Source: Schmidtea polychroa (Eukaryota). From it: a stretch of DNA of 64,000 nucleotides. The position numbers and the translations under genes were made by a program. The notes below the pieces were generated by a model. The model was not told where the DNA came from. It made no database searches and was given only the letters and a program-made list of their open reading frames with translations. Where the stretch lies: positions 47,058,001 through 47,122,000 of the forward strand of contig CM097888.1 in the NCBI GenBank assembly GCA_044892525.1. Direction: 5' to 3'. Within the stretch, counting starts at the first letter, position 1. The number at the start of each line of letters is the position of its first letter. This document shows, piece after piece, positions 1-64,000 of this stretch.

Positions 1-3000
1 GATGCAAGTGGATATGCAGCCGGAGCAATATTAGGACAACTCGACGAAGAAGGAAAAGAAAGAGTGATTGGATACTACAGTAGAACGTTTAAAAAGCACG
101 AGAAAAACTATTCCGTAACCGAGAGAGAAGCGTTAGCAATCATACAAGCAATTAAACACTTTCGATATTTACTATGGGGACACGAAATATGTATCACCAC
201 GGATCATCAACCATTAGTATGGCTTGGTCAACACAAAGAAGCTTCAAGTAGATTGATGCGATGGGCAATGCAGTTACAAGAATATTCACCGTTCATAAAA
301 TTCAAAGCGGGAAGAGCGAATGCCAATGCGGATTGTATGTCCAGATTTATCTTTCCAGATTTAGTAGATCACGAAATGCAACGAATATGTCTGATGGTAG
401 CAGAAGATTTAGATTTTTGCCAATTACGGAAAGACCAACAAGAGGATACAGAGTTGAAGCAAATCATTGAATATGTGAAAACAGGGAAAGCAGAGGTATA
501 TGAGAAAGATCAAAAATTGAAGGAGCATATGGATAAACATCGACATCGATATATTATCGAGAAAGATTGGTTATTGATAATGGATGGCGAGAAAAGACTG
601 ATGTGCATTCCCGAGAATAGACGTAAAGATCTACTAACACAATACCATGACGGAAGACTCGGAGGACATATGTCATCTAAAAAGACGTTGGCACGAATGA
701 AACAAAAATATTTTTGGCCTACATTGACCGAGGATGTAACGGAATGGGTGAAAAATTGCATAACTTGCGCAACCAGAAAAAACACGGGAACAAAATGGAA
801 GGCACCATTAAAGCCAATGCCAGTACCAGCAGAACCAATGACAATGATATCAATGGACGTAGTCGGTCCACTACCAGAATCAGATAGAGGAAATATATAT
901 ATATTGGTAATCACAGATTATTTGACAAAATTCCCCGAAGCATTCGCAATGGCAGATCAGAAAGCAAGAACAATCGCAAAAATATTAGTAGAGGAAATAT
1001 GTTGTCGATATGGAACGCCGAAACAAATACTGACGGATCAAGGAACGAATTTCATGAGCGAAATAATGAGCGAAGTCACCAACTACTTCAAGATCGCAAA
1101 ATTAAGAACATCACCGTACCATCCACAAACTAATGGTATGACAGAAAGATTCAATGGAACACTGATTCAAATGTTATCAAATTATGTCGATCGTCATCAA
1201 CGAGACTGGGATGAATATATAAAATTATGTCTAATGGCTTACAGAATGTCGATTCACGCGTCCACAAAGATGAGTCCGTTCAAGTTGATGTACGGCAGAG
1301 AATGCAATATGCCAATGGATTTAGAATATCAGCCACCGATATCACAATACATGGAAATAGACGATTATGTAACCAAGTTCAAGGAAAGAATGCAGGAAAT
1401 CTGGGAAACCGCAGGATTGAATATAAAATTTTATCAAGAAAGTTACAAAGAGTTACATGATAGAAAGAAAAACGTCAAACAGCATACGTTTCAAACAGGC
1501 GAATGGGTGATGATTGAAACACCAGAATTAATTCCAGGAACCACCAAAAAATTACAACGAAACGGTAAAGGGCCGTATGAGATTCTATTCGTCGGAGAAA
1601 CTAATGTAAGAGTACGATTAGTGAACAACCCTTTTACAAGACCAATATACGTAAATGTTGCACGATGTAAGCCAATTCCGAAAACCGCCACCAGTCAGCC
1701 GGAAGGACGTACACTAACGACAAGATCACAAACGTATAGAATAAACATGTTACAGCAAATAAACGAACCAACAGGTAATCGATTAGGGTTACAACCATCA
1801 GAAGCCGAGAAAATCATAAAGGAAGTAAAAGTTAAAATGCCCGGATGGGCAGAAGACAGATTAGATTTTGAGATATTGGGAGGTCTGCTAACAATGATCG
1901 AAAATTATGCAAACCGAGAAAGAACACACCCATTGCTCAGGGTAGTTAAAAGTCAATGGCCTATATTATTCACGATCACAGACCACTACGGAGACACACC
2001 CCTGCACAAGCTTTTAAAGGTGGGTAGTAACGAACAGATATTAGAAACAATTGAAGCATTTCGCGATTGTAACATTTCGACAGATCAAGAAAACAACCAA
2101 GGTTACACTCCACTAATGATAGCAGCCAATCGGGATAAAGCTAAAGATATTATCATCGCATTACTTGAAACTGGGTCAAGGATAACCACACAAGATCACA
2201 ACCAGAAAAATGCATTACATCATGCAATCGAAGGGAAAAGTACGGAAGCCTTCATAATCTTAGTAGATCTAATATCATACGAGGATAATAGAGAGATAGG
2301 AAACATGTATGACGGGCTATTAACTGCAATCAAAGAGAAATTAACAACAATTACTGGAATACTAATTGCATGGAGGAACCCGATAAAAAACGATTATATG
2401 GTAGATATAAACGAAACATTTACCAAAGGAGAAAATACCTTGATGAGAGAAGCGATGAGAGGACATCACCTATTCGAAATTCCAAATCAACTACTACAAC
2501 GAGGCATAAAATTCTCAAATCACAAAGACGAACAACTAATCAGAAAACGAATTACCAACTTCGAAAAAGCTATATCTCAATTTACCGATAAAGTACAAGT
2601 AAAATTTTGGGACACCGTGAGTGTTTTACATATGATGGAAACTATGAACAACATTCGAGAAAACTACCTAAGTATTATTCAAGTTCTAACGGCAGAGGAA
2701 CGCATTAACAGTTCGAACAAGAAAAAGATAAAAATGAAGAAAGTAAAAGCAAGAGAGTCTGAGGAACAAGTCGATCAACCAATAACCGATATAGCAACAA
2801 CAAGTAAACCAAAGATAATAAACTCCGACCAAGAGATAGTAGTACGTAAGGCTAAAGAAGTATTCTTTGAAGAAATGCAAGATCTATCCGATGAAGCGAT
2901 ACTAGCAAAAATAACCAAAACAGTACACACCTACGCAAGAGATCAGACCACAAATCTAGACATAGGAAAAATAAAAACATTTATACCACTAGCATTCACC

Positions 3001-4983
3001 TTACCAACAAAAGACTCAAGAACACCATTACAACAAGCCATTTTAGCAGCAAAAGAGAACAGAGCAATAACCATCATAAGAATCCTCAGAGACTTCGGAG
3101 AAGAATCTAATGCAAAAAACGAACAAGGGGAAACAGCAATGATGTATGCAGCCATAACAAATATACACCCGAAAACATTACATATACTACATCAATCAGG
3201 TTCGAGACTTGACGAAAGATCAAACGAAGGAAATTCTGCCATGGATTGGGCAACAATACAACCAAACTTGGAAATGATTAGATTCATTTGCAAAAATGCT
3301 ACAAGAACTGAGGTAGAAAATATCTGTAAAAACACGTCACAGTTCCAATGGAACACGATACGGATGAACTTAGAAGCCATGAAGTTGCTGCTAACATGGA
3401 GAATACCACAGAGCAATAAATATGCAATAAATATAAATGAGTTCTACGAAAACGGAGAAAATGCTATGGTTAAAAATACACTAACAAAAGGAGGAACTCC
3501 GAAAATCATAATGATCGTATTAAACAGAGAAGATCTCAAATTCACGCAGAATCTAAACGAACAAAAGCGAATCGGGAAACATCGTCGGATACAATTAAGA
3601 GAATTAGTGAAAGAATGGAATAGAAAGAGACATGTAGCAACAGGCAGAAAGGAGTTCGAACTCGAAGCAAAATTAGCAAGAAACAGAGTGCTAACGGCAT
3701 ACCGCAGATTGTTGAATGATATAAATGTCGAGGACGACATTTTAAACGATAGCGGGGGAGATAAAGACGATAAAGACGATAAAGACGACGATAATAATGA
3801 AAAAGGTCGAAACGGGAATAAAGAGAAAGAGAAATCAGAGGAGAATAATCAAGAAAATAACGACGCGAGTAGGAAAAAAGAGGAAAATAACCCGAGAAAC
3901 CGAATAAAGCAAGAAGAAAAGACGAATAGTGGAAAACAGAGGGTATGCCTACTTTTTACCAACAAAGAAATGGAGACAAATATGATGATAATGATACTCG
4001 TACTAACAATGGTGGAAATGATAACAGCCCAGGGAGGAATGAGAACGATAAAAGAAGTCAAAGAAACGGAAAATAAGGACAGCAAAGAGGAAGAACTAAA
4101 ACAAGAAAAGAAAAAACAAGTACAAGAGCAGCAATGGGATCTAAAAGAAGAATGGGATTTAAAAGAAAGGTGTATATTAGGAAGATGTATGTCTAGAGCT
4201 TATCAGAGACTAGTGTTAAAAAATGAAGATGCAGAACCAATAACGGAAGTAAGAATACAAGAAGCATACCGAAATCGAGAAGGAAAGAGAATAACGAAAG
4301 TCAAAGGGAAGGAGGTACACCTGGGAAAAGGAGGTGAGGTAGTGATAACGCAACTCCAGCCAAGAAAAGAACACAAAGTCTGCATCGCAAGATTAAGACC
4401 GGGTGAAGACTGTCTACAATATGTAATACAGCAACAACCTCCAAAAGAATACACAATATGCATCTGGAGAAAAGATACAGCGAGAGAATGTCGACGATAC
4501 CCTGGGAAAAGAGGGAAGAAAAGAAAAATCGATGATGAAAAAGATGAGCAAGGAAAACGCAAGAAAAACAGTGAGAAACATCAAGACAACTATGTATCCG
4601 AAGAGGAGATGGAGAAAATACAAAAAATGGCAAAGGAAGGTATGAACGAGGAAATAGCAAGAATACGAGGAATGATGAAAGGAAATGGCAAAGACGGTAA
4701 TCTAAAAAGCACAGAAGCAATATCAACAATAACGAGCAAGGAAAAAGCGGAAATTATAAGCATAAAACAGATGATGTGGATCAGCGGTATAATAATAACA
4801 GGGGCCTTTTTAATCATAACGGGGGGGACAATAAAAATAATCAAAGACAGACGACATCGCGGGGAATTAGAAATGACCAGAATAAGAAATTTTCAACATC
4901 GTGTAAAACGACCAAGTAATATCAAGCAGGAACAGTGGGTGGAGGCCTGGAATGCTCAGCGCCCTCCAAGCTCACGTATATAG
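1..4983 (+). CDS. pol: Pol polyprotein C-terminal part: RNase H - integrase - ankyrin modules - membrane-anchored tail (frame open from base 1)
   Basis: Frame 1 is open from 1 (DASGYAAGAILGQ...NYSVTEREALA...TDHQPL, RNase H). Integrase HHCC (YHDGRLGGH...CITC), D-D35-E (SMDVVGP, TDQGTNF, NGMTERFN) and GPY motif. Ankyrin motifs GDTPLH, GYTPLMIAA, KNALHHA, RTPLQQA, GETAMMYAA, GNSAMDWA. Hydrophobic segments at about 3982-4030 and 4771-4842. No stop until 4981. Confidence 0.95.
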   Translation, partial: DASGYAAGAILGQLDEEGKERVIGYYSRTFKKHEKNYSVTEREALAIIQAIKHFRYLLWGHEICITTDHQPLVWLGQHKEASSRLMRWAMQLQEYSPFIKFKAGRANANADCMSRFIFPDLVDHEMQRICLMVAEDLDFCQLRKDQQEDTELKQIIEYVKTGKAEVYEKDQKLKEHMDKHRHRYIIEKDWLLIMDGEKRLMCIPENRRKDLLTQYHDGRLGGHMSSKKTLARMKQKYFWPTLTEDVTEWVKNCITCATRKNTGTKWKAPLKPMPVPAEPMTMISMDVVGPLPESDRGNIYILVITDYLTKFPEAFAMADQKARTIAKILVEEICCRYGTPKQILTDQGTNFMSEIMSEVTNYFKIAKLRTSPYHPQTNGMTERFNGTLIQMLSNYVDRHQRDWDEYIKLCLMAYRMSIHASTKMSPFKLMYGRECNMPMDLEYQPPISQYMEIDDYVTKFKERMQEIWETAGLNIKFYQESYKELHDRKKNVKQHTFQTGEWVMIETPELIPGTTKKLQRNGKGPYEILFVGETNVRVRLVNNPFTRPIYVNVARCKPIPKTATSQPEGRTLTTRSQTYRINMLQQINEPTGNRLGLQPSEAEKIIKEVKVKMPGWAEDRLDFEILGGLLTMIENYANRERTHPLLRVVKSQWPILFTITDHYGDTPLHKLLKVGSNEQILETIEAFRDCNISTDQENNQGYTPLMIAANRDKAKDIIIALLETGSRITTQDHNQKNALHHAIEGKSTEAFIILVDLISYEDNREIGNMYDGLLTAIKEKLTTITGILIAWRNPIKNDYMVDINETFTKGENTLMREAMRGHHLFEIPNQLLQRGIKFSNHKDEQLIRKRITNFEKAISQFTDKVQVKFWDTVSVLHMMETMNNIRENYLSIIQVLTAEERINSSNKKKIKMKKVKARESEEQVDQPITDIATTSKPKIINSDQEIVVRKAKEVFFEEMQDLSDEAILAKITKTVHTYARDQTTNLDIGKIKTFIPLAFTLPTKDSRTPLQQAILAAKENRAITIIRILRDFGEESNAKNEQGETAMMYAAITNIHPKTLHILHQSGSRLDERSNEGNSAMDWATIQPNLEMIRFICKNATRTEVENICKNTSQFQWNTIRMNLEAMKLLLTWRIPQSNKYAININEFYENGENAMVKNTLTKGGTPKIIMIVLNREDLKFTQNLNEQKRIGKHRRIQLRELVKEWNRKRHVATGRKEFELEAKLARNRVLTAYRRLLNDINVEDDILNDSGGDKDDKDDKDDDNNEKGRNGNKEKEKSEENNQENNDASRKKEENNPRNRIKQEEKTNSGKQRVCLLFTNKEMETNMMIMILVLTMVEMITAQGGMRTIKEVKETENKDSKEEELKQEKKKQVQEQQWDLKEEWDLKERCILGRCMSRAYQRLVLKNEDAEPITEVRIQEAYRNREGKRITKVKGKEVHLGKGGEVVITQLQPRKEHKVCIARLRPGEDCLQYVIQQQPPKEYTICIWRKDTARECRRYPGKRGKKRKIDDEKDEQGKRKKNSEKHQDNYVSEEEMEKIQKMAKEGMNEEIARIRGMMKGNGKDGNLKSTEAISTITSKEKAEIISIKQMMWISGIIITGAFLIITGGTIKIIKDRRHRGELEMTRIRNFQHRVKRPSNIKQEQWVEAWNAQRPPSSRI

Positions 4984-5151
4984 AAAGGATTATGACTGTA
5001 TATAGATTGTAAAAAGTAAGTAGGAAATATTTATTTATATAACAATATTCTATATTTTTATATAAGCGCGGTATCAATAGTATATAATGATGGGGATAAT
5101 TAATATGAAAATAAAATTAGATAAGGATTGAAAAGTATATATAAATTAAGA

Positions 5152-5511
5152 ATGGAGCGAATAGGCGAGGAAGTAAACCACAGTACAACAACCGAGGAGA
5201 TGTGGAAACAACAATGTGCAATGTTAACTCAAGTGATTTCGAATTTACAGGAACAAGGACTCGCTGTACAAAGAAGCTTAGTCGAAAGTTTAAATAAAGG
5301 CTTCAATTATGTAAGAATAATCGAAGACCAACGAATGAAAATAGAACAAATGCAGCGAGAGATAGACCGAATATCACGATACAGCCAGGTGCAAGAAGAG
5401 GAGTTAATAAGAATCGCGGAAGAGATGGAGCGAGAGGAGATAGAAGACTGGTCAGAATGGTTAACCAGCAGGGAAGAGGGCGGACAAGAGGCCGACTCTT
5501 CCAGCCAATAA
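5152..5511 (+). CDS. Retroelement accessory ORF, about 119-aa coiled-coil protein of unknown function
   Basis: ATG at 5152 in an open frame with E/Q/R-rich heptad-like composition; same strand and base bias as neighbouring ORFs; AT-rich spacers on both sides. Confidence 0.7.
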   Translation: MERIGEEVNHSTTTEEMWKQQCAMLTQVISNLQEQGLAVQRSLVESLNKGFNYVRIIEDQRMKIEQMQREIDRISRYSQVQEEELIRIAEEMEREEIEDWSEWLTSREEGGQEADSSSQ

Positions 5512-5601
5512 ATATAACCTAAAATAGCAATGTAAATAAATGTAAATAAAAAACACGAAACTGTACCAGTAACGAATATATGTATATATATAATTATAGA
5601 A

Positions 5602-6990
5602 ATGGATAAGCGACAACGAGAAGAATTCAGAGAAATTGTTGAACAAATCAGAAAGTCCACCACAATTCGAATACACAACCATGTAACGTGTGGAATATGC
5701 AAGAGCTTATTAAGAGAACCTCACCAAACCAGATGTGGATGCAGAATGTGCAAAGAATGTATAGAGGAGATAATAAAGAAGGGACCACAATGGTGCCCAG
5801 TATGCAAAGAAACAATGATAACAAGTTTGGGAGATACAAACGAAGATAAAGCAGCTGTAAAAGATATGTTAAATGCAAACCTAGGATGTAAAAACACCCC
5901 ATGTAATTGGCGAGGAGTGATATGGGAAGTGAGGCAACATATGGAGCAATGTGAGTATAAAATCAGTCAATGCAAACGTTGCCAAGAAGAGATTAAAGTC
6001 AATGAAGAAGCAGAACATCAAAGTCGATGCGAAGAAAGACTGGAGAAATGCGAGTATTGCGGAGAAAACGACACCTGGAAGAAACTAATCAGTCAACATC
6101 ACAACATACAAGAGGAGAAAGTGTGCGCAGAATTCAGAGGAGAATGCCCCAACAAATGCGATAAACCCGGAGTAATAAAACTCGCTCAACATCTAAAAGA
6201 GTGTGAAAGAAAAAAGATAACGTGTGTGCTAGGAAAATGGGGATGTCAGAAACAATTACACCGAGGGGAATTACCCCAACATCTAGCAGAAAACGTATCA
6301 ACACACGCGGAAATATGGTCAACGGTATTACAGGAAAACGAAAGGAAAACCGAAAACTTAGAAAGAGAAATAGTCTCGCTAAAAGCGTTGGTAAAAGAAC
6401 TATTGGAAGAAAAGGAAGCATTTGAAGAGGCGAGAACAAGTACAAAGATACAGACAGATCTAGTAGAAACTAGCAACATTATGGTGAAAGAACTATATCA
6501 AAAAGTAAGCGAATTAAACCTCAACGAATTAATACCTACGGCTCCGTACATATGGAAAATAACGGGAGTAAAAGAGAAGATGCAGAGAGCGAGAAATGGA
6601 AAGGATACAACATTACTAAGTCCAGCATTCTACTCATGGAAAAACGGGTATAAAATGAAAATGAAAGCATACCCCAATGGGGATGGAAGTGCATACGGAA
6701 CGCATTTCTCAGTATTCTTCTTGATGTGCAAAGGGCCATACGACGAGTTAATAGAATGGCCATTCAAAGCAAAAATAGACCTCGCAATGATGAACTATCA
6801 AAGTATACACGAACAGAGTTTCCATACAGCGGGAAACCTCGTATGTTACCAAAGGCCCTTGGAAGAAGAAGGACCAGCAACCGGAGCACCAAATTTCATC
6901 CTACAGCGGAAAGTAGAAGACATGACGAGAAACGACACTATATACATAAAAATAGCGGTGAGGCGAGACGGGAAGAGTAGGACTGAGTAG
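5602..6990 (+). CDS. TRAF: Full-length intronless TRAF-family protein (RING, TRAF zinc fingers, coiled coil, TRAF-C/MATH), 462 aa
   Basis: RING CGIC...P..TRCGCRMCKEC...CPVC; repeated C-x-C/H TRAF fingers; coiled coil ENERKTENLEREIVSLKALV; MATH hallmarks YIWKI, SPAFYS..GYKM..KAYPNGDG...GTHFSVFF..KGPYDELIEWPF. Paralog (TRAF2/3/5-like) cannot be resolved by eye. Confidence 0.95.
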   Translation: MDKRQREEFREIVEQIRKSTTIRIHNHVTCGICKSLLREPHQTRCGCRMCKECIEEIIKKGPQWCPVCKETMITSLGDTNEDKAAVKDMLNANLGCKNTPCNWRGVIWEVRQHMEQCEYKISQCKRCQEEIKVNEEAEHQSRCEERLEKCEYCGENDTWKKLISQHHNIQEEKVCAEFRGECPNKCDKPGVIKLAQHLKECERKKITCVLGKWGCQKQLHRGELPQHLAENVSTHAEIWSTVLQENERKTENLEREIVSLKALVKELLEEKEAFEEARTSTKIQTDLVETSNIMVKELYQKVSELNLNELIPTAPYIWKITGVKEKMQRARNGKDTTLLSPAFYSWKNGYKMKMKAYPNGDGSAYGTHFSVFFLMCKGPYDELIEWPFKAKIDLAMMNYQSIHEQSFHTAGNLVCYQRPLEEEGPATGAPNFILQRKVEDMTRNDTIYIKIAVRRDGKSRTE

Positions 6991-7209
6991 AGAGACGAAT
7001 AATTTTGTATATACTAATTGTAAATATCGGCGTATATATCCAGTAAAATATTATATAGTAGTGTAGAAAATTCCCCCCAAATCTACCAAAGGTAAACTTA
7101 AGCGGAAAACTCCTAAAACAACTCCTATAACGAATTATAAAAATAAATAAATAATAAACCAGATATAAGCGTACAACGTTGAGTTAATGATATCGTTATT
7201 TAGACAAAG

Positions 7210-8031
7210 ATGACACAAAAAGGAACTGAAGCCCCAAACCACGAAACCAAAGTCAATAAAATCCATAAGGGAAAATGGGTCAAAGTAATGTTACAATTGA
7301 CGAACCAGACCCACAACCATCTCGAAGAGGCCAGGGAATACGAGAATAACAAATATCAGTGGTTAGTAAACAATTTAAGAGCCGAAGCAGAAGCATGCAA
7401 AAGAGCCTCTAAGTGGGCATCATTGGAAAACACTCGCCAAGAAGCGCACAGCCACTATTTAAAACAGTTAGTGCAGGAAGCACGGAAACGATTGACGGAC
7501 GAAAACACAAAACGAGAAGCAGAAAAACAAAAGGAAGGAAGGAAAATGAATCACCTATTGGCAGAAGCCCGAAACTGGAAGCGGCAGAACAAAGAGATGA
7601 AAAAAGAAATGAAAGAATTGCCTATGAGATTAGAATACGAAAGCGAACAAGGCAAATGGGAGGAAAATCTGGTCATAAGAGAAGAACTGAAACGGCTCAG
7701 AAAGATTGCGGCCCGAAGCCAAACATGGCAGACCAAAGCCATGGAATTTGAAAGACATCTAGCCATGAAAATCTCCATAAGGGAGCACGAGAATGCCGCA
7801 ATGGAAGAACTGATACTTCAACAGTCAGGACGACTCGTGGAACTGGTGAATAAGGTCGCAGAACTAGAACGAGATGTCAACGGATACCAAGGAGCTCTGG
7901 AGCAGAGAAATATGGTACTGGCGGGGAAAAACAAAAAGTTAGAAAACGAAAGGAAAATGTATAACGAAAATCTTAAAAATCTGGAGATAGAGATCAAGAA
8001 ATGGGAAAACGGCGAAAAGCGGAAGAGCTAG
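7210..8031 (+). CDS. Retroelement accessory ORF, 273-aa coiled-coil protein (possibly continues into 8001-8246 across a frameshift)
   Basis: Long open frame with E/K/R/L heptad composition; preceded by ttttag|acaaagATG. Confidence 0.75.
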   Translation: MTQKGTEAPNHETKVNKIHKGKWVKVMLQLTNQTHNHLEEAREYENNKYQWLVNNLRAEAEACKRASKWASLENTRQEAHSHYLKQLVQEARKRLTDENTKREAEKQKEGRKMNHLLAEARNWKRQNKEMKKEMKELPMRLEYESEQGKWEENLVIREELKRLRKIAARSQTWQTKAMEFERHLAMKISIREHENAAMEELILQQSGRLVELVNKVAELERDVNGYQGALEQRNMVLAGKNKKLENERKMYNENLKNLEIEIKKWENGEKRKS

Positions 8032-8246
8032 AAAAACAGATAGAGGTAAGAGACGATGAAACCAGGTATCTAACATACCTGTTGGACGAGGAACTTAACG
8101 TGTCAAGAGCACTAAGAGACGAAGTGCAAGAACTTAGAGCGCAGATTCCCCGGTACTACATCCCATTTGATCCCATCGCACTCCAATTACAAACGTCAGT
8201 AGAAAGCGATGAGGGATATGTAGGCCAGGAAGAGACCTTTGTATAA
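8001..8246 (+). CDS. Short overlapping ORF, likely the frameshifted C-terminus of the 7210 ORF
   Basis: Overlaps the previous ORF by 31 nt in another frame and continues the coiled-coil pattern (AEELEKQIEVRDDETRYL); no spacer or acceptor in front of it. Confidence 0.5.
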   Translation: MGKRRKAEELEKQIEVRDDETRYLTYLLDEELNVSRALRDEVQELRAQIPRYYIPFDPIALQLQTSVESDEGYVGQEETFV

Positions 8247-8421
8247 AGATAAAAGGAAAGATAAAAAATATAAAAATCGGGACCTGTATCCCAACCAAAA
8301 AAAATTAATGGTACAGTAAAAGTATGAAAGGGACTGTAACCCTGATTATAAAATAACATATAAATGTATAAGTATAAGCCGCACTGTAGCGCAATTATTA
8401 ATTATGTATATATTATAGAAA

Positions 8422-9123
8422 ATGAACACTGAAAACGGACAACCCAGCATAACATCTATAATTGAGTTAGAAGAGGGAGAAATTGAAGTTGATGAAGTGG
8501 AGAGGAAGAAAACTATCAAGGAAGAATTACAAGAAGAGAGACAGGAAAACGAAAGATTAGTTGAAAGATGGAGAGATAATCGAAAAATGATTAAAGTATT
8601 GAAAAGAGAATATATCTTGTTAGAAGGAGTAAAGAAAGAAGTAGAGGAGGAAAACGAATGGCTTCACGAGCAAAGAAAGCGAGGGAGAAATTGGGAAAAG
8701 ATCGCGGAAGAATTATGGCAGGAGAGGGCCAGTCGAAAGGCCGACGAAGTGATTAGTGACTATTGGAAAACCGAGGCACGGAAACACCAGGAAAGCCTGA
8801 AAGAGTTACAACTCCAACTACACCAAAAACAGAAAGAATGTGAGATAATGAGACGAATGAACAACAAATACCAGGAAATAGACAACGAAGAGGACGGGGA
8901 AAGGGAAAATGATTTTCTACAGATAATGAACCATAGAAACCTCGAAAGAGCAACACAAGAAATAAAAGCACTAAAAGGAAAAATAATAACCCTAAGGCAA
9001 CAGTTAGACGAAAGAGACAAACAATTAAAAGTACTACCCGAATTGAGAAAACGAGTAATAAAAGCAGAAACGAGAGTGATGAGAACATCCGAGAAAACCC
9101 GTAAAAAGAAAACCCGGCAATAA
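8422..9123 (+). CDS. Retroelement accessory ORF, 233-aa coiled-coil protein with basic C-terminus
   Basis: Open frame, highly charged heptad composition, ends KTRKKKTRQ; preceded by ttatag|aaaATG. Confidence 0.75.
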   Translation: MNTENGQPSITSIIELEEGEIEVDEVERKKTIKEELQEERQENERLVERWRDNRKMIKVLKREYILLEGVKKEVEEENEWLHEQRKRGRNWEKIAEELWQERASRKADEVISDYWKTEARKHQESLKELQLQLHQKQKECEIMRRMNNKYQEIDNEEDGERENDFLQIMNHRNLERATQEIKALKGKIITLRQQLDERDKQLKVLPELRKRVIKAETRVMRTSEKTRKKKTRQ

Positions 9124-9178
9124 TTAAAGATGAATGATCAATGTAAATAATTGTAAATAAAAATTTTCGTATAGTAGT

Positions 9179-9805
9179 ATGTGGTTCGGAGCAACCTTGG
9201 TGACAATAATGATGATAGCGATAAACGGGATACCCATGTGGCAACCAATCCCAACACTCTGGGAGAATCCCGAGAAACAGCAAAACTCGTTAACCAAACT
9301 AAAAAGCGCAAGAAAGCTCTGCAACAACATCCCGAAACAATGCTGGAACAAAGCCGTCTGGCAAAAACTTCAAATGCAACTCCACCTACAAACCCAAAAA
9401 ATCGAACAGCTCGAAACTCTCTTACAAGAACAAACCACCCAACAATCCTTGAAGGAAATCATCATGAAGAAGGAAGTAAAAGAAAGCCAAGTCTTACTCT
9501 ATACTACCATCAGTGAAACCCTTATCATCTGCGCACTAGTCATCTGGAAAGCGTATGATATTCATCGAACATGGAGAAGAAACCAGTCACTATCCGAAAA
9601 ACACGAAAGAAAGAACCCACGATCGAAAAATAAATATAAACGAGCAGTACATTTTCAACAACCAAACCCACCCGACCAAATGCAACAAAATCTATCTCCT
9701 GACCAAATGCCTGTTACAATCCAGCTCCCCACGATAACAACTTCAACCAGCCATCCGACCCAGAATTCAACTAACCAAGACATTCCGAACCTTGAGATCA
9801 TGTGA
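9179..9805 (+). CDS. Retroelement accessory ORF, 208-aa predicted membrane protein (N-terminal signal/TM, coiled coil, second TM, P/Q/T-rich tail)
   Basis: Hydrophobic MWFGATLVTIMMIAING; heptad LQMQLHLQTQKIEQLETLLQE; hydrophobic VLLYTTISETLIICALVIW followed by basic residues. Confidence 0.7.
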   Translation: MWFGATLVTIMMIAINGIPMWQPIPTLWENPEKQQNSLTKLKSARKLCNNIPKQCWNKAVWQKLQMQLHLQTQKIEQLETLLQEQTTQQSLKEIIMKKEVKESQVLLYTTISETLIICALVIWKAYDIHRTWRRNQSLSEKHERKNPRSKNKYKRAVHFQQPNPPDQMQQNLSPDQMPVTIQLPTITTSTSHPTQNSTNQDIPNLEIM

Positions 9806-10530
9806 CATCGACCATTCATAAACTTTGTGTGTATAAATCCGGTCACCTAAAGTGGCCACTGCTTGCTTATATTTGTCCTTTTATCTGTTTAATTAAAGTA
9901 TTATTTAGTTATTTTAATTTTATGTTTGTGTGAATGTTGACCGTGAAATTAGTTGTTATGCCGAAAAAAGGTATGAGTTAAACGTATGATATTATATGAA
10001 TTGCGGGGCGCAATTTTAACGGGCCCCGGAGTGATTTGTTGGGCTAAAATGCGGAGTGGAGAAAACTGGAGCGAATAGAAAATAAACCTCGAAAGATAAA
10101 TGAAATAAGATAAAAATATCAAGTACCATAAAAATCTCACTAGTAAATAGGAAGGAACAATAAAATAACAATAAAAGAATAAGAATAAGTAAACAAACTA
10201 AATAAAATCCAATAAACCCCTTAAGATTTAGAAATAAAACGGGTTAAGGTACACAGCGGATAAAATAGAAATAGAATAAGTAAAAAAGTAAAAACAAATA
10301 AACGAGGAATTTAAGAAAATAAATAAAAATAAAACCATCTTAAGTCTAATTAAAACAAAAAATGATATTGCAATAAAATAACAATAAGTCCACAGGAAAA
10401 ATAGGAGAAAAATAAGAAAAATAAATAAAATAATAATAAGAGATAAGTCAGGTCATTAAAAATTTAAAATACGATGATAAAAACATAAAAATAATAATAA
10501 ATAGTAAAAATACAAGCAGGTAGCGTCCTG

Positions 10531-10580
10531 ATTGGACGAAAAATACTATATATGTAACGTGAAAAATTAGACGACAACCA
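10531..10580 (+). promoter_or_regulatory. LTR core promoter: CCAAT box (ATTGG), TATA box, predicted initiator
   Basis: ATTGG 10531-10535, TATATAT 10547-10553, Inr-like CCACTTT about 33 nt downstream; same layout in the solo LTR. Confidence 0.65.
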
Positions 10581-12930
10581 CTTTTAATTTTTCACGATTA
10601 CAGGTAAAATTTTAGAAAAGAACTTAGAACCACTTTTAATTTTTCACGATTACAGAGCATAGACTTCAGATATTTCACCGAATTCAGGACTAGAATCGCA
10701 AACGCCAATTCCAGAGATTTTCAGAATTTAACTTTAATTTAGTCGAGACCATTTTAAATTCGATTTCGTTCCAGTTTTTGAAACTACCGGTAGGCCGATT
10801 GATTTATATGTATTAGTAATTTATTAATGATGAAAAACAAAACTCATTTCGTAAAATAAATTTATTGAAATACAAATGGCCTTTTCTTCATGGTGCCGGC
10901 GACTGTACCATCTGAGAACTCCCAGTATGATGTGGATGAGTTGGAAATGTACCACGGTAGAGAACACAACAGTGGGAAGGTTGACCTTCATAAGAAATCC
11001 CGAAGATGCTGAAAATGAGAATGTGATATTTGCAGAGAAGGATATTTATCATACGAGAAATCCACCAAGGGTATGATGAGGCTGCGGTTGTGTGGAATGA
11101 ATAGCATCATACTTGGAGTCCAAATGATAGGGTCGCCGGGTGAGCTTTATTGATTCATTTATTTTCATTGATTTATTTATTTTTTGATTCATTTACTGCT
11201 ATTCGAGTCATTCATTCCTTTTATTATTCATAAATTGTATATTAAATGTTGATTTTGTGAAAGACGAGTCAAACGGTCCCTCACGACGATGCAAGAACGG
11301 CGGCAGAGATGATTGCCTTCTTGGGTGGGTCATGAGGGGTGAGGAGACTCCGCAGGTGGAATACTGTTGGAAGTGGAATTTCTCACATCGAGCGCGATCT
11401 GATAGAGGATCTTTCGTTTTCTTTTATGAAGTCACGCTGAAGTTTCAGAATAAATAATGCAAATTTCCAAAGTCGGAGACAATTTTTCGGATTGAGATCA
11501 GTAGTTCGTTGTTGTTAGGAAAATTTGCTTTTCCATCGAATATTGATAGATGTCTGAGTAGGGATGGGCGATGAATTGTTAGAGTTTTCACTGGAAGATC
11601 TGCTAAGCACTTAAAAATTGAACCCCGAGAGGTACATTGCAGGGACATTAGCGAGTAAACCCATTCATTGACTAATTTAGACTTTAGCTTGACATTGAAT
11701 ATCTGATAAAGTTTGGTTTGACGTTGACAGCGGCTCGTCTAAAATGGGAAAGTAAACAAATTTTTTGATAAGGAAATAAATCACTTGCCGTGAGTCCGAG
11801 TGAAGATATCAATAGCGATAGGAGAATCATTAGTTGCCCATGGCCAGATAAATTTCCGACGGGGAAAATCGGCTGATAATTTGATAAAGTCATCGAACGA
11901 GTTGATTGAGAAGGCGGCAGTCGATCGAGTGTATTGAGTGGTCTTATCGTGAGTCGACCTAATATCGAAAATCCAGAATATAGAGTAATTTTTATCTACT
12001 GAATCCGCAAGTCACCCACACAATCGAATTTCTTGAGTTTTGGACACACCAACTGAGTACCCGTCTCAACTAGAGCATCTCTCTACAACTCTACCTCTAT
12101 TAATCGCTCGCCCACATGTACACATGCATCACACTCAGATTAGGTCACAGTGCACATGTGGATATCATCATTACCTAATCATAGGGAGAGAGTCGTACAC
12201 TTGAAACTGCTGGTAGACCACTGGATTGCGTCAGAGAACATGGCGATGCGACGAGAAATTTTTTTTTTGTCAGTGTGCAAGTCGCTAGTTAAATGCACCA
12301 ACATGCATCGTGACGAACCCGTCGATAGTTGATGGCATAGATAGACAATCAAATGAACACATAACTGCGCCCAATTTAAGCGTCACTATGACGATGTTTA
12401 TGGCGTTAAATTGAAATAACTAAGTTATGAGCCATGATAAAAATTTAAGCGAGAGTATTATGATTTTCTTACAAACCCGAGGGGCCTACATACAAGACGG
12501 GGTGTCCCGGTAATTGCCGACTTTCCGTTCATCATACAGCACGCGTAGAATTTGATGACGTAGCAGCAAAATGAGTAAAATATAATGGTTAAAATGTAAC
12601 AACGATAATTAAGATAATAGCATTCATAGTAACGAATTAACAGTCATGCAGTAGTTAAAAATAGCCAAACCCATAAAGTAAACCTAAAAGCTAGCATAAT
12701 GAAGTGTCTTCATGAATCCCGTTTTCTTCTCATAAAGTAGTAATGATTTCATGGGTTAGTTTAGATGTTTGAGGTTGCATGAAGGTGAATGTTTGTCGAC
12801 GGGGTAGATTGGTAGGCCACTCTTTGATAACTTGGTCGGGGAGATTCTTAAACTTCATTTTTCCGAAAACATGAATAATGCCCCAGTGAATTTTTTTTAA
12901 TCTAACAATAAAAATTTCTTAACAATTCAG

Positions 12931-13695
12931 ATGAATACCTCAACCAGTTCCGGGAAAACCCTCAGACCTTGCTTTTCCTGTGCTGATAAAAATGCCGATA
13001 TCGCACAGCTCCACTTGTACATAGGGGAATTGAAGAAGAGAATTGACCTCTATGAGGGAACGTGGTTCTCCCCACCACAAATGAAGGAGGAGAAGAGCAA
13101 GATTCTGCGTCTGGAGCACTGCCGTGACAGTCTCCTGGAAGAAAGCAGGTGCCAGAGGTTAACCATAAAGGCCCAATCAGAGGCACTGCACAAGGTGTAT
13201 TCCGAATCAGAACTAGCGAAGCGAGTTCGCGAGTACCCGATACAAGATGGGACTAACGTGTTCCCAATGCACCACAAATTAGCTGAAACCTCATCAATAT
13301 CCAGTTGTAAAGGGCATGGCCCACAAATGCCGCCAATTCCCGCCCCAGTCCTTTCGGGCGATCGACCTATGGCTGGCGGTTCATCGGACCCTATCTTGGC
13401 TCCAGTACTCGTGCCACACCTCCTTCAGTCCCCAGCAGAAGCTACACTTCCCCATCGAAAGCGTAAGCGGCTGACGCGTTCTGAAAAAAATCAGAAGCGT
13501 AGAAATGCCATGGCCGCGCTCGAAGCATCGTTGTCCGCAGCCCAATCGACTATCAAGGAAATTACAGTTACCCATTCCATTCCTACAAAGGAAGTATTCC
13601 GGGTAGTTCCGGCCGACAGTATCAAATTCCTCGAGGATCGCCGGTTGCCCGTTGATATCGACGAGATGCTCGCAGAAGGAGAAGCATTCTCGTAG
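12931..13695 (+). CDS. LTR-encoded 254-aa protein (CxxC, coiled coil, Pro-rich linker, basic NLS-like patch, acidic C-terminus)
   Basis: Intact in both LTR copies; 95 of the first 103 aa identical while most differences are synonymous; ttcag directly before the ATG and a CTAAC branch-like motif at 12902. Confidence 0.85.
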   Translation: MNTSTSSGKTLRPCFSCADKNADIAQLHLYIGELKKRIDLYEGTWFSPPQMKEEKSKILRLEHCRDSLLEESRCQRLTIKAQSEALHKVYSESELAKRVREYPIQDGTNVFPMHHKLAETSSISSCKGHGPQMPPIPAPVLSGDRPMAGGSSDPILAPVLVPHLLQSPAEATLPHRKRKRLTRSEKNQKRRNAMAALEASLSAAQSTIKEITVTHSIPTKEVFRVVPADSIKFLEDRRLPVDIDEMLAEGEAFS

Positions 13696-14575
13696 CAAAT
13701 TCTCTCTCGGGTCTCGATTCCCTGCTATTACGAACGAACTTGAAGAAGCGACGTTATCTCGTGACTAATCTTTAATGTTTTGCATTTACTTAAACAATGC
13801 TGAATGTAATTTGATGTTCCGTTCTAATATAACTGTTCGATTTTCTTTGATTGTGTTAATTGTATGTATGATTTGCTACGGTTGAATTGCATGAGAGAAG
13901 GATCACGAAAATATAGTAGAAACTCAAATGTCGTACCTTTGGACCAGGGTCGGACCGAATGATGCGTAAAGAATGGGTAAGACCTTCTAAGGCACCGTAG
14001 AACCCGAACCGAGAAAGGGTTAGGAGTAGTCCTAAGGCAGGGGCTCACCTGCTAACTCTTTCCAACCCGTGTGAGCAGCACCAACGTGGAAACACCACCA
14101 CGGGCTCATACGTGGGAATATGCGAATGATCATTTGGAGTGTGTGAGGGAATGGTCTGAGCAGAATGATGATACCTGATGTGTATGATAATCATACCTAT
14201 ATATTTTCTTTTCCCCCCACATACGCCAACAAATAATTTGTTGCATAATATATATAAAACAATTTTTTATTATTTAATTTTTATATATTCTTAGTAATAT
14301 CTCTATGAAAATTTTTTCTTAATAATAATTTTAATTAATAAATTTTCTATTTCAGTTTTATTAATCATTAACTTTTCCTAGACGTTTTCCTGGCACTTTG
14401 GTAAAAATATTAGTTAAAATTATTCGATGAAAATACTGATTTTCAATATTAATGAAATTTGAAAGATCAAAATTTTAAAAAATAACTGAAATAAATAGAA
14501 AAACATCTACAAAAATTCAAACTTTATTATCGGTTTAATGTTTTGTTTAACACAATCAATATAATATCTCGATCA

Positions 14576-15175
14576 ATGTTGAAAATAGGATTATTCAAAG
14601 TTTTAAGTAAAATTTGCTCCAATCAATCAAGTAATTAGTGATTTTAAACTTTCTAAATTGATTTTTTTAATTATGAAGCAAAAATAACAATTTTGAGATG
14701 TATGAGCAGTGATCACCATCATTATAACTATCTTGAGTTCGAACCTGAAACAGTACGTAAAATAACATTACGAGTGAGTGATGCAGTGGCTCCTAAACCA
14801 ATTGGTAAAAACCATAAATTTTACACCTATCTCCGTGGTTTTGGAGCTTTATTTGTTTCACTTATTTTCTTTGGTACCACAGGAATGATTTGGATCGAAA
14901 ACTATGGTTTATGTTACGAAATTTTCCATGATCAGAAATATGAAAATTCTGAAAAGGGCCTCGAATTTTATGAGGTTGGTAAAAATTATTTTCATAAGGA
15001 AAGTGATGAACGGGCAGCGGAAATTATGGCTGAAAGAAGAAAAAATTATAGGGAAACTAAAATTATTCCAGGCGTTCAATTGGGAAAAAGTTTAGAAGGT
15101 GATTGGCCAATTCAAGAGTACGAAAACACTGATGAAGCAATATGTTGGATAGATCGCAAATTGGCGGGAAAATAG
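14576..15175 (+). CDS. Host two-exon gene (14576-14630, 14679-15175), 183 aa, probable mitochondrial single-pass membrane protein; family unassigned
   Basis: A 48-nt GT-AG intron joins the frames: MLKIGLFKVLSKICSNQSTKITILRCMSSDHHH (basic, acid-free presequence with an R-C-M-S-S cleavage-like motif); one TM segment GFGALFVSLIFFGTTGMIWI. Confidence 0.7.
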
Positions 15176-16329
15176 ATTCTAGTTTTATTGCTAAATTTCA
15201 ATTTGTTAGTTTATTTGTTCCGATAATCAATAAATATTCTATTTATTTTCATTTATTTTCCCTAAATGTTATACCAATTTCATAGGATTTTACTTTACAT
15301 AATTTCTTACAATTTGATTTGCTAATCCAAAAGTTAATTAATGTTATATATATATATATATATATATACATTTCATATATTATATATTTTTTGGCGAAAA
15401 GTTCAAACTTATAGGAAATGAAAATAATAAAATGAATATAATAATTTCCAACTTTGGCACTTTATTTCAAAAATACAAATTAATTAATTATCTGCACGTC
15501 TTATTTATTAAAGAAAACTCAGTTAAGGCAAATGAACTCAAATTAACGATAACCGTCGAAGAAAGTAGAGTGCACATCGTTCCGGTTAAAGGATTCAAGG
15601 TTGTTATTCACTGATAAAATATAAACCTCAGGACGAAATCATAGTCTTCCATTAAATTAAGGAATTCAATAATTGTGAGAAATTTGGAAATTTTATAATA
15701 CCAAGAGTATTTTTGTGCTGTTTGTTATATAATACAAGGATACAAGGAGTACGATTGAATGTTTATTCTTGCAAAAAAGATATTGGAAACCAAACAATTT
15801 TATCAACCAATTCATTGTGCATATAAAAACTGCATAAAGTTGATAATGCTTACCTTATTTTGTATTTTCTTAATAACTACCTGAGCTGAATTTCTTAGTT
15901 TTTACGCTGTTGGGTTTATATTTATTTAAATCTACTACCTAATATTTGACTCGGTGTCTTTGAATGAAGAGAAAATGAATAAAATTGGTCTTAAAATTAA
16001 TAGATAATTTATGAAAGATTTAGGTTTTGACCATTTTGTGATCAACAGAAAAATATAATTAATATTCATTTCATGAATCTTCAAATTTTCTTTTTTTGTC
16101 AATTTTATTAAGGGTTTTCTCAATTATTTTAAGTTTATCTTCTTTGTTTAAACGCTAGCCATTTGATTGATGAGTATCTACTAAATAGCCAGATTCATAA
16201 ATATTAGACCAAAAATTTTAACACATTTGTTACCAATTTTGGATGAAACATTTCAATTCTCTACACACAAATAACAACATCCGCCTTTACTTTAGTACCT
16301 TTACAGTACGCTGCATGATCATTCAAAAT

Positions 16330-16915
16330 TGGTCGCAAACAATTCATGATATTTCATATCCAAGTGACTCTAAATCGAAAAATTTCCAACTACCATTATA
16401 AAAAAAGACTTTTTAATGGTGAAGTAACAAATAGAAATTGGTTACAATATTCACTTACTAAAGATTCGTTGTTTTGTCTTTGAAAAGGAAAATAAAAAGT
16501 CTGCATCCGTCGCTAAATATGGTTGCAGTGACTGGAAAAATATATCTGCGATACTTTTATTGCATGAAAAAAGTCCAAAAATTTGGAATGCTTTGAAGCA
16601 TGGAAAGAGTTTGAGTTGCGCCTAAAAAGCAGAACTATTGATGATGACAATCTACTGATTATCAACAAGAAGAAAATTATTGACAAGAGATCCTACCACT
16701 GATAATAACTTTTATTCGGATCCTAGGACAACAAAATTTACCATTTCTCGGTACTGGGAGCGATGGAGAAAAATTGTTTACTCGTGACAACGGAAACTTT
16801 TTAAAATTTCTTGAATATCTGGCCATGTTTGATACGCTTATTCAAGACCACTTACGCAAAGTTACAAATAAAGAAATACACAATCATTATCTAGGGAAAT
16901 TTATTCAAAACTAAA
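16330..16915 (+). pseudogene. Decayed hAT (ZMYM1/DUF4371-like, TTF zinc finger) transposase fragment
   Basis: Frameshifted translation: NGEVTNRNWLQYSLTKDSLFC, GCSDWKNIS..LLLHEKS, WKEFELRL, LGQQNLPF.G, DNGNFLKFLEYLAMFD..IQDHL...HYLGKFIQN. Confidence 0.8.
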
Positions 16916-18740
16916 TGACTCTGAATTAATTGTTTAACTTCATTATGAACAGAAATATATGGTATTTATGTAATTCTTAAAATTTAATTAATGTAATGTA
17001 AGTTTAATATAAAAACAATTTTTTTATATATGATTTATTTTTTCGATAGATGGGAAGAGTAGAAGGGGGATATAAATTATTTTGAGCCACCACTGATTGT
17101 TACCTTAATCAAACTTGGTGAAATATTGCAATTCTCCACAAAAAAATAATAACATCCGCCTTTACTTTATATTTTTTCTATCCTCAATAACACTGCAAAA
17201 TCTAAAAAGGTTTTGTCGAAATATCGTGTACGTTAAATATTGTTTTAATTTATACATTAATATTACACTTTTCAAATCTTAAGTTCTTTATAATTGCTAC
17301 CTGAGACTATTGTAAATTATTTTAAGTTTGTTTCTCTTTATATGCTGCACTTATATGTTGTATTAATGAATTTAATAAGCCCTTCACAGTTTTCACCTAC
17401 CGTTTTCTCGAAGTTGAGAAACTTTTTAAAAAATAATAAGTGCCCTACTTGTTACTATCCAAGGTTAAGCTCTATGTTGTCATAGTAATGTATTTTGTTC
17501 GTCTGTTTGTGCATAATTACTTGCTGTTTCGAAGTGATTTTCTACTAAGATGACTAGTGGGAAGTCATTGGGTGGCACAGTGACATCAATGTGAGTAAAG
17601 CGGAAGAGAAAGTGTGAGTTTTTGTAAGTTGTAGTGAAGCTCCTTATGAAGTGCGAGTCAAGTTTCGGACAGTACCGATTGGATGATCTGCAGTTTTTAC
17701 TTTTGTTTTTATAAATAACTTGTTACTTTTCTCTTTTTTGTAATTTTTTTTGCTAATACAAACCTTGTTTCTTTTTCAAATTGATTAACAATTGCTTCCT
17801 TTCATTTTCCTATATTGAAAATCGAATCAAAATATTTCAGAAGAGGCCTTTTTCAAAATTTCTCTTTGGCCAATTAATTTTCTTTTATATATTTCTCCAT
17901 TTTACCTAATCTAATAATTGTAATAAATCAATGACACAAAACCATGGACACGAATCATGCTTTAATTAATGAGTATTGTTCTCAACCGATTCATCATTGC
18001 ATCCAAATTCAATATTAGCTCGATAACTTAGCTGTAAATTTTATCTATTTTTCTGACGTTAAAATTGACAAATTGATTTTTTAATTAATTTATTTTATCA
18101 ATGACATCAATAAATCAATATTTATTTAAATATTAATATTAGATATCGATAATATTAGATATTCGAGCATGAAATTATGGTTGAAACAATTAAAAATCCC
18201 GATTTATCTCGAAGTAAAGAGTAACAGAACTACAAATTATCGCAGTCAAGTAGGGAAAAATTGAAAAACTCCAACTGAACTTTAAAAGCTGCAATTATTG
18301 GCAAATATATTGTAATGTATGAGAAATATTCCAGCTGAACCAGGGATATTTTGGGGCTGACAAATAGAGAAAAAAATGATAAAAGAAATTAAAAAAAGAA
18401 TGCTAAAATATGTCTACATTCGGAAAGACAACAAGAATTGCCATGGACATAAAATATTTCCAATTCTTTTTCCTTATCTTTCGATAGCTTCAAACTTGAT
18501 TGGGAGGAATTTTACGAAATTGATTATTTAATTATTTATATTTGTTTTAATTTTTGAACTGTATTAATTAATAAATTTTTGAAATTCGATTTACAAAAAC
18601 AATATTATACATTAATTTATTGATATCAATGATAATAATTAGATATTTAACCTTTAGCACGATAAATAAGATTTGGGTATCCACGGAAATAGAAATAAAT
18701 AAATAACTGAAAAGTGAAATATATATTTATTTATTTATTA

Positions 18741-18878
18741 AAAAGAGAGTTTGAAGACTATAAATCAGTAATATATCGATGTTTGTTGATAAATTGAAAA
18801 CAAGGCAGTTCCGAAAATTCGTGAGTATCAACAAACATCGATATATTACTGATTTATAGCCTTCAAGATCTCTTTTTA
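18741..18878. repeat. Inverted repeat (hairpin A)
   Basis: Perfect 34-bp arms 18758-18791 and 18826-18859 with a 34-nt loop, extending outward with mismatches. Confidence 0.9.
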
Positions 18879-19037
18879 TAAAAATTCTATGGAAAAAATA
18901 ATCAGTGATGAAACTGGAAGAAAAAAGATTTTACTGTTTTCAAGCTATTTTTAATAAATAATAATAATAATATCAATAATAAAAACAATAATGATATCAA
19001 TAATAATATCAATGATAACAATAATAATAACACAATT

Positions 19038-19178
19038 AAATGATAATTTAAGCCTTTTGCTGCAAATAATGTATTTAATGAAAATATTTTCGACTATAAG
19101 ATAGTCCTTATCAATCTTATAGTCTAAAATATTTTCATTAAATACATTATTTGCAGCAAAAGGCTTAAATTATCATTT
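19038..19178. repeat. Palindromic repeat (hairpin B), related to 23512-23622
   Basis: 65-nt arms 19038-19102 and 19114-19178 with one mismatch and an 11-nt loop. Confidence 0.9.
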
Positions 19179-20925
19179 TATTGTTTTAAATAATAAATGC
19201 TGCTACCAAGAAATCATCATAATAATAATAACAATAATAATATCAATTAATAATATCAATAATAATAACAATAATAATATCAATAATATCAATAATAATA
19301 TCAATAATAACAATAATAATATCAATTAATAATATCAATAATAATAACAATAATAACAATAATAGAATCAGTAATAACAATAATAATATCAATAATAATA
19401 TCAATTATTAATACCTAAAATATTTCCAAATCTTTTTCCTTATCTCTCGATGACTTTAAATTTTGTTGTGAGGAAAATTACGAAATTGATTATTTATTTT
19501 TGAATTGCACTATTTAATAGATTTTTGAAATTCGATTTATTTATTAATAATTTCGATTTACAATAACAATATTATTATCCATGGAAATACAAATAAATAA
19601 ATAACTGAAAAATGAAATATTTATATATTAATATTAACTTATTTAACATTAATTTACAAACGAAACTATTACACAATATTGACAATAGGTAAAGGTAAAA
19701 TGGTGATTACAAAGTCTAATACATCATTTAACGGTAAAATAACTAAATAAAACTGTTATTCTTGCATAAAATGTAAAAGAAAAGTTAAAATTGAAAATAG
19801 TGTCAGATTCCGAATAAAATTTATCGATCAAAAAAATTTTTGGCACTTTTCCAATTTGATATTGGAAATCGATTGTGCAATTCAAATCGAGAGTCATCTA
19901 AATAAAATACGAAATATTCAACCGGTAAAATACAATTGAAAAATTTTATAATTTAGGTTTACAATTGGTCTGACAAGTGACAAAATTCGCTCGCTTCTAA
20001 AGCTGGAACATAATTGTCAATGAAAATGGAAATTCGGAAAAATAAATGCAACATCAAAATAAAGAGAAATGGTAGAATTCAGTTAAATGATATGATGAAA
20101 CTGGAATAAAAAGAACTAGATGCAAGTGTACCATTGAAATGCCAGGTCTAAAATATTAATGACAGCTTTCAATTTGAAAAAGGTAGTTAAACCGTCTTCG
20201 GAACGCGATAAGTAAGAGGAAACAAATCTAANNNNNNNNNNNNNNNNNNNNNNNNNNNNNNNNNNNNNNNNNNNNNNNNNNNNNNNNNNNNNNNNNNNNN
20301 NNNNNNNNNNNNNNNNNNNNNNNNNNNNNNNNNNNNNNNNNNNNNNNNNNNNNNNNNNNNNNNNNNNNNNNNNNNNNNNNNNNNAATATATAGTAGAAAG
20401 GTCGCTTGTTTGTACAAAAATAAAATTTAAAGATTTCAAAATATAATAAAGTTAGAATATTCAAATTTAACCGATATTTAGGAAAAATGCCAATAGTTCT
20501 CCAAAATATTTTCAGACTTATACTTGGATTTTATTTAACTTTTAAGTTAGTGCATGTATTGAAAATGCCATTATTCATTTAAATCCTAAGCTCAATAATA
20601 TCCTGAATATATTTCTTATACTCTTGGTAATAATTATATCAATTGCATCTGTTCAAAAAATATCATACAAGAAATATGAGAGCTGACTTATTAGATCTTA
20701 TTTCCTGAATGGTTGTTGAAATTGGGAAAAGGAAAAATAAAAAACAAAATATTTCAACTAGTTGATAAAAAAAACTTGATCAAATTAAGAAACATTAATT
20801 AAAAGATTATATGATTTCCAAATTTAGTTAACATTATCAGGGTTAATTTTTGCAAAAAATATTCGGTTAAATTGGATAATATATGCATCAATCTATGGGA
20901 AAGAATTAATTTTCAGATAAAATTG

Positions 20926-20962
<37 letters not shown>

Positions 20963-21168
20963 TAAAAAATTAATGGTGAAGGAAAAATTATTTAATTCCG
21001 ATAATATTTATATGTAAAAGTATTTGGGGAAAAATGCCAAAGGAATAGATAAAAATCGACTAAGTGATGAAAAACACTAACTAAGTCCAAGAAGTATTGA
21101 ATAGAAATCTGCTACCTCAAGATAAGAAAGATTGACTATTCAGATAAATATTGGCAGACTCGATGATA

Positions 21169-24100
21169 TTATCGAAGATGTGTAAGAAGGAAAATACCGT
21201 TGGAAAGAGAAATGACTAAAGATGCCGAGATGAAAGAATTGTTATAGATTTATTAGATACTTACAATTTGTTGACGAGTATTTAGCAGTTCCATCTGAAT
21301 CTTCTGCTAATTTATCCTGAAAATGAAACAGCATTAAGCATATTATAAAATGGAATTAGGAACCAAATAGTTTTTTAATTGTTAAGTCTAATTTAAAATC
21401 GAAATTAAAAAGATTCGATTTTTTAAAATAATATCTTAATTTTGAGTTCCAGTCATTACGAAATAACAAAATTGAATTTATTACTATTGAACACGAAATA
21501 TATCGCTTTCTGACCTGGATTAGGGAACGCATCTTAATATAATGTGGATGATACAAGACGTTCCATAAGATAGTCATTGAATATTAATTTGGGTTATAAA
21601 AACCTATTGCTGGCGGTAAGGAAGTTTTGAGAGATCGGTGTATATGTTACCAAGATAGATATCCTTATTGTATCTCTTCAATCTTATATAACTACAGAAA
21701 ATACTCAAGTGACTCTCATAACGATATGAAAAATACGTTATATGGTGATGATTAAATAGCTAAAATTCGGCAATAACTTTTATAAGTTTTTTTGGCAAGC
21801 AAAAGTTATGGGATAGTTTCTTTTATTATTAACCTTTATGTTTTTATGTCTTATTATGATCCTTAATATTGGACACTACCTTTGGTCGACAATGTTCTTG
21901 AACTCGAGTACAGAGATGACGGGAAGTCTCTCCAATGTATGTGGCATTACACCCATTACATGTGAATTGTGTAATTTAATAACTTTTCAAAAATGATTGA
22001 AAATTTCATAAAAAGCGGTTTGATAAGCCTAAATAAGAAAAAAAACATTTTTTTGAAAAATCTTTTTTCATTATTCAACATAGTCCCCTGATGAAGCTCA
22101 ATTAATTTCATCCAACGGTTTTCAAGTTTTTAATAACATAAGAAAAATATGATTTTTTGAAGCCCTTTAAATATGCATCTATTAAGTAAGCCATATCTAC
22201 AAGTTTGTAAATAGGAAAAATTCACACGAAGACAAATCTGTAGAATATAGCGGCTAGAGAAGCAATTCATAACAATTCTATTATTTTTGCTGTTGTATTT
22301 GCACCTTTGTGTGTAAAAATTTGTTTGCAAATTGACTTTTTTCTTGTCAAATGTAGTTTTGGTTAAATGATCCAGTAGTAGTGTTGAATAGTATTTAGCG
22401 ATGATTTTGCAACATTGTTTTAGAGAGTCAATGAATGTTAACTCATAGACATTCTAGAAAACAGTTATCACCTTTCCTGTCAATTGATGCATTGTTGTGT
22501 TGATTCTGGGATGTAGTAACGGATCATATTTTTATCAACGGTAATACGCAAATATTCACTTTGCCATCGTTTTGAATTTCTTTGTGTAGTTTTTTATGAG
22601 TTCCGGAGTACTTGGTTCTTTTAGACGACTACTGCGTTCAGAATCTGTAGTGGTCGCACGACAATGTTTAAATTCATTATACCAATAAATGAGAACTCAT
22701 TTTCCTTATAATGTTTATCAAGTTATTCCATTTGCCTGTAACGTATTTTTTCTGATCAAAAATAATTTTTCATCAACAGACGAAATTCACTTTTTTCAAT
22801 TGATATAGTAAAAATTTGTTCACTTCAAGCTAAATTTTATTTAATTATATTTGAGATTATCACAATGTTAATTTGCCAGTTAATTAATTAAGGAAAAGTA
22901 CTGATTTATATTACTGATTAATTTGTATCTTTGGTTAAATAAAAAACTGAAAATATTAAGGCAATATTTTTATCTAGTCCTTTCCAACATATTTAATAGT
23001 CAAGTGAGTGACGAAAAACCTCAATATTTTAAAGTGGATCTCGGCCCATAGAATAAACAGGATATTGGTTGAAGAAACAAATTATTTGTATTACCGCTAT
23101 AAAGGCCGATAAAAGTCCAGTGGTCATTTCCGATTCGAGAATAGCAGTATTATCCGGATTGTTGTAGCAACAAGATATTAGTGTAGGATAAAGGCATTGG
23201 ATTAAATTCTTTTGACTGAAATAACAGAAAGGCAGTTGACATAATTGCTGCAAAATTGTCGGATGTTGTCCCGTTTGGACGAAATTTTGATTTTCAATAT
23301 TATTAACACAGAAATAACCAACGCAAAGAATGACTTCATGAATTAATTCTTGCACACTAAAAATTGAAAATTTAAATTCTGGAAACGATTGTGTGAAAAA
23401 TGTTTTTGAGTTCAATCTTTCAATAATAATTAATAATATTAATCATAATTAATAATAATAACAATAAATAATAATTAATAATAATAATTATAATAATATT
23501 AATAAAACAATAAAGTGATAATTTAAGCCTTTTGCTGCGAATACTGTATTTGATGAAAAAACTTTCGACTATAAGATAGTCCTTGTCAAGTATTCGCAGC
23601 AAAAGGCTTAAATTATCACTTTGTTGTTTTAAATAATAAATGCTGCTACCAAGAAATCATCACTTAATAACATTAATAATAATTAATAATATAATATTAA
23701 TAATAAAAATCAAAAAAATAGATATTAATATTTAAATGTTTAAAAATTTGAGGTTATAACTTGATATCTTTGGCAAAAAATTACTTTTTGGTAATGATAA
23801 TATTCCCAGCTGTTTCTACAAAAATTAAAATCATGTCATCATCAATAAAAACAATTGTCTATCCAGTAAAAACACAATGCAATGAATTATTTTCAGCATT
23901 TCCATTCCTACAAAATTGTGGTTTCTATTTTCAATGACGAATGCTCCTTAAATACTTTATGGAAGGAATTCCAATTTTTTATAACTTCAACTAAATGGCA
24001 CTATTTTAATATTGATTGGGAAATTAATTCCCCGAGAAATTACACTAATCATGTTCATATTTTTGATAGATGTAAACAAAATTTAAAAGTTATAAAACAG

Positions 24101-25476
24101 ATAAAAATATGGTGACCAGAAATGTAAAACTTAATCGAAATATAGTAAAAATAAATATTAACTAGTGTACCTGAAAGACTCCGACTCGGTACTGACACTG
24201 GACGGTCTACTGTGATCGTAGTTGTGACAATTCCCAATGCTAGAACCCTTAGATACGGTACTGGTCATTTGCTCATTACAATAGGTGATTAAGTAACTGA
24301 GTATATGACGTAATTGCAGAGATGTTCCTTCTTGGCTAAGGACAGACTAGAGAACACAATAGGGATAATAATGATAATTGTAGTAATATTAAACATCCAT
24401 GCAATCAATGTATGTTTTCAAAGAAAACGAAGACACAAAAATTTTATTTTCAGTAAGGAATAAAAAAATTAATGAGTTTACCGATTGAAGAGAATAATAA
24501 TTTCTAATAACAAATTCATCCATCCACATTCTAAGCCTTTTAGAATGACCAACATAACAACAGAACAACCCCGAGTTTTAAAAATACTTTATAGCTGTTT
24601 AGGACGAGATATATCATGAATGCCAAAATGTCAACGTATAAATACTATTTCTTATTTCTATGAATTACATCTTTGTTTCAAAAGGATATATTGACCGCTC
24701 TAGCGTCACGTTAAATAGAAACATTTAAAGCCAGTAGAAAAGTTTATTAATTAGTGGTCAGATGAAATATATTTCCTTATTTCACAATTTCAATGTTCTT
24801 ATTTCGCACATAAGAGAGGTTGTAATTAATCACATAAGCCATTTATGATTGGATTAGCTTCATAAAATATGACCACTAACTTGTATTTGCTGAAGGGAAA
24901 TCGATACAAAATATCAGAATAAAACGAGAAAACGCGCCTAGATTGTGGAAGTTCTGAAAGAACTAAATGGTACCAAAAATGAAAAGAAATATTGAATATT
25001 GTTTAAAAGGAGGAAATTTGATCTAGATTTCTTTTCTAAAAAAAAGATGAAATGCTATCAAGAAAAATTTCGCCTTCTAAAGAATCATAATATAAGGTAA
25101 AATCTATCTATCTATCTATCGAGTCTATAATGAAAGCGATTCTGTTCACAAATGAAATGTAAACCAAGATGAACATTAAAACATAAGATTTTAGGAGAAT
25201 TACTTGATATAATTTCCTTGAAGAATCCAGATGTACCAAGTAGAACTTTATCAATTGTGCCTAACCGTTAAGTGGGAAATATCAATAAAACAAAACAAAA
25301 ACATAAAACCTTTTTCTTGAACTCAACTATTTTTGTTTTCTTTGTTTAGTCAATTTTAACAGAATAAATGTTCATATAAATATATTTTATAAAGATATAA
25401 TTAAATGTGAGATCCTTTATTTCATATTTCAGTCAATTTGGTGTTACACAAATAGAATAAATAAAACTGGCTATAA

Positions 25477-25507
<31 letters not shown>

Positions 25508-28500
25508 ATTTATCTATTTTATAAAATATATTAATTATATAAATCAATTAAATTTTTTTGTATTGCAAAATAATTCGATTTTTGCATAAAAATATAAATA
25601 ATTTCAAATAACTTTTTTTTAAATTTCAAATATTTAAAATGGCATTTCATGACTTATATTGCTAGATTTGTCCGACAGTTTATGACTAATCAATGGTAAT
25701 CTTATATTTTCAGTTATATTATCAGTTCCTACATACGCTATTTGGTTAGCTAGGCAAAATGCTCATAATGTGAGGTGCTTTTGATAGGATACGTCGAAAT
25801 CCCATTTTAAGTCTTGTATCATAAAGAGCATTATGTAGATATTCTCTTCTTCATAGGAATTATTTGACAAGTCACATATCATGAATTTCGTCAATTATAG
25901 AATTTCAATTTTATTGAAAAATAAATTAAGTCAGATTTTGGAACAAGTTTCGGATTTTGAAAATTTACATTAAAGAAACTAAAGTTACATTACATTTCGT
26001 TTTGCAATTTTTCCTTTTTATTTCAATTCGAGCATTAATATTATTAAGTTAGTTAAAATTTCATTAACCCTTTCAATGCCGGTGACGTTCTATACTTTTT
26101 TATGAAAATTTAAATACAACATAATTTAAACAAAAATCTATTTTTTTATATTTCATTTATTTTCATTATGACAAAGGATTTTAGGTCTTTTTTCATACGG
26201 GTTGAAAAGATCAAGTTATTAAACAAGAAAATAAAAGTAGAGAAGTGTAAATATTATAATTATATTCTATAAATATTATAAATTTGTCTACTTTTAATAA
26301 AATTCTAGTTACAACAGAAAATCTTTAAAAAACCAATCAGTTGTTACGATTCCAAAGATGAATGGAATTATAAATAATATTCAAAGTACCTGCATAATTC
26401 CTAAATTAACTACTGCCAAGTTATTAATGAGTCTCAGTCCAGAAATGGTAATTCTTCCAGCCAGCTGCTGAAGGGCTGAAAAAAATGTAAATAATGATCA
26501 TCCAAATAATGATGTAGGGTGGTGTAAAAAATATTATACATTTCCTTGACAGTTGAGATTATAGTTTCAATGAACATATACTCACATAGTCAGATTATTT
26601 AGGGAGTAGACGCGTAAAATAAAATTTTTTAAGCTCGAATTTTCAAATAACTTATTTCATGGCCTCTGAATCTGGGATGTGCAACAAGAGTAAAAATATT
26701 TCTCTATATATAAAAAAGCTAGGGGTCCCCTCCATCCGAATTTTACTTTTTAATTTTTTTTAAATTTTTTTTTGTCAAATAAATAAAATAATTTTTTATT
26801 AGTTTGGCTGTTTTGACGCAAGTCGTGTTAGATATTTAACGGGTTTACGTCTAATCCATACCTGAACATCATTAACCCCACGTTCTAACGGGGTTGGTGA
26901 AGCGAAGCGAACGGGGCAGAGCCCCTAGTATATATAAAAATGATAGATAAAGAAAATTAATATTTAATTATATTTAAAGTTTGAAGAAATTTTAGTTGAA
27001 GGTTGTTACGATTCATTATGATTACACCCATCATCATCACATGAAAAGATAGGATAGAAATGAAGCTGAAAACGATCACATTGACTGACTAGATGGATTT
27101 AATGGAATTCAAAATGAAAGAGCATAATTCAACAGATCTATAAATACCGTATTTATTTTCTTATAACACACAGGCTTTAATATTATCGTTCAATACTTTT
27201 TTAATTTTTAAAAACACTCAACTTTTAAACCCAACATGGTGGGTAAGAAGAATGCAACTGGGCGCATTTCTACAAAAGGATTCCACACAGTAGAAGTAAA
27301 ACATATGAGAACTGCATATACGATACAATTTAAAAAGAATGTGTTGGATTTCTATGATGTAAATGGTGCGTCACAGACAGTTACCAAATTTTGGCCTGAT
27401 CTAAAGTCATCATCGCCAGCTCGTGAAGCCAAAAGACAGTTAATATATCAATGGAGAAAAAATAAAGACCGAATAACAAAACTTGGGAATATGAATAGGG
27501 TCAAGAAATTGAAAAAGATCCGACCACTAGGAACTTCCTCGAGTCTTTCATCTGAAGTCGAAGACGAACTTATTTTCTGGGTCCGAACCCTGCGCCAAAA
27601 TGGTGTCCCCGTAACCGACAGTATACTTCGTACTAAAGCTCGCCTATCGTGCAGACAAACCGATGTTAATAATTTCTTAGCAAGCACTGGGTGGCTAAAA
27701 ACCTTTAAGAAAAAATATGGCTTGTCACTCAGAGCCAAATCTCATCAAGGACAAACATCCATAGTCCTTCCAAATCCGGTAGCCACTCAGTTTGCATTAG
27801 ATGTCCGACAAAAAATGATTGAATTAAATGTAGATTGTGTTTGGAATGCCGACCAAACGGCTGTTAATTATGAAACAATCCCCGGAAAAACCTTAGATAA
27901 AATAGGTTCCAAGACAATATTCATACGAACAGCTGGGAAAGAAAAAGAGAGGATATCAGTATTATTGCTGGGATCTTCTAATGGACAGAAAAAACCACCT
28001 TTTGTAATATTTAACCCTTTCGCACCGACTTTCCGCTAATGACACTATGCTAAATTTATATATTGGAACTTGTTAATATTGACCTAAATATATTCTCATT
28101 TTTGTAATCGTGGCGATTCTGAATATCCTAGAAAGTCCTGGGATAATAAGTCCCAATAGGCTTTTATGGACCATTCAAAATATCCCAGTAGGATCATGAT
28201 GAAAGTTTCTGGGACGTATTGTCTTAATAGGGGCGAAAGGGTTAAGGGTAAACAATCAGTTGTGGAGGCATCATCGTTGCAGAATAGAATTAATCAACAT
28301 GGATTTCGTAGTTGTGTCTGGAAAAAAATACAGGAGATCAATAAAACCAGCACGACTCAAATATATTGCAACCAAAATGGCTGGTTTACAAGCGATATGA
28401 TGGTTATCTGGCTTTATCATAATTTTTCCGAAAATGTGGAGAAGCCAAAGATTTTATTATTGGATGACTTTACAGCACACTGGACAAGCGATGTTTTAGC

Positions 28501-31500
28501 CGCTGCAAATATCCTTAATATTACATTGATGAAGATTCCATCTGGTTTTACATCAGTTTGCCAGCCTGCAGATGTTAGCTGGAATAAACCGTTTAAATCG
28601 CACTTAAGAACAATGTGGTCTGAAAAATTAAGAACGGATATGGAAGCAAATGAAGGCATATTCAAAGCAAAAGTTCCCCAAAGAGATGTTTTGATTGATT
28701 GGGTTGACTCTGCCTGGGAGCAGCTGTCTCATGCTACGATGATTTCTGGATTTTCAAAACCGGGCTATATTGACAGACATGAAGGTATTGATGAGCCCCT
28801 GGGTCAGGGCATTCAAGATTCCAATTTAGTTGGAAATAGCAGCCTTTATCTGCCTGATCAATATTTTGAATAAAAATTCTAGCTTTCCGTAATTTGAATG
28901 TACGGTTTTAATTTTCATATATCAAACAGAAAATTATTAAAGGTGTGTGTTATAAGAAAATAAATACGGTATATTCTTCGTATAAATATGGCCTTGGTCA
29001 TCAGCGATTTTTGTATTGGTGAAAATAGTCAATAGCAGATGAGAAATCTTATAAATATACATTTCTGAGGATGTTCTTGAAAGATAATAATTGTTTCTTT
29101 TAATAATTATTTCAACGCATAATCTCGTACTTTAACTGTTCAATATTCAGTAATTTCCCCTCTTCAAAGAGTAAAAATATGGCTTTGGCAGGAAAATTGA
29201 CTCAACAATACATTTCTTGCATATAATAACAATGAGTTTTTAACAATGCAGAAATTGAAAAGAAGTTTATTGTAAAATAGTGCATTGACAAGGGATTACA
29301 AACAGCCACCTTTAATACAATTCTTATCAAAACAATGAACAACACAAGAAATTGATCTTTATATTGCATATCTTTACTCGGACACAGATATAGTATTTTG
29401 TCACTGGAAAACAATGCCATATTTAACATAGACTGTAAAAGGAAAGAAAGAAGAGAAAACTGGATAAAATCTTTTAAGGATCCTGGAAATTGTGTTTAAC
29501 CGTTATGAAGCGAAATAATTAAGTTCTTTGGAATGTGCCTTCTATTGGACAGTCATCGCTTTCAGAAAAAAATGTAATTTTTACGTAGCACGGCTAAGGA
29601 GGATAAATGCAAACTGATAGTCATCTTTAAATTGAAAGGCAGCAAAAATTATAGTAAAGACAAAAACTAAAGGATGAATAACTAAAAACCTTTATGCTTG
29701 GTGGCTAAGTTGGTATGGAAACAAAGAAAAGGTTCAATATTTTACTAAAGATCTGTACAACTATGATTTAGCCTCTTCTCGTTTGATTGACGAAGAGTGT
29801 AGTGATACCAGACTGACTAATGAAGCTTCTTCAGTCATTGGATCTAACGGTGAACAACAGTGGCCATCAAAAAGAATATAATTAAGAAGAAACCCTAGAG
29901 AGAATCTTTAAGGTTATCGGTTATAAAGAAAATGTTGTGGATCTAAATAATATGCTATCTGCCATGATTGAGAATCTAGAAACACTAAAATGTTATTCTG
30001 ATAATAAATTTAAGGTATTCAACGAATAAAACGTTAAAATAAATATATATAAAAAAACTTTTTAAAATACCACGATTTTCTTGTGGACTAAGTATTATTA
30101 AAATATTGTGTTGTCATCGAAAGCAAGCATGTATACAAAATTTCAGCGAAATTGGATTATGCGAAGTGCTTCAAAATTCGATAGATAGATTTGACTCGAA
30201 CATACATAAATACAAGAAAGCAAGTTAAGAAAAACGTTTAAATAAAAAAAGATTATATTGTTTTGTTTTTGTATATTATCTATATTATTTATTATTATCT
30301 ACGATGCCTAAATAACTCGCTCATTATATATTGGAAAATTTGGTGCATGGTTTTAAAATTGATGAATTAATTTTAAGTAAAAAAATATTTATCTGGAGTA
30401 AATGTTCATTCAAATTCTAGTATAATAACAACAATGATTGACTTACAATCCGATTTAGATACAATGTTTCCTTGATATAGCAAAAGTCCGTACAAAAGAC
30501 AAACCAAACCGCACATTTCAGTGCCTTCTATAGATTGAAGTAATTGAGTATGATCAATTAAAGATTTGAAAGAATCCCCATCAGGACATCGTGGATAATT
30601 TGCATCAAGTGCAGATAATTTCAATGTGCCAGATTGAGATTTAACTGGTAAAATGTAAGATTTACAGCTAAATAGGGAGATATTTTAATAATTTTAGATA
30701 AAATTTAAATTTTTTCATAATGCAAAAAAATGTTAAAAAGAAAGCAAAAACAGATAAAAAGTTGATTCTATAATACTATTGTGTTTTATGAGATGTTTGG
30801 TCAATCCTGAGTTTAAATATGGATCGCGTCTGTGTGCGCATTGAGTATTGCTTGTAATTTTTCTGTTGGGTTGCACAATTTTGAATTTTAGTTTTTTATT
30901 ACCGTATATACTCGCGTATAGGCCGAGTAATTTTGGATTAATTTTTTTCCCAAATTGATGGGCCGGCTTTACGCGAACCTACTTTTAATTAAAATAATTA
31001 TGGTTCAATAATTATATGTATTAATTATATTATTTATAATTATTTATATTTAATGTTAATTAATATTTTTAAATTAATATACAGAATAAATCAAAACCAA
31101 ATTTGGGGAGGGGGGCGTCAGCTTATATGCGAGTATATACGGTAATTATTAAGTGGATGATTTTTGGATTTGTAGAAGCTTTTTTGAAAAAGGAGCTTCG
31201 CGCGTATTTTGGAGAATAGAGATTTTTTTTGAAGTTTCGTTTTTATTCGTTTTTTATTATGAAATGGTTTATCTTAAAGAATGGATATGAATTCATAAGT
31301 GTTGGCAATGATGGTAAATCTAAGGATTTCTTAGTTCATTTTAAATCTATCGCATCCGGCAATGAAATCTAATAACTGATCGAGAAGTTCTTTTCAATAA
31401 TCCCAAAACTGGCAGAAGATCATTGACTCAAATTATGTTGGAGACATTTAATGTACAAATGAAAGTTTTGATAAGTATGAAAATTCAAATGTTTACGGGA

Positions 31501-34500
31501 ATAACAATGATTTATGTTTCGATTCAAGCAGTTCTTTCTTTGTACGCTTCAGGTCGTTCCTAGGGTATCGTTCGGGACTATAGTGATTCTATATCACACA
31601 CTGGCAATTTATGAAACCTTATCAAGTGGTTCGACAATGTATCCTGGTGTTGCTGTTTGAATGCACATCTCAACTCCATTTCAAATTTGTATGAGAATTT
31701 ACCAATGTTTGTAAATAATAATTGTTGATTTTCACTTTATCTGACCTCGTGTGTTCAAGCTAATCAAATAAAAACTCCCAGCCATATATTAATTTCTTAT
31801 CGATATCGTCAATCTCATGTGTAATATTTGTGTCAATATTTGTTTAATTGGGTGCAGGAAATAGTTATTTAGGAACAAATGGTCTCTCATCCAAGTTAGC
31901 AAGAAAAGCTTTTACTGTTGTTTTCATTAAATTATTAATTAAGAAAAAAATTCGTTAGATATTAAATAACGGAAGAGTTTTGTTCTTTAGTGTTAGTTCT
32001 TTTTTTGTTAAAAATGGAAGTGGAGCAAAATTATGACTTAAAAATGATAAAAATTGTTTATTATCTAAACTATAAAATCCGAATGTCTGTTGTGTTTGCT
32101 ACCTTTTCTTGTTCGCACAGACCACACCACTACTGCTAGAACTTTGAAAATTTACAGAAACGTATTATTTGATGCCAAAGTTGCAAACTAAAATGACATC
32201 TTTTCTTTGAAAAATTCATTCATTAAAAACTATCACAGTATCTCCCGACCCGTGTAGAACATTTCTACCCTTGCGTAAGATCATTCTAGTTGCTGTATCA
32301 GTTGTGCGGTTTTCAAATTTCCCATGTGAAGCCAGACAATAAAGCCAGTAAATTCATAAAATTGAATTTATTTTTAAATTTATCATTCGATAGAAAAAAG
32401 TCGATTTTCAGATAACATTAAAATAAAAAATTATTGTATTTATTCATTAATAATGTAAAATTTAATACTACAGAATAGGACATTTAGGTTTCAGATAAGT
32501 GTTAAAAGTTATAATTAACACTATTTCGATTCATATAATAACTTTTTTCAGCTCATTTTGTGGTACCCTAAATCATATAGGAAGGTCATTAATTTTCATT
32601 AAATTTGTAACATAGTTATTTGGCGTGGCCAAACTAATTGCACTACATAATGAGTATTTGAAATACATCAGTTTGATTTAAAAGCAACCCTCTGTAGTTG
32701 ATTTTCAAGTGAAATTTATAAGTGAATTTATAAAGATTAATATATTTGTCTCCCTTTGACTGGAAGTTTTTTAATTTTTCAAACATTTTTAGAGTTAGCA
32801 TATGGTTGAAATGCTAAATAATTAATTGTAATTCTTATTTGTAGATATCTATTGAAAATTATAAAAATCTAAAACGGAGATAATATATAAAAAGAAACAA
32901 TTTATGAATATTTATGCAATATTAGCAATCAACTGAGAGCTAACCTGCTTACTGCTAACATTTTCAATAGAGTCGACAGAAATGATAGAATAATTAATAC
33001 AAAATTGGCCGTTGGACTGTTATTTTTCAATGGACCTCTCACTTGGCAAAGGTAATCAGATAGCACATCAACTATTCCACTCGACACGACATAACTGATA
33101 ATATCCTGAAAACGTGGTATTAAATATAATATTTATTGTATAAATTTGGATTTTTTTTGAATTTTAAGAGAATAAATTAAATTAAGAACAAATGATTTTG
33201 AATTGATAAGGAAAATTTCATTTTATTTTTTATAGTTAAATCAAAATCAAGAATGTCAATCCATAATTTCCTAAGAGCAATTTTTTTTATTTACTGACGG
33301 GATATAATAAACGTACTTGATTCTTTGAATAGCTACATAACAGATTATTCCGTAAACTAATCATGACTTCCTTCCCAAATTGAATGAAAAGAAATTCATA
33401 CTGTCTTTTAAAAATTGTATAAAATATAAAAATCAACTTTTCACCAGTAACAGCTATTTTATAATATTTTTCATTAAAAAGATAAATTTATAAATTTATT
33501 AGAAGTCATAGAATGTGGTATGATTTCATGGTAATAGAGCGCTAACATGCAATAATACAAAAATGATAAAGAACTTTTTCTCATATCTAATTCAAAGGAA
33601 AAAATTTTGAGAAAATTAAATTATCGACATTTTAATTAAATTTTATATTAAGAGTAAAATAATAATATTAATGAAGATATAGTAAGAATTTCAAATAAAA
33701 TATAGATTATGATAATAATAAATCATAAAAATTATAAAAAGATAAAAACATTAAATGAATTTTTATATTAACTATAATAATAATTACACAAGAATTAAAT
33801 AAATAAATAAAAATGAAATAAAGTAAAATCATGAAAAAAATAAAAATGGTAATAACNNNNNNNNNNNNNNNNNNNNNNNNNNNNNNNNNNNNNNNNNNNN
33901 NNNNNNNNNNNNNNNNNNNNNNNNNNNNNNNNNNNNNNNNNNNNNNNNNNNNNNNNNNNNNNNNNNNNNNNNNNNNNNNNNNNNNNATCCGTTCGGATCT
34001 CCAGCCGACTCGAAGTGTTTGACAAAGAGGACGATCTCCCACTGTTTTCTTCAGGAGTTTTGTGATGTGCCGTATAAATGGAGTCCGAATTGATATTGGA
34101 AACGAAGTTCTCGAAAACTACAGTCAAAGTCAACAATATCTGTTCAACAATAATGCTGGTGGGTAATTCACGATTCTCTGGCAACATGCCAGATTGCATT
34201 TCGTTGAGGTTTTTCAAATAATTAGTAAAGTTATCCGGAATTAAATACTGAGATTTTCACATCAATTTATGAATTTTATCAATAAAAACATTCAAACATT
34301 TAATCTAATTTGTAGCCCATCTAATAATGCAACAATGAACTTAGAGAACAATACGAATTGGCAGACATTATTGTTAGAATGGCACATTTTTCGGGTGCAT
34401 TTGAACACCAGTTTCAATGNNNNNNNNNNNNNNNNNNNNNNNNNNNNNNNNNNNNNNNNNNNNNNNNNNNNNNNNNNNNNNNNNNNNNNNNNNNNNNNNN

Positions 34501-37500
34501 NNNNNNNNNNNNNNNNNNNNNNNNNNNNNNNNNNNNNNNNNNNNNNNNNNNNNNNNNNNNNNNNNNNNNNNNNNNNNNNNNNNNNNNNNNNNNNNNNNNN
34601 NNNNNNNNNNNNNNNNNNNNNNNNNNNNNNNNNNNNNNNNNNNNNNNNNNNNNNNNNNNNNNNNNNNNNNNNNNNNNNNNNNNNNNNNNNNNNNNNNNNN
34701 NNNNNNNNNNNNNNNNNNNNNNNNNNNNNNNNNNNNNNNNNNNNNNNNNNNNNNNNNNNNNNNNNNNNNNNNNNNNNNNNNNNNNNNNNNNNNNNNNNNN
34801 NNNNNNNNNNNNNNNNNNNNNNNNNNNNNNNNNNNNNNNNNCAGGAAGTATGGGAGAATTTTCTGACTTTTGTGCTTGAATTAATTGAAGGATATTTCCC
34901 AAAACATTCATCCCACCGAAATGGAGAAATATATCTTGTTCTTGCTGAATCTTCAGAAAATCAAACAAAAACCAATAGAAAATTGTGCTTTACTTGATTA
35001 TTGTAGATAGCTGTGGATTTGTCGGATAATGTTAAATTTTCCAATTTCTTAATATAATATTTAGGCGTTGTAGAAAAGTTGCAGAGGTTACTTTATTGCT
35101 TAAACATCTTAACAAGTCTCCAAGAGCTTTTTCAAGAGAAGTTACTCGAACAGTCACCCAAGGCCCTGTATCTTGAATGGCAACAAATCTCTTTATGTCC
35201 TTGATAAATTTGGAGATCCTAAAGATCATATCAAATAATTTGATTGTGGTCAAACCCTCTATAACGTCATTCATTTAATCGTTTTCCTGCTCTGATATTA
35301 TCTTGATATCTTTTATTAAATTCAAATTCAGCATAACAGTGAAAGAACGATGTAGAAAACGACGTTATTCTAGGTATGACTAATTGACATTCTATTCTTA
35401 CTTTTGCTTGTTCGGCGTTTGAGGAACTTTGCCATCGTTATTGAATTGTTCGCAATATTTCTCAAATTCCGTAGAACTGAATATTATGTTTAAATTGGGA
35501 ATGTTACCAGGTTCATTAATAATATACTTTGAAATAATTCGCTGTTTGATTTTCTTAATTCTTTTCTTCACTGCTTTACGGCGCTCTTTCTTTGCTTGTA
35601 GTTTTGGATCAGTTTTGTCATCTGGTGCATCGACAATATGTTCCAAGTTGAAAATTCTCTGAATTTATAACTCCATGAAGCTTTCATATATATTCTTATA
35701 AATGCCATTTTCATTGCATATTTGAGTTTAATATACAGTTATGTTTCATGTTTCTTTTCTGTGTCAGTTATATGTATTTTTCAAAGTGTTATTTCCTAAG
35801 AGCAATATGATCTGGAAAGTGTATCCAATTTTGCCAGTTTTACTATTTTGTATAGCCTCACAAAAATCATAAAATTATTATTTTTAATGGATATAATAAT
35901 AAAGAACGTTTCACAAATAAGTATGAGCAAAATTATGCAAACCCGAACAAAGTGAAAATGAAGCAAAAAGAAAAAGCTTCGACAAAATCTTTTAGCAAAA
36001 GGAATTGCATTGTGGGTTTTCTGGTTGATTACATTGTTAAACTATCCGATAGTTACCGGATAATTACAGATCTCCTATATTAAATATTTATTCAATTTCC
36101 TTTCACCAAGCCCTTGACATTTTAGTAAGTATATATTTCTTATATGGTCAGTATTTTTGTCTCAATAGAAGAAGCAGCCAATAAAGAAAATATTTTTTGA
36201 TGATATTATTAGTGAATGTATTCAAAAATAAAGATACATTTCAAATTTTAATGAACTAGGCAACTCGTTTCTCAACTGCCGACTTGCAGGTCGAATATAA
36301 TTGGTTGGGGAAAAATTTTTAAATGTTGAGCTAATTTTTGTAAAGCAATTTAAAGCTACATAGTAAAGGTAGCATTCAACCTCACAAACAACTCCCATCA
36401 CTTTTGCTAGTTCTGGGTACAGTAAAATCTTTTTTACACGATTTTGAAATAACACGGTTCGTCAAGCAGAAATTTTAAATTTTTTACACGTTATTTTTGA
36501 TTTAACACGAATTACAAAATTTTTTTTTTAATTATTTACATGATTTTACATGAAATCATGTAAAATAAGACTGTGTAAAAAAGATTTTACTGTAGGTAGA
36601 AGGGCAATAATTCCTAATTTTCCAAATCAAAATTTTATTAAAATAAATATTCTGCGATACAATTGATATGATTAATTATATTTTAAAATTATAGATCTCC
36701 TATTGATAAAATTTGCTTTATAGATTATTAATAATGATAAAAAATACTGTTGATAAAATTTATTAAAAATACTAAGGATTCGTTTTTGAGAATATCTGAA
36801 TGTAATTTGACTAGTGTGGCTGAGTTGGATGATGGGGTAAATAATTCTAATAAGAAGTTTAAGGAATAAGTTTAAAAAGTAAATTTGTGTTTGTGTTGCC
36901 ATACTTGGAAGGTTAAATAGATTATAAAAGCAGTAGGGGAATTTAATTTATAAATCATGTTTAATTTATGCAAAGTGAGTATTTTGTTTATAAGATAAAA
37001 AAGGCATCTGATTTTATTGATAAAATCATCGGATTCGAAAATTTATGTGCAAAATACTGTAAACACTTGTATTTTGAATGTTTTTAAAAAGTTTGGGTGG
37101 TTAATTGCGATTGTGTGGATTGTTGTTGTTGTTGTTGTTTTCAAGTGTAAATAAAATAATTTTTTAAATTTCAATGTTTTTGAAAAGTTTATAGATTGTT
37201 AAAATTAAAAAATTATATCAAAATAAAATTATAATAATATTTTGAAATCTTTAAATATATTTTTTAGAGAAAAATTAATAAAATTTGTTCATAAAATTTA
37301 TAATATCTACAACTTTTTCTATCCTACCTGACGATGACATGGAAACAGTCGATATATATATAGAAAATAAAATATATATAAAATAAATATAAACGTAAAA
37401 ACTGATCTCGTGATCCAGTTATAAGGGTAGATATAGTTGTGTTGCATTTGTTGAATTTACAGATTTAGCATGCAATATCTTGATATTTTGAGTGGTTACT

Positions 37501-40500
37501 GTCCCTAGGCTTTCAGAAGTCTTCACTGTCCTTATAAAAAAAACCCTTATATCCAGTATGTGGAATTATTATTTCTTTGAGATATCAATAATAAATAAAG
37601 TTATGTGAAGAGGTATTTTTTATCAGTATTAAATTATTGTGTTTATTTTGTCTTGTATAATTTTGAGTTATCAATGGCTGAAAATATAAATTGTCGTTTC
37701 TGTATGATATGTACAATGACTGCATATTATATCCGAATTTTCCTTTTTTGGAACCAGTCAGACTTTTGATTGTAATGATTGCGATACACGATCACTGTCT
37801 TCAATTTCCACTAAAATATTGTCCTTACATTGGATCTTGTGGTATCTTTTAGCATATATTATACTTGTGATATCATGGAGCTCAGAGCAAGTGTCTTCCA
37901 TGCTTCCCTAATTCAATTGTTCAATTTCTTCATTCATTACTGTAGCAATAGACTGCCAGCATTACAATTTATATATATTGCAATTTCTAATGACTAGCTA
38001 GTTTTGAACTTCTGTGTATCTCACCAGAACCATGAAAGAAACTATAATAACTAATATCTTGCGTTGATTATTTGTATTACAGGAACACGGAGTTTGTTTT
38101 ACAGTGGTGCTGATGAGATATAAATAAGCTTGAAATCGGCATGTCACTAGAAATTGCATCGTATTTCCCATCACATTAAAATAGAATAATTGAGGTAAGG
38201 GAGAATCAACAACTGTAACTTTCACCTGTTTTTGCAATATCAATAAAAATGGACAAATAATTCAAGAGGAACACATTTTTCCACAGAAACTAAATTATCG
38301 CCTTTAACTATGTTAGAATAATTTACATAAACCGACTGCTGTTTCTATGTCAGTTTTTGGTAATCTACTACAACAGAATAAAACAATATGAGCTCGCGAC
38401 TCATCAAACAGAATTTCCCAACTTTCAAATTTTGAAATCATCTCATTTTTTAATATTTGTTTTAATGAATAAAAAAATAATAAAGATTCGATTGCATATT
38501 GAAAAAAAGTTTAAATTTATTGATTAACTTACAAATTGGTCCTTTTCGATATTTTCTCCAGAAAGTTGCTCAATAACGGTATTTTTGTGTTTCTTTCCAC
38601 TCAAGTGACTTTGTAGCAGAACATCAGAATCGATCTTGATAGAAATGTTACCGTTATTTCGTGTAAATTGAAACTAATTCATTTACCATAATATTACATA
38701 CATTGCACCATTTCTTGTTGATATATGGTTCAATTGGAGGTGCATCGGCACTTTCTTCTAGGGAATATTTTGCAATACTCATTTCAAATGCTTTGCGGCT
38801 GATTTCCGCCAATTGCTCCAAATGCCGACGTTCAGAATCCTCGTGCTTTAAAATCATTAAAATGAATTTAATTTCTAATAATTCAGTGGAGTTGAAAGTG
38901 ACAAAAATGCAAATGAACTAAGATAGCAACGATAATAAATATAGAAAAGTCAATAATTTTGGACATTTCATTGAATGGGGAGAAATGATCTGTATCGATC
39001 TATGTTCCGTTTAAGCTGCGTGTATTTATATACAAGAGTTTATTCTTATAGAGAACTCCGAAGCTACCAATAAAAGCCTGTGAATACATCAAATCAGTAA
39101 TCGAGAAATAGGATATGTTCAAAACTGATGGAATTGTCCACAATTGATTATAACGCGACAATAATAATTTCATTATTTCATTGAGAAGGATGAAATAAAG
39201 GGAAAATATTCATTATTTAAGGTTTTGAAAGTAGAAACCTAATGAAAAACATTATAGTGTCTTTTGTTAATCGGCATCATCCTGTACGATTCAGGCAAGG
39301 GGAAATGAGTGTTGGTGGATATTGCAGTTTCCACGATGAAGTTGTTTATGAATGATGATCTTCACTATCAATCATACAAGAGGCGTGAATAATGATTTCT
39401 TACCGGAAAGGCAAAGAAACTCTTGAACAAAGTGAAACATCCTAATGAACCAGAGACAAAAGATGGCCTAGCTACGCAACGACTAAAACAACAGATGGCT
39501 TTCCTACAATCCATCTAAGGTTTCTGTATCATTTAGACCAAGTTTTCCTTAACTGTGATCATTTTTTTTGGATGTATTCGGTGTTAAATTACATTTTAAA
39601 AGTTAATACTGTTAATTTTTAATTCAAAAGAATAAACTTTTATATATTTTATTTTAAATTTTACATGATTCAATTTTGAGTTTATATCTAGAAAAAATTT
39701 TCATCTATTTTATTTAGTTCATTTAACACAAATTTTAAACCAATAAAAAGACAGAAAATTAATTTAAATGGAAGATAAAAAAACATTTTAAATTTGAAAC
39801 AGCTCAATATGGAGAAANNNNNNNNNNNNNNNNNNNNNNNNNNNNNNNNNNNNNNNNNNNNNNNNNNNNNNNNNNNNNNNNNNNNNNNNNNNNNNNNNNN
39901 NNNNNNNNNNNNNNNNNNNNNNNNNNNNNNNNNNNNNNNNNNNNNNNNNNNNNNNNNNNNNNNNNNNNNNNNNNNNNNNNNNNNNNNNNNNNNNNNNNNN
40001 NNNNNNNNNNNNNNNNNNNNAAAAATTTAGTAAAAAACAAGCAAATTAACCTTCTTCGAAATTTTTTCTTTCAATTGCTGAATTTGTGTTTTTTGTTGTT
40101 GTTCTAGAACCATTTTTTTCTGTTCTCTTTCTGCTTCTTTTGCTCGGACTGCTAGCAATCGCAGCTTTTCACGATTTTCAGCTTTACATGCGAGTTCTTC
40201 TTCTCTAGTTTTCCAACGCAATTGCAAATCATTAATCCAAGCTTGTCGATTAGATTCAAGAGTTTTCCGTCTAATCTGTAATAATTATTTATTAATGATC
40301 ATTGCGTTTGGTGAGATGAATATGTTTCACTTCTGCAGCAACTTCTCTTTCGGCTTTCTCTTCCATACGCTTTTTTCTTTCTTCTTGCCTTTCAAGGAGT
40401 CGAGCTTCACTTTCTTGATGTTTAGTTAAAATAGTGTGTTGTTTCTGTGCAGCTTCCAATGACTATGAAACTTGGATCCAATCATTTAATAAATAATACT

Positions 40501-43500
40501 ACATTACCTGAATAAATGCGATTTCCTTTCCTTTCATTTCTTCATCGTGAGCTTTTTTAACTCGTTCATCGAGTTGTTTTTGACGTTTCGTTTCTGCTTT
40601 ATTTAATCTTTGTTCCATCCAAAGCTTTTTCTCGTCTAATAATCCAGATTTATGCAACCTAACCTCCTCAACCTACCACCGATTTAATATTTCAAGCCAC
40701 ATGGGATTTCGTTGTGAAATTACCTTTTTCGTTAACTCTCGAACTTTTTCTGTTCGATCAAGTAAAAGTTTCTCACGAAGTTCCTTTGCTTTCGCTTGTT
40801 TTTTTTCTAACTGTTGAATGGAATTTATTGATCTGGAAAGTAGATCGTGCAGAGTTTAGTTTTTTATAACATTCAGATTAATATTTCCATTCAAATATAT
40901 AAATTTTTATTAATATTTTAGTAGTTAAAATCACTTTTTATTCATTTGTATAAAGAACATTTTCTTGGTTGAAATTCATTTTAGAATATTTGAAGTTTTG
41001 GTTGACAAAGAAATAATTTTTGACCGAGAATGATTTTATGATGAAACTGCTTCTCAATATAAATCTTTAATTCGGTGGAGTTGAAAGTGACAAAAATGAA
41101 CATAAAATAAGATAAAAAGTCAATAATTGTGGGCAGTTCATTGAATGGGGAGAAATTATAAATATCGATCTATGTTCCGTTTAAGCTGCGTGTAGTGTTA
41201 TACAAGATTCTATTCTTATAGACTCTGTAGTAATACATTATAATTGCAAATAAATAGATAGCTACCGATAAAGACTTATATTCCCGATGGATTCTAGGAC
41301 AACGCAGTATAAAGAAAATTTCAAAAATTGTTAGGTCTTTGCGAATTTTTCAGAACTTTTAAACTGTGTTTCAGGAAACATTTAACTTACTGGGGTTTGA
41401 GATATTTTTCAGTTGAAAATCGGTTATCAGAAATGGAACTTATAAGATAGAATATTTCCTTAGCAACTTTTAGGAGCTCCAATAGATCCGATGATACCGC
41501 AACTTTAATTGAAAATACTGATTAATATTTATGTAGTGGAACCATGTGAAAAAGCATGGGCGAATGTTTAGCGATATGATGCTGCAAAATATTTAAATGA
41601 CAATGAATTCCTATATAAAACTCGTCCTCATAAAAAAAACCTTGCCCATGGTGAAGGAATCCGACATAGAAATGATGAAATTGTATCATATAGACCTAAA
41701 TGTTTATTTTCAACGGGAACTTAATGAAGATTAACTGATAGTAAGGATTTAAATAGAAAAAATTGAAAAATAGAGCATTTGAAAGGACTTTAAATTAAGT
41801 TGAACCAGGCAGTATCTAGCAAATCTCATGATATGATATATTTTTTATTCTTTACTTTTATTTTTTAAGTCACGTTTGATGTTTTTTTATATTTCATTTA
41901 TTGATTCAAGTTTTTGACTACCTCACGTTGATATGATTTAATATGGGTTTTAGTGAGTTGTTTGTTCGAATGTTGTTATTAACAATATAATTTACAAAAT
42001 CAGTTTGTCTGTCCTTGGTTCATTGTGTTAAAATTAAATTATGATTCCTTTACAACAATTAATTTTAATAGACAATATTCCATTTTTATTTCAATATTAT
42101 ATGAAAATCGACTTTTCGCTATTGAATGATGCATAATTAATTCAATTTTACCAAATAATTCTTTTAAGTATGTAATTAATATTCTAAACATAAATTTTAA
42201 ATATGGATTCGTTTAAATGATTCTTAAATAAACTTAGGACGGGTGAATTATCTAGTTTAATTATAAGTTATTATTAGCTCAATTTTTTTATTTATAAAAA
42301 AACATTAAATTAAGAAAGATATATCCCTACCTTTTTCTAGAGGGAGCTGAAAGCTTTTGATGCATTTCTACACATCGCCCAGGTGTCCGCAATTTAGAAA
42401 ATGAATCTTGGAATTCATCATCATCTAGAATTATTACCAAACTAACTTATATTTTTGATTTTATTAAAATAATAAAAAATTGTAACACCATTTTCATTAT
42501 AACACCTTTCATGGAATAGTCGATGTTAAGTGAGAAAAAAGAACCTATTAGATGCCGTGTTCTATTGGTATAGAAACTATTTTCAGTTTTTCATGAATAA
42601 GGAGATTGTTTCAAGGAATGTATTATCTTAATTTTTAAATATTTAGACGAATAATCATGCTTTAAAATAGTTTCAAGTTTTTAGCAAGTATTGGTTTTAA
42701 ACTATCATATATTATAAAATCTTTAATATATCTGCGATTCTTGTTCTGAAATGATTTTATTCCAAAATAACCTAAAACAAGTATAATTTATCCAATTATT
42801 ATTTTTGATATTTCATTTAATATAAAATTAATTTCATTATTTCCTGGAAGGTGAAAATGATTGACTTTCTTATTATCTGAAATAAAAATCATTTACTTTT
42901 TCAATATTGATTTTCTTTATTTTCATTTCATTTAAGGCTATCGATCAAAGATTTTATATTTAACACGAATTTATTGCATTGCATTTTTCAAGTGTTTAGA
43001 AATAATGATATGCAGAGAAATGAAATACACCTGAGCATGATAATATAAGCAAAACAGTATGATATGGTTTCAAAGTGTCAATGATAAATTCCCAGGATCT
43101 GTTGCACTAGAGTTATATTTCAACATGATTAGTTCAAATTTAAGATTCACATTGAATTTACACAAAATATTTCAGTCGATGAATCTCATATTATCTAATG
43201 AAACAATTGAATTTTTGATGATAATTGTGTTTTCAATTATGATGAATGTGATTTATTTTAGAGAACTATGTCCAAATTTAGCCTTGCTTAATATGAAAAT
43301 AAGTGAAAGACCGTCAACAAAAAGAATAAATGTACTGTTGCCAATATATATGACTGGGCGGAGGCTAGCACAACTTTTTAGTAAATTTCAAAAATCGAAA
43401 ATGTTTTCGAATTTAGAAAACTGCTTAGATCAATGAGTGAATGAATATCAGATTTTTATTCTCGAGTGATAAAGCGAAACCAAAAGACTTATTTATGGAT

Positions 43501-46500
43501 AAATTCCCTATTCGTCTGATATTAACTAATATTGGTTTGTTAAATTAACAACGTATATTATTAAAAATACAAAAATTTATCTATGACTATTTAAACAAAT
43601 AATATTTCGTACAATTCCAATACTTCTTGATTCTTTTAATAAATTTTCACTAATTATTTCAAATTTTTAGGATATGTTAACAATCAAGAATTAACAATTG
43701 AATATTCCCTTACTTATTTGTTACCTTTTAAATTAATTATTTAAATTTTATTAAAGCTTTTGTCATACTTTTTAAATCTGAAAATGAAATCTTTTTCCAT
43801 TTAATTATCCTCACAAACATTAGTTTTGAATATTGTATCATCATTATATTCATAATTTAATTTATCGATAAAATTAATTAATCATTAATAACGATTTATT
43901 TAACGTCGATATAATTTTAATATTTGTTAATCTTATTCGAGAGTTGAACTAATAATAACAAATAAGTTGAGATACGATATTGAATATTGAACATTTATTA
44001 GAATTCTCATCCGTTAGAACATTAATATCTGTTTTCAAATCATAAATTTTATTCCATAAATTTTATTTAATAAATTATACAATCAAAATCTTGTCTCTTC
44101 TTATTTTTGTTATTTAAACAAATTTCAATTTTTCTTTTAAAATATTTTTTAAATATGTAAAATTTCAGTCTTCTTTTTAAAATATTTTTCAATAAAAATT
44201 TCTAATTAAATATTTAGGAATATTTCAACTTCCTCATACCATTTCTACAAAAATGTCTGATTTGGCTCAAACAATTCCAAAGCCATCGAAAAGCGTCTTT
44301 TAACAAAACCTTTCAATTGAGGTACGTTTATGACATAGGATGGACTAAGGTAATTGTATAAGTTATATCCAATGGCAATCGAGCGAATAGTGATTAATTA
44401 TAGCATGAGAAAACGGTTATACAATCTATGGACTTTAGAACACAATCGGTCAATGAAAATAGAGTTCATTTTTATGTATTTAAATCAATAGAAAATTATA
44501 AAATTGTAAAAATTTAATGTTGAATTTAATGTTGAATTAAACAGGAAAATATAAATATCTCACCGGGATCATCATTAACCTGACTCCAATCAAGTGGGAA
44601 AATATCGATCTTATTTTTAATATCTTCGAGAGGTAAAAGAAAATTAGTCAAAGAAATTCCAGTTGATTGGATAATGTTTGTGTTATTGTTATTGTTGTTG
44701 ATATTGTGATTATTAGAGAGCGAATCAGTTTTATCGACATTCAAATTCAATACGAAATCATAGCCATCATCGCTGTCATCTGTTGGTAAATTTCCAATCA
44801 AATTCTTTGTTATAACTTCAATGGAATGTGATAAATCTTTCTCTGTATTATTTATCATGGCAGCTTCTTCTTGTTCGATTTGTTCTCGGTAGGCTTTTTC
44901 TTCTTCTTGAGCACGACCTAATTCATTTTGCAATAGAGTTTCCGTATTTTCTACATCAGCAAGTTTTTTGTTCAGTTTCCTAATGTTCTGACTCGTCTCA
45001 TCATCATCTCCAAATTCGTCAGTTGAGTTTTCTACCGATGTCGATACCGGATCTTTATGGACACTAATTAGGCAGATGATCGAATCGGGTTTGTGGGTTT
45101 TTTCCGGAGTTTTTATTTCGAACTTTTTAGAAGAACTAAATTCTTCGCAGGATCTTAAAAATTCATCTAATGACTGATCGGGTTTTTGCCCGATGTTCCT
45201 AATTTGATTGGAGTCTAAAAAATTGAGCCGTGAACTGGGCAAACCCTGGCAAGGAAACTGGCAGGGATTTATGGGAATTTCAGAATCGGTTAATTCAGAA
45301 TCATTAGACATGAGAATTGTTGAGTGATATTTAATAACGTTAGATGGCTGCATGTTCGATAAGTTACTGGAATCGGTTTGACTCGTTCGACTCCCGGTAG
45401 AAAGTCTAAGATTAGTTTCCGATTTGCTTTTATTTCGTCTTAGATATTGATTGTTTCGGTCCTGTGTTTTCGTTAAAAGTGATTTACGTTTTGGCCGATC
45501 ACTGAGAGTTTGGTTAGAATTGACTTTATTGAATTTACCTCGTTGACTGAACTTTGTCCTGCAAACAGTTTCCCATTCTCCATCACTTCCGTTGTCAATT
45601 GTGGAAACTTTTCTATTATTATTATTATTATTATCAGATGACATTTTCCTAGGTCTTAATGACTGTGCTATCGGTGTTTTATTGGATTTCAATTGATTTG
45701 CTCTCTGTAAATGCTTTGTAAGACGTCGGACTTTTATCGATGCATTATTTTCCGATATTTTAGAATCTTTGCTATCAGTATTTTGATTTGTGGTTAATCT
45801 CAATTTAACTTTATCAGCCCATGTGCAAATGACCGATTCAGATATCGTTTGAGAAGGGCTATTCAATTTCACGCAGAAATTGTTGCTAGAAACTGATTCA
45901 TTTACTTCCAAATCTGTGGAAATTCGAATTTCTTTTGTTGGCGTTTGTAAATCGGTTTGAGACATAGTCTGAGATAATTACATTTCGATAATGTTTATTA
46001 TTTGAAGAACTTANNNNNNNNNNNNNNNNNNNNNNNNNNNNNNNNNNNNNNNNNNNNNNNNNNNNNNNNNNNNNNNNNNNNNNNNNNNNNNNNNNNNNNN
46101 NNNNNNNNNNNNNNNNNNNNNNNNNNNNNNNNNNNNNNNNNNNNNNNNNNNNNNNNNNNNNNNNNNNNNNNNNNNNNNNNNNNNNNNNNNNNNNNNNNNN
46201 NNNNNNNNNNNNNNNNNNNNNNNNNNNNNNNNNNNNNNNNNNNNNNNNNNNNNNNNNNNNNNNNNNNNNNNNNTAACGGATGATGATTGACCTGAATGAG
46301 AATGTGCACGTTTAGTTTTTTCTAAAACTTGTCTCATTATGGGTTTTCCTGGTGAGATCTTACGTTCATCCCAAGCAATAAAAACAGGTCTAAAATTTCG
46401 ATTTACATGATTAATTTGAGACGGATTAAAAAAATGAATTGCATTTGAGAAAGCAGATTGTTAATATGGACATTTAGGTAGATATAAATGAGATCAAATG

Positions 46501-46799
46501 TATTCATGGAAAAGATAATTTTTGGTAAGCACATCAAGCATTAGGGATTNNNNNNNNNNNNNNNNNNNNNNNNNNNNNNNNNNNNNNNNNNNNNNNNNNN
46601 NNNNNNNNNNNNNNNNNNNNNNNNNNNNNNNNNNNNNNNNNNNNNNNNNNNNNNNNNNNNNNNNNNNNNNNNNNNNNNNNNNNNNNNNNNNNNNNNNNNN
46701 NNNNNNNNNNNNNNNNNNNNNNNNNNNNNNNNNNNNNNNNNNNNNNNNNNNNNNNNNNNNNNNNNAATTAATAATAATAAATAATAATAATAAAAATAA

Positions 46800-46850
<51 letters not shown>

Positions 46851-49800
46851 TCTCATTATTCTCATAAATATATTCTCATTTTTTATTGTATTTATAGAAT
46901 AATCCAATAGGAATTGTGTGATGTGATAGATCAAAATGTGAAAGAAGATCAGATAATATTTAAGAAAATGCGGTAACAAATGAGAGAAATCAAGGCAAAA
47001 TGAAATAACCTCGGGCGATTCAAGAGCCCTGTAGAACACACCAAATAAAAATCACACACAATTATCATGAACATTTAGTTATAGAAATTAATATTTACGA
47101 AACAACAGATTAGTTATAGATTTATAATAAAATATAAAAGCAAAGCCACGCTCGCACTTACTTGTTATTAAGCATGTCTGTGGAACTAAAATGGAAATGA
47201 TTAATTATAAAGGATTAATTTCTATTTAAAACTCCTCTCACTCCAATACGGTTAAGTCATCAATCACAAATAAACAAACTGTTTACGACAACGATTCATG
47301 TTTTATTCTCTCGAATTCCATGATATCATCGTAACTGATGACATACCATTGGTATTTGACAAATGTCCTGGATGAGTTACATCACAGGACAACTTTTGTC
47401 ATATATACATTTATAAATGTGGTGTGTGTATGCGTGTGAAAACCGTTGCCTGGTAACCGTTACATATATTGGAATGTCATTTATGCTCATTTGTTTAATT
47501 ATTAAATTTCGGAAAATATCCATTATCAATAATTATTGATATTTATTCTTTAAATTTTGACTATCGATCAATATTCTGTTTTATATTTAACACAAATTTT
47601 CAACAATTTTTCCACTTATTGTTTGTAAAACTGGATTAATTATTGAAGAAATCTACCGTAATCCAAAAGTATTTCATTTGGCTGTTATTAAATCTCAGGA
47701 TTCTTATGAAATACTGAAATACAATTTTATGTTATATATTGGATCAGCTTTTATGTTACTTTGGTTCAAATGACAGTGATGGGATTCAAACATCAGTCAC
47801 CAGCGGTAGTTCCAATTTTTTACTATGAAATAAGAAAGTCCGATTTGTTATTGGAGAGAGTAAAGGCATTCAAATCATTAAGAGTTGATTAGTAGATAGA
47901 TGAGAGCTTTCTGGATCAATGAGATTAGATTAGAGAATCATTTTATGAGAAATCCCTTTATAGTTTTTGGAATTTGTTTTAAAAAATTTGTATTAATGAA
48001 ATGATAAAAACATTTTACACGTTTATTTAATGGACTTCATTTGTCCTCAATCCCAATTCTCTAATTTAACCCTTTCGCCCCTATTGGGACAATACGTCCC
48101 AGAAACTTTCATCATGATCCTACTGGGATATTTTGAATGGTCCATAAAAGCCTATTGGAACTTATTATCCCAGGACTTTCTAGGATATTCAGAAGCGCCA
48201 CGATTACAAAAATGAGAATATTTCATATTTAGGTCAATATTAACAAGTTCCAATATATAAATTTAGCATAGTGTCATTAGCGGAAAGTCGGTGCGAAAGG
48301 GTTAAGAGTTATCAATGTGTGAATTACATAAAAATTGGGTGTTTCTATTGGGTGTTGGAATTAGAACGCGTAGATTACAATGATATATACAATGATAATC
48401 AATTAAATGTAATATCAATTAAATGTAATTAATAAATATTCTTGATAAAGACTTAATTTAATTAAAAGTCGTTTTGCTATTTGTTAATTGTTAATCGGAA
48501 TAATATGTAAATGTTTAAGTAAATTTAAGTAAAAACTGTTTCTTCATATTAACTTTTTTGTTTACCACAATATTGTTTTATTGATTTAATAATCAATTTA
48601 AAAATTTGAAAATCAATTTAATAATTTAATAATCAATCTAAAAAATTTCTCACTAGGAAAAGTTAAAATAAGTACTGATATGTCCAGTAAACTGTTGTTT
48701 CTAACCATTTGGTGGTTAAATTAACATTTCTTTATTTTAATAGATCTATTATCGTCTATTTACTAGAAAAATGGATCTCGGTTTTACGAAAGTTTGGGAA
48801 TTACAATAAAAATTATAGTTTATATTTCTTGTTCAATTTTTAAAGTAATTTGTACCCATTCCTTGTATATCTAGAAAAAAAAATGTTCTTTAAAGGGATT
48901 CAATCGTTTATATGTTTGTACTATTTTTTTAAATTGTTAAAAATATTTTTGTTGAGCATCTAATGATTTTATTATTTTATGCAATTGGATTTTTTCCAAG
49001 TGATTATTCACGAAATTAAAATAAAAATTACCTATTTTCAATTGTAGAGTTTTCGATTTTTTTGAATAAATTCATTTTCTCAATAAGAGAATGAAAATCT
49101 TTCTTGCTATGTTCAAGTATCATTATTACTTCCTAATTGTGAAAATAGAATAGAAAATTATCACCAACAAAAAACTCACTTTGCATTCAACTTCACTCTT
49201 ATCCGCTTCACATGCGGAAAAGATCTCATCGATAGTGCGTTTCAGTGTATCCATCATTTGACCCCAATATCTGGCTCTGATTTAATAATATTTCTGATCA
49301 ATGCGCGACATGAGAAATTTTTATACTTTAACAAATTTTAAAGGGAACACCTTTGTGTACCTTTACGAAAATTTCGACATAAACCAAAAGATATAATTCA
49401 GAACACAGATTTACATAATCATATAGAATTTTGGCATATGCAGTCAGTAAGTAAACATTAACAAATTTAAGAGCAGTTTTAAATCATAAACGAGGTCAGG
49501 TAAAGTCATTTTTAAAGAGGCCTAAAATTGAATTTCATGTTGAATTAAAAGATTTGCCTAGTTATTACACCTAAATATTTATACGTCAACCTATTGTTTG
49601 AAATTATATAGTCTAGATAAAGTAAAAATGTATAATTCAATAAATTTTATACATTTATTTATTAATATTATTTTTATAATTGATTACATTAGAAAATACA
49701 TAAAATATCGACAACAATTTAATATTAGTTGTGGGTCTCTTTTATCGCATTTAGATGTAGAAATCGTTTCATATCGTTTAGTTATAAATAATTAAAAATG

Positions 49801-52800
49801 AATTTCCAATATTTTAAGAAAGAGTTGATTGTATTCTAAAACATTATTTTGCCTGTTTGGTGGATTATAAAGTGGAATATCAAGCTACTTCTAATATTTC
49901 ATACAGTGGAAGATTACAAAAAAATAGACATAGGAAGAACGACAGTCAACTGATGTGTTAAAAACTCATTATAATCTTGTATTTATACAAATATGACCAA
50001 TTAACTCAAAATTTCATGCATATTTATAAATTTGATGGCTGTATATTTCATATAAATCTCATATTTGAAAGTATATTAAATTGTTATTATTACTCCAACA
50101 GTAGCAGAAAATTAAGAAATATTACCATTATATTTATGTGAAATGATTAATTAATTTTATCGATAAATTAAATTATGATATCAATATTATAATTCAAGAA
50201 ATAAAATTATCAAAAAATGTAAATGTAACATTTATCGAAATAAGAGTTAAATTAATAATTTCAAGTGGTTGTATTTTTTTATCATATTCAAATAATTTAA
50301 ATTTAGTATCATATATTACTTACAAATTATATGTAAAATATTAAGTTAAATTTCTTTTCATGTTTCTCCAATTTTCCCAGTTTCGCTATTTGTTATATTA
50401 AATATTAGACTAGGTACAATGAAAAGTTAAATATACACTGTACAAATGTAGCTTTAATTCATTGTAAGAAGTTTGAATCTTTTTTACAAAGAAATAATTA
50501 ATATCTAGTGATTGAGTTTTTTCATCAAATATATCTTAGAGCACATGTGTCAAGACGGCATCAAGTATGTGTTGTTGGTATCCAATAAATACGGGTTCTT
50601 CCACCCTATAGAATTTGCAGCTCTCTGAAGTCTGACAATGACACTTGTTTTCTTACCAGTGTTGACAGCAGTTGTGTCTGTTACATTCATTTTAATTGAA
50701 TGCAACGGATTAAACTAATTAATAACATTCATAATTCCGTCAAAAATTGGCTCAGCTTGTCCACTTGATAAAATAAGGACACCTATATGGACTTCTCGGT
50801 CTATATTTTTTATCAATATCACCTGATGCTCAACTCTTCCTATCAACCTTATCCGTGATATGCTTGCCATCAAAATGAAGGCTTCACTCTTCCTTTTCTA
50901 ATTCCTGTTGATATTGTTTTTTAATTTGTCAGCGGCTTTGATAGTTGCCCTGTAAACTCCGGAAACTGATGGCGATTGTATGTTTATTGTCGACTTTTCT
51001 TTTAAAGTTTTACAAATACTTGCCGCGTTTCTGATGGGTACTTGTGCAATGGCAACAATATCTACAGCCGCTTTTGTATCGATATGTCCTCTTATTTTTC
51101 AAAGGACTATCACTTTAGGATTAAGTGTCCAAAGCCTCATTTTTATTAGAACTAGAGTATTCGGACACCGAACATTGCAGATGTTGCAACAAACTGATTA
51201 TCTGAATTATGAACTATTTTCCTCTTGGAGGGAGGTATTTTCGAATTGCCAATGTGGTTGGTAGAAAATCCTATTTTGTTCTTTGATTTTAATAGTAAGT
51301 CATAGAAGTCTTCATCTTCTTTGCATAGCCAAAATAAGATAAAAAAAATAAAATATTTCTTTAAATAATATCCTTTTGCCTTTATTTATATTAAATGATA
51401 AAATAATCTTAAATTTATTGATTATTGATTGAATATTTCAACAAAAAGTAATTACTAAATTTATAAATTATTATTAAAAAATTAAATTTTAGATTTCTTA
51501 AATAAAAAATAATAAAATTTAAGATACAGTAATGATTTAGACAATAAGATGACATTAGAATTACAAATTTTCTTTTGATTATTGCGTAATAATAACTAAT
51601 TTTATAAAATTAGTTCGGAGAGTGATATTTTTTTAAAACTGTATTCTTTTATTGCAATTTTCGTTAATAATATATGAAAATCATGGTATGATAATGTGGT
51701 ATACAAACTTTGAAAAGATCGCATGCTTAATGTACNNNNNNNNNNNNNNNNNNNNNNNNNNNNNNNNNNNNNNNNNNNNNNNNNNNNNNNNNNNNNNNNN
51801 NNNNNNNNNNNNNNNNNNNNNNNNNNNNNNNNNNNNNNNNNNNNNNNNNNNNNNNNNNNNNNNNNNNNNNNNNNNNNNNNNNNNNNGATGAAACCCAAAT
51901 AAGCTCCTATCCAGACTCAATAGAAATTACATTGACTATAACAACAAGATTAACAAATATCAGCATTATATTTATGTTAAATATATCGTTAATAATGATT
52001 AATTAATTTTATCGATAAATTAAACTATAATATCATTTCATTTTTCATTTATCTTCATTTTAACTATAAATCAATGTTTTTTCCTATTTAACACAAATTT
52101 TCAGCCCGTTTTTTTATCAAATGTTATATAAAGTGTTATTCAATTATAATTCCTAAATCTATACTGTGGTATTAGAAAATGTTATGATATGAAAAGAGAA
52201 TGTTAAGTAAAAAAACAAGAAATATTAACCTATAATCACTGCCTTTCTGGCCGAATTTCGGTACACTATTGCTATCTATAGATATAGCCAATGGAACATG
52301 ATTTACTAAAGACACATCGCCACATTCTTTCGGTTGAAATGAATCGTCATAATCACCAATCAGATTTTTAATTTCATTTTCGAGTTTTATTGGAACGTTA
52401 ATTGATTTACCATCGGCATATGGTTGAGATTTTTCTGGAATTTTAAATTCAAATTGAATAACGTGCCAAAATCAATAAATTTTACAAATTTGATGGTTTT
52501 AAGTGTAAAACGATGGAAAAAAGATTAAAAAACTGAAAATGTTAGAAATTTAAATATAAAAATATATTTAAATAAATTTTAAATTTCACAATACGCAGAA
52601 GATAAATAAATTAATCATTATATTGAGTTTTTATGATTGGGTTAGATCATAATTAAACCAGGATAGTTCAGTGACTGATGACCCTCGGTGACTTATTTGT
52701 TGATTATAATGGACCCACTAATTTTTAACCATAATACATCACATAACAAATCTATAAATAGAAACATACAATTAAGATGCAGTACCCATGCATAATTTAC

Positions 52801-53963
52801 ATCATTTTGTAGCGAATTTTATGCTGAGTTCAAGGAGCTACAAACAATTTGGCAATAATTGATTATTTTGTTAATTTTTAAAATATTGAAAATAAATAAC
52901 TTTGAAAATTTTATATATTATCTTGCAGATCATCTTATACTGAGTTCATCGAATATTAAGCAATTCAAGAAATATTGATTATTTTACGTCAAAATTAAAA
53001 AATTTAAATCAATAACTTTTGAAAATTTTACATAACATCTTGTAGTAAACCTTATACTGAGTTTAATGAGCTGGAAACATTTTAATAAATATTGATTATT
53101 TCACGTCAAAATGGGAAATTTTGAAAATCAATAAATTCCAAAAACGATATACCATTTTGTAGAGAATTTAATACTGTATCAAACAACATAAAATTATTAT
53201 GAAAATTATCAAGTGCATCATTGGGAAAATCGAAAATTATAAAATCAATAATGACTCGAAAATTAATAATTTTTTGATATTTGAAATTTGCAATTTCTTT
53301 GAAATTCAAAATCTAGCTGTAAAATATTAAAATTTAGTGTTTTAAAATGCCAACCAAAATTTCAAATATTTAAACAATGCATAAATACCGTTATAATAAT
53401 CCAACGGTCAATTATCATCAAAAAATCATACAAATTTATGCAATTTTGCTAAAATTCTTTTAAATCACACACTAATAATTTAAACAACAATTTGGAACTG
53501 TAGGAAATAAATTTATATTAATAAATATTATTAAATATATTAAAATTTTAAATAAAACAATGATATGATTGCATACTCAAAAAAGATAAAAAATTATTAA
53601 CAAAAAATGTTTCTGAGACAAAGCTCCAAAGCCCAGGAGCAGATCTTAGTTTTTATTAAATTGGTTGAAGAGAAAAGGTAGAAATTTCATTTAGGTAGAA
53701 TATTAAAGATTGAACGCATTGATTAATTAATTCCATCTGCTAATTAATATTAATAAATTTGTTAAATTTCACAAATTGAATCTAATACAAGTAAATTACA
53801 TAATTTTAGTGTTAATAATTTTACAAACCTACAAAAAAGAAATAAAATACTAACTTCTGGAATAAAGTGGAACATTATATTTAATTAAATTTCGAGCTTG
53901 AATTCCTTCATCTTCTAATCTGCCTTTGATGGACTCCGAGCATACATCCAATACTTCAGGTAT
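21169..53963 (-). CDS. SCAPER: SCAPER (S phase cyclin A-associated protein in the ER) ortholog, about 25 exons; first coding exon and exact last exon not located
   Basis: Phase-consistent GT-AG exons: 53855-53963 ([17 protein letters not shown]), 52230-52434, 49180-49276 ([19 protein letters not shown]), 49032-49132, 46389-gap ([11 protein letters not shown]), 44564-45968, 42331-42424 ([19 protein letters not shown]), 40724-40832, 40508-40672, 40331-40462, 40051-40275, 38687-38845, 38533-38634 (C2H2 finger), 35402-35658, 35092-35218, 34950-gap, gap-34298, 34247-gap, 32945-33105, 30447-30667, 26390-26475, 24171-24346, 23095-23356, 21265-21316, 21169-21215 (uncertain). Motifs match vertebrate SCAPER in order. 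Confidence 0.92.
22030..22790 (-). pseudogene. Decayed, internally deleted mariner transposase
   Basis: Reverse-strand fragments WYNEFK...[32 protein letters not shown]...FIDSL...YYSTLL resemble mariner ITVDETWIHYY.PE.KQQS / GKVMATVFWD; boundaries approximate. Confidence 0.7.
23095..23356 (-). CDS. SCAPER: SCAPER C-terminal conserved exon
   Basis: [44 protein letters not shown] vs human LLHEVIVCVGYFTVNHPDNQVIVQSGRHPTVLQKLCQLPFQYFS. Confidence 0.93.
23512..23622. repeat. Palindromic repeat (hairpin C), second copy of the hairpin B family
   Basis: Perfect 34-bp arms 23512-23545 and 23589-23622; shares the downstream tail gttttaaataataaatgctgctaccaagaaatcatca with hairpin B. Confidence 0.88.
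26701..26928 (+). mobile_element. Putative non-autonomous Helitron-family element
   Basis: Starts TCTCTATATATAAAA; ends with GC-rich GCGAAGCGAACGGGGCAGAGCCCCTAG|T (hairpin plus CTAG); canonical 5' A flank not seen. Confidence 0.45.
27236..28873 (+). CDS. pogo DD35D transposase (CENP-B-type HTH plus DDE_1), split only by the MITE at 28015-28241
   Basis: [61 protein letters not shown]. Removing the MITE and one TTAA gives ...PPFVIFKGKQSV... and one 468-aa ORF. Confidence 0.9.
28015..28241. mobile_element. piggyBac-type MITE (227 bp)
   Basis: TTAA|CCCTTTCGC...GCGAAAGGG|TTAA; near-identical inverted copy at 48070-48301. Confidence 0.93.
30902..31142. mobile_element. pogo/Tigger-type MITE (241 bp)
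   Basis: TA|CCGTATATACTCGCGTATA...TATATGCGAGTATATACGG|TA, AT-rich interior. Confidence 0.88.
31155..31670 (+). pseudogene. Heavily decayed, deleted actin-like sequence antisense in a SCAPER intron
   Basis: [27 protein letters not shown](S)[30 protein letters not shown] match actin [61 protein letters not shown]. Confidence 0.8.
38533..38845 (-). CDS. SCAPER: SCAPER C2H2 zinc-finger exons
   Basis: [11 protein letters not shown]...[10 protein letters not shown]|[17 protein letters not shown]. Confidence 0.92.
38882..39052. repeat. Interspersed repeat, copy 1 (copy 2 at 41071-41222)
   Basis: Shared gtggagttgaaagtgacaaaaatg, cattgaatggggagaaat, atcgatctatgttccgtttaagctgcgtgta, tattcttataga. 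Confidence 0.85.
39330..39520 (+). pseudogene. Short decayed Tc1/mariner-type transposase fragment
   Basis: [11 protein letters not shown]...[11 protein letters not shown]...NNRWL resembles the region before the first catalytic D of Tc1/mariner transposases. Confidence 0.4.
40051..40832 (-). CDS. SCAPER: SCAPER coiled-coil exons (four exons)
   Basis: [52 protein letters not shown] match the human coiled-coil region. Confidence 0.9.
41071..41222. repeat. Interspersed repeat, copy 2
   Basis: Same-orientation match to 38882-39052 in a different SCAPER intron. Confidence 0.85.
44564..45968 (-). CDS. SCAPER: SCAPER large low-complexity exon (S/N/T-rich, then coiled coil)
   Basis: 1405-nt open exon, tctcag acceptor and G|gtgaga donor in phase with the flanking exons. 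Confidence 0.85.
46798..46850. repeat. (ATT)n microsatellite (similar simple repeats: (TA)n 15345-15368, (TAA)n 20927-20958, (TCTA)n 25480-25507)
   Basis: Direct inspection. Confidence 0.95.
48070..48301. mobile_element. piggyBac-type MITE (232 bp), second copy
   Basis: TTAA TSD, CCCTTTCGC TIRs, reverse complement of 28015-28241. Confidence 0.93.
49032..49276 (-). CDS. SCAPER: SCAPER N-terminal domain exons (49180-49276, 49032-49132)
   Basis: [32 protein letters not shown]|[18 protein letters not shown] vs human ARYWAFLFDNLRRAVDEIYVTCESDQSVVECKEVLMML. Confidence 0.92.
50520..51330 (-). pseudogene. Decayed DDE transposase fragment (hAT-like motif pattern)
   Basis: Reverse strand [24 protein letters not shown], a D...DTT..NTG...C..H-type catalytic core with stops; superfamily tentative. 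Confidence 0.6.
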
Positions 53964-54531
53964 CTAAATTCAGAAAATATTTGAATAACATAACATCAAG
54001 TGAAATTTAATGAGGTTATGTAATCAAATGTATATTGATATTTATTTTCTTAATAGGAAATCAACAATTTAAAATTTAGTTTAGACTATAAAAATGAATT
54101 ACTGTTTTAAGAGCAAACTTTATAATTAAGAAAACTATTTAAGAAAAAGAAAAATAAAAAGTTAATATTTTACAAACTATTTTTAAAACATGCAATTTAA
54201 TATAATTAATATTGTTTACTACAGTTTCAATGATTAGAACAAAATAAATGAAAGTATATTTCATAAATTTATTTTAAAACTAAAGTTTATTTATATTTAA
54301 GTATATTTTAATAGAAACTTTATATAATAATTTTTTTAATTATTTTGGATTAAGAAATTTGAAATTTACACTGAAATTGTTAATTTTTTTGTTAATACAA
54401 AATAGGATTTCCGAACTTTTCCATGTTCTGTATCTTAAGAAAGTTAAATCCATCATTAAATCCATTTTTAAATTTATCAGCAAAAGTCTCGAACCCAACA
54501 ATATATTTTTAATCAAAGGATTTATAAATAA

Positions 54532-55252
54532 CAGAGCCGTAGCTAGGGGGTGGCGAATGGGGCGACCACCCGGGCGCTGAGTCGAAGGGCGCCAAAACTG
54601 TGAAATTATCATTTAAATTTTTTTTACTTTTATTTCTTTTTTTCATATTAAATTTTTATATTCTGCTTTTCATGTTTACTGTTTTCTAAACTAAAACAAA
54701 ACTGTTTTGCTGGTCTATCTAAAGGTTTTTGGAAATGGGCGACTAAATCCGAAGGTGGCTGATCGTGAAAACAGTTTTGATCATAGAAAATGCTACTTAG
54801 CCTGGAAAGATCTTGAAAATCGTTTGAAAGAAGGAAGGACAATTGATGAAAATATAGATATCGATATGCCCGATACAGTAGTCTATATATAAAAACGAGA
54901 AATCGGAGAATAGCCTATTCAATATTGAGAAAAGAATCGGAATTATTTTTTCATAGTAAGGGAAATTTTGTGAAACATGGCAACTCATTTCTTGCAAACT
55001 CGGCCACCCGCTGATATGGGAGATGAATCTATTTATGTATATACACATGTATAATAAATATTTATAATTAATTGGTTTTAGTTATAATATAAGTTGCGTT
55101 AAGTATTGTATATCTTTGCATCTTAATTTGACTCTTCAAGACCAATCCCATTCCTGTCAGTACATAATTAATGGGAGTGGTGAATTCTTTTGGCACCAGG
55201 GCGCCAAATTTCAATCTCGCCCCGGGCGCCATTTTCCCTAGCTACGGCTCTG
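54532..55252 (+). mobile_element. hAT-family non-autonomous element (721 bp) in the 3' LTR of the small Gypsy element
   Basis: 17-bp TIR CAGAGCCGTAGCTAGGG; 8-bp TSD ATAAATAA/ATGAATAA; internal TTF-finger remnant LNPKVADRENSFDHRKCYLAWKDLENRLKEGRTID. Confidence 0.92.
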
Positions 55253-55352
55253 ATGAATAACAAGTTTTAAATTTTTCACATAAACTGCCAACTCCAATTA
55301 TTAAAACAAACAGATATTTAAATCTCCCCTTCTTAAGATTTTTTCCACTTCT

Positions 55353-56150
55353 TCAGCCACTCGATTCTTCTTTCATTCGTTTCTTGTTGTGAATGTAGTT
55401 CGACTCGATGAGGCGATAGAAATCTGACGATTTTATATGGGCTATTGTATTGCTTACCATCCTTGTGCCTGTTCTGTGGCTCTTTACATACGAGTACCTC
55501 TTAATCCACTTTGAAAACACGAGGTCCCTCTTTGTCTTATCCATAGCTCTCATAGTGTCTGCGACTTTACTCGAGTTAAATCTCGCGTTTTCGGTTCTTT
55601 CGCTTCTTGATATCTCGGCTTGTTTCAGGTTAGAGTGTATGTTAACACTTCGTCCATAAATTATCTCAAATGGTGATAAACCTGTAGCACTTTTTCGACT
55701 GCTATTTATAGTGAACTCTATTCTTGGTAGAAGTTCATGCCAGTTTCTCTCTTCAAATCGACCTACCAATGCTGCTGTAATAAGATCTCTTATCGTTCGT
55801 ATGGCTCGTTCGGCTAAACCATTTGATTGGTGCTGGTAAGGTGAGCTGAATTACTGTTTGATTCCAAGTTTCTGTACTTCTGTTTTAGGAAATTCCCTTC
55901 GAAATTTCGGCCTCTATCTGTTAAAATGCTCTTCGGTTTTCCAAATCGATAGATCCAACTATTAAGTATTGTTTTGAAAATTGTCCCTTAGTCTTGCTTT
56001 GTGATTTCAGTTAAAGATATCAGTTTGCTAAAACGGTACACCATTACTACCATATATTTTTATGGCGTTTATTTTCATGTAAGCCACATCTATAACAATC
56101 TGTTCTAGGAATTTAGAGCTATATCTTAGGAATAAATGTTTTCTTGGTTC
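55353..56150 (-). pseudogene. Integrase core of the small Gypsy element (frameshifted), downstream of the solo LTR
   Basis: FLEQIVIDVAYM, LTDRGRNFE, SSPYQHQSNGLAERAIRTIRD, LPRIEFTINS...TGLSPFEIIYG. Confidence 0.88.
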
Positions 56151-56672
56151 TGTTGGCGTATGTGGGGAAGAGAAAGATATGCACGTGTAACCTTCACACA
56201 TACAAGGCGTCATCGTTCCACTCAGGCACTCCCCCTACATACCCCAGATGATCAAATGCATATTCCCACGTATGAGCCCGTGGTGATGTTCCACGTTGGT
56301 GCTGCTCACACGGGTCGGAAAAGGTTAGCAGGTGAGCCCCTGCCTTAAGACTACTCCTAACCCTGTCTCGGTTCGGGTTCCATGGCGCCGTAGAAGGTCT
56401 TACCCGTTCCTCTGCACATCATTCGGTCCTTCCCTGGTCCAAGGGGACGACCCTGTATTGCTACCTAAATCCGATATCGTCCTATTGTTCACTTTTAATC
56501 CCATATCATGCATACCAGAAACAATCACCGAGAGACAATTAAAATTATATTACACCCACAACAATAACTACATTTATAATAAGAAAAGTGACTGTCACAA
56601 AATAAATGTTCAATATTCACAAATACTCAGGTCCGCTTTCGAATCTTGCAGAATCAAGGCAGTGGAAATCGG

Positions 56673-57434
56673 TCAGTCAAAGGGCTCCCCGTCTGCAAAC
56701 ATTTCGTCGATATCGACCGGCAATCGTTGGTTAGAGATGTATTTGATGCCCTCTGCTGGAATTACACGGAAAATTTCCTTCGTTGGAATTGAATGGCTGG
56801 AAGAGATTTCTTTTATGGTAGATTGGGCTACCGATAGTGACGCCTCGAGTGCGGCCATCGCATCTCGGCGTTTTTTATTCTTCTCGGCTCGAGTTGGCCG
56901 TTTCCGTTTGCGAGTAGACGGAGGGTTTTCTGTATCCGTGGTGCCGATTGGTGCTACCAAGATTGGAGCCAAGATGGGATCGGTAGGTCCACCGACCAAG
57001 GGTTGATAACTCGATAAGGTTGGAGCCGGGACGGGCGGCAGATAGGTACCATGCCCTTGGCAGCTTGTTGAAGTTGATTGGGATGCCTGATGGTGAGGTG
57101 GGAAAACATTGGTTTTCTCGATGACGGGAAATTCTCGAACCCGCTTGGCCAATTCTGCCTCCGTATATACTTTATGGAGGGCTTCTGATTGGGCTTTGAT
57201 AGTGAGCCGTTGGCAACGGCTTTCCTCCAGCAGGCTGTCCCTGCAATGCTCTAATCGGAGAATTTTCTTGCGTTCCTCTTTCATTTGTGGCGGGGAGAAC
57301 CACGTGCCTTCGTAGAGATCAATTCTCTTTTTCAGTGCCCCGATGTATAAGTGAAGCTGCGCAATATCTGCGTTTTTATCGGCGCAGGAGAGACACGGAC
57401 GAAGATTTTTTCCAGAGCTGGTGGAAGTATTCAT
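56673..57434 (-). CDS. LTR-encoded 253-aa protein, intact homolog of 12931-13695
   Basis: Same N-terminus, basic patch RKRKRPTRAEKNKKRRDAMAALEASL and C-terminus LPVDIDEMFADGEPFD; tttag directly before the ATG. Confidence 0.85.
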   Translation of the reverse strand: MNTSTSSGKNLRPCLSCADKNADIAQLHLYIGALKKRIDLYEGTWFSPPQMKEERKKILRLEHCRDSLLEESRCQRLTIKAQSEALHKVYTEAELAKRVREFPVIEKTNVFPPHHQASQSTSTSCQGHGTYLPPVPAPTLSSYQPLVGGPTDPILAPILVAPIGTTDTENPPSTRKRKRPTRAEKNKKRRDAMAALEASLSVAQSTIKEISSSHSIPTKEIFRVIPAEGIKYISNQRLPVDIDEMFADGEPFD

Positions 57435-59799
57435 CTAAAGAGTTTATAGAATTTTTCATTATTAATTTTACAAAATTTATTGGCTAGGATTTTGTTCCTA
57501 TTTTACATACGAGGTTCACCATTTTCGCAATCAAACTGTTCAGTGGTGATTCGAACACCCAAATTATCAGTCGGCGCCCACATTCATCCAATTTCAAACA
57601 TTCAAATTCATCCCCTCAACCATCAACACCTGACGAGAAGAAAACGAAAAAATTCTAGACATAATTTACTTGTCATCATTTTAACAATCGGTACGTTTTA
57701 TGAGTTTGACTATTCCCGTTTTCATGCTTCATCATTCCAGTACTAGCAATACTAACCTTTTTATTTTATTTATCATCATCTGATGTTTACGATTTTACTC
57801 CTCACTACTACGTTCTAGACAACTAAGCCGAGTAATGTTATAAAAGAAAAATTCGACATTCAGTAGGCCTCGTTATGTTATATTAAGGTATATCAAATAA
57901 CAATAAGATAGAAAAAAAAATAACAGCAGAATATCTTTGGTTCACCTTTAGTTTAGTTTATGATGGTTTGATTTTATTTAAATTTTTGCCGTGAGGTTGT
58001 CATGACGACGTTACGCAATATGTAGTTGTGTTGAAATATCGTCTTTCGTTTAAGTGTGGCATGTAATTCAATATGTGGCAATGCATACTAAAGTGTTGTT
58101 AGTTGTCCCTAGCTTATGAATCAGTTTTGGTGACGTGTTTGCTTCAAATTGTAGTTTACGAGTGGGTGTCTGCCTTACGCACGTGATCTCTCTCTTTCGC
58201 CTGTGCACACAGTAGCATTTTTCGACTAACCTCCTCGTTGTTACGTCACGATTATGTCACAGAACATTTTAGGATTTAGAATAAATCGCCGTCTACTGAG
58301 AAAGGATTTCCAGGTAGTATGTCAATGAGACGGATTATCAAGATTCAGTTGTCTGGGAGATTTATTAGCAGTATCCACCCAATCATTACGCGACAATTCA
58401 CTAGCGGGTCAGAACTGATGATTTGCTCTAGTCATTATCAACTCTTAGACATCTCTCTATCAATGCATTCACTAAACCTATTGCAGAGACGATTATCGCT
58501 CTCTCTCTTCGTCAGATTTTCCTCTGTCATACAATCCGGTGAATAATAATCTGTCTGAAATCAGATTGACAGTTTTCTGATAAATTCAACGACGGTTTCT
58601 CTAGCATCGATCGTAAATATTCTGATAATTTCTCGTGATTTGTTTGTGTTATTCTCAGAAAATCTAGGCTTATCAGTGGTCTCATAACCAACAATCTAAC
58701 TCAAAAGTACACCGACTATGGGTTTCGTCACAAATGTCCTGGCGATGTGCATCCTAGAAGATCTCGGGCTCTATGATATTCTCTGCGAACCACATTGGAT
58801 TTTTTACGCAACTATAAACCCCCAATCATCAGATATTCCAGTGCCAATTTCCCGAGGAATACACGAAATAGACCCTAATCTTTAAATTCGATTAACGACG
58901 ACTGGATGTAATGTTAAAAAGATTTTGCTTCGCCCATTTCCTGGAGTTTCTCATGATTTCATCTCCGCGACTACTCCTTCAAGAAGTGTATTTTCGTCGA
59001 TAGCGGTGGTCGATCGCACTCGATGAAGGAAATTTCACTCTTCAGCTATACTTCGACTCACGGAGTTTCCTCACCTCTCATGACCCACCCAAGAACGGCA
59101 CTCATCTCTGCCGCCGCCCTTGCACCGTCTTGGGAGACAATCAACTCCTCTCCTCAAGCAATTCAAAAATCAACTCCGAAATTAATGGAAAAATTTTGTA
59201 AAACAAATAAAATGAATAAATCAGATTTACCCGGCGACCCCACCATCTGGATTCCAAGCATGATGTCTTCCGAGCCATTCAGATGCATATCCCATCGTAC
59301 TGGAAAATTTCCTCAATTCTTCTTCAACTTCGAAATCGACTGATGTCTTTACTTCGTCGCAATGCATACTCGCAAACCCTTTCACAACGTATATTTTGCT
59401 CTGCCGCATCATGCTTGAAGATTCCAGATAATACAGTGGCCGATACCATGAAGAAAAAGGCTGCTGTTCATTTCAAATTAAATTTATTGAATAAAATTTA
59501 TTCTACTCTTCATTATATTCAACATTTTTATAGCCAATAAATAATCATAATATCAATCGAATGCATACCTTTGAGTTTAAAACTGGATCGAATAGAATAA
59601 TAAAGTCGTCTAAGTTCTCGGTACTTTCCGTAGGTTCTTAACTAGAAGTCTAAAATGGCTTATCGGCTGTAAGTAGTTTTGTAGGATTGCTTCGTAAACG
59701 AGTTCTAATAGTTGCTAAGTGGTCCTGAAGTCCTGTAGAGTTTCGGGTTAGAATGATGATAATATTTTAAATAAATTTTTACCTGTAGAGTTTCGGGTT

Positions 59800-59853
59800 A
59801 GAATGATACTCTACAGATTTTTGTCGCTCTTTATATATTATTTTCTGTCCAAT
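59800..59853 (-). promoter_or_regulatory. Solo-LTR core promoter (CCAAT box, TATATAAAG, Inr-like TCATTC)
   Basis: ATTGG 59853-59849, TATA 59837-59829, TCATTC about 31 nt downstream on the minus strand. Confidence 0.7.
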
Positions 59854-60345
59854 CAGGACGCGACTCGTTTGTATTTTTACTATTTATTATTATTTTTATG
59901 TTTTTATCATCGTATATTAAATTTTTTAATGGCTTGGCTTATTCTTATTATTATTTTATTTATTTTTTCTTATTTTTATTATTTCTCTTCTATTTTCCTG
60001 CGGGCTCATTGTTACTTTATTGTAATATTATTTTTTGTTTTAATTAGACTTAAAATGGTTTTTATTTTTTATTTATTTCTTAAATTTCTCGTTTATTTGT
60101 TGTCACTTTTTTACTTATTCTATTTCTATTTTATCCGTTGTGTGTTTTAACTCGTTTTATTTCTAAATCTTAAGGGATTTATTGGGTTTTATTCAGTTTG
60201 TTTTACCTATTCTTATTCTCTTATTGATTTTTTATCGTTCCTTTCTATTTACTAGTGAGATTTTTTATATTTTTATCTTATTTATTTTTCGAGGTTTACT
60301 TTTCTATTCGCTCCAGTTTTCTCCACTCTGAAATTTAGCCCAACA

Positions 60346-60851
60346 GTTCTTTTTTGATCGATCTTTCTCTTAGCACAGATCTCGCAACATCGTAAACAGA
60401 GATGGATTGTTTCTTGTATTTTCGGCCAATAAAATATTTTTTCCATATAATGAAATAATTTCTTAACTCCAATGTGACATAGTTCTTCATGTAGGGTTGT
60501 TGTTAACAGGCCTGCAAATGTTTCTGGGACTAACATTAAGATATTTTTGTTCTTTTCTACTGTTATTAATCCCCCATCAATTCGTGTATTTTTTATGTTA
60601 AAAGGAAAACAATTCTTTTTCTTCCGTGTACATCCATTTTTCCAATTTACAAAGTTTGTAAATCCCAGATCGAATTTCAATGCGATAAAAATTCCGCCGT
60701 ATTCGCTGATCATTCCTTCAATATCTTTATTATTCTCACCTGCCATCGACTTTAGTGCTTTGTTTATTCTTTCTTCATCAGTATGGATTTTGTTTATAAA
60801 TGACGTTTCTATATTATTGATCTTCACTAACTTAACTCTAAACTCTTTCAT
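60346..60851 (-). pseudogene. Pol deletion junction plus integrase HHCC domain of the small Gypsy element
   Basis: ...IFIALKFDLGFTN|FVNW...LHEELCHIG...YWP...CLRCCEICAKRK: the pre-RT linker runs straight into integrase. Confidence 0.8.
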
Positions 60852-60855
60852 TGTA

Positions 60856-61146
60856 TCAATGCTCCTTATGAATCCGGTCTTGATCTTTTACCACTACTAC
60901 TGTGACTATTTTGGTCTTCTGATTCCATGTGGCCGGTATAGTCATGTATCCCATTGCTTCTTCACCTCCAGTTGAAAAAACTCCGCATAATAATATCATA
61001 CTACGTTGAAGTTCTGGTTTGCCTATTTTCTTCCACGAAGTCTTGCTCATGACTGTTACTGATGCTCCAGAGTCCCATAACATCTCTATTTCGGCATTAT
61101 TCAACATTATTTTACTCCAATTTCTTCCATCTTTCGTCTGGTACAT
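60856..61146 (-). pseudogene. Retroviral-type aspartic protease of the small Gypsy element
   Basis: EMLWDSGASVTVMS active-site motif; frameshift near the C-terminus. Confidence 0.85.
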
Positions 61147-61340
61147 CTCTTCTTCTGGCTCGTCTCTTCGTCATTCATTTCTTCTTTCACAATTTATTGT
61201 CTTGACTCCACCGATGAAATGAAACCCATGGAGTCGCTGATGTTTTTTCCGTCTTCTCTCAATATAGAATATTTCTCAGGGACATTGTATCTATCTTCAT
61301 TGTCGCTGTGAGTAGTTCTGAAATCCTGGCTGTTCTCAGG

Positions 61341-62420
61341 TTAATCTCTTCTTTCAGATTTTGAATCTTCTTCTTCTATGCACGCTATTCTTTGATATCG
61401 GTGTGGAACATCTTTCCGTAACGAAAAACAATCTCGGAACCCGTGTCCTTCCTTGCCACATATTAGACATTTATTTCCCCGTGGACACTCATAACTTCTG
61501 TGTCCCCTTTCGCCACAGCAAAAACAATCACCTACCGTTGATTTTGGAACCGATGCATGTGATAGTCCTCTACTTTCATTGTACAGCCTCCTTGCTATAT
61601 TCTTCATGGATATTGTTGGCAGCTTCCTTTCTGAGCTATTCGGGATTCTAGCATTTTTCAAGAATTGTTCTCTTGGAGATTGTTCTCGACGACCATGGTT
61701 ATTTCCTTCGTATTGTATTGGTCCACGTATAGGATATTCGTCTCTTCTTGATCTGTGGTTACTAAATGACTCTTCTGACAGTCTTCTTTGCGGTGATGTA
61801 GGCATGGGATCTTGGGTATTCTTTTGAATTCTCATCTTCCCTCCCTCAGTCACGCTATCGTATGTTCTTTGACCGATTGCTTTAATACATTCCGTTTTAT
61901 TGTTTCCATTTTTGTTACTTTCAAAGATTTTCGCCAATGATCTCGTTTCTTCAATTTTTGTTTCTGGTTTCCTCAGTAGTATCTCCCGCAATCTTGCATC
62001 GCGTGCCTTATTTGCGATGAGGTCTTGAACAATATCTTCTTCTGATCGTCCTGAATTTACAACTTCAGCTAAAGCTTTCCTTAGCCGTATCTCAAAAGCT
62101 GCAAACTTTTCATCATCTTCCTGTTCCATAGCTACCAATTCTTTGATTTTGTCAGTTATTGATTTTGTAATTGTGAACGTATGTAAGAACCACGCTTTGG
62201 CTTTCACATCTGTTGTTTTTGTTTCTCTGACGTTTGCCCACAATGTCTTTGCTTCTGCCACTAATAACACATCAAAAATGCTTGTCAATCACTCTCCATT
62301 TGTCAGCAGCCATTCTTCTATATCCTTGATCCATTCTTCGGCTTCTTTTAAACCTCGTCCATCATATCGTCTGATGTTCAGTGTGAGCATGTCTTGGCAT
62401 GATTTCGGTAGGCATTCCAT
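61341..62420 (-). pseudogene. gag: gag with two CCHC zinc knuckles (one in-frame stop at 62289-62291)
   Basis: YDGRG..EAEEWIKDIEEW; CFCCGERGHRSYEC and CLICGKEGHGFRDC. Confidence 0.88.
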
Positions 62421-62467
62421 TAGCGACTTTGTCGATTTCGAAATGGCGTTGTTGTTTTGATTTTCGG

Positions 62468-62478
62468 CGTGGTCGCCA
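62468..62478 (-). promoter_or_regulatory. Primer-binding site TGGCGACCACG (probably tRNA-Arg(TCG))
   Basis: Directly follows the 5' LTR with a 1-nt overlap; tRNA identity is from my recollection of the Arg(TCG) 3' end and needs checking. Confidence 0.65.
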
Positions 62479-63042
62479 GTAAAATCCATCTTTAAATCCA
62501 TCTTTAAATCCATCTTTAAATTTCTCATCAAAAATCTTGAACCCAGCAATATATATTTAATCAAAGGATTTATAAATAAGTTTTTAATTTTTCACAAAAA
62601 TTAAAAAAAAACAAACAGATATCTAACTAAGAAATAAGATATAAAATTTGGCATTGAACACAAATGAAAAAATATTAATTAAATTTTTTAATTAGTTAGC
62701 ATACATGGTGAGTTTTGGAATAAAATTTAAGCTAGTACACCTAACCGCGAAATATAACATTATCTGTAATCTAAAAAAAAATCAATAAATATATATTATA
62801 GGAACACACAAACTTACCTGTGTGTAGAAATTTAATGCCGCGAAATTTAACATATTTATTATAGGAATCTAAAAAGTGAGAGAAAATAATTAAGCATACA
62901 AGCACAGCACACATAATGAAAAATACATACAAAATTAAGTAAACTGTTTTTCATGCGAAATTCAGATTGATTAACATATAATTAACATATCAATATTTTT
63001 AAATTAATTAAAAAATTATGTACAAAAAAACTTTTGAATCAG

Positions 63043-64000
63043 ATTCCGACTGCTCTACGTTGAGCTTTAGGGAAAAAAAGAAGATACATCGTAAGATTTA
63101 ATTATAAAATAATTTGGAATATAAAATTTCTTTAGATTTACAGATATTTCACAGGACACAGTGGCTTTTTGCGAAGTTGAAGATCTGACAATGTAAGATT
63201 TATTCATTAAAATATAAAATATTAAAATATTTTACAGTATAACAGATATTTCTTTGCGTGAAGGTACCATTTCAAATATTGAAGAAGGTCCTTCGACAAC
63301 TTCGAATTTGCAGAAAAAAAATCGCAAATCGTAAATTTTAATAAATTATTTTAACAAATTAATATTTTCAAAGAATTACAGAAATAGACAAAATTCGGCT
63401 TATTAATGCATTTGAAAATGGGGACAATTATAAAGAATTTGGAAGATTGCTCGGAATCCCCAAAAATTCAATTATTTCAATAATTTACAAATATAAGAAA
63501 TATGCCGAAATTACAAAAGGAAAAAGAAGTGGCAGAAAACAAATTATTTCAGAAGAACAGGGAAATAATTTGTTGGATTTTGTCGAAGCCAATTTTTATG
63601 CAACGTTAGAAGAAATGCGAATTTTCCTGTTACAACAAAATTGCTCGGCATCCACAACTGCTATTACAAGATTTCTAAAAAATCACTTAATAACGGTTAA
63701 AAAGGTAAGACCATGTGTGGAAGCAAGAAATTCAGATGGCGTACTTCAAATCCGAATGGAGTATGTCACACGCTTTCTCGAAGAAGTCTGGCGAGATAAA
63801 AATCTCGTTTATATTGATGAATGCGGCTTCAATACGTGGACTACACAAACCTATGGAAGGAAGAAAAAATGAGAAAGAATATACTCCATAGTTTCAAATA
63901 ATCGAGGAAAAAACATGTCATTTCTGTTAGCAATAGGTGTGAAAGGTGCAATTCATCACCAATTAATTGTAGGATCCTACAAAAAGGATACCTACCAAAA
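63043..64000 (+). pseudogene. Tc1/IS630-type transposase with a spliced 5' region; one in-frame stop at 63870-63872; runs off the window
   Basis: Exons 63043-63090, 63144-63192, 63238-63330, 63374 onward, joined in frame by 53/45/43-nt GT-AG introns; HTH LGIPKNSIISII...GRKQ; LVYIDECGFN; frame resumes after the TGA (RGKNMSFLLAIG). Confidence 0.8.

Follow-up and report, generated by a model that had tools for sequence, protein, structure and literature searches.

A Burro-type Ty3/Gypsy element of Schmidtea polychroa with conserved accessory genes and a predicted spliced common leader

A stretch of 64,000 nucleotides from the planarian Schmidtea polychroa (GCA_044892525.1, contig CM097888.1, forward-strand positions 47,058,001 to 47,122,000; referred to here as the window and numbered from its first letter) contains the 3' half of a young, recently inserted, Burro-type Ty3/Gypsy element that bears an envelope gene. 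The accessory genes of this element are kept by purifying selection, meaning that the cargo is selected and is not debris. Taken as a whole, we think it reasonably probable that these selected genes of a Burro-type element are expressed by splicing from a leader in the LTR, and that they let the host cell survive, and remain quiet, during replication.

The element half occupies positions 1 to 14231, within a region (1 to 14300) that is free of any N, and unless noted otherwise all features described here lie on the forward strand. Comparison of the LTR pair placed the 5' LTR 26,318 bp upstream of the 3' LTR (10037 to 14231; 4,195 bp, TG...CA), giving an element of 30.5 kb. The initial annotation, having noted a 4.2-kb LTR, had expected more than 20 kb once a 5' LTR and gag-PR-RT were added, together with an AATA target site duplication (TSD); both expectations were borne out, as the right TSD (14232 to 14235) is identical to the four bases to the left of the 5' LTR. 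The two 4,195-bp LTRs differ at two sites, one substitution and one homopolymer indel, and the primer-binding site (PBS) matches the 3' end of the host tRNA-Pro(TGG) at 18/18 positions. Assignment to Ty3/Gypsy follows from the upstream gag and the PR-RT-RH-IN order found with Pfam, alongside the paired TG...CA LTRs, the TSD and the tRNA primer site. As a sign of activity, each of the 14 full-length copies fetched has a 4-bp TSD and LTRs with 0-5 mismatches. A solo LTR of a related subfamily, flanked by the TSD GAAC, lies on the reverse strand at 56151 to 60345; its LTR ORF is intact, and it too has a pair of the leader repeats X1 and X2 described below.

The window opens in the 3' third of the polyprotein ORF (1 to 4983), in which Pfam places RNase H, integrase and two ankyrin blocks ahead of a membrane-anchored tail composed of a predicted signal-like segment, a cysteine-containing ectodomain and a transmembrane helix. 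With gag, env, PR and RT found upstream in the same element, the polyprotein is a single gag-env-pol-ankyrin ORF of 4,626 aa in an open frame of 4,811 codons, and approximately 3.3 kb of coding sequence in the window (the ankyrins and tail) is in frame with gag-env-pol. The env region is found in frame between gag and the protease and matches PF24664, the Monjiviricetes/chuvirus-like fusion protein family (E 6e-48); it is the most constrained region, with a pooled dN/dS of 0.01 against the window copy. It is fairly likely that the element's own protease would cut the polyprotein at repeated R-I-N-M-M-like sites, which lie at module borders. Burro is further characterised by a BCL2-like motif upstream of env and by SUMO/ubiquitin-like and dUTPase-like segments, and each was looked for. 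A BCL2-like segment matches PF00452 only below threshold (E 0.015-0.04, in 4/5 members), with Bcl-xL at E about 1-2, and its predicted model (pLDDT 71) had no Foldseek match at E 0.001, with VIA returning generic helical matches only. The best match of a SUMO/ubiquitin-like segment is ubiquitin at E 0.15, which is weak and was obtained without a profile-profile search, and searching the PDB from a single sequence yielded nothing useful for the env region or for either of these two segments. The C-terminal ectodomain, which may be FN3-like, gave an unusable predicted structure (pLDDT 36). Pfam detected no MATH domain in the ORF1 pieces of the element and no BIR in any of its ORFs that were scanned, and there was no dUTPase among the matches listed for it.

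Between integrase and the LTR, the initial annotation had described more than 8 kb of intact, co-oriented, non-retroviral coding sequence. The span is indeed about 8.3 kb, but only about 7.4 kb of it is coding; the ORFs are co-oriented and placed as described, except that the ankyrins belong to the polyprotein frame and do not form a separate gene, and all the listed ORFs are open apart from one frameshifted accessory gene. Spacers between the accessory genes measure 55-220 nt, and each gene is preceded by an acceptor-like AG. The cassette begins with an unassigned ORF of 119 aa (5152 to 5511; AG at 5149-5150) that is 64% identical in amino acids to its subfamily B counterpart, with dS saturated, and 32% identical to ORF151 of a Burro1-type family in the same genome. 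It is followed by a full-length TRAF gene of 462 aa (5602 to 6990; AG at 5598-5599) with the complete arrangement of RING, Cys/His zinc-finger region, coiled coil and C-terminal MATH, in which both RING and MATH exceed the Pfam cut-offs. The structures nearest to it by sequence are TRAF3 and TRAF2 (E about 1e-27), whilst the homologue search returned animal TRAFs at 23-29% identity only. The third gene (7210 to 8246; AG at 7202-7203) is coiled-coil-like and encodes 345 aa in other copies; in the window, ORFs of 273 aa (7210 to 8031) and 81 aa (8001 to 8246) represent this one gene, broken by a frameshift near 8,000-8,030 at which the window differs from all 14 other copies. A single 345-aa ORF is present in 12/14 copies, with one broken elsewhere and one not located by motif, and it is 30% identical to a 532-aa ORF of the Burro1-type family. 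The coiled-coil-like ORF cc233 (8422 to 9123, 233 aa; AG at 8417-8418) has a dN/dS of 0.08-0.12 and weakly matches ORF255 of that family. Last before the LTR is tm208 (9179 to 9805, 208 aa; AG at 9173-9174), a predicted type I membrane protein with an N-terminal hydrophobic segment and an internal transmembrane segment by hydropathy; it is the fastest-evolving gene (dN/dS 0.34-0.49; 22-26% amino acid identity between subfamilies). The LTR itself carries an ORF of 254 aa (12931 to 13695) with an AG immediately 5' of its ATG and a basic C-terminal half; it has no Pfam family, its best Atlas match (0.84) was uninformative, and it is 73% identical in amino acids, with dS saturated, to the ORF of the solo LTR at 56151 to 60345.

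It is very improbable that this cargo represents chance capture, a passive passenger or a misassembly, even though one gene is frameshifted in the window copy. The cassette was found in 14/14 fetched full-length copies of family A, in 9/9 subfamily B loci and, by homology, in five Burro1-type cassettes, and families A and B contain at least 150 MATH copies. Pooled dN/dS values against the window copy, from copies picked as intact LTR pairs (a choice that favours intact ORFs), are 0.17 for TRAF, 0.13 for a RING gene, 0.08 for cc233, 0.19 for the LTR ORF and 0.34 for tm208. For TRAF the ratio stays at 0.11-0.17 across comparisons, distinct codon variants in 13 copies comprise 32 synonymous and 14 nonsynonymous changes against 19% synonymous sites, and the protein remains 71% identical to that of subfamily B despite saturated dS. 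Of the seven accessory ORFs, five can be aligned with ORFs of the distant Burro1-type family, where their order is the same. The conservation of the cassette across copies that the initial annotation proposed is thus upheld, and its presence in all 14 copies with dN/dS well below 1 is the opposite of the single-copy capture or near-neutral ratio that was named as grounds for abandoning the proposal.

How these genes might be expressed is suggested by the LTR. A predicted promoter (10531 to 10554), comprising a reverse CCAAT (ATTGG) and a TATA box in an arrangement shared by every LTR type of A and B that was examined, precedes a predicted first exon, or common leader, X1 (10576 to 10603), which contains no ATG and ends at an AG|GTAAA donor. 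A predicted GT-AG intron of 52 nt follows (10604 to 10655), the last 28 nt of which (X2, 10628 to 10655) are an exact copy of X1. The first AATAAA past the intron (10855 to 10860) is a candidate polyadenylation signal, from which R would end at about 10,880; in 6/6 LTRs checked AATAAA or ATTAAA occurs 199-282 nt beyond X2, one of them with an earlier signal at 135. Across LTR types the leader is 25-28 nt and the intron 47-53 nt long, and X1 equals X2 exactly in 18/21 types, with one mismatch in the other three; two copy-specific variants are common to X1 and X2. The intron is precisely missing from 5/55 exact-pattern LTRs, and two loci apparently have it in just one LTR; intron-less LTRs could come from deletion between the direct repeats. 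A donor-like site at 13977 that might have supplied the gag ATG was rejected, as that ATG is absent from the solo LTR and from subfamily B.

An ordinary tandem duplication, in which gene conversion or slippage keeps X1 and X2 matched and which has nothing to do with splicing, would account for the intron-less variants, since short direct repeats are easily deleted or converted. We regard it as distinctly unlikely, because nine unrelated X sequences all have a repeat that starts 28-31 nt after the TATA box (in 20/21 LTR types; 29 nt from the TATA start in the window) and stops at AG|GT, the spacer of 16-25 nt being left out of the duplication and the period constant at 47-53 nt. Taken together, the duplicated leader and the AGs ahead of the accessory genes suggest, from sequence, that a common leader is spliced and that strand transfer restores the intron. 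Under a strict acceptor rule, 19/30 starts pass (4/7 in family A) versus 10/149 other ATGs of the element and 64/711 host ATGs. A looser rule passes 6/7 starts per family versus 17/149 element and 88/714 host ATGs, in a test that is partly circular, as this rule was fixed after the misses were seen and some B and C starts are the Met matching the A start, not the first Met. A genome pattern search for fossils of leader-to-ORF junctions returned a single hit, which is a variant of the LTR and no junction. Among the contig joints and loose ends listed for runs whose RNA nature was guessed there was neither a leader-to-acceptor joint nor a loose end resembling a spliced leader (SL), a listing that weighs neither way.

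The cassette could instead be an operon resolved by SL trans-splicing in the host, the LTR donor serving only the small intron. Planarians do have SL trans-splicing, pieces of SL have been found in LTR elements, and the 55-220 nt spacers fall within the flatworm operon criterion of 300 nt (available text of PMC12582326). According to the same text flatworm SLs end in AUG, so that this AUG would be out of frame at most cassette acceptors, where AG-to-ATG distances of 1, 2 and 4 are common, and the leader that the element itself supplies contains no ATG and has a conserved donor; we consider this route unlikely. In the preferred reading, that of cis-splicing from the leader, transcription likely starts at X1, 30 nt past the TATA box. 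The X1 donor would then probably be joined in cis to the acceptor that precedes every accessory start codon, much as complex retroviruses splice from a major donor in R. It is similarly probable that the 5' end of the packaged RNA lacks the intron of about 50 nt, and that, during the first strand transfer, the copied X1 anneals to X2 at the 3' end of the RNA; the intron would thereby be copied back, and X2 overwritten by X1, in each cycle. We know of no other first intron that ends in a copy of exon 1, and a literature search found neither this nor the acceptor-AG pattern or a duplicated LTR leader at an intron end in print.

The function of the cargo may plausibly be to modulate host NF-kB, TNF and death signalling. 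In mammals TRAF2 and TRAF3 act in a TRAF-cIAP complex. The TRAF of the element resembles them, as judged from its sequence, in having RING, zinc fingers, coiled coil and MATH, and differs in that its RING has Cys for the usual His, as is also the case in some planarian host TRAFs. There is perhaps an even chance that this TRAF and an IAP-type RING protein encoded upstream of gag form a TRAF-IAP-like adaptor/ligase module that would act on host death and stress signalling. Both could also serve the particle cycle, through ubiquitin-dependent assembly, budding or trafficking of an Env-bearing particle, a reading with which the extreme constraint on env, the two more predicted membrane proteins encoded and the retained RING zinc ligands would agree. 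This seems unlikely to us, given that conservation extends to every part of the TRAF architecture, MATH among them, and that the sister family adds a BIR-RING IAP; moreover, 5501 is joined to 9141 in contigs from two runs, indicating that related DNA without TRAF exists.

In the available text of PMC6431247, Burro elements are described as having accessory ORFs and motifs of the ankyrin, MATH_TRAF_C, Smc, BIR and BCL2-like kinds, and interference with apoptosis and ubiquitination is suggested for them; the cargo classes of the window element are not new. Burro1 is reported to be derepressed by piwi-2 RNAi (PMC8532177). The kinship to Burro that the initial annotation had proposed is well founded, since the Burro/GYPSM1 design is matched in length (more than 30 kb, with 4.2-kb LTRs), in the single ORF of about 4,800 codons with gag-CCHC, env, PR-RT-RH-IN and ankyrins (a 4,811-codon open frame against a gag-env-pol polyprotein of about 4,900 aa), in MATH/TRAF (the accessory ORF at 5602 to 6990) and coiled-coil cargo, and in accessory ORFs and tandem repeats in the leader, the comparison being with published domain lists and, by sequence, with the Burro1-type family of this genome only. 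It differs from Burro1/GYPSM1 in the absence of MATH from ORF1 and of any BIR gene found, and in having an ORF in the LTR; its TRAF forms a full-length gene of its own on the 3' side of pol, whereas that of the D. tigrina element is described as upstream (PMC6431247). It may correspond to Burro-2, -3 or -4, and the supplements of Grohme 2018 and Rossi 2014 may already show the cassette. The Burro1-type sister family shares the PBS, 77% identity in RNase H/integrase, 55% in env-PR-RT, the cassette order, a downstream full TRAF and an AG before each ATG, but has MATH inside a 4,791-codon ORF1, a BIR-RING IAP as a 392-aa ORF, and an LTR donor with a 45-nt intron that lacks the duplicate. Complex retroviruses (foamy viruses, HTLV/BLV and HIV) have accessory genes and, close to the cap, a major splice donor. 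They are alike in serving many acceptors from one leader (predicted here) and in placing accessory genes near or in the LTR, and are unlike the window element, which has a Ty3/Gypsy polymerase. GAG-ENV-POL errantiviruses with an HSV gB-type env occur in Platyhelminthes, Nematoda and Bryozoa and also have env between gag and pol, the PF24664 fusion-protein match being a further point in common; the main text on them does not mention Burro, ankyrin or splicing, and no accessory cassette is described in the available text (PMC13524379).

Planarian TRAF-like proteins are reported to regulate cell survival (PMC7586133), and their expansion has been counted from transcriptomes with no mention of a Burro origin in the available text (PMC6109357, PMC7586133). 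In a tree of MATH domains (53 rows from 69 domain hits, 60 of them distinct, with family A thinned to two rows, the window's own MATH dropped as a duplicate and 'host' labels resting on locus context), all Burro MATH domains cluster together among planarian-type TRAFs. A genuine host TRAF cluster is also present. More tentatively, and with somewhat less than an even chance, Burro elements could be analogues of complex retroviruses that arose within Ty3/Gypsy, in which a capped leader of 25 nt is joined by splicing to each of seven accessory genes, a captured TRAF-IAP-like survival module among them. On that reading, every reverse transcription would rebuild the leader intron as exon 1 overwrites its 3' end, and some of the TRAF/MATH expansion reported for planarians would be cargo of retroelements, given the hundreds of copies in which TRAF is intact. 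With hundreds of TRAF/MATH copies in Burro, host and element genes may be confounded in counts of the expansion and in the design of RNAi. A published domain list becomes, for the largest known LTR elements, a testable model of expression and replication and, if true, the survival of a retroelement intron through reverse transcription by means of an exon 1 copy would solve a general problem in an unusual way.

The LTR at window 10037-14231 was found to have a partner 26,318 bp upstream; a single substitution and a homopolymer indel are the only differences between the two, and AATA is present on both flanks. The giant LTR element with ankyrin and TRAF cargo proposed in the initial annotation proved to be real: it is 30.5 kb long, with its 3′ half at window 1-14231, ankyrins in its polyprotein and a 462-aa TRAF protein. 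A single open frame of 4,811 codons (4,626 aa counted from the first Met) encodes gag, CCHC knuckles, a Monjiviricetes-type fusion glycoprotein (PF24664, E 6e-48), protease, RT, RNase H, integrase, two ankyrin blocks and a membrane-anchored tail. A 159-aa RING ORF lies upstream of gag; downstream of the polyprotein are ORFs of 119 (o119), 462 (TRAF), 273+81, 233 (coiled-coil-like, cc233) and 208 aa (predicted membrane protein, tm208), the 273-aa and 81-aa frames being one gene that is frameshifted in the window copy, and a 254-aa ORF is found within the LTR. The 3′ end of a host tRNA-Pro(TGG), including CCA, is complementary to an 18-nt site 7 bases past the 5′ LTR; the gene for this primer tRNA (L117, C1:130.90 Mb) has 1,571 matching places in the genome, with a long tandem array whose period is 475 bp. 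In L001, which holds the upstream part of the element, a leader array of imperfect 30-60 bp repeats separates the RING ORF from gag (L001:6460-6890), and gag can be read as an open, conserved frame for about 100 codons before its first Met (L001:7548-8102; 76-80% amino acid identity and dN/dS 0.16-0.36 against the related subfamily B). Where this conservation starts there is an ACG in good context together with a donor-like/acceptor-like pair, both of them conserved.

Motifs resembling R-I-N-M-M mark module borders in the window element's subfamily (A), in B and in the distant Burro1-type sister family: after CA, after NC, before env, on either side of the protease, at the RNase H/integrase junction, after integrase and before the membrane tail. 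The core motif, which was defined only after looking at the sequences, occurs five times against 0.6 expected both in A (reached in 2 of 2,000 shuffles) and in the Burro1-type family (0 of 2,000). The position of these motifs makes it likely that the ankyrin blocks and the tail are cut free as separate proteins.

The genome searched (781 Mb, AT-rich), in which the window spans C4:47058001-47122000, contains transposable elements that match planarian descriptions. Among the best 40 LTR matches there were 15 further LTR pairs, of which one with 38.8-kb spacing was excluded; all 14 analysed copies have 4-bp target site duplications, with 0-5 LTR-LTR mismatches. When the genome was queried with the MATH domain, the best 150 of 1,468 candidates were scored and all 150 showed 72-100% identity; the 72%-identity group constitutes subfamily B, which carries the same cassette in 9/9 loci read. 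By hand count, of the best 150 matches scored in a Pfam MATH search about 56 resemble host genes, many of which lie in clusters on C2, while the frame lengths of the other 94 or so match a second Burro family. Five of its cassettes were read, and it is termed Burro1-type because its MATH domain inside a 4,791-codon ORF1, full downstream TRAF and BIR-RING gene correspond to the Burro1 domain list. A divergent RING allele (L001:5390-5869; dS 0.7) occurs in 5/14 copies, four of them about 5% diverged elsewhere, pointing to recombination between subfamilies. In one copy (L075:4805-10003, C1:210.02 Mb) the TRAF gene is reached in frame by continuing the pol frame, a possible route from accessory gene to polyprotein domain. 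Window 5501 is joined to 9141 in contigs of sequencing runs X1 and X4, so the DNA of that organism includes a related element that has neither TRAF nor the two coiled-coil genes.

Pooled dN/dS, from star comparisons to the window copy that are not mutually independent, was 0.01 for env, 0.04 for gag and PR-RT, 0.08 for cc233, 0.13 for RING, 0.17 for TRAF, 0.19 for the LTR ORF and 0.34 for tm208. When each different codon variant of a single base was counted once across 13 copies, uncorrected for transitions and with about 20% of sites synonymous, the tally gave synonymous:nonsynonymous values of 32:14 for TRAF, 32:15 and 19:10 for the ankyrin blocks, 20:13 for the tail, 29:15 for cc233, 35:38 for the LTR ORF and 15:29 for tm208, with no significant departure for o119 (3:6). 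Synonymous sites have reached saturation in the A-B comparison, yet protein identity is still 46-86% outside tm208 (22%) and the LTR ORF (39%). The RING, o119, TRAF, 345-aa (273+81 aa in the window copy) and cc233 genes all align in an order common to A and the Burro1-type family. Because of the selection data and these comparisons, a cassette confined to one copy, or dN/dS near 1 with frequent stops in other copies, which the initial annotation had named as evidence against its reading, can be set aside.

Among solved structures, TRAF3 and TRAF2 come nearest to the element TRAF (E about 1e-27). A MATH tree with 53 rows splits the 12 from other animals from every row of the S. polychroa genome (100/99), places all Burro rows together, though not firmly (94/74), and makes the accessory TRAFs of A/B sister to those of the Burro1-type family (95/84). 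A single old capture of a planarian-type TRAF would fit this tree, which does not prove it.

Every accessory ATG is preceded by an AT-rich, AG-free tract and then by AG 0-9 nt before the ATG. Under a strict nearest-AG rule 19/30 accessory starts pass (A 4/7, Burro1-type 5/7), against 10/149 non-coding element ATGs, 64/711 host ATGs and 1/11 host TRAF rows. Under a looser rule, fixed post hoc and using 7 of 12 B starts, some picked as the Met matching A, 6/7 starts pass in each of three families (controls 17/149 and 88/714). In the LTR a reverse CCAAT and a TATA are followed by X1, 24-28 nt without ATG ending AG|GTAA, a candidate common leader for the accessory genes; the main rival is their expression through host SL trans-splicing. 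Among the listed joints of assembled contigs, none ran from the leader to an accessory acceptor. Close to the end of the LTR, a donor-like GTAAG (window 13977) is kept in A, the related solo LTR (56151-60345) and two B copies, with differing flanks.

After X1 come a short AT-rich spacer and X2, a copy of X1 with AG at its end; spacer and copy together make up a 47-53 nt GT-AG intron. Across 21 LTR types, which carry nine unrelated X sequences, X1 and X2 are identical in 18 and show a single mismatch in three; the repeat starts 28-31 nt past TATA in 20/21. Two copy-specific variants are common to X1 and X2, and a poly(A)-type hexamer lies 199-282 nt further on in 6/6 LTRs. On the simplest reading, packaged RNA would be spliced at its 5′ end, strong-stop DNA would end in an X1 copy, and this would pair in register with X2 at the RNA 3′ end, so that the intron would be restored and X2 overwritten. 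The intron is precisely absent from 5/55 exact-pattern LTRs, among them both LTRs of one element, but deletion between the repeats also accounts for these. In the Burro1-type family the donor is there, with a 45-nt intron, but the duplicate is missing. A literature search found no publication on Burro splicing or a duplicated leader.

Elsewhere in the window, a decayed Gypsy of a different kind (55353-62288) hosts the related solo LTR (56151-60345, minus strand, TSD GAAC), with gag, protease and integrase pieces on either side. Short blocks at 10850-11450 (minus strand) hold antisense peptide motifs conserved between the 3′ LTR and the solo LTR, and near 10,855 AATAAA occurs on either strand; this part may hold a spliced antisense gene. 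A 157-aa ORF without Pfam match lies just right of the element (14702-15175), and two DNA-transposase-like remnants were called by eye (27212-28873; 63363-63872).

Burro/GYPSM1 has been described as carrying AIR1, Smc, MATH_TRAF_C, BIR, ankyrin, BCL2-like, SUMO-like and dUTPase-like domains and an in-frame env; its accessory ORFs can alternate with domains of the polyprotein, and interference with apoptosis and ubiquitination has been proposed (PMC6431247). Flatworm GAG-ENV-POL elements (PMC13524379), TRAF/MATH expansion in planarians (PMC6109357, PMC7586133) and a planarian nidovirus with ankyrin cargo (PMC6211748) have also been reported; piwi-2 RNAi derepresses Burro1, and Burro1 RNAi gives no rescue (PMC8532177). 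The available portion of PMC11410931 mentions Burro by name only. The main claim, of a giant element whose cargo includes ankyrins and TRAF, is largely known, and the window element is a real, young, selected member of the Burro type. This analysis adds data on selection, the conservation of cassette order, the scale on which elements carry TRAF copies, and a sequence-level case for a spliced-leader strategy in which the intron would be regenerated.

Follow-up and report, generated by a model that had tools for sequence, protein, structure and literature searches.

Chromoviruses are Ty3/gypsy elements that carry a chromodomain behind the GPY region of their integrase. For Burro/GYPSM1, the section of a review devoted to Burro elements (PMC6431247) describes an ORF1 of 4,873 aa in which Env lies in frame between Gag and Pol, together with MATH/TRAF, BIR, Bcl-2-like and ankyrin motifs, the ankyrin cargo having been in print since 2007. 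The BIR-RING protein of Burro1 has been reported to protect stem cells from apoptosis, as cited in a passage of PMC13465017. Finally, the giant single polyprotein of the planarian virus PSCNV carries an ankyrin domain (ANK) near membrane segments, and PMC6211748 gives it three repeats with clear BLAST affinity to host RHD-ankyrin proteins and proposes that it acts on host immunity. No paper on the function, duplication or processing of the Burro ankyrin cargo was found in a literature search whose reach excluded the 2018 genome and 2026 Burro1 papers, and the figures or supplements of earlier Burro papers may already show the number of ankyrin units. The present analysis contributes the comparison of families with 0, 1 and 2 units, a border word that recurs across families, and estimates of selection.

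A Burro-like giant element with an intact polyprotein

The window, i.e. the whole stretch of 64,000 nt of Schmidtea polychroa DNA that was analysed, opens inside an LTR element of 30,513 bp with an internal part of 22.1 kb (the window being positions 47,058,001-47,122,000 of contig C4 in the 781-Mb genome). The two LTRs (4,194 and 4,195 bp) have TG...CA ends and are 99.93% identical, and with this near-identity, these ends and the AATA flanks the element is young. Translation of window positions 1-4980 gives 1,660 aa with no stop; the whole of ORF1 is a single stop-to-stop frame of 4,811 codons, the first 3,151 of which lie upstream of the window, with the domain order Gag, Env-like, protease, RT, RNase H, integrase, ankyrins and membrane tail. 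The parts of the element outside the ankyrin region are as follows.

1-4983, + strand: 3' third of ORF1, 1,660 aa and stop (rest at L013 548-10000)
1-285, + strand: C-terminal part of RNase H, aa 1-95 (Pfam PF17917, E 9.4e-35)
607-1680, + strand: integrase with zinc finger, rve core, GPY and SH3-like end (Pfam and translation)
5536-6990, + strand: TRAF-like accessory ORF with RING, cysteine/histidine-rich region and MATH (Pfam, MATH E 3e-25)
5125-9805, + strand: four further accessory ORFs (5125-5511, 7204-8031, 8419-9123 and 9161-9805), no Pfam family above cut-off
10037-14231, + strand: 3' LTR of 4,195 bp, containing an ORF at 12901-13695 (5' LTR at L014 3719-7912)
14232-14235, + strand: 4-bp target site duplication AATA

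Gag was recognised by PF03732 (E 8.7e-10) and by three CCHC motifs in the N-terminal part of the frame. Env, a viral fusion glycoprotein (PF24664, E 4.7e-72), lies in frame between Gag and Pol and thus precedes protease and RT. Within the integrase, Pfam places the zinc finger at aa 203-261 and rve at aa 277-375; GKGPY occurs at aa 522-526 (nt 1564-1578), and the SH3-like end matches SH3_Tf2-1 at E 0.12 only. The element thus shares with Burro/GYPSM1, as the review section presents it, the presence of LTRs, a size above 30 kb, a single frame of some 4,800 codons, three CCHC knuckles in Gag, Env in frame, the order PR-RT-RH-IN, ankyrins and MATH/TRAF, and may share the ubiquitin-like and Bcl-2-like regions, for which the matches are weak. 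The class is described with an internal part of up to 25 kb and an ORF1 of about 4,900-5,100 aa, as compared to 22.1 kb and 4,811 codons here. On these features the element is classed as a Burro-like giant LTR element.

Judged by its domains, it is not Burro1 itself, because no BIR was found: none occurs in its scanned ORFs, none of the 150 BIR places listed falls inside the element, and a six-frame search for the BIR zinc pattern gave a single match, on the antisense strand. The MATH domain, moreover, is found only in the downstream TRAF ORF and not in ORF1, whereas a BIR-RING ORF and MATH within ORF1 belong to another family of the same genome (see below), which by its domain content fits Burro1 better than the element does. 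In this, Burro1 was compared by its published description rather than by sequence identity, and the review text leaves the number of its ankyrin units unstated.

The TRAF-like ORF is present in 57 of the 59 copies compared (see below), in 47 of them with at least 440 aa in one frame. This gene is full-length and shows 66-98% identity among more diverged copies and 32% to the TRAF of the BIR-bearing family; such mobile TRAF copies may inflate host TRAF counts. A RING-only ORF lies between the 5' LTR and ORF1 (L014 8372-8869) and has a 26% identical counterpart in the BIR-bearing family. A profile scan of the element also returned two weak matches, one ubiquitin-like (E 0.021) and one Bcl-2-like (E 0.055); the Bcl-2-like piece gave no match in the PDB, there was no dUTPase match, and Rfam gave 0 matches in window 1-16000.

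Several other features were recorded in passing. Seven bases past the LTR, a primer-binding-like site (L014 7920-7937) presumably resembles a tRNA-Pro site; the leader upstream of ORF1 contains an array of related repeats of ~40 bp (L014 about 9430-9890); and the LTR ORF (264 aa) has a basic patch. Further along the window are a diverged LTR-like stretch (41920-45972, - strand), a second copy of the LTR ORF (56676-57434, - strand), a Tc5/pogo-type transposase in two ORFs (HTH_Tnp_Tc5 and DDE_1, 27212-28873), and fragments of an ordinary gypsy element (gag and integrase zinc finger, 60282-62288, - strand).

Two ankyrin units behind the integrase

A preliminary description of this DNA had proposed that the Pol frame runs past GPY into two ankyrin clusters, which was borne out: the frame is stop-free and the repeats were found close to where they had been placed. 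The region behind the RNase H contains the following parts.

382-396, + strand: border word RICLM between RNase H and integrase, predicted protease site
1738-1752, + strand: border word RINML (aa 580-584) behind the integrase, predicted protease site
1798-2610, + strand: ankyrin unit 1 (aa 600-870), with N-terminal helices, three canonical and two predicted degenerate repeats, and a long end helix
2362-2436, + strand: related motif 1 (aa 788), predicted to form a hairpin insert that separates repeats 4 and 5
2611-2823, + strand: variable spacer between the units (62-85% identity; dN/dS 0.15 over aa 852-989)
2824-3636, + strand: ankyrin unit 2 (aa 942-1212), from profile, PDB sequence and alignment comparisons
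3388-3462, + strand: related motif 2 (aa 1130)
3556-3900, + strand: conserved basic helix (17 K/R in 55 aa), then an acidic low-complexity stretch (21 D/E in 60 aa)
3940-3954, + strand: weaker border word RVCLL behind the acidic stretch
3982-4980, + strand: tail with a signal-like hydrophobic segment (aa 1328-1346), a cysteine-rich region and a second hydrophobic segment (peak at aa 1585-1603)

Pfam recognises Ank_2 in three stretches of the 1,660 aa (E 3.8e-19), and single repeats score at aa 656, 693 and 727 and again at aa 998, 1035 and 1069 (nt 1966-2280 and 2992-3305), the one at aa 998 weakly. An ungapped alignment of 235 residues joins the two units (aa 600-834 against aa 942-1176, offset 342). 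Their local score is 148, while 1,000 shuffles averaged 36 and did not exceed 63; the region past the canonical repeats alone reaches 87 (shuffle maximum 64). Profile-profile comparison with hhalign gave 98.4% and E 4.9e-15 over 221 columns at 24% identity. Protein identity between the units is 21-24%, and no likeness is left between them at the DNA level. These comparisons support an ancient internal duplication, as had been suggested from a first look at the DNA, with the difference that only about 235-270 aa are shared within a period of 342, rather than the whole of some 340 aa.

In silico modelling of unit 1 gave five helix pairs (pLDDT 76, pTM 0.73), and the model matches ankyrin proteins both in the PDB and among viral folds, so that an ankyrin fold is indeed predicted here. 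Each unit is accordingly predicted to form an ankyrin stack of five repeats. As 22 of the 34 rows of the model alignment were generic ankyrin proteins, the fold match is partly circular, and for the three canonical repeats it is the Pfam and PDB sequence searches that supply independent evidence. A model of 771 aa made with the generic ankyrins left out failed (pLDDT 36). Repeats 4 and 5 were missed by single-repeat Pfam scans and rest on the model, the fifth scoring no better than shuffles by sequence alone. The related motifs that had been noticed behind both clusters are present; instead of a separate domain, however, they are predicted to form a hairpin inside the stack, which follows the fourth helix pair and leads into the degenerate fifth repeat.

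Among the best 150 matches listed in a protein library search there were only generic ankyrin proteins (23-37% identity). Among protein candidates there was one weak match in a set of 7,999 and none in another of 1,502; viral contigs gave no relative, and in the ESM Atlas unit 1 led to generic ankyrin clusters and the tail to no usable match. Elsewhere in the genome, dense Ank_2 arrays with a spacing of ~144 bp occur near contig ends (G000 C4:86.7-92.9 Mb, C1:263-265 Mb and C3:2.4-8.5 Mb).

The location of the units recalls chromoviruses, in which the frame likewise continues past the integrase GPY motif into an additional domain, but here this place is taken by ankyrin units (about 600 aa) and a membrane tail, with a predicted protease site in between. 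No chromo family was found by Pfam in aa 1-1660 or in aa 447-566, and the PDB sequence search gave for the chromodomain one chance-level match (E 0.46), far downstream in the tail. As in PSCNV, the ankyrins belong to a giant single polyprotein and lie near membrane segments; unlike its ANK, they are duplicated, have five predicted repeats in each unit and gave no such affinity when compared with the short ankyrin exons of the host RHD gene.

A border word and predicted cleavage behind the integrase

In elements of this type an aspartic protease processes Gag-Pol at domain borders. In ORF1 the word R/Q/K-I/M-N/C-x-M recurs near the borders of Gag, of the protease and of RNase H/integrase, with six occurrences upstream of the window and three within it when 0.3 and 0.2 were expected, for a pattern that was drawn after the sequence had been viewed. 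A matrix built from five upstream words of the Gag region ranks aa 580 first in the 1,660 aa (17.0; next 11.2), a score reached by 14 of 300 shuffles and hence borderline, and leaves the RNase H/integrase word and the downstream word outside its top 10. RINML is kept in all 59 copies, which is little informative as its flanks are 86-96% conserved too; the downstream word reads RVCLP in 11 of the 59.

Comparison with related families adds to this picture. In the BIR-bearing family RIFML, whose F falls outside the pattern, aligns with RINML at the very place where identity drops from 75-79% to under 30%. Its polyprotein has like words (RINMM twice, KINML, RICMM and RICMI), one of them at the RNase H/integrase border, where RICMI/RICLI is read. 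In the compact family described below the pattern has 0 sites. From these data we infer that RINML is a protease site at which the integrase would end.

Copies of the element and selection on the ankyrin units

Forty of the 328 candidates from a DNA search were scored, all of them 97-100% identical over the junction, as were 150 of the 979 from a protein search. Among the 150 scored copies, 41 had frames of at least 4,500 codons and six had a stop inside unit 1. The 59 other copies compared with the element correspond to 39 of the DNA matches and 20 more diverged ones, the latter picked for long frames and hence biased to intact copies. A stop between integrase and ankyrins, which would have separated the two, was sought in these copies, and the junction from GPY to the ankyrins was open in every one. 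The frame was open from the integrase core through unit 1 in 56/59, through unit 2 in 51/59 and over the whole 1,660 aa in 43/59.

Pairwise comparison with three copies at middle distance gave dN/dS values of 0.04, 0.08, 0.06 and 0.07 for four parts of the ankyrin region (0.04-0.08 for unit 1 and 0.05-0.07 for unit 2), as against about 0.01 in the core of the integrase and 0.15 in the spacer. Four distant copies agree with these values where dS is unsaturated. Because dN/dS is low in both, the ankyrin units are functional cargo under selection at the protein level.

Three related families that differ in ankyrin unit number

Three related families of the same genome carry 0, 1 and 2 units. The compact, Env-bearing family (G000 C1:110157847-110175583; L076-L078) is 17.7 kb long with 1,058-bp LTRs and a frame of 3,334 codons; its integrase is 49% identical to that of the element and it has many young copies. 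None of the eight loci tested had an ankyrin match, and in the one copy that was read the integrase leads directly into a hydrophobic tail. The many young copies of this family indicate that the lineage can integrate without ankyrins.

In the BIR-bearing, Burro1-like family (G000 C2:169760000-169792000, L184-L186, as well as L169-L183 at three further places; 309 candidates, of which 150 were scored), MATH lies inside ORF1 together with one ankyrin unit, and downstream of the latter come a TRAF ORF and a BIR-RING ORF of 392-393 aa. The single unit was found in three of the four places fetched, none being recovered from the fourth. Whereas the integrase is 75-79% identical to that of the element, the ankyrins are 26-28% identical; the unit scores 94 bits with the profile of unit 1 and 89 bits with that of unit 2 (28% and 26% identity). 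In its first half it is nearer to unit 1 (33% vs 26%) and in its second half to unit 2 (26% vs 22%), a half-and-half likeness that would fit either a duplication after which the copies divided the function or the loss of a unit when the two recombined. The ankyrin block has so been gained or lost between integrase and tail, and the number of units varies.

A tail with two hydrophobic segments, the first of them signal-like, and a region of no known family ends ORF1 in all three families (L076 5061-6191 and L186 about 1590-3087 in the other two); the three tails do not align significantly. The prediction for this tail is a membrane protein without a known family, and so in each of the three families a second one besides Env; in the Burro section of PMC6431247 there is no mention of such a protein at the end of ORF1. 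A by-eye assignment of the tail to fibronectin-III was rejected, with support from neither Pfam nor PDB.

Possible roles of the ankyrin units

The preliminary description had offered two functions, a module that tethers integration and a cleaved IkB-like effector. A cleaved effector fits the data better than a tether because of the border word, the gap in conservation between integrase and ankyrins, and insertion sites in which tests of low power saw no bias; an IkB-like identity is improbable. The reading that we favour, and to which we give an even chance, is that the element's protease releases the twin units, a conserved and duplicated cargo, from the integrase and that they would then serve as a protein-binding adaptor on host signalling or cell-death proteins. 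The ankyrins would stem from a cellular ankyrin gene, having been captured at the place where the integrase adjoins the membrane tail. Cleavage at aa 580-584 would yield a product of about 730 aa comprising both units, the basic helix and the acidic stretch, which would be free or, should the weaker downstream word stay uncut, hang from the membrane via aa 1328-1346. The ankyrins would then act beside the TRAF, RING, ubiquitin-like and Bcl-2-like cargo of the element; the TRAF gene, the RING ORF and the weak ubiquitin and Bcl-2 matches themselves point to ubiquitin and death signalling.

Two explanations keep the units in the service of the element. They may be an assembly scaffold, binding the element's own proteins and linking Pol or capsid to the membrane tail or Env, whether cut or uncut. 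In favour of this are the location of the units, with the enzymes on one side and a signal-like hydrophobic segment on the other, in a polyprotein that has several membrane segments, the poor retention of the downstream border word and the strong selection on the units. The compact family, though, has no ankyrins beside its Env and membrane tail, the number of units varies among families (0 to 2), and their divergence far exceeds that of the enzymes, and we regard a scaffold as unlikely. About as unlikely is a tether, in which the integrase would keep the units and use them to read chromatin or one of its proteins, in the manner of chromovirus chromodomains. The ankyrins of G9a/GLP and BARD1 read histone marks. 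Consistent with such a tether are the position of the units right after the GPY region, always in frame, the conserved basic helix after unit 2, the presence of the EHMT1 (Z 13.4) and BARD1 (Z 13.1) ankyrins among the fold matches, tied with many others, and a GC content of 0.31 in the first 100 flank bases as compared to 0.24 in the ankyrin-less family (p 0.07). A border word, however, lies between integrase and units, and the bias in insertion sites that a first look had put forward for checking was not found in tests that were coarse and of low power; they used positions and flank composition only, with small contigs and near-duplicates dropped. The 139 places of the element are spread as expected from contig size and position and are unclustered (p 0.06-0.72), they are no different from the 63 of the ankyrin-less family (p 0.42), and the 2-kb flanks are alike in GC (p 0.39) and simple repeats (p 0.68) in 19 vs 15 flanks, the LTR end being missing in 2/20 and 6/20 of the fetched stretches, which were dropped.

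A true IkB mimic would be a narrower form of the cleaved adaptor, in which the released units derive from a host RHD factor, or bind it specifically, and keep it in an inactive state. One host gene (G000 C4:30736000-30766000; L119-L121) combines an RHD with numerous short ankyrin exons behind it, which is the architecture described for planarian NF-kB-like proteins; a profile search with RHD_DNA_bind was uninformative and had no match anywhere. IkB-alpha, IkB-beta and p100 rank 2-4 in a wide fold search with the unit 1 model (Z 15.2, 14.9 and 14.8; rmsd 3.8 over 184 aligned residues for IkB-alpha), and five predicted helix pairs per unit agree with an IkB-type stack of 5-7 repeats. These Z values nevertheless lie within 1 of those for ankyrin-B, FEM1, VARP, KANK3 and designed repeats, and a Foldseek search of the PDB lists no IkB-family entry before rank 32. 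The PSCNV replicase ranks 3 among viral folds, and its ankyrin domain has been proposed as an IkB mimic (PMC6211748). Behind unit 2 there is an acidic stretch, a DSGxxS degron is absent, and a TRAF gene adjoins. Against the mimic, the ankyrin exons of the RHD gene score at most 6 bits with the element profile, short exons being a handicap here, whereas an unrelated host ankyrin exon reaches 43 bits among the 37 host ankyrin frames compared. We consider it improbable that the retrotransposon cuts a twin ankyrin protein from its own Pol and, together with its own TRAF, silences the planarian RHD-ankyrin (NF-kB-like) factor, and the mimic as such is no more probable. Least credible by far is a neutral passenger, a functionless host fragment whose frame stays open solely for the sake of translating the tail that follows: a related family does without ankyrins, but dN/dS stays at 0.04-0.08 across subfamilies near synonymous saturation while the adjoining spacer drifts, and a unit is kept in a second family, so that this explanation is largely refuted by the selection estimates.

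Implications

The reading of the units as a cleaved adaptor names one predicted cut site, at aa 580-584. Three young families with 0, 1 and 2 units in one genome form a natural comparison between a role in steering integration and a role in host signalling, and one Burro cargo, BIR-RING, is already reported as beneficial to host stem cells in the passage cited from PMC13465017. Should the units silence an RHD factor, the number of units (0, 1 or 2) bearing on it would differ among co-resident families, and, if true, this would be immune mimicry as in large DNA viruses, reached independently of PSCNV.

Follow-up and report, generated by a model that had tools for sequence, protein, structure and literature searches.

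Complex retroviruses and foamy viruses use one 5' splice donor and many acceptors, and their genomic RNA stays unspliced. Penelope-like elements retain introns through retrotransposition. In the available part of PMC6431247, the giant planarian retrotransposons Burro/GYPSM1 are about 30 kb long or more, with LTRs of several kilobases, a single huge ORF1 of nearly 5000 aa in which env lies between gag and pol (gag, env, PR, RT, RH, IN, ankyrin), and host-like cargo (TRAF/MATH, RING, BIR) in accessory ORFs. Planarian genomes are full of Burro elements, whose cargo reportedly includes a gene that protects stem cells during regeneration (as cited in the accessible portion of PMC13465017). An increase of Burro RNA is reported after smedwi-2-type RNAi (PMC8532177). 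On Burro, the available text of PMC6431247 does not address accessory-ORF expression, a leader exon or Pumilio sites; the model presented here concerns how the five or six genes that follow a 14-kb ORF are expressed.

The window is a stretch of 64,000 nt from Schmidtea polychroa (contig CM097888.1), and all features given below with coordinates lie on its + strand. The locus is the 3' accessory-gene cassette of a giant Burro-type gypsy retroelement of 30.5 kb, an already known kind of element. The 4626-codon ORF1 contains gag, zf-CCHC, Monjiviricetes fusion, protease, RT, RH, IN and ankyrin. Its 3' part (RNase H, integrase, ankyrin repeats) occupies 1..4983; the window begins downstream of gag, zinc knuckles, fusion-type env, protease and RT, and also of the 5' LTR. 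The 3' LTR (10037..14231, TGTTGG...CCAACA, about 4.2 kb) is 99.9% identical to the latter and contains a 254-aa ORF (12931..13695). As cargo, the element carries a TRAF gene at 5602 and a RING ORF upstream of gag. The MATH domain in ORF1 and the BIR/IAP ORF of Burro1 proper are absent from the family studied, whereas a sister family (L079-L098, hereafter the BIR family) has both. The TRAF of this second cassette-bearing family is 32% identical to that of the family studied. A third cassette family was found neither at five places with fusion and Bcl-2 matches, which are either Polinton-like DNA or shorter env-bearing gypsy elements with no cassette, nor at six with zf-TRAF matches, which are four host loci, one further BIR-family copy and one decayed subfamily of the family studied.

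Five ORFs follow ORF1, each preceded by a spacer of 55-219 nt. Spacer S1 (4984..5151), with TGTATATA at +13 from the stop (4997), TGTAAAAA at +24 and an AG at 5149-50, leads to a 119-aa ORF (5152..5511) that shares 36% identity across 58 aa with the BIR family's first cassette ORF. S2 (5512..5601) contains TGTAAATA at +19 and +29, TGTATATA at 5581 and an acceptor-like TATAG ending at 5599; it precedes the 462-aa TRAF-like ORF (5602..6990; RING, zinc fingers, MATH). S3 (6991..7209) has octamers at +15 and +28 and an acceptor-like TTTAG ending at 7203. The coiled-coil-like ORF behind it (7210..8246) stops early at 8031 in the copy studied; 34 of 41 other copies have a 345-codon frame with a stop matching 8244-8246. 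S4 (8247..8421) lacks a stop-proximal octamer and bears TGTATATA at 8405, adjoining an acceptor-like TATAG that ends at 8418; the 233-aa coiled-coil-like ORF that follows (8422..9123) has no Pfam match above cut-off. Finally, the 55-nt S5 (9124..9178), with TGTAAATA at +18 and +28 and tandem AGs ending at 9174 and 9177, precedes the last cassette gene, a 208-aa ORF with a hydrophobic N-terminus (9179..9805).

As the first-pass annotation had claimed, an AG lies 0-6 nt ahead of all five cassette ATGs (gaps of 1 nt at 5152, 2 at 5602, 6 and 0 at 7210, 3 at 8422, 4 and 1 at 9179), and an acceptor-like TTCAG directly abuts the ATG at 12931. An AG at this distance is found at 340 of 1037 spacer positions, at 56 of 124 ATGs inside ORF1 and at 15 of 50 host GPCR starts; with so high a baseline a single AG means little, and it is the 11 out of 11 across the two families that counts. 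An acceptor model built from 23 inferred host introns places the pre-ATG AGs at ranks 1, 3, 4, 5 and 13 of 443 AGs in the family studied and 1, 2, 3, 4, 17 and 48 of 689 in the BIR family; spacers are richer in T than coding DNA, so any spacer AG gains in this model. An AG ending at 5066 scores better than the pre-ATG AG of S1, and weak AAG acceptors occur in S1 of the family studied and as the last one of the BIR family. The AG before the first gag ATG was rejected as an acceptor (rank 408 of 2410).

None of the 10 AG columns varies between copies, against 170 of 576 other spacer columns. In diverged copies the S3 acceptor TTTAG becomes TTCAG, a change from TAG to CAG. The TAG before the TRAF ORF is kept in 100 of 100 copies among the matches listed; searches with and without it return the same 100 places among the matches listed, and a search for genomic traces of TRAF mRNA splicing, in which position -3 would not be T, gave 0 matches. 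By their ranks under the host model and their invariant columns, the AGs thus appear to behave like 3' splice sites, in agreement with the earlier suggestion.

A candidate leader for these acceptors is found in the LTR, where we newly recognise a putative CCAAT box, TATA box, leader of 25-28 nt, conserved donor and exact leader duplicate. The promoter-like block (10527..10554) consists of a reverse CCAAT box, invariant in 15 of 15 diverged LTRs, and a TATA at 10547. About 30 nt past the TATA, where a start site is expected, begins candidate leader exon copy 1 (10576..10603), which is followed by the donor ACAG/GTAA, conserved in the same 15 of 15; the working copy would be that of the 5' LTR. 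The candidate intron of 52 nt (10604..10655) ends in an AG with no GT donor after it, and its last 28 nt (10628-10655) are an exact second copy of the leader. Across LTRs the second copy lies 45-53 nt downstream of the first, and the candidate intron has the same length range. Host introns, inferred from myosin genes, measure 44-58 nt in 19 of 23 cases, the shortest being 44 nt; a length peak of 45-85 nt is reported in the accessible text of PMC13594981. A second conserved donor-like site (11131..11145, GT at 11140, T-rich tract after it) is present in 15 of 15 LTRs, with a GTAA 4 nt further on in the four rows where its GT is lost. Between leader copy 2 and this site lie 16 ATGs.

The leader copies match within an LTR yet differ between subfamilies (39 of 42 LTRs). 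Agreement averages 23.9/24 nt within an LTR (40 rows, 38 distinct LTRs) and 14.0/24 nt between 12 distinct leaders, and the private changes of L002, L009, L016 and L175 are present in both copies. In L017 and L022 the leader is present once and the intron is missing, an arrangement that could result from repeat deletion just as well as from splicing; the leader of L025 was not located. Such a self-matching pair is what one would expect if spliced genomic RNA re-templated the copy during reverse transcription. Host loci totalling 370,938 nt yielded no comparable leader duplication. A duplicated leader of its own, with a 45-nt intron, is present in a third LTR family. In the BIR family, 4 of 4 LTR copies have a TATA, about 50 nt of leader and a GT(A/G)AG donor, but no duplicated leader was found in B1, B2, B3 or B5; the duplication is therefore not general. 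The duplication scan also returned two further matches outside Burro LTRs (C1 reverse, D1 forward).

We propose that in this Burro-type cassette each gene is cis-spliced from the LTR leader to its pre-ATG AG, and that the stop-proximal octamers are Pumilio sites, a reading that the sequence features make moderately probable. A single LTR promoter would drive all cassette genes, the leader exon of 25-28 nt being cis-spliced to each of the pre-ATG AGs. In genomic RNA, the donor would be spent on the near AG that ends leader copy 2, removing a host-sized mini-intron; the spliced 5' end would then have no donor, and its primer site and packaging region would not be spliced away. Minus-strand strong-stop DNA would copy the leader and land on copy 2 of the 3' LTR, by which copy 2 would be rewritten from copy 1 in each cycle and the intron regained from the unspliced 3' end. 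Joining of the donor, or of the second donor at 11140, to a far acceptor would give a subgenomic mRNA with the respective ORF first. Lastly, Pumilio would occupy the first place left free by the terminating ribosome, its most likely role there being to damp the cistron and block onward scanning; this step is the weakest of the mechanism's four inferred ones.

Like complex and foamy retroviruses, the element is predicted to combine one LTR promoter and a short leader exon with alternative 3' splice sites before accessory genes, and its predicted donor sits soon after the LTR start site, as common-leader splicing would have it. It differs from them in that its genomic RNA is predicted to be spliced at the R mini-intron, the duplicated leader saving the intron through reverse transcription. 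Penelope-like elements resemble it in a 5'-proximal intron regained from a terminal repeat; however, their RT class is unrelated, and they lack both true LTR strand transfer and a self-matching pair of leaders. If the model is true, a retroelement keeps an intron despite spliced genomic RNA.

The first-pass annotation had resolved the polycistron by 3'-end formation plus either SL trans-splicing or alternative cis-splicing from the LTR leader. The second option gains a candidate leader and donor; SL trans-splicing becomes unneeded, with nothing pointing to it. An operon whose spacers would each be cleaved and polyadenylated, with UGUA as a 3'-end signal and the host SL trans-spliced to the AG, is, in our judgement, rather unlikely. 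The cassette shares with SL operons the near-ATG acceptors, a common short leader predicted for each gene and the co-oriented genes 55-219 nt apart, a spacing in keeping with flatworm operons in the available parts of two reports (median of 99 nt between cistrons in S. mansoni, PMC12582326; mode of about 100 nt in Macrostomum, PMC8629364). Trans- and cis-splicing in flatworms often use common acceptors as well. Yet operon acceptors in flatworms show little cis-splicing, and in an SL operon no cis donor would be expected upstream of the acceptors; here the LTR holds two conserved ones. The candidate leader is moreover element-encoded with its own cis donor, Rfam gives 0 matches at E 1 in 4900-14300, poly(A) signals are unenriched, and the 55 nt of S5 would have to hold signal, cut and acceptor. 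Assembled contigs cannot decide: no leader or SL was seen at an acceptor over 1-14400 (four runs guessed to be RNA) among 15 of 49 joints and 24 of 480 loose ends, nor over 5110-5680 (two runs guessed to be RNA, one without alignment) among 6 of 17 loose ends.

The nine TGTAWATA octamers counted earlier (4997, 5531, 5541, 5581, 7006, 7019, 8405, 9142 and 9152) are all present in the spacers, which total 710 nt. The accompanying estimate of well under one expected octamer is borne out by dinucleotide shuffles of the five spacers (0.62 +/- 0.77, maximum 4 in 5000); for any G/C-containing one-W octamer, the best count was 6 in 1000 shuffles. The octamers form two classes, seven just past a stop and two just ahead of an acceptor (5581 and 8405). 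Conservation in a second family is also observed: TGTANA(T/A)A, a relaxed motif defined after the data were seen, begins 13-19 nt past the stop in 10 of 11 spacers when both families are taken together, and the two reference copies have the strict octamer in 8 of their 11 spacers; these 11 are not independent, because several are orthologous between the families. Within the 10 spacers, the stop-to-motif distance has an SD of 1.6 nt and the motif-to-next-ATG distance (37-204 nt) an SD of 50, and in 9 of them twin copies lie 9-13 nt apart. A motif at that place follows 0 of 50 host GPCR stops, and none was found after 5 host TRAF-like ORFs; the octamer is absent after 6 of 7 stops with no cassette gene next. 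Variation touches 4 of 64 motif columns (Fisher p 2e-5) and falls mainly on position 5, which is A, T, C or, rarely, G (L028; BIR spacer 4). Copy L182 has lost both S1 motifs, and folding of four stop regions gave no shared structure.

The motif is found on one strand only and keeps its position relative to the upstream stop rather than to the next start, both of which speak against internal promoters, where each spacer would drive its own transcript through TGTAAATA as a forkhead-type site or TATA-like box. TGTAAATA fits a forkhead core and TGTATATA resembles TATA; the TATA-like copies at 5581 and 8405, however, stand too near the ATG, and the acceptors would be superfluous, which makes this explanation highly improbable. 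We also consider it very unlikely that the octamers are 5' splice donors (T/GTAAAT, T/GTATAT) and the spacers small introns or U1-binding sites. A T does precede GT in 9 of 23 host donors, and the motif-to-AG distances of 48-197 nt would suit host introns in most spacers, but S5 would hold an intron of 25-36 nt, below the shortest of the 23 host introns, and 0 of 23 host donor regions match the octamer. The TRAF acceptor kept in 100 of 100 copies among the matches listed would further mean that such an intron is never lost from genomic RNA.

AATAAA is not enriched in the spacers (7 seen vs 6.2 expected). On the first S2 octamer it is lost in 13 of 20 aligned rows, the octamer itself staying; 19 of 20 rows retain the second AATAAA of S2, so some internal polyadenylation of the element RNA may occur. 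The earlier view of UGUA as the CFIm poly(A) enhancer does not agree with the accessible part of PMC5068929, by which planarian poly(A) sites are without UGUA and CFIm59/68 was not found in S. mediterranea. The proposed 3'-end formation in every spacer is doubtful in view of the unenriched AATAAA, its loss on the first S2 octamer and these reports. The operon explanation could claim the overlap of some octamers with AATAAA and the octamer's absence after 6 of 7 stops with no following cassette gene, and has against it the same lack of enrichment, the octamer's persistence where AATAAA is lost and the reported absence of UGUA. In an adenovirus-like mixture, the LTR leader would be cis-spliced but the mRNAs would end in the next spacer, the twin UGUA octamers serving as a non-canonical 3'-end signal in place of Pumilio sites. 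The twin arrangement in 9 of 10 motif-carrying spacers would fit, as would the overlap of the second S2 and S5 copies with AATAAA and the motif being mostly missing where no cassette gene comes next. A nuclear signal, however, should have no cause to stay at least 13 nt off the stop, a free position 5 with fixed positions 6-8 is a PUF trait, and no AATAAA was found within 100 nt past the motifs in S1 or S3; we regard the mixture as unlikely.

The Pumilio reading, already raised in the first-pass annotation, is supported by the position-5 variation and by the host protein. The eight repeats of the host Pumilio, from exons at G000:C4:75.19-75.21 Mb, carry SRQ, NYQ, CRQ, NHQ, CRQ, NYQ, SNE and NYQ, which we take to be the canonical PUM1-type recognition code. 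The octamer, with its free position 5, corresponds to the Pumilio response element UGUAHAUA of the available part of PMC6351103, and differs from it in being fixed 13-19 nt past the stops of a mobile element, usually paired, a placement seen in 0 of 50 host genes. Binding of the octamers by host Pumilio is predicted and quite probable; that it damps a cistron and blocks scanning into the next one is a prediction we hold doubtful. Tentatively, Burro could be described as having its own cis-acting spliced leader with a switch: a decoy copy 45-53 nt on would spend the donor for genomic RNA, be rewritten at every reverse transcription and keep the intron, far acceptors would give each cargo gene an mRNA of its own, and through twin Pumilio sites almost all cistrons, gag-pol among them, would come under a host stem-cell regulator. 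Were this true, a host RNA regulator would be linked directly to the element's cargo. In the accessible text of PMC6351103, PUF-8 tolerates A5, C5 and U5 and excludes G5; the G5 variants in L028 and BIR spacer 4 run against this preference.

Window positions 1-14231 hold the 3' half of a 30.5 kb LTR element (G000:C4:47041719-47072231), flanked by AATA at both ends and with LTRs of about 4.2 kb that are 99.9% identical. Its ORF1 (4626 codons) encodes gag, zinc knuckles, a fusion-type env, protease, RT, RNase H, integrase and ankyrin repeats: the layout of planarian Burro (PMC6431247). Five cassette ORFs, one of them a TRAF, lie 3' of ORF1; a RING ORF stands 5' of gag and a 254-aa ORF within the LTR. 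The family is abundant, with 92 TRAF matches scored at 92-100% identity among 1885 candidates. The ORF at 7210 is shortened in the window copy and has 345 codons in 34 of 41 other copies.

The spacers of this known (Burro) family contain a real, conserved code. The first-pass annotation had placed nine TGTAWATA octamers in the spacers S1-S5, which precede the cassette ATGs at 5152, 5602, 7210, 8422 and 9179, and an AG just before each ATG; all are where it put them. The octamer excess also holds, with nine seen against 0.62 in shuffles (maximum 4 in 5000). Other octamers of comparable kind were never above 6 in 1000 shuffles, and AATAAA is at chance level in the spacers (7 against 6.2). Across 41 copies, 86-99% identical and with 31-41 usable per spacer, variation touches 4 of 64 columns within the motifs and 170 of 576 columns outside them. 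Among the four variable motif columns, two are position 5, and the remaining pair trace to a single copy that has lost both S1 motifs. None of the 10 AG columns varies, and the S3 acceptor alternates between TAG and CAG.

The same code is found in a second, sister family of giant elements, reached through a search for its BIR ORF (150 scored among 309 candidates; five places fetched). It has six cassette ORFs, and its TRAF is 32% identical to that of the window element. Taking one reference copy per family, the relaxed motif TGTANA(T/A)A, chosen after the data had been seen, starts 13-19 nt past the stop (SD 1.6) in 10 of 11 spacers, several of them orthologous between families, so that the counts over the 11 are not independent. 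A second motif copy follows 9-13 nt further in 9 of the 10 motif-bearing spacers, while the distance from motif to next ATG ranges from 37 to 204 nt; S4 is the only spacer without a stop-proximal motif. The strict octamer is present in 8 of 11 spacers, and an AG lies within 6 nt of all 11 cassette ATGs. (Because TRAF is interrupted by an early stop in the copy used as BIR reference, the stop common to its sister copies was taken instead.) At host GPCR genes, with starts and stops defined from the longest open frame, the motif occurs at +10 to +35 of 0 of 50 stops, and an AG precedes 15 of 50 starts. The motif is likewise absent after 5 host TRAF-like ORFs and at 6 of 7 element stops that are not followed by a cassette gene; at the remaining one, TGTATAAA stands at +24. 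Motifs and AGs are both retained in a decayed subfamily whose proteins are 63-76% identical.

The 13-nt lower bound agrees with the length of mRNA that a ribosome occupies during termination, which points to the octamer acting on translated mRNA. The first-pass annotation had offered two readings, a Pumilio/PUF element and a CFIm poly(A) enhancer. The former is favoured by the freedom of position 5, which is A, T, C or rarely G, and by the host Pumilio gene, which has the eight triplets of the PUM1-type recognition code. PUF-8 binds UGUAAAUA, accepting C5 and U5 and excluding G5 (PMC6351103); the element octamers share this tolerance but additionally have the rare G5. CFIm is the weaker reading because UGUA is reported missing from planarian poly(A) sites (PMC5068929), and because the first S2 octamer outlasts its overlapping AATAAA in 13 of 20 rows; the second retains its AATAAA in 19 of 20. 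The effect that Pumilio would have at the octamers is a guess. A reading of the octamer as a splice donor, prompted by the T that precedes GT in 9 of 23 host donors, was considered and discarded.

The acceptors were scored with a model from 23 host introns; 22 myosin loci had yielded 33 inferred candidates, of which 10 with single support were discarded. Among the 443 AGs of the window element, those ahead of the cassette ATGs take ranks 1, 3, 4, 5 and 13; among 689 in the BIR family, they take ranks 1, 2, 3, 4, 17 and 48. AG-to-ATG distances share no common frame, so any leader joined there is non-coding or its frame unused.

A candidate donor lies in the LTR. Fifteen diverged LTRs have an invariant CCAAT box and a TATA box; about 30 nt past the latter, all 15 contain a stretch of 25-28 nt ending in ACAG|GTAA (window 10576-10603), which is repeated 45-53 nt downstream, the repeat ending in AG (10628-10655). 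The pair is present in 39 of 42 distinct LTRs; two (L017, L022) have one copy and no intron, and in one it was not located. Inside one LTR the two copies are alike at 23.9 of 24 nt on average, whereas the 12 distinct leaders agree with one another at 14.0 of 24; single changes in one copy recur in its partner. The gap between them has the size of a host mini-intron. A third LTR family has the same arrangement with a different leader; the BIR family has leader and donor, and no duplicated leader was found in four of its LTRs (B1, B2, B3, B5). A second donor at 11140 is retained in 15 of 15 LTRs, displaced by 4 nt in four rows.

The simplest cause of the matching pair would be splicing of genomic RNA that joins copy 1 to the AG closing copy 2, strong-stop DNA then rewriting the leader into copy 2 every cycle. 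A donor that requires a decoy on genomic RNA would have other partners, and the ATG-free leader would suit as 5' end of each cassette mRNA. On sequence grounds, a cis-spliced, element-encoded leader combined with predicted Pumilio elements seems to us slightly more likely than not. Among the titles and passages brought up by literature searches on Burro, IAP work, planarian trans-splicing and operons, LTR introns and strong-stop DNA, and Pumilio and retrotransposons, nothing concerned this feature; the two main Burro papers, Grohme 2018 and Lee 2026, may describe Burro transcripts.

Further features accompany the LTRs and the 5' region. Surrounded by variable sequence, a G-rich block (11280-11350) is conserved in each of the 15 diverged LTRs. 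At window 56164-60265 (minus strand) stands a further, diverged LTR of this family, with its own duplicated leader and an LTR ORF 73% identical; it is probably a solo LTR. In L032, the candidate primer-binding site (~7914-7940), 7 nt from the 5' LTR end, resembles a tRNA-Pro site. Between that LTR and gag lies a 159-aa RING ORF (L032, 8390-8875), its ATG preceded by an AG and its stop followed immediately by a donor-like GT; its BIR-family homologue is 26% identical, with GTGAGT 6 nt past the stop. In L031 (~594-1102, window -9406 to -8898), an ATG-free frame of ~170 codons continuing into gag is opened by an AG that looks like a strong acceptor, at rank 10 of 2410, and the BIR family likewise has ~100 open codons ahead of its first ATG in gag. 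Translation of gag may begin at a non-AUG codon or in an upstream exon. The two families are nearly identical in a short motif where the last cassette ORF stops (9800-9812) and in a block before the 3' LTR (9990-10036); the polypurine tract is atypical.

Compared with window 9900-14231, the copies L002-L011, L026 and L028 are 97-99% identical in the cassette and have leaders and LTRs of other types, a pattern that suggests subfamilies have exchanged LTRs. A contig of sequencing run X1 links the end of the 5152 ORF (5501) to an S5-like spacer (9141); S2 and S5 are similar to one another, so spacers may be recombination points or derive from duplication. In six diverged copies (L176, L179, L180, L183, L184, L185) matching ends at ~8750-8810 and restarts at 9835, so in this subfamily the final one and a half ORFs of the cassette are replaced or missing. 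Shorter gypsy elements, of 14-18 kb (L099-L102, L111-L118), share the env-in-polyprotein layout with no cassette, and are possible ancestors of the giant form. Bcl-2-like ORFs lie within Polinton-like DNA (L103-L110), with many copies in the genome (G000). At window 27236-28873, two ORFs resemble, by eye, a fragmented pogo/Tigger-type DDE transposase.

Follow-up and report, generated by a model that had tools for sequence, protein, structure and literature searches.

In a 64-kb stretch of Schmidtea polychroa DNA (the window, to which all coordinates refer), a full-length intronless TRAF gene encoding a RING, five zinc fingers, a coiled coil, and a MATH domain lies downstream of the pol frame of a Gypsy-type retrotransposon (Table 1). 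At the local base composition, 462 stop-free codons would occur by chance with a probability of ∼2e-15. The C-terminal part of pol contains RNase H, integrase (H2C2, D-D35-E, and GPY, with the D-D35-E spacing intact), two ankyrin clusters, and a hydrophobic C-terminal segment. Among the accessory ORFs, ORF4 has a codon use less pol-like than that of the TRAF gene and appears broken near 8010-8030, by mutation or assembly error, another frame with element-type codon use being open to the end of the feature; this element copy is therefore not pristine. ORF6 resembles a small type I membrane protein. One PxQxS is present in its tail and in 18% of shuffled tails, and the tail was dropped as a TRAF bait because the motif is not above chance; a complex prediction for ORF6 and TRAF, run without use of an alignment, was uninformative, its score of 0.01 being far below the mark (0.34). 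No BIR or BCL2 domain was detected among the element ORFs scanned, the 5′ half of the element lying beyond the window, and an Rfam search of 4900-14400 gave no match.

The flanks of the LTR downstream of ORF6 differ and carry no target duplication, with AT-rich host-like DNA beyond. Such flanks would be seen at the right-hand LTR of a larger element; the solo copy has a 4-bp duplication, and an independent LTR insertion at 10037 was ruled out on this comparison. Since the LTR follows the accessory ORFs without a target duplication of its own, the TRAF gene is located between pol and the 3′ LTR. The 5′ LTR is also outside the window, and the internal part measures at least 10 kb from RNase H onward. 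The sequence immediately before the LTR (10001-10036) is a G/C-rich stretch that is not purine-only, and a clear polypurine tract is absent. RNase H before integrase, D-D35-E, GPY/F, and TG...CA LTR ends are all features of Ty3/Gypsy elements; the short target duplication was found at the solo LTR only. The two LTR copies are 37-62% identical in the middle and about 70-89% at both ends (10037-10600 and 13925-14231). The ORF encoded within the LTR is 73% identical between the copies (89% in the first 115 aa) with saturated silent sites (pS 0.85, pN 0.16), and by this comparison it is evidently under purifying selection. It has a Cys pair near its start, a basic stretch, and an AG directly before the ATG in both copies; no Pfam family was assigned to it, and Atlas matches stayed below 0.9.

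Other features of the window were recorded as well. The solo LTR splits a small decayed Gypsy element (55353-62450, minus strand; gag zinc knuckle and integrase), having inserted into the integrase. A Tc5/DDE_1 (Tigger/pogo-type) transposase occupies two ORFs (27212-28873, plus strand); near 28011-28245 it is split by a short repeat with an inverted copy at 48066-48305. A Tc1-like transposase fragment lies at 63363-63872 (HTH match below cut-off). The region 18400-23700 consists of hairpin-rich AAT-microsatellite repeats with inverted arms of 58-75 bp, possibly a foldback or MITE family. Just outside the LTR, a 172-codon open frame (14657-15175, plus strand) shows a hydrophobic stretch and host-type codon use, with no Pfam match. 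A host gene at 38500-46000 (minus strand) encodes a coiled coil and a C2H2-like finger; we take it to be SCAPER-like by its motifs, an identity for which six exon frames gave no Pfam confirmation.

Table 1. Coordinates of the retrotransposon, its TRAF gene, and the related LTR in the window.
Feature	Position	Strand	Description
Gypsy polyprotein, 3′ part	1-4983	+	One open frame, 1660 codons; pol stop at 4983
Accessory ORF2	5152-5511	+	119 aa; element-type codon use; no confident family
Spacer before TRAF	5512-5601	+	Paired TGTAAATA / AATAAA (5531-5550); third TGTATATA at 5581
TRAF ORF	5602-6990	+	462 aa, ATG to TAG; no introns or internal stops
RING finger	5689-5805	+	aa 30-68; eight Cys ligands, Cys47 at the usual His position
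Five TRAF-type zinc fingers	5887-6306	+	aa 96-235; four CCHC, last CCHH; by ligand spacing
Coiled coil (TRAF-N)	6295-6510	+	aa 232-303; continuous helix, pLDDT >84
MATH / TRAF-C	6547-6960	+	aa 316-453; Pfam E 2.6e-25
Candidate TRAF 3′ UTR and spacer	6991-7209	+	TGTATATA at 7006, TGTAAATA at 7019, AATAAA cluster at 7142-7158
Accessory ORF4	7210-8246	+	Long helical-type ORF to 8031
Accessory ORF5	8422-9123	+	233 aa; charged; no confident family
Accessory ORF6	9179-9805	+	208 aa; hydrophobic leader, one transmembrane segment (105-123), P/Q/T-rich tail
3′ LTR	10037-14231	+	4195 bp; TGTTGG...CCAACA ends
LTR-encoded ORF	12931-13695	+	254 aa; counterpart at 57434-56673 (-) in solo LTR
Diverged solo LTR, same group	56151-60345	-	4-bp target duplication GAAC, which defines the LTR ends

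The sequence-only reading had described a complete RING-ZnF-CC-MATH ORF without introns inside an LTR element, which Pfam, structure searches, and the position of the gene bore out. The Pfam C3HC4 RING model matched aa 30-68 at 23.2 bits against a cut-off of 21; Pfam zf-TRAF was not reported, and the five fingers were assigned by aligning the spacing of their ligands with that of homologues. Five fingers are typical of TRAF2, TRAF3, and TRAF5, the same count as here. The AlphaFold model (42-row alignment; mean pLDDT 93, pTM 0.52) contained the RING, the fingers, a 72-residue helix (232-303), and a beta-sandwich (316-455). Foldseek returned TRAF2, TRAF3, and TRAF1 as top matches to the model, the TRAF-C fold at E about 1e-17. 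Searches of solved structures matched the C-terminal half to TRAF3 and TRAF2 (E 4e-28) and the RING-finger half to TRAF6 (E 1e-15) and TRAF5 (E 1e-13). With a TRAF-C (MATH) domain, a TRAF-N coiled coil ahead of it, and an N-terminal RING and fingers, the predicted protein has the domain features that define the TRAF family.

In the motif CGCRMC (aa 45-50), the fourth RING ligand is Cys47 rather than the canonical His, and this had been taken as a special variant. The same replacement was found in 20 of 171 TRAF matches (His in 74, RING unparsed in 77) and in seven of the best nine of these 171, the RING of the other two not being parsable. It occurs in all three named Dendrocoelum lacteum TRAFs (TRAF-2, -4, and -5) and in two echinoderm TRAF3-like proteins (crinoid and starfish), which ruled out an innovation of the element. 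The all-Cys RING, common in planarian TRAFs, was thus inherited from the host family.

Sequence signs of E3 activity are mixed. The spacing from the RING helix to the last ligand pair is as in TRAF6, an Ile, an Ile, and a Pro align with TRAF6 without insertion at positions that we presume to face the E2, and a Lys directly follows the last ligand. In the alignment, the Phe of TRAF6 that presumably serves the RING dimer is replaced by Ala, as it is in host-type planarian TRAFs and TRAF2-like proteins. In the MATH domain, the groove loop reads NLVC where TRAF2 has the serine triad TSSS, Thr replaces the Ser of the ASG motif, and the Arg of RxY has become Lys with the Tyr kept. We take the serine triad and RxY to be the residues that read PxQxT motifs in TRAF2/3/5-type receptor adaptors, and this set is not preserved in the element TRAF. 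Host-type planarian TRAFs also keep just part of the serine triad; the groove loop and neighbouring motifs of the element TRAF and its nearest relative, P0024, depart from both TRAF2 and these host-type proteins. By this comparison it is the receptor-binding groove, and not the RING, that sets the element TRAF apart from host TRAFs.

Neither a transcript nor a close relative of the element TRAF turned up, and its exact sequence was absent. Among 1.84 billion representative proteins, the closest full-length relative was P0024 at 37% identity; a word-based search gave just 21 distant TRAFs (23-29% identity), and a profile search added one relative, P0193, which is broken. The named nearest relatives are from triclads. 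We built a 53-row tree from all Cys-type matches, 8 unparsed near matches, and the 24 best His-type matches, leaving out proteins longer than 740 aa and the 21 word-search TRAFs. In this tree the element TRAF formed a clade with P0024, P0031, P0036, and P0126 (100/99); the named Dendrocoelum and Dugesia TRAFs fell outside it, in the host-type TRAF2A/TRAF4 and TRAF2/5 groups. In a 22-row mixture-model tree, 15 planarian-type rows were split from 7 others at 100/100, and the element TRAF grouped with P0024 (99/98), a join that is flagged for long-branch effects as a meeting of long, compositionally odd branches. The share of E, K, R, T, and I residues (EKRTI) was 0.45-0.51 in P0024, P0031, P0036, and P0126, 0.40 in the element TRAF, and 0.26-0.37 in 11 other TRAFs.

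P0031, P0036, P0126, and P0193 are truncated or gapped protein models with 47-87% mutual identity, as decaying repeat copies would be. The sequence-only reading had held that mostly disrupted TRAF copies elsewhere would count against it; four of the five other clade members are indeed broken, but since decay is normal for any transposon gene, this is not an argument against selection in the lineage that replicates. In another protein, P0034, a TRAF2A-like sequence of host type is preceded by an integrase tail of GPY type (E 0.004; 42% over 38 aa), and the join reflects either a second capture or a gene-model artefact; the integrase-like start of P0034 was removed for both trees. The suggestion that transposition inflates the apparent number of host TRAFs gained partial support from the separate clade with several broken models and from the P0034 join. 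For the integrase region, P0175 was the best of four long-polyprotein matches (46% over RNase H-integrase). P0175 (cluster of 20) and P0176 are Gypsy polyproteins of 4,000 aa in which gag and protease are separated by a viral fusion glycoprotein, in frame in P0175; P0175 has a further protease-like domain after integrase, and P0176 has a PHAX RNA-binding domain.

The four-fold sites of the TRAF gene are strongly biased (A 0.60, T 0.07), as are those of the pol RNase H-integrase region (A 0.58, T 0.09), compared with 0.33 and 0.33 in a host exon. Silent sites of the TRAF gene did not differ from those of the whole pol (p = 0.35) and differed from those of the host exon (p = 8e-9), the host reference being one exon of 467 codons. 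The A-rich, element-type codon bias noted earlier was confirmed by these counts. All 27 zinc ligands checked are kept in both the element TRAF and P0024 at 36-37% identity. On the grounds that its silent sites are pol-like and that 27 of 27 ligands survive 64% divergence from the nearest relative, we concluded that the TRAF gene is, by sequence, an old and selected gene of the element, in agreement with the long residence proposed before. No second TRAF copy was found within the window. The intron-rich character of host genes was also seen, in one gene (∼38.5-46 kb, minus strand), where 8 of 8 donor and 6 of 7 acceptor motifs were located by eye.

Next to the accessory ORFs, the spacers carry candidate expression signals. 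All nine TGTANATA motifs in 1-10036 fall within spacers, which total 968 nt (2000 shuffles gave a mean of 0.83 and a maximum of 5), and six of them form pairs shortly 3′ of the ORF2, TRAF, and ORF5 stops; we assume that they are either Pumilio elements or the UGUA portion of poly(A) signals. In the spacer before the TRAF gene, an AT tract is followed by an AG whose last base is 5599, two bases ahead of the ATG. By a rule framed post hoc, after inspection of the sequence, an AT tract with an AG at most 6 bases before the ATG was found at 6 of 6 accessory starts vs. 11 of 331 other ATGs and 72 of 938 spacer positions. An independent acceptor score, trained on only six host acceptors (the seventh, whose motif was not located, was dropped), ranked the start-adjacent AG first for three of the six ORFs, namely TRAF (best of 3), ORF5, and ORF6, and low for ORF2 (5 of 11), ORF4 (3 of 13), and the LTR ORF (122 of 278). 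A donor-like GGGTAAGA (13977 in the 3′ LTR) is kept toward the end of each LTR, within a 3′ block that is conserved in general; in folding, the conserved LTR end surpasses shuffled sequence only slightly (z -1.98). The spacers between accessory ORFs are 55-219 bp long, which is below the 300-bp spacer threshold for operon candidates of flatworms, and spliced-leader trans-splicing occurs in Schmidtea (PMC12582326). The signals would fit cis- as well as trans-splicing.

The best overall explanation, to which we assign a probability of roughly 0.55, is that the element has selected a TRAF2-type scaffold that would favour survival of the cell transcribing it. Its parts differ in strength. Very probably, the accessory gene goes back to an ancient capture of a processed planarian TRAF copy and has been maintained by selection on the replicating element. 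The protein is probably translated from its own mRNA, which would be spliced at the AG at 5598-5599 to a 5′ LTR leader or a spliced leader, would end at the AATAAA cluster, and would hold the paired UGUA(N)AUA elements in its 3′ UTR. The last part is more tentative, at somewhat less than even odds: the coiled coil would mediate oligomerization and the oligomer would recruit IAP or other ubiquitin ligases as a pro-survival scaffold, keeping element-transcribing cells alive. The coiled coil of TRAF2 binds cIAP. Such a scaffold would be largely uncoupled from the normal receptor motifs, because the binding groove is changed. A wider scheme is doubtful: the 3′-half accessory cassette might be cut into single-gene mRNAs, by LTR-donor splicing as in complex retroviruses or by flatworm spliced-leader trans-splicing as in operons, with Pumilio-type gating in stem cells. 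In that scheme the element TRAF lineage and element or host IAPs could rebuild a TRAF-cIAP module for survival, in which ORF6 might mimic a receptor, and part of the planarian TRAF expansion could be cargo of more than one capture, as P0034, with its integrase tail joined to a host-type TRAF2A-like protein, would suggest.

The altered groove can also be read in other ways. The element TRAF might act as a decoy, joining host TRAF oligomers through its coiled coil and dampening immune or anti-retroelement signalling; the groove loop shared in its departure with P0024 and the Ala at the TRAF6 dimer position would fit. We consider this unlikely, however: a pure decoy would not require every RING and finger ligand, yet each one checked is kept, and the Ala is not a loss by the element since host-type planarian TRAFs have it too. 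Less likely still is a stand-alone E3 ligase whose RING recruits an E2 while the re-shaped MATH domain selects a host restriction factor or an element protein. It would account for the TRAF6-like RING spacing, the aligned Ile/Ile/Pro, the Lys after the last ligand, and the changed groove; against it, the dimer Phe of TRAF6 is absent, and RINGs of the TRAF2/3/5 type are weak ligases on their own.

That the gene is neutral cargo, or a host retrogene merely adjoining the element, seems very improbable and is already largely refuted by the sequence. The broken clade members and a 5′ LTR outside the window might be cited for it, but silent sites indistinguishable from those of pol and unlike the host exon, a frame and ligands intact after deep divergence, spacer motifs shared with neighbouring ORFs, and the LTR without target duplication argue against it. 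An equally small probability was given to a pro-death or release factor. A viral TRAF with such an effect exists, the iridovirus protein ORF111L, which binds TRADD and activates caspase 8 (PMC3352826), and Burro-like elements may be proviruses (PMC6431247); on the other hand, an inherited element benefits when its host cell survives, and other Burro cargo (BIR/RING, BCL2-like) is of an anti-death kind (PMC6431247, PMC13465017). We favour the survival scaffold over these alternatives.

Planarian TRAFs are reported to be greatly expanded, for a reason that is unresolved (PMC6109357, PMC8807557), and the available text of a planarian TRAF study (PMC7586133) does not contain "transpos," "retro," or "Burro." A TRAF clade borne by elements would offer a partial and testable explanation of this expansion, and host and transposon genes may be confounded in TRAF counts and RNAi. 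If the survival reading holds, the Burro1 result, which concerns one IAP, would gain a second node in that survival pathway. The spacer signals would make accessory-gene expression in giant retroelements directly testable with existing long-read data.

Judged by its description and not by a sequence match to Burro1-4, the element looks like a planarian Burro giant Gypsy retrotransposon. Burro elements carry MATH_TRAF_C, ankyrin, BIR, RING, and BCL2-like motifs and an env in frame before the protease (PMC6431247); ankyrin repeats and MATH/TRAF cargo, which belong to that description, were found here by Pfam. The resemblance to Burro / GYPSM1 extends to the Gypsy order of RNase H and integrase, the accessory ORFs, the very long LTR, and the AT-rich host, and P0175, the nearest long integrase relative, shares the env between gag and protease; the Burro-like layout may be wider than planarians. 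In Burro, however, MATH_TRAF_C is located in ORF1 (Schmidtea) or an upstream accessory ORF (Dugesia tigrina) (PMC6431247), whereas the present element carries its full RING-ZnF-CC-MATH gene 3′ of pol.

Interference of Burro cargo with apoptosis and ubiquitination has already been suggested (PMC6431247), and the Burro1 RING and BIR protein (B-IAP) protects stem cells from caspase-mediated death (PMC13465017, known second-hand). By analogy, a role in host-cell survival, as the sequence-only reading had proposed, is plausible. Both are captured RING-bearing regulators of ubiquitin or cell death in a planarian giant LTR element, but B-IAP is an IAP (BIR and RING) of demonstrated function (PMC13465017), whereas the role of the element TRAF is predicted from sequence. 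In an earlier study, Burro1 RNAi did not improve the smedwi-2 phenotype (PMC8532177), which concerned a different question and gave no sign of function. Knockdown of host TRAF-2A/B raises cleaved caspase-3, and host TRAFs are needed for cell survival (PMC7586133). ISKNV ORF111L is likewise a TRAF homologue on a parasitic genetic element, but it belongs to a fish DNA virus and is pro-apoptotic (PMC3352826).

Planarian host TRAFs (Smed-TRAF-2A/B, Dugesia japonica TRAF2-like A, and Dendrocoelum lacteum TRAF-2, -4, and -5) share domain order and zinc ligands with the element TRAF, and the three Dendrocoelum proteins also share its Cys-for-His RING, the Dugesia entry being without a RING. Identity to them is ∼26-32%, and the element TRAF differs in its separate clade, A-rich composition, and diverged groove. 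Compared with vertebrate TRAF2/3/5 and TRAF6, it has the TRAF-C fold and the RING spacing of TRAF6, but differs in the Cys for the His ligand, the replaced serine triad, and the Lys for the Arg of RxY. In the literature searched we found no description of a full-length TRAF downstream of pol, nor of the separate TRAF clade and spacer signals; full-length TRAF ORFs may already be documented in the primary Burro papers, their supplements, or Repbase. TRAF/MATH cargo and the survival idea are already known for elements of the Burro group (PMC6431247); the full-length TRAF 3′ of pol, the paired UGUA(N)AUA motifs after accessory stops, the acceptor-like AGs before starts, and the selected LTR ORF are new.

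Follow-up and report, generated by a model that had tools for sequence, protein, structure and literature searches.

Just downstream of the TATA box in the segment shown here lie two perfect direct repeats, X1 and X2, placed such that the first ends at a GT donor word and the second ends at an AG. A second LTR in the window (the whole 64-kb stretch of DNA that was analysed) contains a repeat pair of unrelated sequence in the same arrangement. The X pairs are real and go beyond chance. Comparison of the two LTRs suggests that the design formed by the repeat and an upstream hairpin is probably functional, and predicts that it is re-copied during each round of replication. The reading we prefer, tentatively, is that the feature is the core promoter and transcription-unit 5' end in the LTR of a Burro-like gypsy element, in which a mini-intron would be spliced out at the 5' end of the RNA and masked at the 3' end, and X2 would be rewritten.

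Two copies of a 4.2-kb LTR

The 4.2-kb unit containing the repeats is a true LTR of a Ty3/gypsy (Metaviridae-type) element. The original prediction had called it an LTR, and the termini, the position behind pol and the presence of a second copy with a target duplication all bear this out. The two copies and the elements in which they reside are as follows (positions in the window, strand, description):

1-10036, plus: internal region (3' part) of a giant Ty3/gypsy element, from Pfam matches
64-4983, plus: ORF for the C-terminal part of the polyprotein (RNase H, integrase, ankyrin repeats)
5602-6990, plus: separate RING+MATH TRAF-like ORF
7210-8031, 8422-9123 and 9179-9805, plus: further ORFs of the gypsy internal region
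10037-14231, plus: LTR1, the 3' LTR of the giant gypsy element, 4195 bp, delimited by its termini and an abrupt switch to AT-rich flank
10037-10575, plus: putative U3, A-rich
13925-14231, plus: putative U5/leader element with predicted structure, the G+C-rich 3' end of the LTR, ~90% conserved
55605-62564, minus: older degenerate Ty3/gypsy element hosting the solo LTR, with gag (CCHC), protease and integrase pieces
56151-60345, minus: solo LTR, a diverged lineage of the LTR1 family, recognised by its termini and target duplication

LTR1 is bounded by TGTTGGGC...CGCCAACA, and the second copy has identical termini, such that the terminal inverted ends TGTTGG...CCAACA are common to both LTRs. Homology between the copies starts and stops exactly at the termini of LTR1, which sits 3' of the RNase H-integrase polyprotein and the accessory ORFs. 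The sequence past 14231 is AT-rich and unrelated, and the flanks of the element contain 21-30% G+C. The 5' part of the element lies beyond the window edge. The architecture comparison described below covers two LTR copies, one 3' LTR and one solo LTR.

The second copy had been described as a solo LTR, an assignment upheld by its termini, by the presence of GAAC on both sides (a 4-bp target duplication), and by the integrase gene of another element, which it splits. A deleted element in place of a solo LTR was rejected, because integrase pieces flank the copy on both sides. In the degenerate host element, the integrase gene is broken by the nested solo LTR, RT/RNase H is missing (indicating at least one deletion), and no 5' LTR is visible within the window.

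The element that contains LTR1 resembles the giant gypsy elements of planarians called Burro, the match being by the domain set published for Burro/GYPSM1 (PMC6431247, Arkhipova and Yushenova 2019; also Grohme et al. 2018). Common to both are a gypsy polyprotein that combines RNase H and integrase with ankyrin repeats, the presence of a MATH/TRAF module, kilobase-scale LTRs and a planarian host with more than 70% A+T. The MATH/TRAF module is a separate ORF here, and a separate accessory ORF has been reported for Dugesia tigrina (PMC6431247). The Burro/GYPSM1 accounts consulted, by contrast, describe no LTR-encoded spliced gene, mini-intron or repeat/hairpin (PMC6431247). The best database matches of the RING+MATH TRAF-like ORF show ~27% identity. 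The nearest pol relatives of the element are metagenome entries with 46% identity, one close relative at this identity carrying a mononegavirus-type fusion protein gene, and the contigs of the nearest relatives (L001 and L002) contain neither similarity to the LTR nor a comparable repeat.

The LTR differs in conservation along its length. Positions 10037-10552 are 86% identical to the second copy, and the putative U3 region is non-coding, since all three frames are equally similar between the copies. At the opposite end, the 13925-14231 element is predicted to form 82 pairs, with compensatory changes in 4 of them. Between-copy similarity breaks off within the TATA box, at the 10552/10553 boundary, and the divergent block extends from just past the TATA box to ~300 nt downstream.

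Repeats, predicted mini-intron and hairpin

The features surrounding the predicted start of transcription are as follows:

10531-10535, plus: inverted CCAAT box (ATTGG), kept in both copies
10547-10553, plus: TATA box of LTR1, TATATAT, where conservation between the copies stops
10549-10571, plus: upstream stem arm of LTR1, predicted to pair with 10583-10606 (3' part of X1 plus donor GUA)
10576-10603, plus: X1 of LTR1, predicted first exon, 28 nt, ending in ACAG before GTAAAA
10604-10655, plus: predicted 52-nt GT-AG mini-intron of LTR1, made up of a 24-nt spacer (10604-10627) and X2
59831-59837, minus: TATA box of the solo LTR, TATATAA
59808-59818, minus: upstream stem arm of the solo LTR, predicted to pair with 59791-59781 (last 9 nt of X1 plus donor GU)
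59783-59807, minus: X1 of the solo LTR, 25 nt, ending in ACAG before GTAAAA
59733-59782, minus: predicted 50-nt mini-intron of the solo LTR, made up of a 25-nt spacer and X2 (59757-59733)

Re-reading both LTRs gave the same coordinates for the TATA boxes, X1, X2 and the spacers as those originally reported, and re-measurement again placed the X starts 29 and 30 nt past the TATA box, at a pyrimidine-purine step in both cases, C/A in LTR1 (TATA+29) and T/A in the solo LTR (TATA+30). The identity claimed within each LTR was likewise recovered. In LTR1, X1 (10576-10603) equals X2 (10628-10655) at 28 of 28 positions, and the match extends in neither direction; in the solo LTR, X1 (59807-59783) equals X2 (59757-59733) at 25 of 25, or over 26 nt if the next G is counted. 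Between the LTRs, X was correctly described as different, and outside the terminal TACAG it is unrelated (5 of 20 positions identical, against a random expectation of 0.28), but the divergent block is not confined to X and reaches ~300 nt past the TATA box.

Both spacers begin with GTAAAA, and the donor word ACAG/GTAAAA is present in both copies, at positions +25 to +28 relative to the predicted start. In each case X2 supplies the 3' end of the predicted mini-intron, and with it an AG and a branch-like motif (TTAAT in LTR1, CTAAC in the solo LTR) located 15-16 nt before the AG, conforming to YTRAY at X positions 7-13. The predicted mini-introns are thus bordered by GTAAAA...ACAG in both copies, and their lengths of 52 and 50 nt fit the planarian short-intron class, which has a length peak of 45-85 bp in S. 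mediterranea (PMC13594981).

Perfect direct repeats of at least 20 nt at spacings of 25-150 nt were sought across the entire window, and, apart from AAT/ATT-type simple-sequence arrays, the scan returned just the two X pairs. Within the element there were no other repeat-plus-GT structures. Mis-assembly or replication slippage could in principle generate a tandem duplication in an AT-rich region, and nothing more specific speaks for an artefact or for chance. We give this explanation almost no weight, as the pairs share one geometry at two independent loci, on opposite strands and with different sequences, the 64 kb contain no further repeat of this kind, and there are no N runs nearby.

Two other candidates were rejected. 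Copying of X from elsewhere was dismissed after no 13-mer of either variable block was found to recur meaningfully in the window. A spliced-leader RNA gene was weighed since a TATA box is followed by X and GT and flatworms trans-splice, and it was set aside since the spacers contain no shared Sm-type motif and the window yielded zero Rfam matches; a search for Rfam families and tRNAs in the window was negative overall.

Stems between the upstream arm and X1 had been proposed for both LTRs, and both are present, but they are larger than claimed. In LTR1, 10553-10571 is predicted to pair with 10583-10602 over 19 bp with one bulge, and 10549-10551 adds three pairs with the donor GUA at 10604-10606. 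The solo LTR stem comprises 11 bp and spans CAG/GU. The predicted hairpins have free energies of -17.8 kcal/mol (z -4.6) in LTR1 and -15.4 kcal/mol (z -4.9) in the solo LTR, and 0 of 200 shuffled sequences were as stable in either case. RNAs predicted to start at X1 are not significantly structured (z -0.3 and +1.85). Because the arm lies between the TATA box and the predicted start, as had been claimed, it would be absent from TATA-started RNA and is expected in read-through RNA only. Antisense folds are nearly as stable (-15.1 and -15.8 kcal/mol), so folding favors neither strand for the action of the hairpin.

A gene within the LTR and the divergence of the two copies

Downstream of the mini-intron, each LTR contains the following features:

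10656-10789, plus: predicted exon 2 of LTR1, 134 nt, ATG-free
10790-12930, plus: predicted intron 2 of LTR1, 2141 nt, with donor CCG/GTAGGC and an acceptor, TTCAG, adjoining the ATG
10855-10895, plus: candidate poly(A) signal, a conserved AATAAA with a downstream CA and U-rich stretch, where between-copy homology resumes
12931-13695, plus: LTR-encoded ORF, 254 aa, conserved between the copies
59569-59732, minus: predicted exon 2 of the solo LTR, 164 nt, ATG-free, with GACTTCAG at its start, followed by donor AAG/GTATGC
57435-59568, minus: intron 2 predicted in the solo LTR, 2134 nt; AATAAA occupies 59488-59483, and an acceptor, TTTAG, adjoins the ATG
56673-57434, minus: intact 253-aa ORF encoded by the solo LTR

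The 254-aa gene is shown by sequence comparison to be under purifying selection: the two ORFs are 73% identical in amino acids, with a dN of 0.18 and a saturated dS. A low-confidence AlphaFold model of the encoded protein (mean pLDDT 59) predicts a helical domain at the N-terminus, a disordered middle rich in proline, and a helix rich in arginine and lysine. The middle part differs most between the lineages (dN 0.41 for codons 101-180). No relatives were found at E <= 1e-3 among 5.8 billion proteins, and a profile search of 1.84 billion representatives returned 11 weak matches, all of which are UniParc chimeric gene models. The protein had no match in the PDB by sequence, scans with the back-translated LTR ORF alignment revealed no further copies, and a 27-base conserved U3 pattern was not found in metagenome or viral contigs.

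From the X1 start to the second donor there is no ATG in either copy (214 and 239 nt; P ~0.03 each by shuffling), and, going upstream in LTR1, the first ATG is encountered within the TATA box, at 10551-10553. Predicted exon 2 of LTR1 contains the conserved words GACTTCAG (10662-10669) and CCAGTTTT (10771-10778). No alignment between the copies is possible in the interior of intron 2, and the intron has an ATG density of 2.4-2.6 per 100 nt (2.6 in LTR1). Given the ATG-free leader and the acceptor adjoining the ATG, the LTR promoter appears to serve a predicted spliced mRNA for the 254-aa ORF. The original prediction had left out this conserved gene, which the promoter would serve from inside the LTR. 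If the TATA-started RNA were also the genomic RNA, its leader would exceed 3.6 kb and contain the whole ORF, which would be unusual and counts against the preferred reading.

LTR1 and the solo LTR are, judged by their sequences, anciently diverged relatives. Third codon positions of the LTR ORF are 39% identical, and dS is not computable because it is saturated. Kept despite this divergence are the TATA+29/+30 spacing, the identity of X1 and X2, the donor word, the 52/50-nt period, the branch-like motif and the stem that covers the donor. With neutral sites saturated and the architecture kept, both constraint and active copy-correction of X1 and X2 appear to be necessary.

This evidence bears on a simpler explanation, namely that the mini-intron is an ordinary 5'-UTR intron of the LTR gene, created by a once-only local duplication or insertion that made the AG/GT pair, as in the duplication model of intron gain, with a hairpin and repeat that have no role in replication and an identity owed to gene conversion or recent origin. 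The promoter does appear to serve the predicted spliced mRNA, and direct repeats at intron borders are widely reported (PMC11782384). An ancestral duplication should, however, have decayed by the time neutral sites became saturated; identities of 28/28 and 26/26 in the two lineages need an active process, it is implausible that two independent and recent origins would fall on one and the same nucleotide and share both donor word and period, and the covarying upstream arm goes unexplained. We regard this explanation as improbable.

The same architecture could also be a response element for the LTR protein, or a TAR-like 5' hairpin. Transcription would then start near 10553, the hairpin would be at the 5' end of all transcripts, and X would be a duplicated binding site, in RNA or DNA, that co-evolves with the 254-aa basic protein. 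In favor of this, the conserved-to-variable boundary at 10552/10553 lies upstream of the arm, and the LTR protein has both an arginine-rich helix and a middle part (codons 101-180) that is the most divergent. There is, however, no TATA box ~30 nt upstream of 10553, and the ATG at 10551-10553 borders a leader that is otherwise ATG-free. Selection on binding sites does not yield identity at all 25-28 positions, and the donor and acceptor words and branch motif would be left without explanation. A binding-site or TAR-like role is thus quite improbable.

Precedents and a possible self-regenerating intron

Because retroelements replicate through RNA, an intron spliced out of the RNA template should disappear from them; in addition, their two identical LTRs must behave differently. 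On our preferred reading, the intron would be spliced at one end of the RNA and masked at the other. RNA started from the TATA box would lack the upstream arm, and its cap-proximal mini-intron would be spliced out. Read-through RNA across the 3' LTR would include the arm, such that the hairpin would hide the donor and the intron would stay. Strong-stop DNA made from the spliced 5' end would terminate in the complement of X, could pair in register with X2 and exon 2 of the 3' copy, and synthesis would then proceed through the spacer, X1 and U3. In each cycle the intron would be rebuilt in both new LTRs and X1 would overwrite X2, so that X1 and X2 would stay identical while X drifted freely between lineages; the stem would be maintained by ordinary compensatory selection and hence be imperfect. 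The full proposal, that the element inherits a spliceosomal intron in R even though splicing takes it out at the RNA 5' end, with X2 as the landing pad for strong-stop DNA and a U3 hairpin keeping the 3' copy unspliced, is one we consider possible though doubtful.

The model is favored by the X pairs being unique in the window and located at homologous positions in the two LTRs, by the features kept despite ancient divergence, by the ATG-free leader and the acceptor adjoining the ATG, by the unit being a true LTR, by the short-intron length and by the donor masking known from foamy viruses. Two further observations point the same way. The edges of X coincide with the predicted RNA 5' end and with the exon-intron junction, which would be the trace left by cDNA of a spliced 5' end. 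In addition, the repeats are perfect and the stems are not (they contain a bulge and G-U pairs and are of unequal length), the pattern that mechanical copying of the repeat and selection on the stem would produce.

Other observations count against the model. The LTR1 arm is as complementary to X2 as to X1, an exact inverted match of 12 nt occurring with each, and in the minimum-free-energy fold of the longer RNA the arm pairs with X2. The near-equal stability of the antisense folds also counts against it. No clear polypurine run lies directly before LTR1 at 10037, and the lack of such a tract abutting the LTR weighs on the same side, as does the fact that misaligned X1/X2 strand transfers could homogenise the repeats without any splicing. 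Moreover, the conserved, acceptor-like GACTTCAG lies 14 nt (LTR1) or 8 nt (solo LTR) past X2. If it were the acceptor in use, in-register pairing would be lost and the transfer model would fail.

The LTR, the X edges, the position of the arm and the kept architecture all stand from the original model, but its assertion that no equivalent had been described fails for the hairpin half, for which foamy viruses are a precedent. In these viruses R contains the major splice donor, and U3 nucleotides -13 to -1, which occur in 3'-LTR RNA only, refold the donor and exclude U1 snRNP (Schrom et al. 2013, PMC3694450). The likeness to LTR1 would extend to a donor within the LTR and tens of nucleotides past the start (donor and start being predicted here), to sequence just upstream of the start that occludes the donor in 3' RNA (by folding prediction here), to identical LTRs acting differently at the two ends (as proposed here), and to a poly(A) signal downstream of the donor (a candidate signal here). 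The foamy virus read-out, however, is U1-dependent suppression of polyadenylation, and an intron is neither removed nor regenerated; R lacks an acceptor, no intron ends in a copy of exon 1, the refolding is modest where an 11-22-bp hairpin is predicted here, and the sequences are unrelated.

One alternative is foamy-virus-type control of polyadenylation. The donor at the end of X1 would recruit U1 snRNP in 5'-LTR RNA and suppress the AATAAA ~280 nt downstream, the U3 arm would mask the donor in read-through RNA such that AATAAA is used at the 3' LTR, and no intron would be regenerated. The X duplication would be a by-product, its identity arising from frequent misaligned strong-stop transfers (expansion and contraction) and not from splicing. 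Direct repeats in retroviral genomes recombine during reverse transcription, as this explanation presumes. It is also favored by the conserved AATAAA, CA and U-rich element, found exactly where homology resumes, by the donor upstream of AATAAA, as in foamy viruses (PMC3694450), and by the predicted hairpin over the donor in both copies. Predicted structure around the second donor or AATAAA was not significant (z -0.24 and +1.04). Against this alternative, that second, unmasked donor (10790; 59568) is located between the hairpin and AATAAA, where U1 binding would persist at the 3' end. Expansion and contraction should furthermore vary the number of X copies, yet both LTRs have exactly two, and neither the repeat edges at the predicted start and donor nor the branch-like motif and AG inside X would be explained. 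Poly(A) control without regeneration is therefore unlikely, though still to be reckoned with.

The other half of the proposal, a self-regenerating intron, would be new. Introns have been noted in transcripts of L1, Tad, kangaroo-1, Penelope and Athena elements (cited in PMC1636488 and PMC6431247), and these elements are alike in that a spliceosomal-type intron persists in an element that is reverse transcribed. They are, however, non-LTR, Penelope or tyrosine-recombinase elements with other modes of replication, and none has been described with an exon-1 duplicate at the 3' end of its intron or with regeneration by strand transfer.

A looser parallel is found in retroviral LTR pairs, which evolve concertedly, and in the direct repeats that are deleted or duplicated during strand transfer. 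As proposed for X, repeat identity is renewed in each cycle when one template is copied into two places. Classical concerted evolution concerns two LTRs, or engineered repeats that are lost, whereas here a short repeat within one LTR would be re-created.

A complete, predicted-spliced and selectively maintained gene with its own promoter inside an LTR is unusual for LTR retrotransposons. If an invertebrate gypsy element does use a hairpin analogous to, and much stronger than, that of foamy viruses, this way of making identical LTRs behave differently would be widespread or would have evolved repeatedly. If the regeneration model is true, a landing-pad repeat would give reverse-transcribing elements a new means of retaining introns and would be a new source of concerted evolution, with built-in copy-correction of a short repeat within the LTR, and the retroelement would profit from cap-proximal splicing while its intron survived.

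LTR identity and the surrounding elements

Homology between LTR1, the 3' LTR of a giant gypsy element (element 1), and a second, minus-strand copy begins exactly at TGTTGGGC (10037 in LTR1; 60345 in the second copy) and stops exactly at CGCCAACA (14231; 56151), defining a unit of ~4195 bp with inverted ends of 6 bp. Upstream of LTR1 lies the C-terminus of a gypsy polyprotein (RNase H, integrase zinc finger and core, and ankyrin repeats, in that order), followed by a separate RING+MATH TRAF-like ORF and three further ORFs; the DNA past 14231 is unrelated and rich in A+T. The second copy (56151-60345) is a true solo LTR, as originally predicted: GAAC is present on either side, and it interrupts integrase in another gypsy element, a degenerate one, whose integrase zinc-finger domain lies upstream of the insertion and whose core similarity follows downstream. 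As element 1 has its 5' end outside the window, the solo LTR provides the best evidence here that the ~4195-bp unit is a long terminal repeat.

The host of the solo LTR, an older gypsy element at 55605-62564 (-), retains gag (CCHC), protease and integrase pieces, with one nested insertion in integrase and the RT/RNase H region missing; no 5' LTR is visible upstream of its gag within the window. The post-pol accessory ORFs at 4984-9180 (+) are separated by short A/T-rich gaps bearing TATATA-like and AATAAA/AATGTAAATAA words, suggesting separate small transcription units, or processing signals, within the element. A pogo/Tc5-type DNA transposon with HTH_Tnp_Tc5 and DDE_1 ORFs occupies 27236-28873 (+), and a piece of it (156-240 bp, 97% identical) lies inverted 20 kb off at 48066-48305 (-).

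Compared by description, the domain set of element 1 agrees with that of the Burro/GYPSM1 giant gypsy elements of planarians (PMC6431247; PMC11410931). Both have ankyrin repeats within the polyprotein, a MATH/TRAF module as an accessory ORF, LTRs of kilobase scale, and surroundings of >70% A+T. A further likeness is that the closest pol relative of element 1 (46% identity), on a contig of at least 15 kb (L001) in ENA metagenome ERZ25039515, has a mononegavirus-type fusion-protein gene; this gene (4094-6340 of L001, upstream of protease and pol) matches Pfam Monjiviricetes_fusion, in keeping with the env-like gene that Burro elements are reported to carry.

Repeat, predicted mini-intron and predicted hairpin beside the predicted start site

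All comparisons between the LTRs are of two copies (n = 2), which are old relatives. The LTR-encoded ORF is intact in both (254 and 253 aa; 73% identical; dN 0.18), with third-codon-position identity of 39% and synonymous differences so saturated that dS is not computable, and the interior of the long intron described below is not alignable. The conserved parts are the A-rich, non-coding U3 (LTR1 10037-10552, +; solo LTR 59832-60345, -) at 86%, the ORF, and the final 300 nt at ~90%. Conservation of U3 despite saturated neutral sites implies either strong constraint over >500 nt or recent exchange of U3 between lineages. The final 300 nt (13925-14231, +; 56151-56456, -) are G+C-rich, with a predicted multi-stem fold containing four compensatory pairs between the copies, and may be a leader, packaging or U5 element.

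From just past the TATA box to ~10854 the two LTRs are not alignable, and there they have the same layout in different letters.

Features beside the predicted start site
LTR1 10547-10553 (+): TATA box TATATAT, then a 22-nt gap to X1
LTR1 10576-10603 (+): X1, first repeat copy and predicted first exon, 28 nt
LTR1, between X1 and X2 (+): spacer, 24 nt, starts GTAAAA
LTR1 10628-10655 (+): X2, exact copy of X1
Solo LTR 59837-59831 (-): TATA box TATATAA
Solo LTR 59807-59783 (-): X1, 25 nt
Solo LTR, between X1 and X2 (-): spacer, 25 nt, starts GTAAAA
Solo LTR 59757-59733 (-): X2; the match to X1 extends one more base, to 26 nt

The coordinates of this layout, predicted for 10547-10655 (+) and 59837-59733 (-), hold. 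Scanned from end to end for perfect direct repeats ≥20 nt long at 25-150 nt spacing, the window returned just the two X pairs besides AAT/ATT-type simple-sequence arrays, and a second scan, for shorter repeats ending in AG with GT next, returned no others of this kind. Since the scans return the X pairs alone, the observation is confirmed and is not chance; we regard chance or artefact as extremely improbable. At 50-52 nt, the predicted mini-intron falls inside the 45-85 bp peak of short planarian introns (PMC13594981). Ten nucleotides of the spacer in the solo LTR (59779-59770, -) are complementary to an AATAAA region 280 nt downstream (59502-59493); the LTR1 equivalent is weaker and A/T-rich, and the complementarity is probably coincidental, given the A/T-rich sequence.

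X ends in ACAG in both LTRs, and outside the terminal TACAG only 5 of 20 positions match, which is the random level, so the differing sequences simply reflect neutral drift. Kept through this drift are the distance from TATA to X (29 nt in LTR1, 30 nt in the solo LTR), a pyrimidine-purine step where X begins, identity of X1 and X2 at all positions within each LTR, the word TACAG|GTAAAA, the repeat period (52 and 50 nt), a YTRAY motif (TTAAT and CTAAC) 15-16 nt upstream of AG, and a stem covering the donor.

RNA folding placed these stems in both LTRs and made them stronger than first described. In LTR1 the main stem joins 10553-10571 to 10583-10602 (19 bp, a single bulged A), and beyond a one-base internal loop the donor GUA (10604-10606) is paired to TATA-box bases 10549-10551 (dG -17.8 kcal/mol, z -4.6; equally good folds in none of 200 shuffles). 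In the solo LTR, 59818-59808 pairs with 59791-59781, which takes in the donor GU and the nine bases of X1 before it (dG -15.4 kcal/mol, z -4.9). Folding of RNAs started at X1 gave no significant structure in either LTR (z -0.3 and +1.85). The upstream strand of the stem (the arm) is as complementary to X2 as to X1, and X2 is its partner in the minimum-energy fold of a longer RNA. Antisense folds are almost as stable as the sense ones, so folding by itself does not tell which strand carries the hairpin. The stems are imperfect, with a bulge, wobble pairs and lengths unlike between the LTRs, as expected from compensatory selection.

An ordinary 5'-UTR intron that arose by duplication would leave both the covarying arm and perfect identity after saturation unexplained, and we consider it improbable.

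Predicted transcription unit and LTR gene

Both LTRs lack any ATG between X1 and a second donor (214 and 239 nt including the mini-intron; shuffle probability ~0.03 each), and the next 2.1 kb contain 2.4-2.6 ATG per 100 nt. The nearest upstream ATG in LTR1 is within the TATA box, so the predicted start falls in 10554-10576. The ATG of the ORF comes immediately after a conserved acceptor (TTCAG| / TTTAG|), which has CTAAC/TTAAC-type motifs ahead of it. The ATG-free stretch and the acceptor abutting this ATG indicate that the promoter most likely drives a spliced mRNA consisting of X, exon 2 (134 or 164 nt) and the ORF.

Features of the predicted transcription unit
LTR1 10790 (+): second donor, CCG|GTAGGC
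Solo LTR 59568 (-): second donor, AAG|GTATGC
LTR1 10790-12930 (+): predicted intron 2, 2141 nt
Solo LTR 57435-59568 (-): predicted intron 2, 2134 nt
LTR1 12931-13695 (+): ORF, 254 aa
Solo LTR 56673-57434 (-): ORF, 253 aa

Intron 2 is of near-equal length in both LTRs though mostly unalignable, and its 5' part has three short conserved patches (10855-10935, 11105-11175 and 11276-11399). The encoded protein is modeled, at low confidence, as a helical N-terminal domain and a helix rich in arginine and lysine on either side of a disordered, proline-rich middle. Its relatives are weak matches alone, over residues ~33-125, in chimeric UniParc gene models that fuse this domain to unrelated host domains, probably mis-joined solo-LTR exons; a regulatory, RNA-binding role is our guess.

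A TAR-like 5' hairpin, or a duplicated response element for this protein, is another reading of the stem and repeat. The TATA box is absent from the position that such a start needs, an ATG lies at 10551-10553, and selection on binding sites would not yield identity at all positions; we find this reading more doubtful still than the duplicated intron.

Proposed splicing, polyadenylation and maintenance of the repeat

Exactly where LTR homology resumes (10855-10895; 59488 onward), CA and a U-rich run come after a conserved AATAAA, a candidate poly(A) signal with which R would be ~300 nt. In foamy viruses the major splice donor lies within R, upstream of the poly(A) signal, and 13 nucleotides of U3, which only 3'-LTR RNA contains, refold the donor such that U1 snRNP is excluded (PMC3694450). 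A polyadenylation switch of this type, with repeat identity kept by misaligned strand transfers, is the foremost alternative but an unlikely one: between the hairpin and AATAAA there is a second donor that stays unmasked, and the exact two-copy structure of X argues against it. The read-out in foamy viruses is polyadenylation (PMC3694450), whereas that proposed for the LTRs here is splicing versus retention of the mini-intron. The original prediction of no described equivalent fails for the hairpin half. Transcripts of Penelope-like and some other retroelements are known to contain introns (PMC1636488; PMC6431247); by title and abstract, our limited literature search returned neither a complete intron beside an LTR start site with a copy of exon 1 at its 3' end nor intron regeneration by strand transfer.

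A perfect repeat of 25-28 nt in two lineages with saturated neutral sites requires copy-correction far above the mutation rate. The repeat edges fall at the predicted RNA 5' end and at the predicted exon-intron junction, exactly where cDNA copied from a spliced 5' end would put them. In the four-step model proposed originally, which we favor over the alternatives, RNA started from the TATA box would lack the arm and its mini-intron would be spliced, while read-through RNA in the 3' LTR would contain the arm, hiding the donor and retaining the intron. Strong-stop DNA of the spliced end would then anneal in register to X2 and exon 2, and synthesis would proceed via the spacer, X1 and U3, rebuilding the intron and overwriting X2. 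A specific weakness is GACTTCAG, the one word conserved where exon 2 begins: it would offer splicing another acceptor, 14 nt past X2 in LTR1 and 8 nt past it in the solo LTR; if that site were used, in-register landing on X2 would fail. The model accounts for the repeat identity, the stem imperfection and the repeat edges, and we hold its whole chain of steps tentatively. That the arm tells read-through RNA from initiated RNA is somewhat more probable, and the architecture of X, mini-intron and hairpin is very probably functional.

Follow-up and report, generated by a model that had tools for sequence, protein, structure and literature searches.

The presence of an open reading frame (ORF) inside the LTR of a retrotransposon raises the question of whether it is a real gene, what its product might do, and whether it is kept by selection on the replicating elements or also on the solo LTRs that they leave behind. 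Within the window analyzed here, a stretch of 64,000 nucleotides of Schmidtea polychroa DNA, this ORF was found twice: inside LTR1 (12931..13695, plus strand, 254 aa) and, in a version of 253 aa with 73% identity, in a solo LTR (57434-56673, minus strand). The original prediction, made from the sequence, described a protein-coding gene under strong purifying selection that was retained intact in the solo LTR. Its codon counts proved to be exact, since the first 45 aligned codons comprised 18 identical codons, 24 with synonymous changes only and 3 with amino acid changes. A recount also agreed that 95 of the first 103 residues are identical between the copies, that YAG stands directly before the ATG in both of them and that the middle of the LTRs barely aligns (38–56% identity, and 58–77% in the ORF). 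The U3 (window 10037-10550) was 79–90% identical despite saturated synonymous sites, which could reflect either a strong constraint or a frequent exchange of U3 between subfamilies.

LTR1 (10037..14231, plus strand, 4195 bp, ends TGTTGG...CCAACA) is the 3′ LTR of a full-length element of 30,513 bp, with LTRs of 4194 and 4195 bp and the TSD AATA. Its 5′ LTR was located at G000:C4:47041719-47045912 of the genome searched (781 Mb, four large contigs) and carries the same ORF with one codon changed. A primer-binding site, presumably resembling that of tRNA-Pro, lies directly after the 5′ LTR, and hence the LTR ORF is in the sense orientation of the element. The internal order is a RING ORF, one frame of approximately 4,600 codons, a TRAF-like ORF and three more ORFs; the end of the polyprotein (integrase and ankyrin repeats), the TRAF-like RING-MATH ORF and the three further ORFs occupy positions 256..9805 (plus strand) of the window. 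The giant frame, whose reading as one frame was pieced together across separately read stretches, contains Gag, CCHC knuckles, a mononegavirus-type fusion glycoprotein, protease, RT, RNase H, integrase and ankyrin repeats. The corresponding Pfam domains in the single frame were Retrotrans_gag, zf-CCHC, Monjiviricetes_fusion (E 3e-72), RVP, RVT_1, RNase H, rve and Ank, the Env-type fusion glycoprotein lying in frame between Gag and protease. The cargo thus comprised TRAF, ankyrin and RING, and no Pfam match to BIR or BCL2 was obtained in the element at the thresholds used. From this content, the host was inferred to be a Burro/GYPSM1-type giant gypsy element; Burro/GYPSM1 elements are giant gypsy elements of planarians, described in Schmidtea mediterranea (PMC6431247, as excerpted).

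The second LTR (LTR2; 60345-56151, minus strand, 4195 bp, ends TGTTGG...CCAACA) belongs to another subfamily and sits in an unrelated gypsy element. It is a solo LTR, flanked on both sides by the target duplication GTTC (56147-56150 and 60346-60349), and its flanks do not match the internal ends of the element. The recipient (window 55300-62600, minus strand) is a degraded small gypsy with a Gag carrying zinc knuckles and integrase fragments.

Several other features were recorded in the course of this annotation. Between the polyprotein and the 3′ LTR (window 5602-9805), four ORFs encode one complete TRAF-like protein (RING, zinc fingers and MATH), two coiled-coil proteins without a Pfam family and one 208-aa protein with hydrophobic segments, and a 159-aa RING-finger ORF lies between the primer-binding site and gag (L031:6390-6869). 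Just outside the 3′ LTR, a 157-aa ORF with a hydrophobic segment (window 14702-15175) matched no Pfam family, and neither did a 479-aa minus-strand ORF (window 44526-45965), which is probably a large exon of a host gene. Window 27144-28972 is occupied by a DNA transposon that has terminal inverted repeats and encodes a transposase of the Tc5/pogo type (HTH_Tnp_Tc5). Elsewhere in the genome, whole elements form tandem arrays that share LTRs, with three or four evenly spaced (G000:C1:72646419-72699963, C1:145063312-145163763 and C2:37305925-37361518), and loci L111 and L112 have six identical flanking bases on each side.

The coding nature of the ORF was examined between lineages. Over the whole ORF, the two copies in the window gave a saturated pS of 0.83 and a pN of 0.16, and the differences at the three codon positions were 64/28/156 over 254 codons. 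Ten intact representatives of the subfamilies (45 pairs, mean pS 0.71, mean pN 0.13) yielded a median dN/dS of 0.068 in the 23 pairs that were unsaturated. This larger sample, which had been proposed as a check on the selection claim, gave a value far from 1. The constraint differed along the protein: dN/dS was 0.016 over residues 12–103, rose to 0.17 in the linker (32 pairs) and stood at 0.07 in the C-terminal part (13 pairs). A frame without coding function, arising incidentally from RNA structure or from another frame that overlaps it, has little in its favor beyond the lack of homologs; the codon pattern, with saturated synonymous sites beside conserved residues, and the 1 to 21 stops present in each of the five other frames in 15/15 copies led to its rejection, and its probability is practically nil. 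The LTR ORF is a real gene under strong purifying selection between lineages.

The number and integrity of the copies were then considered. The protein searches of the genome provided 149 and 150 scored matches, from around 7,000 first-look candidates each. LTRs were then collected with a 19-base LTR-end pattern, chosen so as not to favor intact frames. This pattern gave 82 matches, 81 of which were examined (three pairs among them being local duplicates), and the ORF was intact in 55/81. The frame was intact in 23 of the 34 solo LTRs confirmed by their TSD, counting locus L095, flagged by the script, as intact with a start one codon later, and broken in the other 11. It was also intact in 18/25 LTRs of full-length elements and in 14/22 unclassified LTRs. 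The change F15L was rejected as damage private to the solo LTR of the window, because 12 of 56 intact copies carry it. Locus L063 looks recombinant, with the promoter region and N-terminus of one subfamily and the C-terminal half of another.

Furthermore, a 26-base U5 pattern had 486 matches in the genome. Among 40 of these loci, hand-picked from the first 100 listed, 15 had one open frame of at least 225 profile positions, 24 were broken and one had no match. This set includes families that are only 34–37% identical to the query and share the same layout, and a TSD-flanked LTR of 3.1–4.0 kb could be delimited in 9 of 25 divergent loci. Since families so distant still carry the gene within TSD-flanked LTRs, its location inside the LTR is ancient.

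To date the action of selection, the 5′ and 3′ LTRs of individual elements were compared; these are identical at insertion, so their differences post-date it. Fifty LTR pairs were used, ten of them taken from the protein match lists, and 48 yielded codons (11,739 in all). The differences consisted of 34 amino acid changes, 3 stops and 14 synonymous changes, plus 3 frameshifts. The amino-acid-changing fraction (37/51) was thus close to the neutral expectation of 72.8% non-synonymous changes, with an omega of 0.99 (CI 0.52–1.98), although assembly errors would also look neutral in this test. The 40 pattern-picked pairs alone gave 0.85 (0.37–2.12). Speaking against such errors, many LTR pairs did not show any difference in 3 kb, and the changes clustered in a few older pairs.

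These data bear on the possibility that solo LTRs serve the host as genes and are preserved by selection once inserted. The high proportion of intact TSD-confirmed solos would suit such maintenance, and so would the omega of 0.39 for changes private to solos, which was 0.57 (CI 0.26–1.27) in the eight solos with a close relative, an interval that fits the neutral and the selected readings alike. Nevertheless, solo LTRs have no partner, so their private changes mix in unsampled replicating history, and the terminal branches of full-length elements gave a similar omega of 0.50 (Fisher p 0.29); the purely post-insertion changes were neutral. In the core, changes private to solos amounted to 37 synonymous versus 23 damaging, compared with 56 versus 1 for changes shared between elements. 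The LTRs of full-length elements were intact in the same share as the solos, so solos break about as often as paired LTRs. Maintenance of solo LTRs by the host is therefore very improbable, and the idea, drawn from the original prediction, that they are kept as genes is not supported and is largely refuted as a general rule. Neutrality between the two LTRs of an element, together with the low dN/dS between subfamilies, indicated that it is the replicating elements, and not the solo LTRs, on which selection maintains the gene, which decays after insertion. The solo copy of the window is, most simply, intact because it is young.

The anatomy of the LTR indicates how such a gene could be expressed. 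The U3 is predicted to extend from 10037 to ~10575 (plus strand) and includes a predicted core promoter (10530..10554, plus strand) with a reverse CCAAT box at 10531 and a TATA box at 10547; this promoter motif was found in 75 of 123 stretches examined. The predicted exon 1 (10576..10603, plus strand), which has no ATG, is the first copy of a direct repeat of 24–30 nt, and the second copy forms the 3′ end of a predicted 52-nt intron (10604..10655, plus strand). The exact repeat was located 27–32 nt past the TATA motif in 61 of the 75 promoter-bearing copies. In 61/61, the first copy is followed by GT, and both copies end in ACAG, 44–52 nt apart; one repeat copy had been lost in 8 of the other 14. 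The repeat is identical within an element and different between subfamilies, and its counterpart in the solo LTR, with a GT-AG intron, is found at window 59690-59810, the intron length being 44–52 nt. The simplest reading would be that the repeat corresponds to exon 1 and a mini-intron in R. In every round of reverse transcription, the end of this intron would be written anew from the spliced 5′ end, which would fix the start site indirectly.

A poly(A) signal (pA1; AATAAA followed by a U-rich tract, 10855..10860, plus strand) marks the predicted R/U5 boundary and is in register in 17/17 representatives, so that R probably ends near 10880 and the ORF would lie in a U5 of 3.3 kb. The gene is accordingly predicted to be in U5, downstream of a conserved poly(A) signal and 2.35 kb downstream of the predicted start, all of these boundaries being predicted from sequence. 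A predicted splice acceptor (12905..12930, plus strand) stands directly before the ATG, in the form YAG|ATG in 54 and AG|AATG in 13 of the 68 copies beginning with ATG; these two phases imply that the ATG, rather than an upstream coding exon, starts the protein. Downstream of the ORF, a non-canonical poly(A)-like hexamer (pA2; 13826..13831, plus strand) appears as AATATA, AATACA or AATAAA in register in 15/17. The expectation that promoter, leader and ORF all lie within the LTR was borne out, as candidates for all parts of the transcription unit were present there.

Two RNA structures precede the gene. The first is a long stem (10896..11139, plus strand) followed by a GT at 11140, for which 478 of 525 cells were paired, with slid controls at 31–50%, and both-side changes occurred in 12 of 32 pairs; the pairs were taken from the fold of one member, and the z values of the tool were only −2.1 and −2.3. 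The second is a hairpin (11272..11350, plus strand) with both-side changes in 12/26 pairs among 19 sequences and a donor-like GT at 11339, conserved in 17/17 representatives; a fast-evolving stretch of 1.5 kb separates it from the acceptor. A further structured RNA at the end of U5 (14015..14110, plus strand) showed both-side changes in 15/25 pairs of 26 sequences, its central 26-mer being invariant by construction because it was used for picking the loci. This structure is common to all the LTR families seen (loci L143-L180), with many compensatory changes, and contains GGGGCTCA, which is also present in the primer-binding site. The region 10890-11140 was also considered as a second coding exon, on both strands, and this was rejected, since the frames are not maintained between subfamilies and base pairing explains the conservation. 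A search of Rfam over the LTR was blank.

The donor that serves the ORF was assigned from the leaders that each candidate would produce. There are 56 ATGs between the start site and the ORF; splicing from 11140 would leave 16 of them in a leader of 510 nt, splicing from 11339 would leave 20, and splicing from exon 1 none. The original prediction had pointed to a shared donor CGG|GT at 11140 and 59230. The motif does exist at both positions, but it is in register in only 12/17 representatives, and its use for the ORF is probably wrong in view of the long leader with its upstream ATGs and because the CCGG at this site is the base of the covarying hairpin. Exon 1 was inferred as the donor instead, since splicing from it leaves no upstream ATG and also removes pA1. 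Direct splicing from exon 1 to the ORF is thus the likelier route, and the 11140 and 11339 donors may, by analogy with foamy viruses, serve poly(A) suppression. The contigs of four runs, of an uncertain kind that is unable to show transcription or splicing, contained no listed GT-AG joint at the predicted sites. Pattern searches for processed genomic copies in which exon 1 lies next to the ORF start yielded a single match, judged to be due to chance, in a divergent and decayed copy; the corresponding searches for the 11140 donor yielded nothing, and 13 shortened LTRs did not present any deletion matching donor and acceptor.

Regarding the product, the protein features noted in the original prediction, among them a CxxC, a basic patch and an acidic-hydrophobic tail, are all in the sequence and would fit a nuclear regulator. 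The layout consists of the CxxC (14–17), a predicted coiled coil (15–101), a disordered linker, a basic helix (176–207) and the acidic-hydrophobic tail (231–254). C14 and C17 are kept in all full-length members, and the invariant residues form a cluster at 51–88, plus F111, H114, H115 and K177. The same architecture, including the basic helix and the acidic tail, was found in families around 35% identical; the helix begins with a conserved S/T-R-x-E cap and is Arg-rich in divergent families. The last 26 residues contain 6–10 D/E and 3–7 W/F/Y/L in 17/17 full-tail sequences (of 19). This tail may resemble acidic activators such as VP16, more so in the divergent subfamilies than in the present one.

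AlphaFold predicted helices at 15–43 and 48–101 (both confident), 183–207 and 243–248 (short), with a mean pLDDT of 62.5 and a pTM of 0.34. When two chains of residues 8–118 were modeled with zinc, a parallel in-register dimer from 14 to 93 was predicted, with a homodimer score of 0.61 versus 0.33 for the best control, at least 96% of contacts in agreement between runs and a pLDDT of at least 80. The mark used for this score is passed by 21/30 solved pairs and 0/23 single chains (17/29 in eukaryotes and only 1/7 without solved relatives), and the present job is unlike the calibration set. The modeling thus supports a putative dimerization.

No homolog was found by phmmer and profile search among 5.8 billion proteins at near lengths, in PDB sequences and Pfam, in viral and metagenome contigs or in the ESM Atlas (best 0.84, lead level only). 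A profile search of 1.84 billion representatives, with a shallow alignment, gave one repeat protein (E 7e-4), judged to be a chance match, and the fold comparison suggested with the original prediction, run by Foldseek against viral and PDB folds, yielded nothing at E 0.001. The protein therefore appears to have no homolog outside this genome in the libraries searched, which hold few flatworm sequences. Neither sequence nor fold searches revealed a recognizable DNA-binding fold. The basic region of bZIP proteins has the spacing N-x7-R/K-x9-L and is joined to a zipper. An identity as bZIP was rejected, since that spacing is absent, the zipper after the basic helix is short and not kept in divergent families, and there was no Pfam match.

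Taken together, a protein that is predicted to be dimeric, basic and probably nuclear, with an acidic tail, encoded directly under the promoter and needed only by replicating elements, is probably a regulator of the element's own RNA output. The main reading, to which a probability of roughly 40% was assigned, is that the ORF is a conserved accessory gene of the Burro-type LTR whose product would be a nuclear dimeric transcriptional activator of its own LTR promoter, made from a short spliced message. Activation was ranked first because the tail is nearer to acidic activation domains, such as that of foamy-virus Tas, than to export signals. Transcription would start at ~10576, and the exon-1 donor at 10604 would have two alternative acceptors. 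Use of the near acceptor (10655) would give the full-length RNA; the remainder of the leader has to stay in this RNA, as progeny LTRs would otherwise lose it. Use of the far acceptor (12930) would join an ATG-free leader of 26–28 nt to the ORF, skipping pA1 and both hairpins, and this message could end at the weak pA2. The protein would then dimerize through residues 14–93 and enter the nucleus, where the basic helix may bind nucleic acid and the acidic-aromatic tail may recruit co-activators, with positive feedback like that of foamy-virus Tas or HIV Tat. Young solo LTRs, which keep the whole unit, could supply the protein in trans until they decay.

A different mode of regulation, of Rev/Rex type, is possible but unlikely; in it, the basic helix would bind a leader hairpin of the intron-retaining RNA and promote its export, its escape from splicing or read-through of pA1 and pA2, thus switching the output from short to full-length RNA. 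This is the nearest competitor of the activator reading because the full-length RNA must keep the long intron (2.3 kb) with its two conserved hairpins, and it must also pass two poly(A) signals. Both of these covarying hairpins lie within the part that would be spliced out of the ORF message, and the S/T-R-x-E cap and the arginines of the basic helix would also suit RNA binding of this kind. Against it, the tail is acidic-aromatic and not Leu-rich, and by eye it fits the usual export-signal spacings poorly, requiring Ala at the final position. The hairpins could just as well be signals for packaging or dimerization that Gag reads.

A non-regulatory accessory role, either as a coiled-coil adaptor in particle transport or nuclear entry or as a modulator of host apoptosis or ubiquitin pathways like the other cargo of the element, was judged improbable. 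The element does carry RING, TRAF, ankyrin and several coiled-coil ORFs, and the best-conserved part of the protein is a long coiled coil; however, a gene located immediately below the LTR promoter and provided with an acceptor and a poly(A) signal of its own would be expected to give an early product, and families with 35% identity still retain the basic helix and the acidic tail. Rather improbable, too, is a silencing antagonist, the second function named in the original prediction, which would act against piRNA/SMEDWI-2-dependent chromatin repression of the element. Burro is repressed by SMEDWI-2 according to the excerpted text of PMC8532177, and a protein that looks nuclear, with a short conserved hydrophobic tail, could be suited to binding a host factor. 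Nevertheless, its core is almost invariant, with the dN/dS of 0.016 given above, which is unusual for an arms-race interface, and no likeness to known anti-silencing proteins was detected in Pfam, PDB or the viral fold library.

Complex retroviruses are marked by their regulatory accessory proteins, and such proteins have been little characterized in gypsy elements. A gene in U5 would imply a strong-stop DNA of 3.6 kb and a duplication of the gene at every replication. Judging from the LTR's content, solo LTRs may not be inert remnants but, for a while, complete expression cassettes. In its widest form, offered tentatively and unlikely as a whole, the proposal is that Burro elements are complex retrovirus-like elements with a master regulator in U5, in which the 5′ LTR would make an early Tat/Rev-type protein by alternative splicing and hundreds of young solo LTRs would supply this regulator in trans and help to set tissue-specific bursts of expression. 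The gene represents a new protein family, with no homolog in the libraries searched, and it makes it possible to test directly how this repeat family, among the largest in an animal used as a model of regeneration, activates itself.

HIV Nef and MMTV Sag are encoded in U3 and read from the 3′ LTR, and the foamy-virus Bel region lies in U3 or runs into it. The gene described here resembles Nef and Sag in that its coding sequence is duplicated with the LTR. Unlike them, it follows the predicted poly(A) site, and the copy that is read would be the one in the 5′ LTR, ahead of the primer-binding site, so that the analogy with Nef, Sag and Bel drawn in the original prediction was probably wrong in detail for an ORF in the predicted U5. 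HIV Rev and Tat, HTLV Rex and MMTV Rem combine a basic helix, an oligomerization region and a structured RNA in the unspliced leader. Candidates for these features, namely an Arg-rich helix, a predicted dimerization region and a structured RNA in the unspliced leader, were observed here, as were a conserved basic cluster and a conserved acidic-aromatic tail that might correspond to the nuclear signal and the activation tail of transactivators. In contrast to those proteins, the present one would be encoded in U5 and has no homology to them and no clear export signal; searches of Pfam, PDB sequences and viral or PDB folds did not reveal homology to viral transactivators of the Tas, Tat or Tax kind. 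Tat and Rev are also named in the available passages of PMC7264820.

Foamy-virus Tas has 300 aa and carries an acidic activation domain at its C-terminus (PMC8339588, in part), and in foamy viruses a donor located upstream of the poly(A) signal within the LTR suppresses 5′ polyadenylation via U1 (PMC3694450, in part). The protein described here is of similar size and also has a C-terminal acidic tail, and its LTR likewise has a putative donor upstream of a poly(A) signal. It differs in that no likeness to Tas was found in sequence or fold; according to the passages available, Tas depends for its expression on an internal promoter, located at the 3′ end of the viral genome, and its DNA-binding domain is central. 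The additional ORFs of plant LTR retrotransposons, such as gene23 of Grande, are internal, most of them lying between pol and the 3′ LTR and many in antisense orientation, and none is described inside an LTR in the excerpted text of PMC7264820. Gene23 is nevertheless similar in being a family-wide conserved ORF without homologs, and it is nuclear and has been proposed to be regulatory (PMC7264820, as excerpted).

The literature on LTR-encoded and additional ORFs, Burro and planarians gave no account of a gene in U5 or in a Burro LTR; Grohme et al. (2018) and the GYPSM1 entry of Jurka, which were outside its scope, may annotate one. The closest relative by description is Burro/GYPSM1, which shares with the present element a length of more than 30 kb, one polyprotein of ~4,600 codons that includes Gag, three CCHC knuckles, the in-frame fusion glycoprotein, protease, RT, RNase H, integrase and ankyrin repeats, and the TRAF and RING cargo (PMC6431247, as excerpted). 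It differs in that MATH-TRAF is here a separate ORF after the polyprotein and not inside it, and the available text of the same source names no LTR ORF. With respect to Burro1, the polyprotein length and the TRAF position differ, the two elements having been compared by description only (PMC6431247, excerpted account). The element is thus of a known kind, and accessory ORFs are known in the internal regions of gypsy elements (PMC7264820, in the part available); the gene in its LTR is unusual and uncharacterized.
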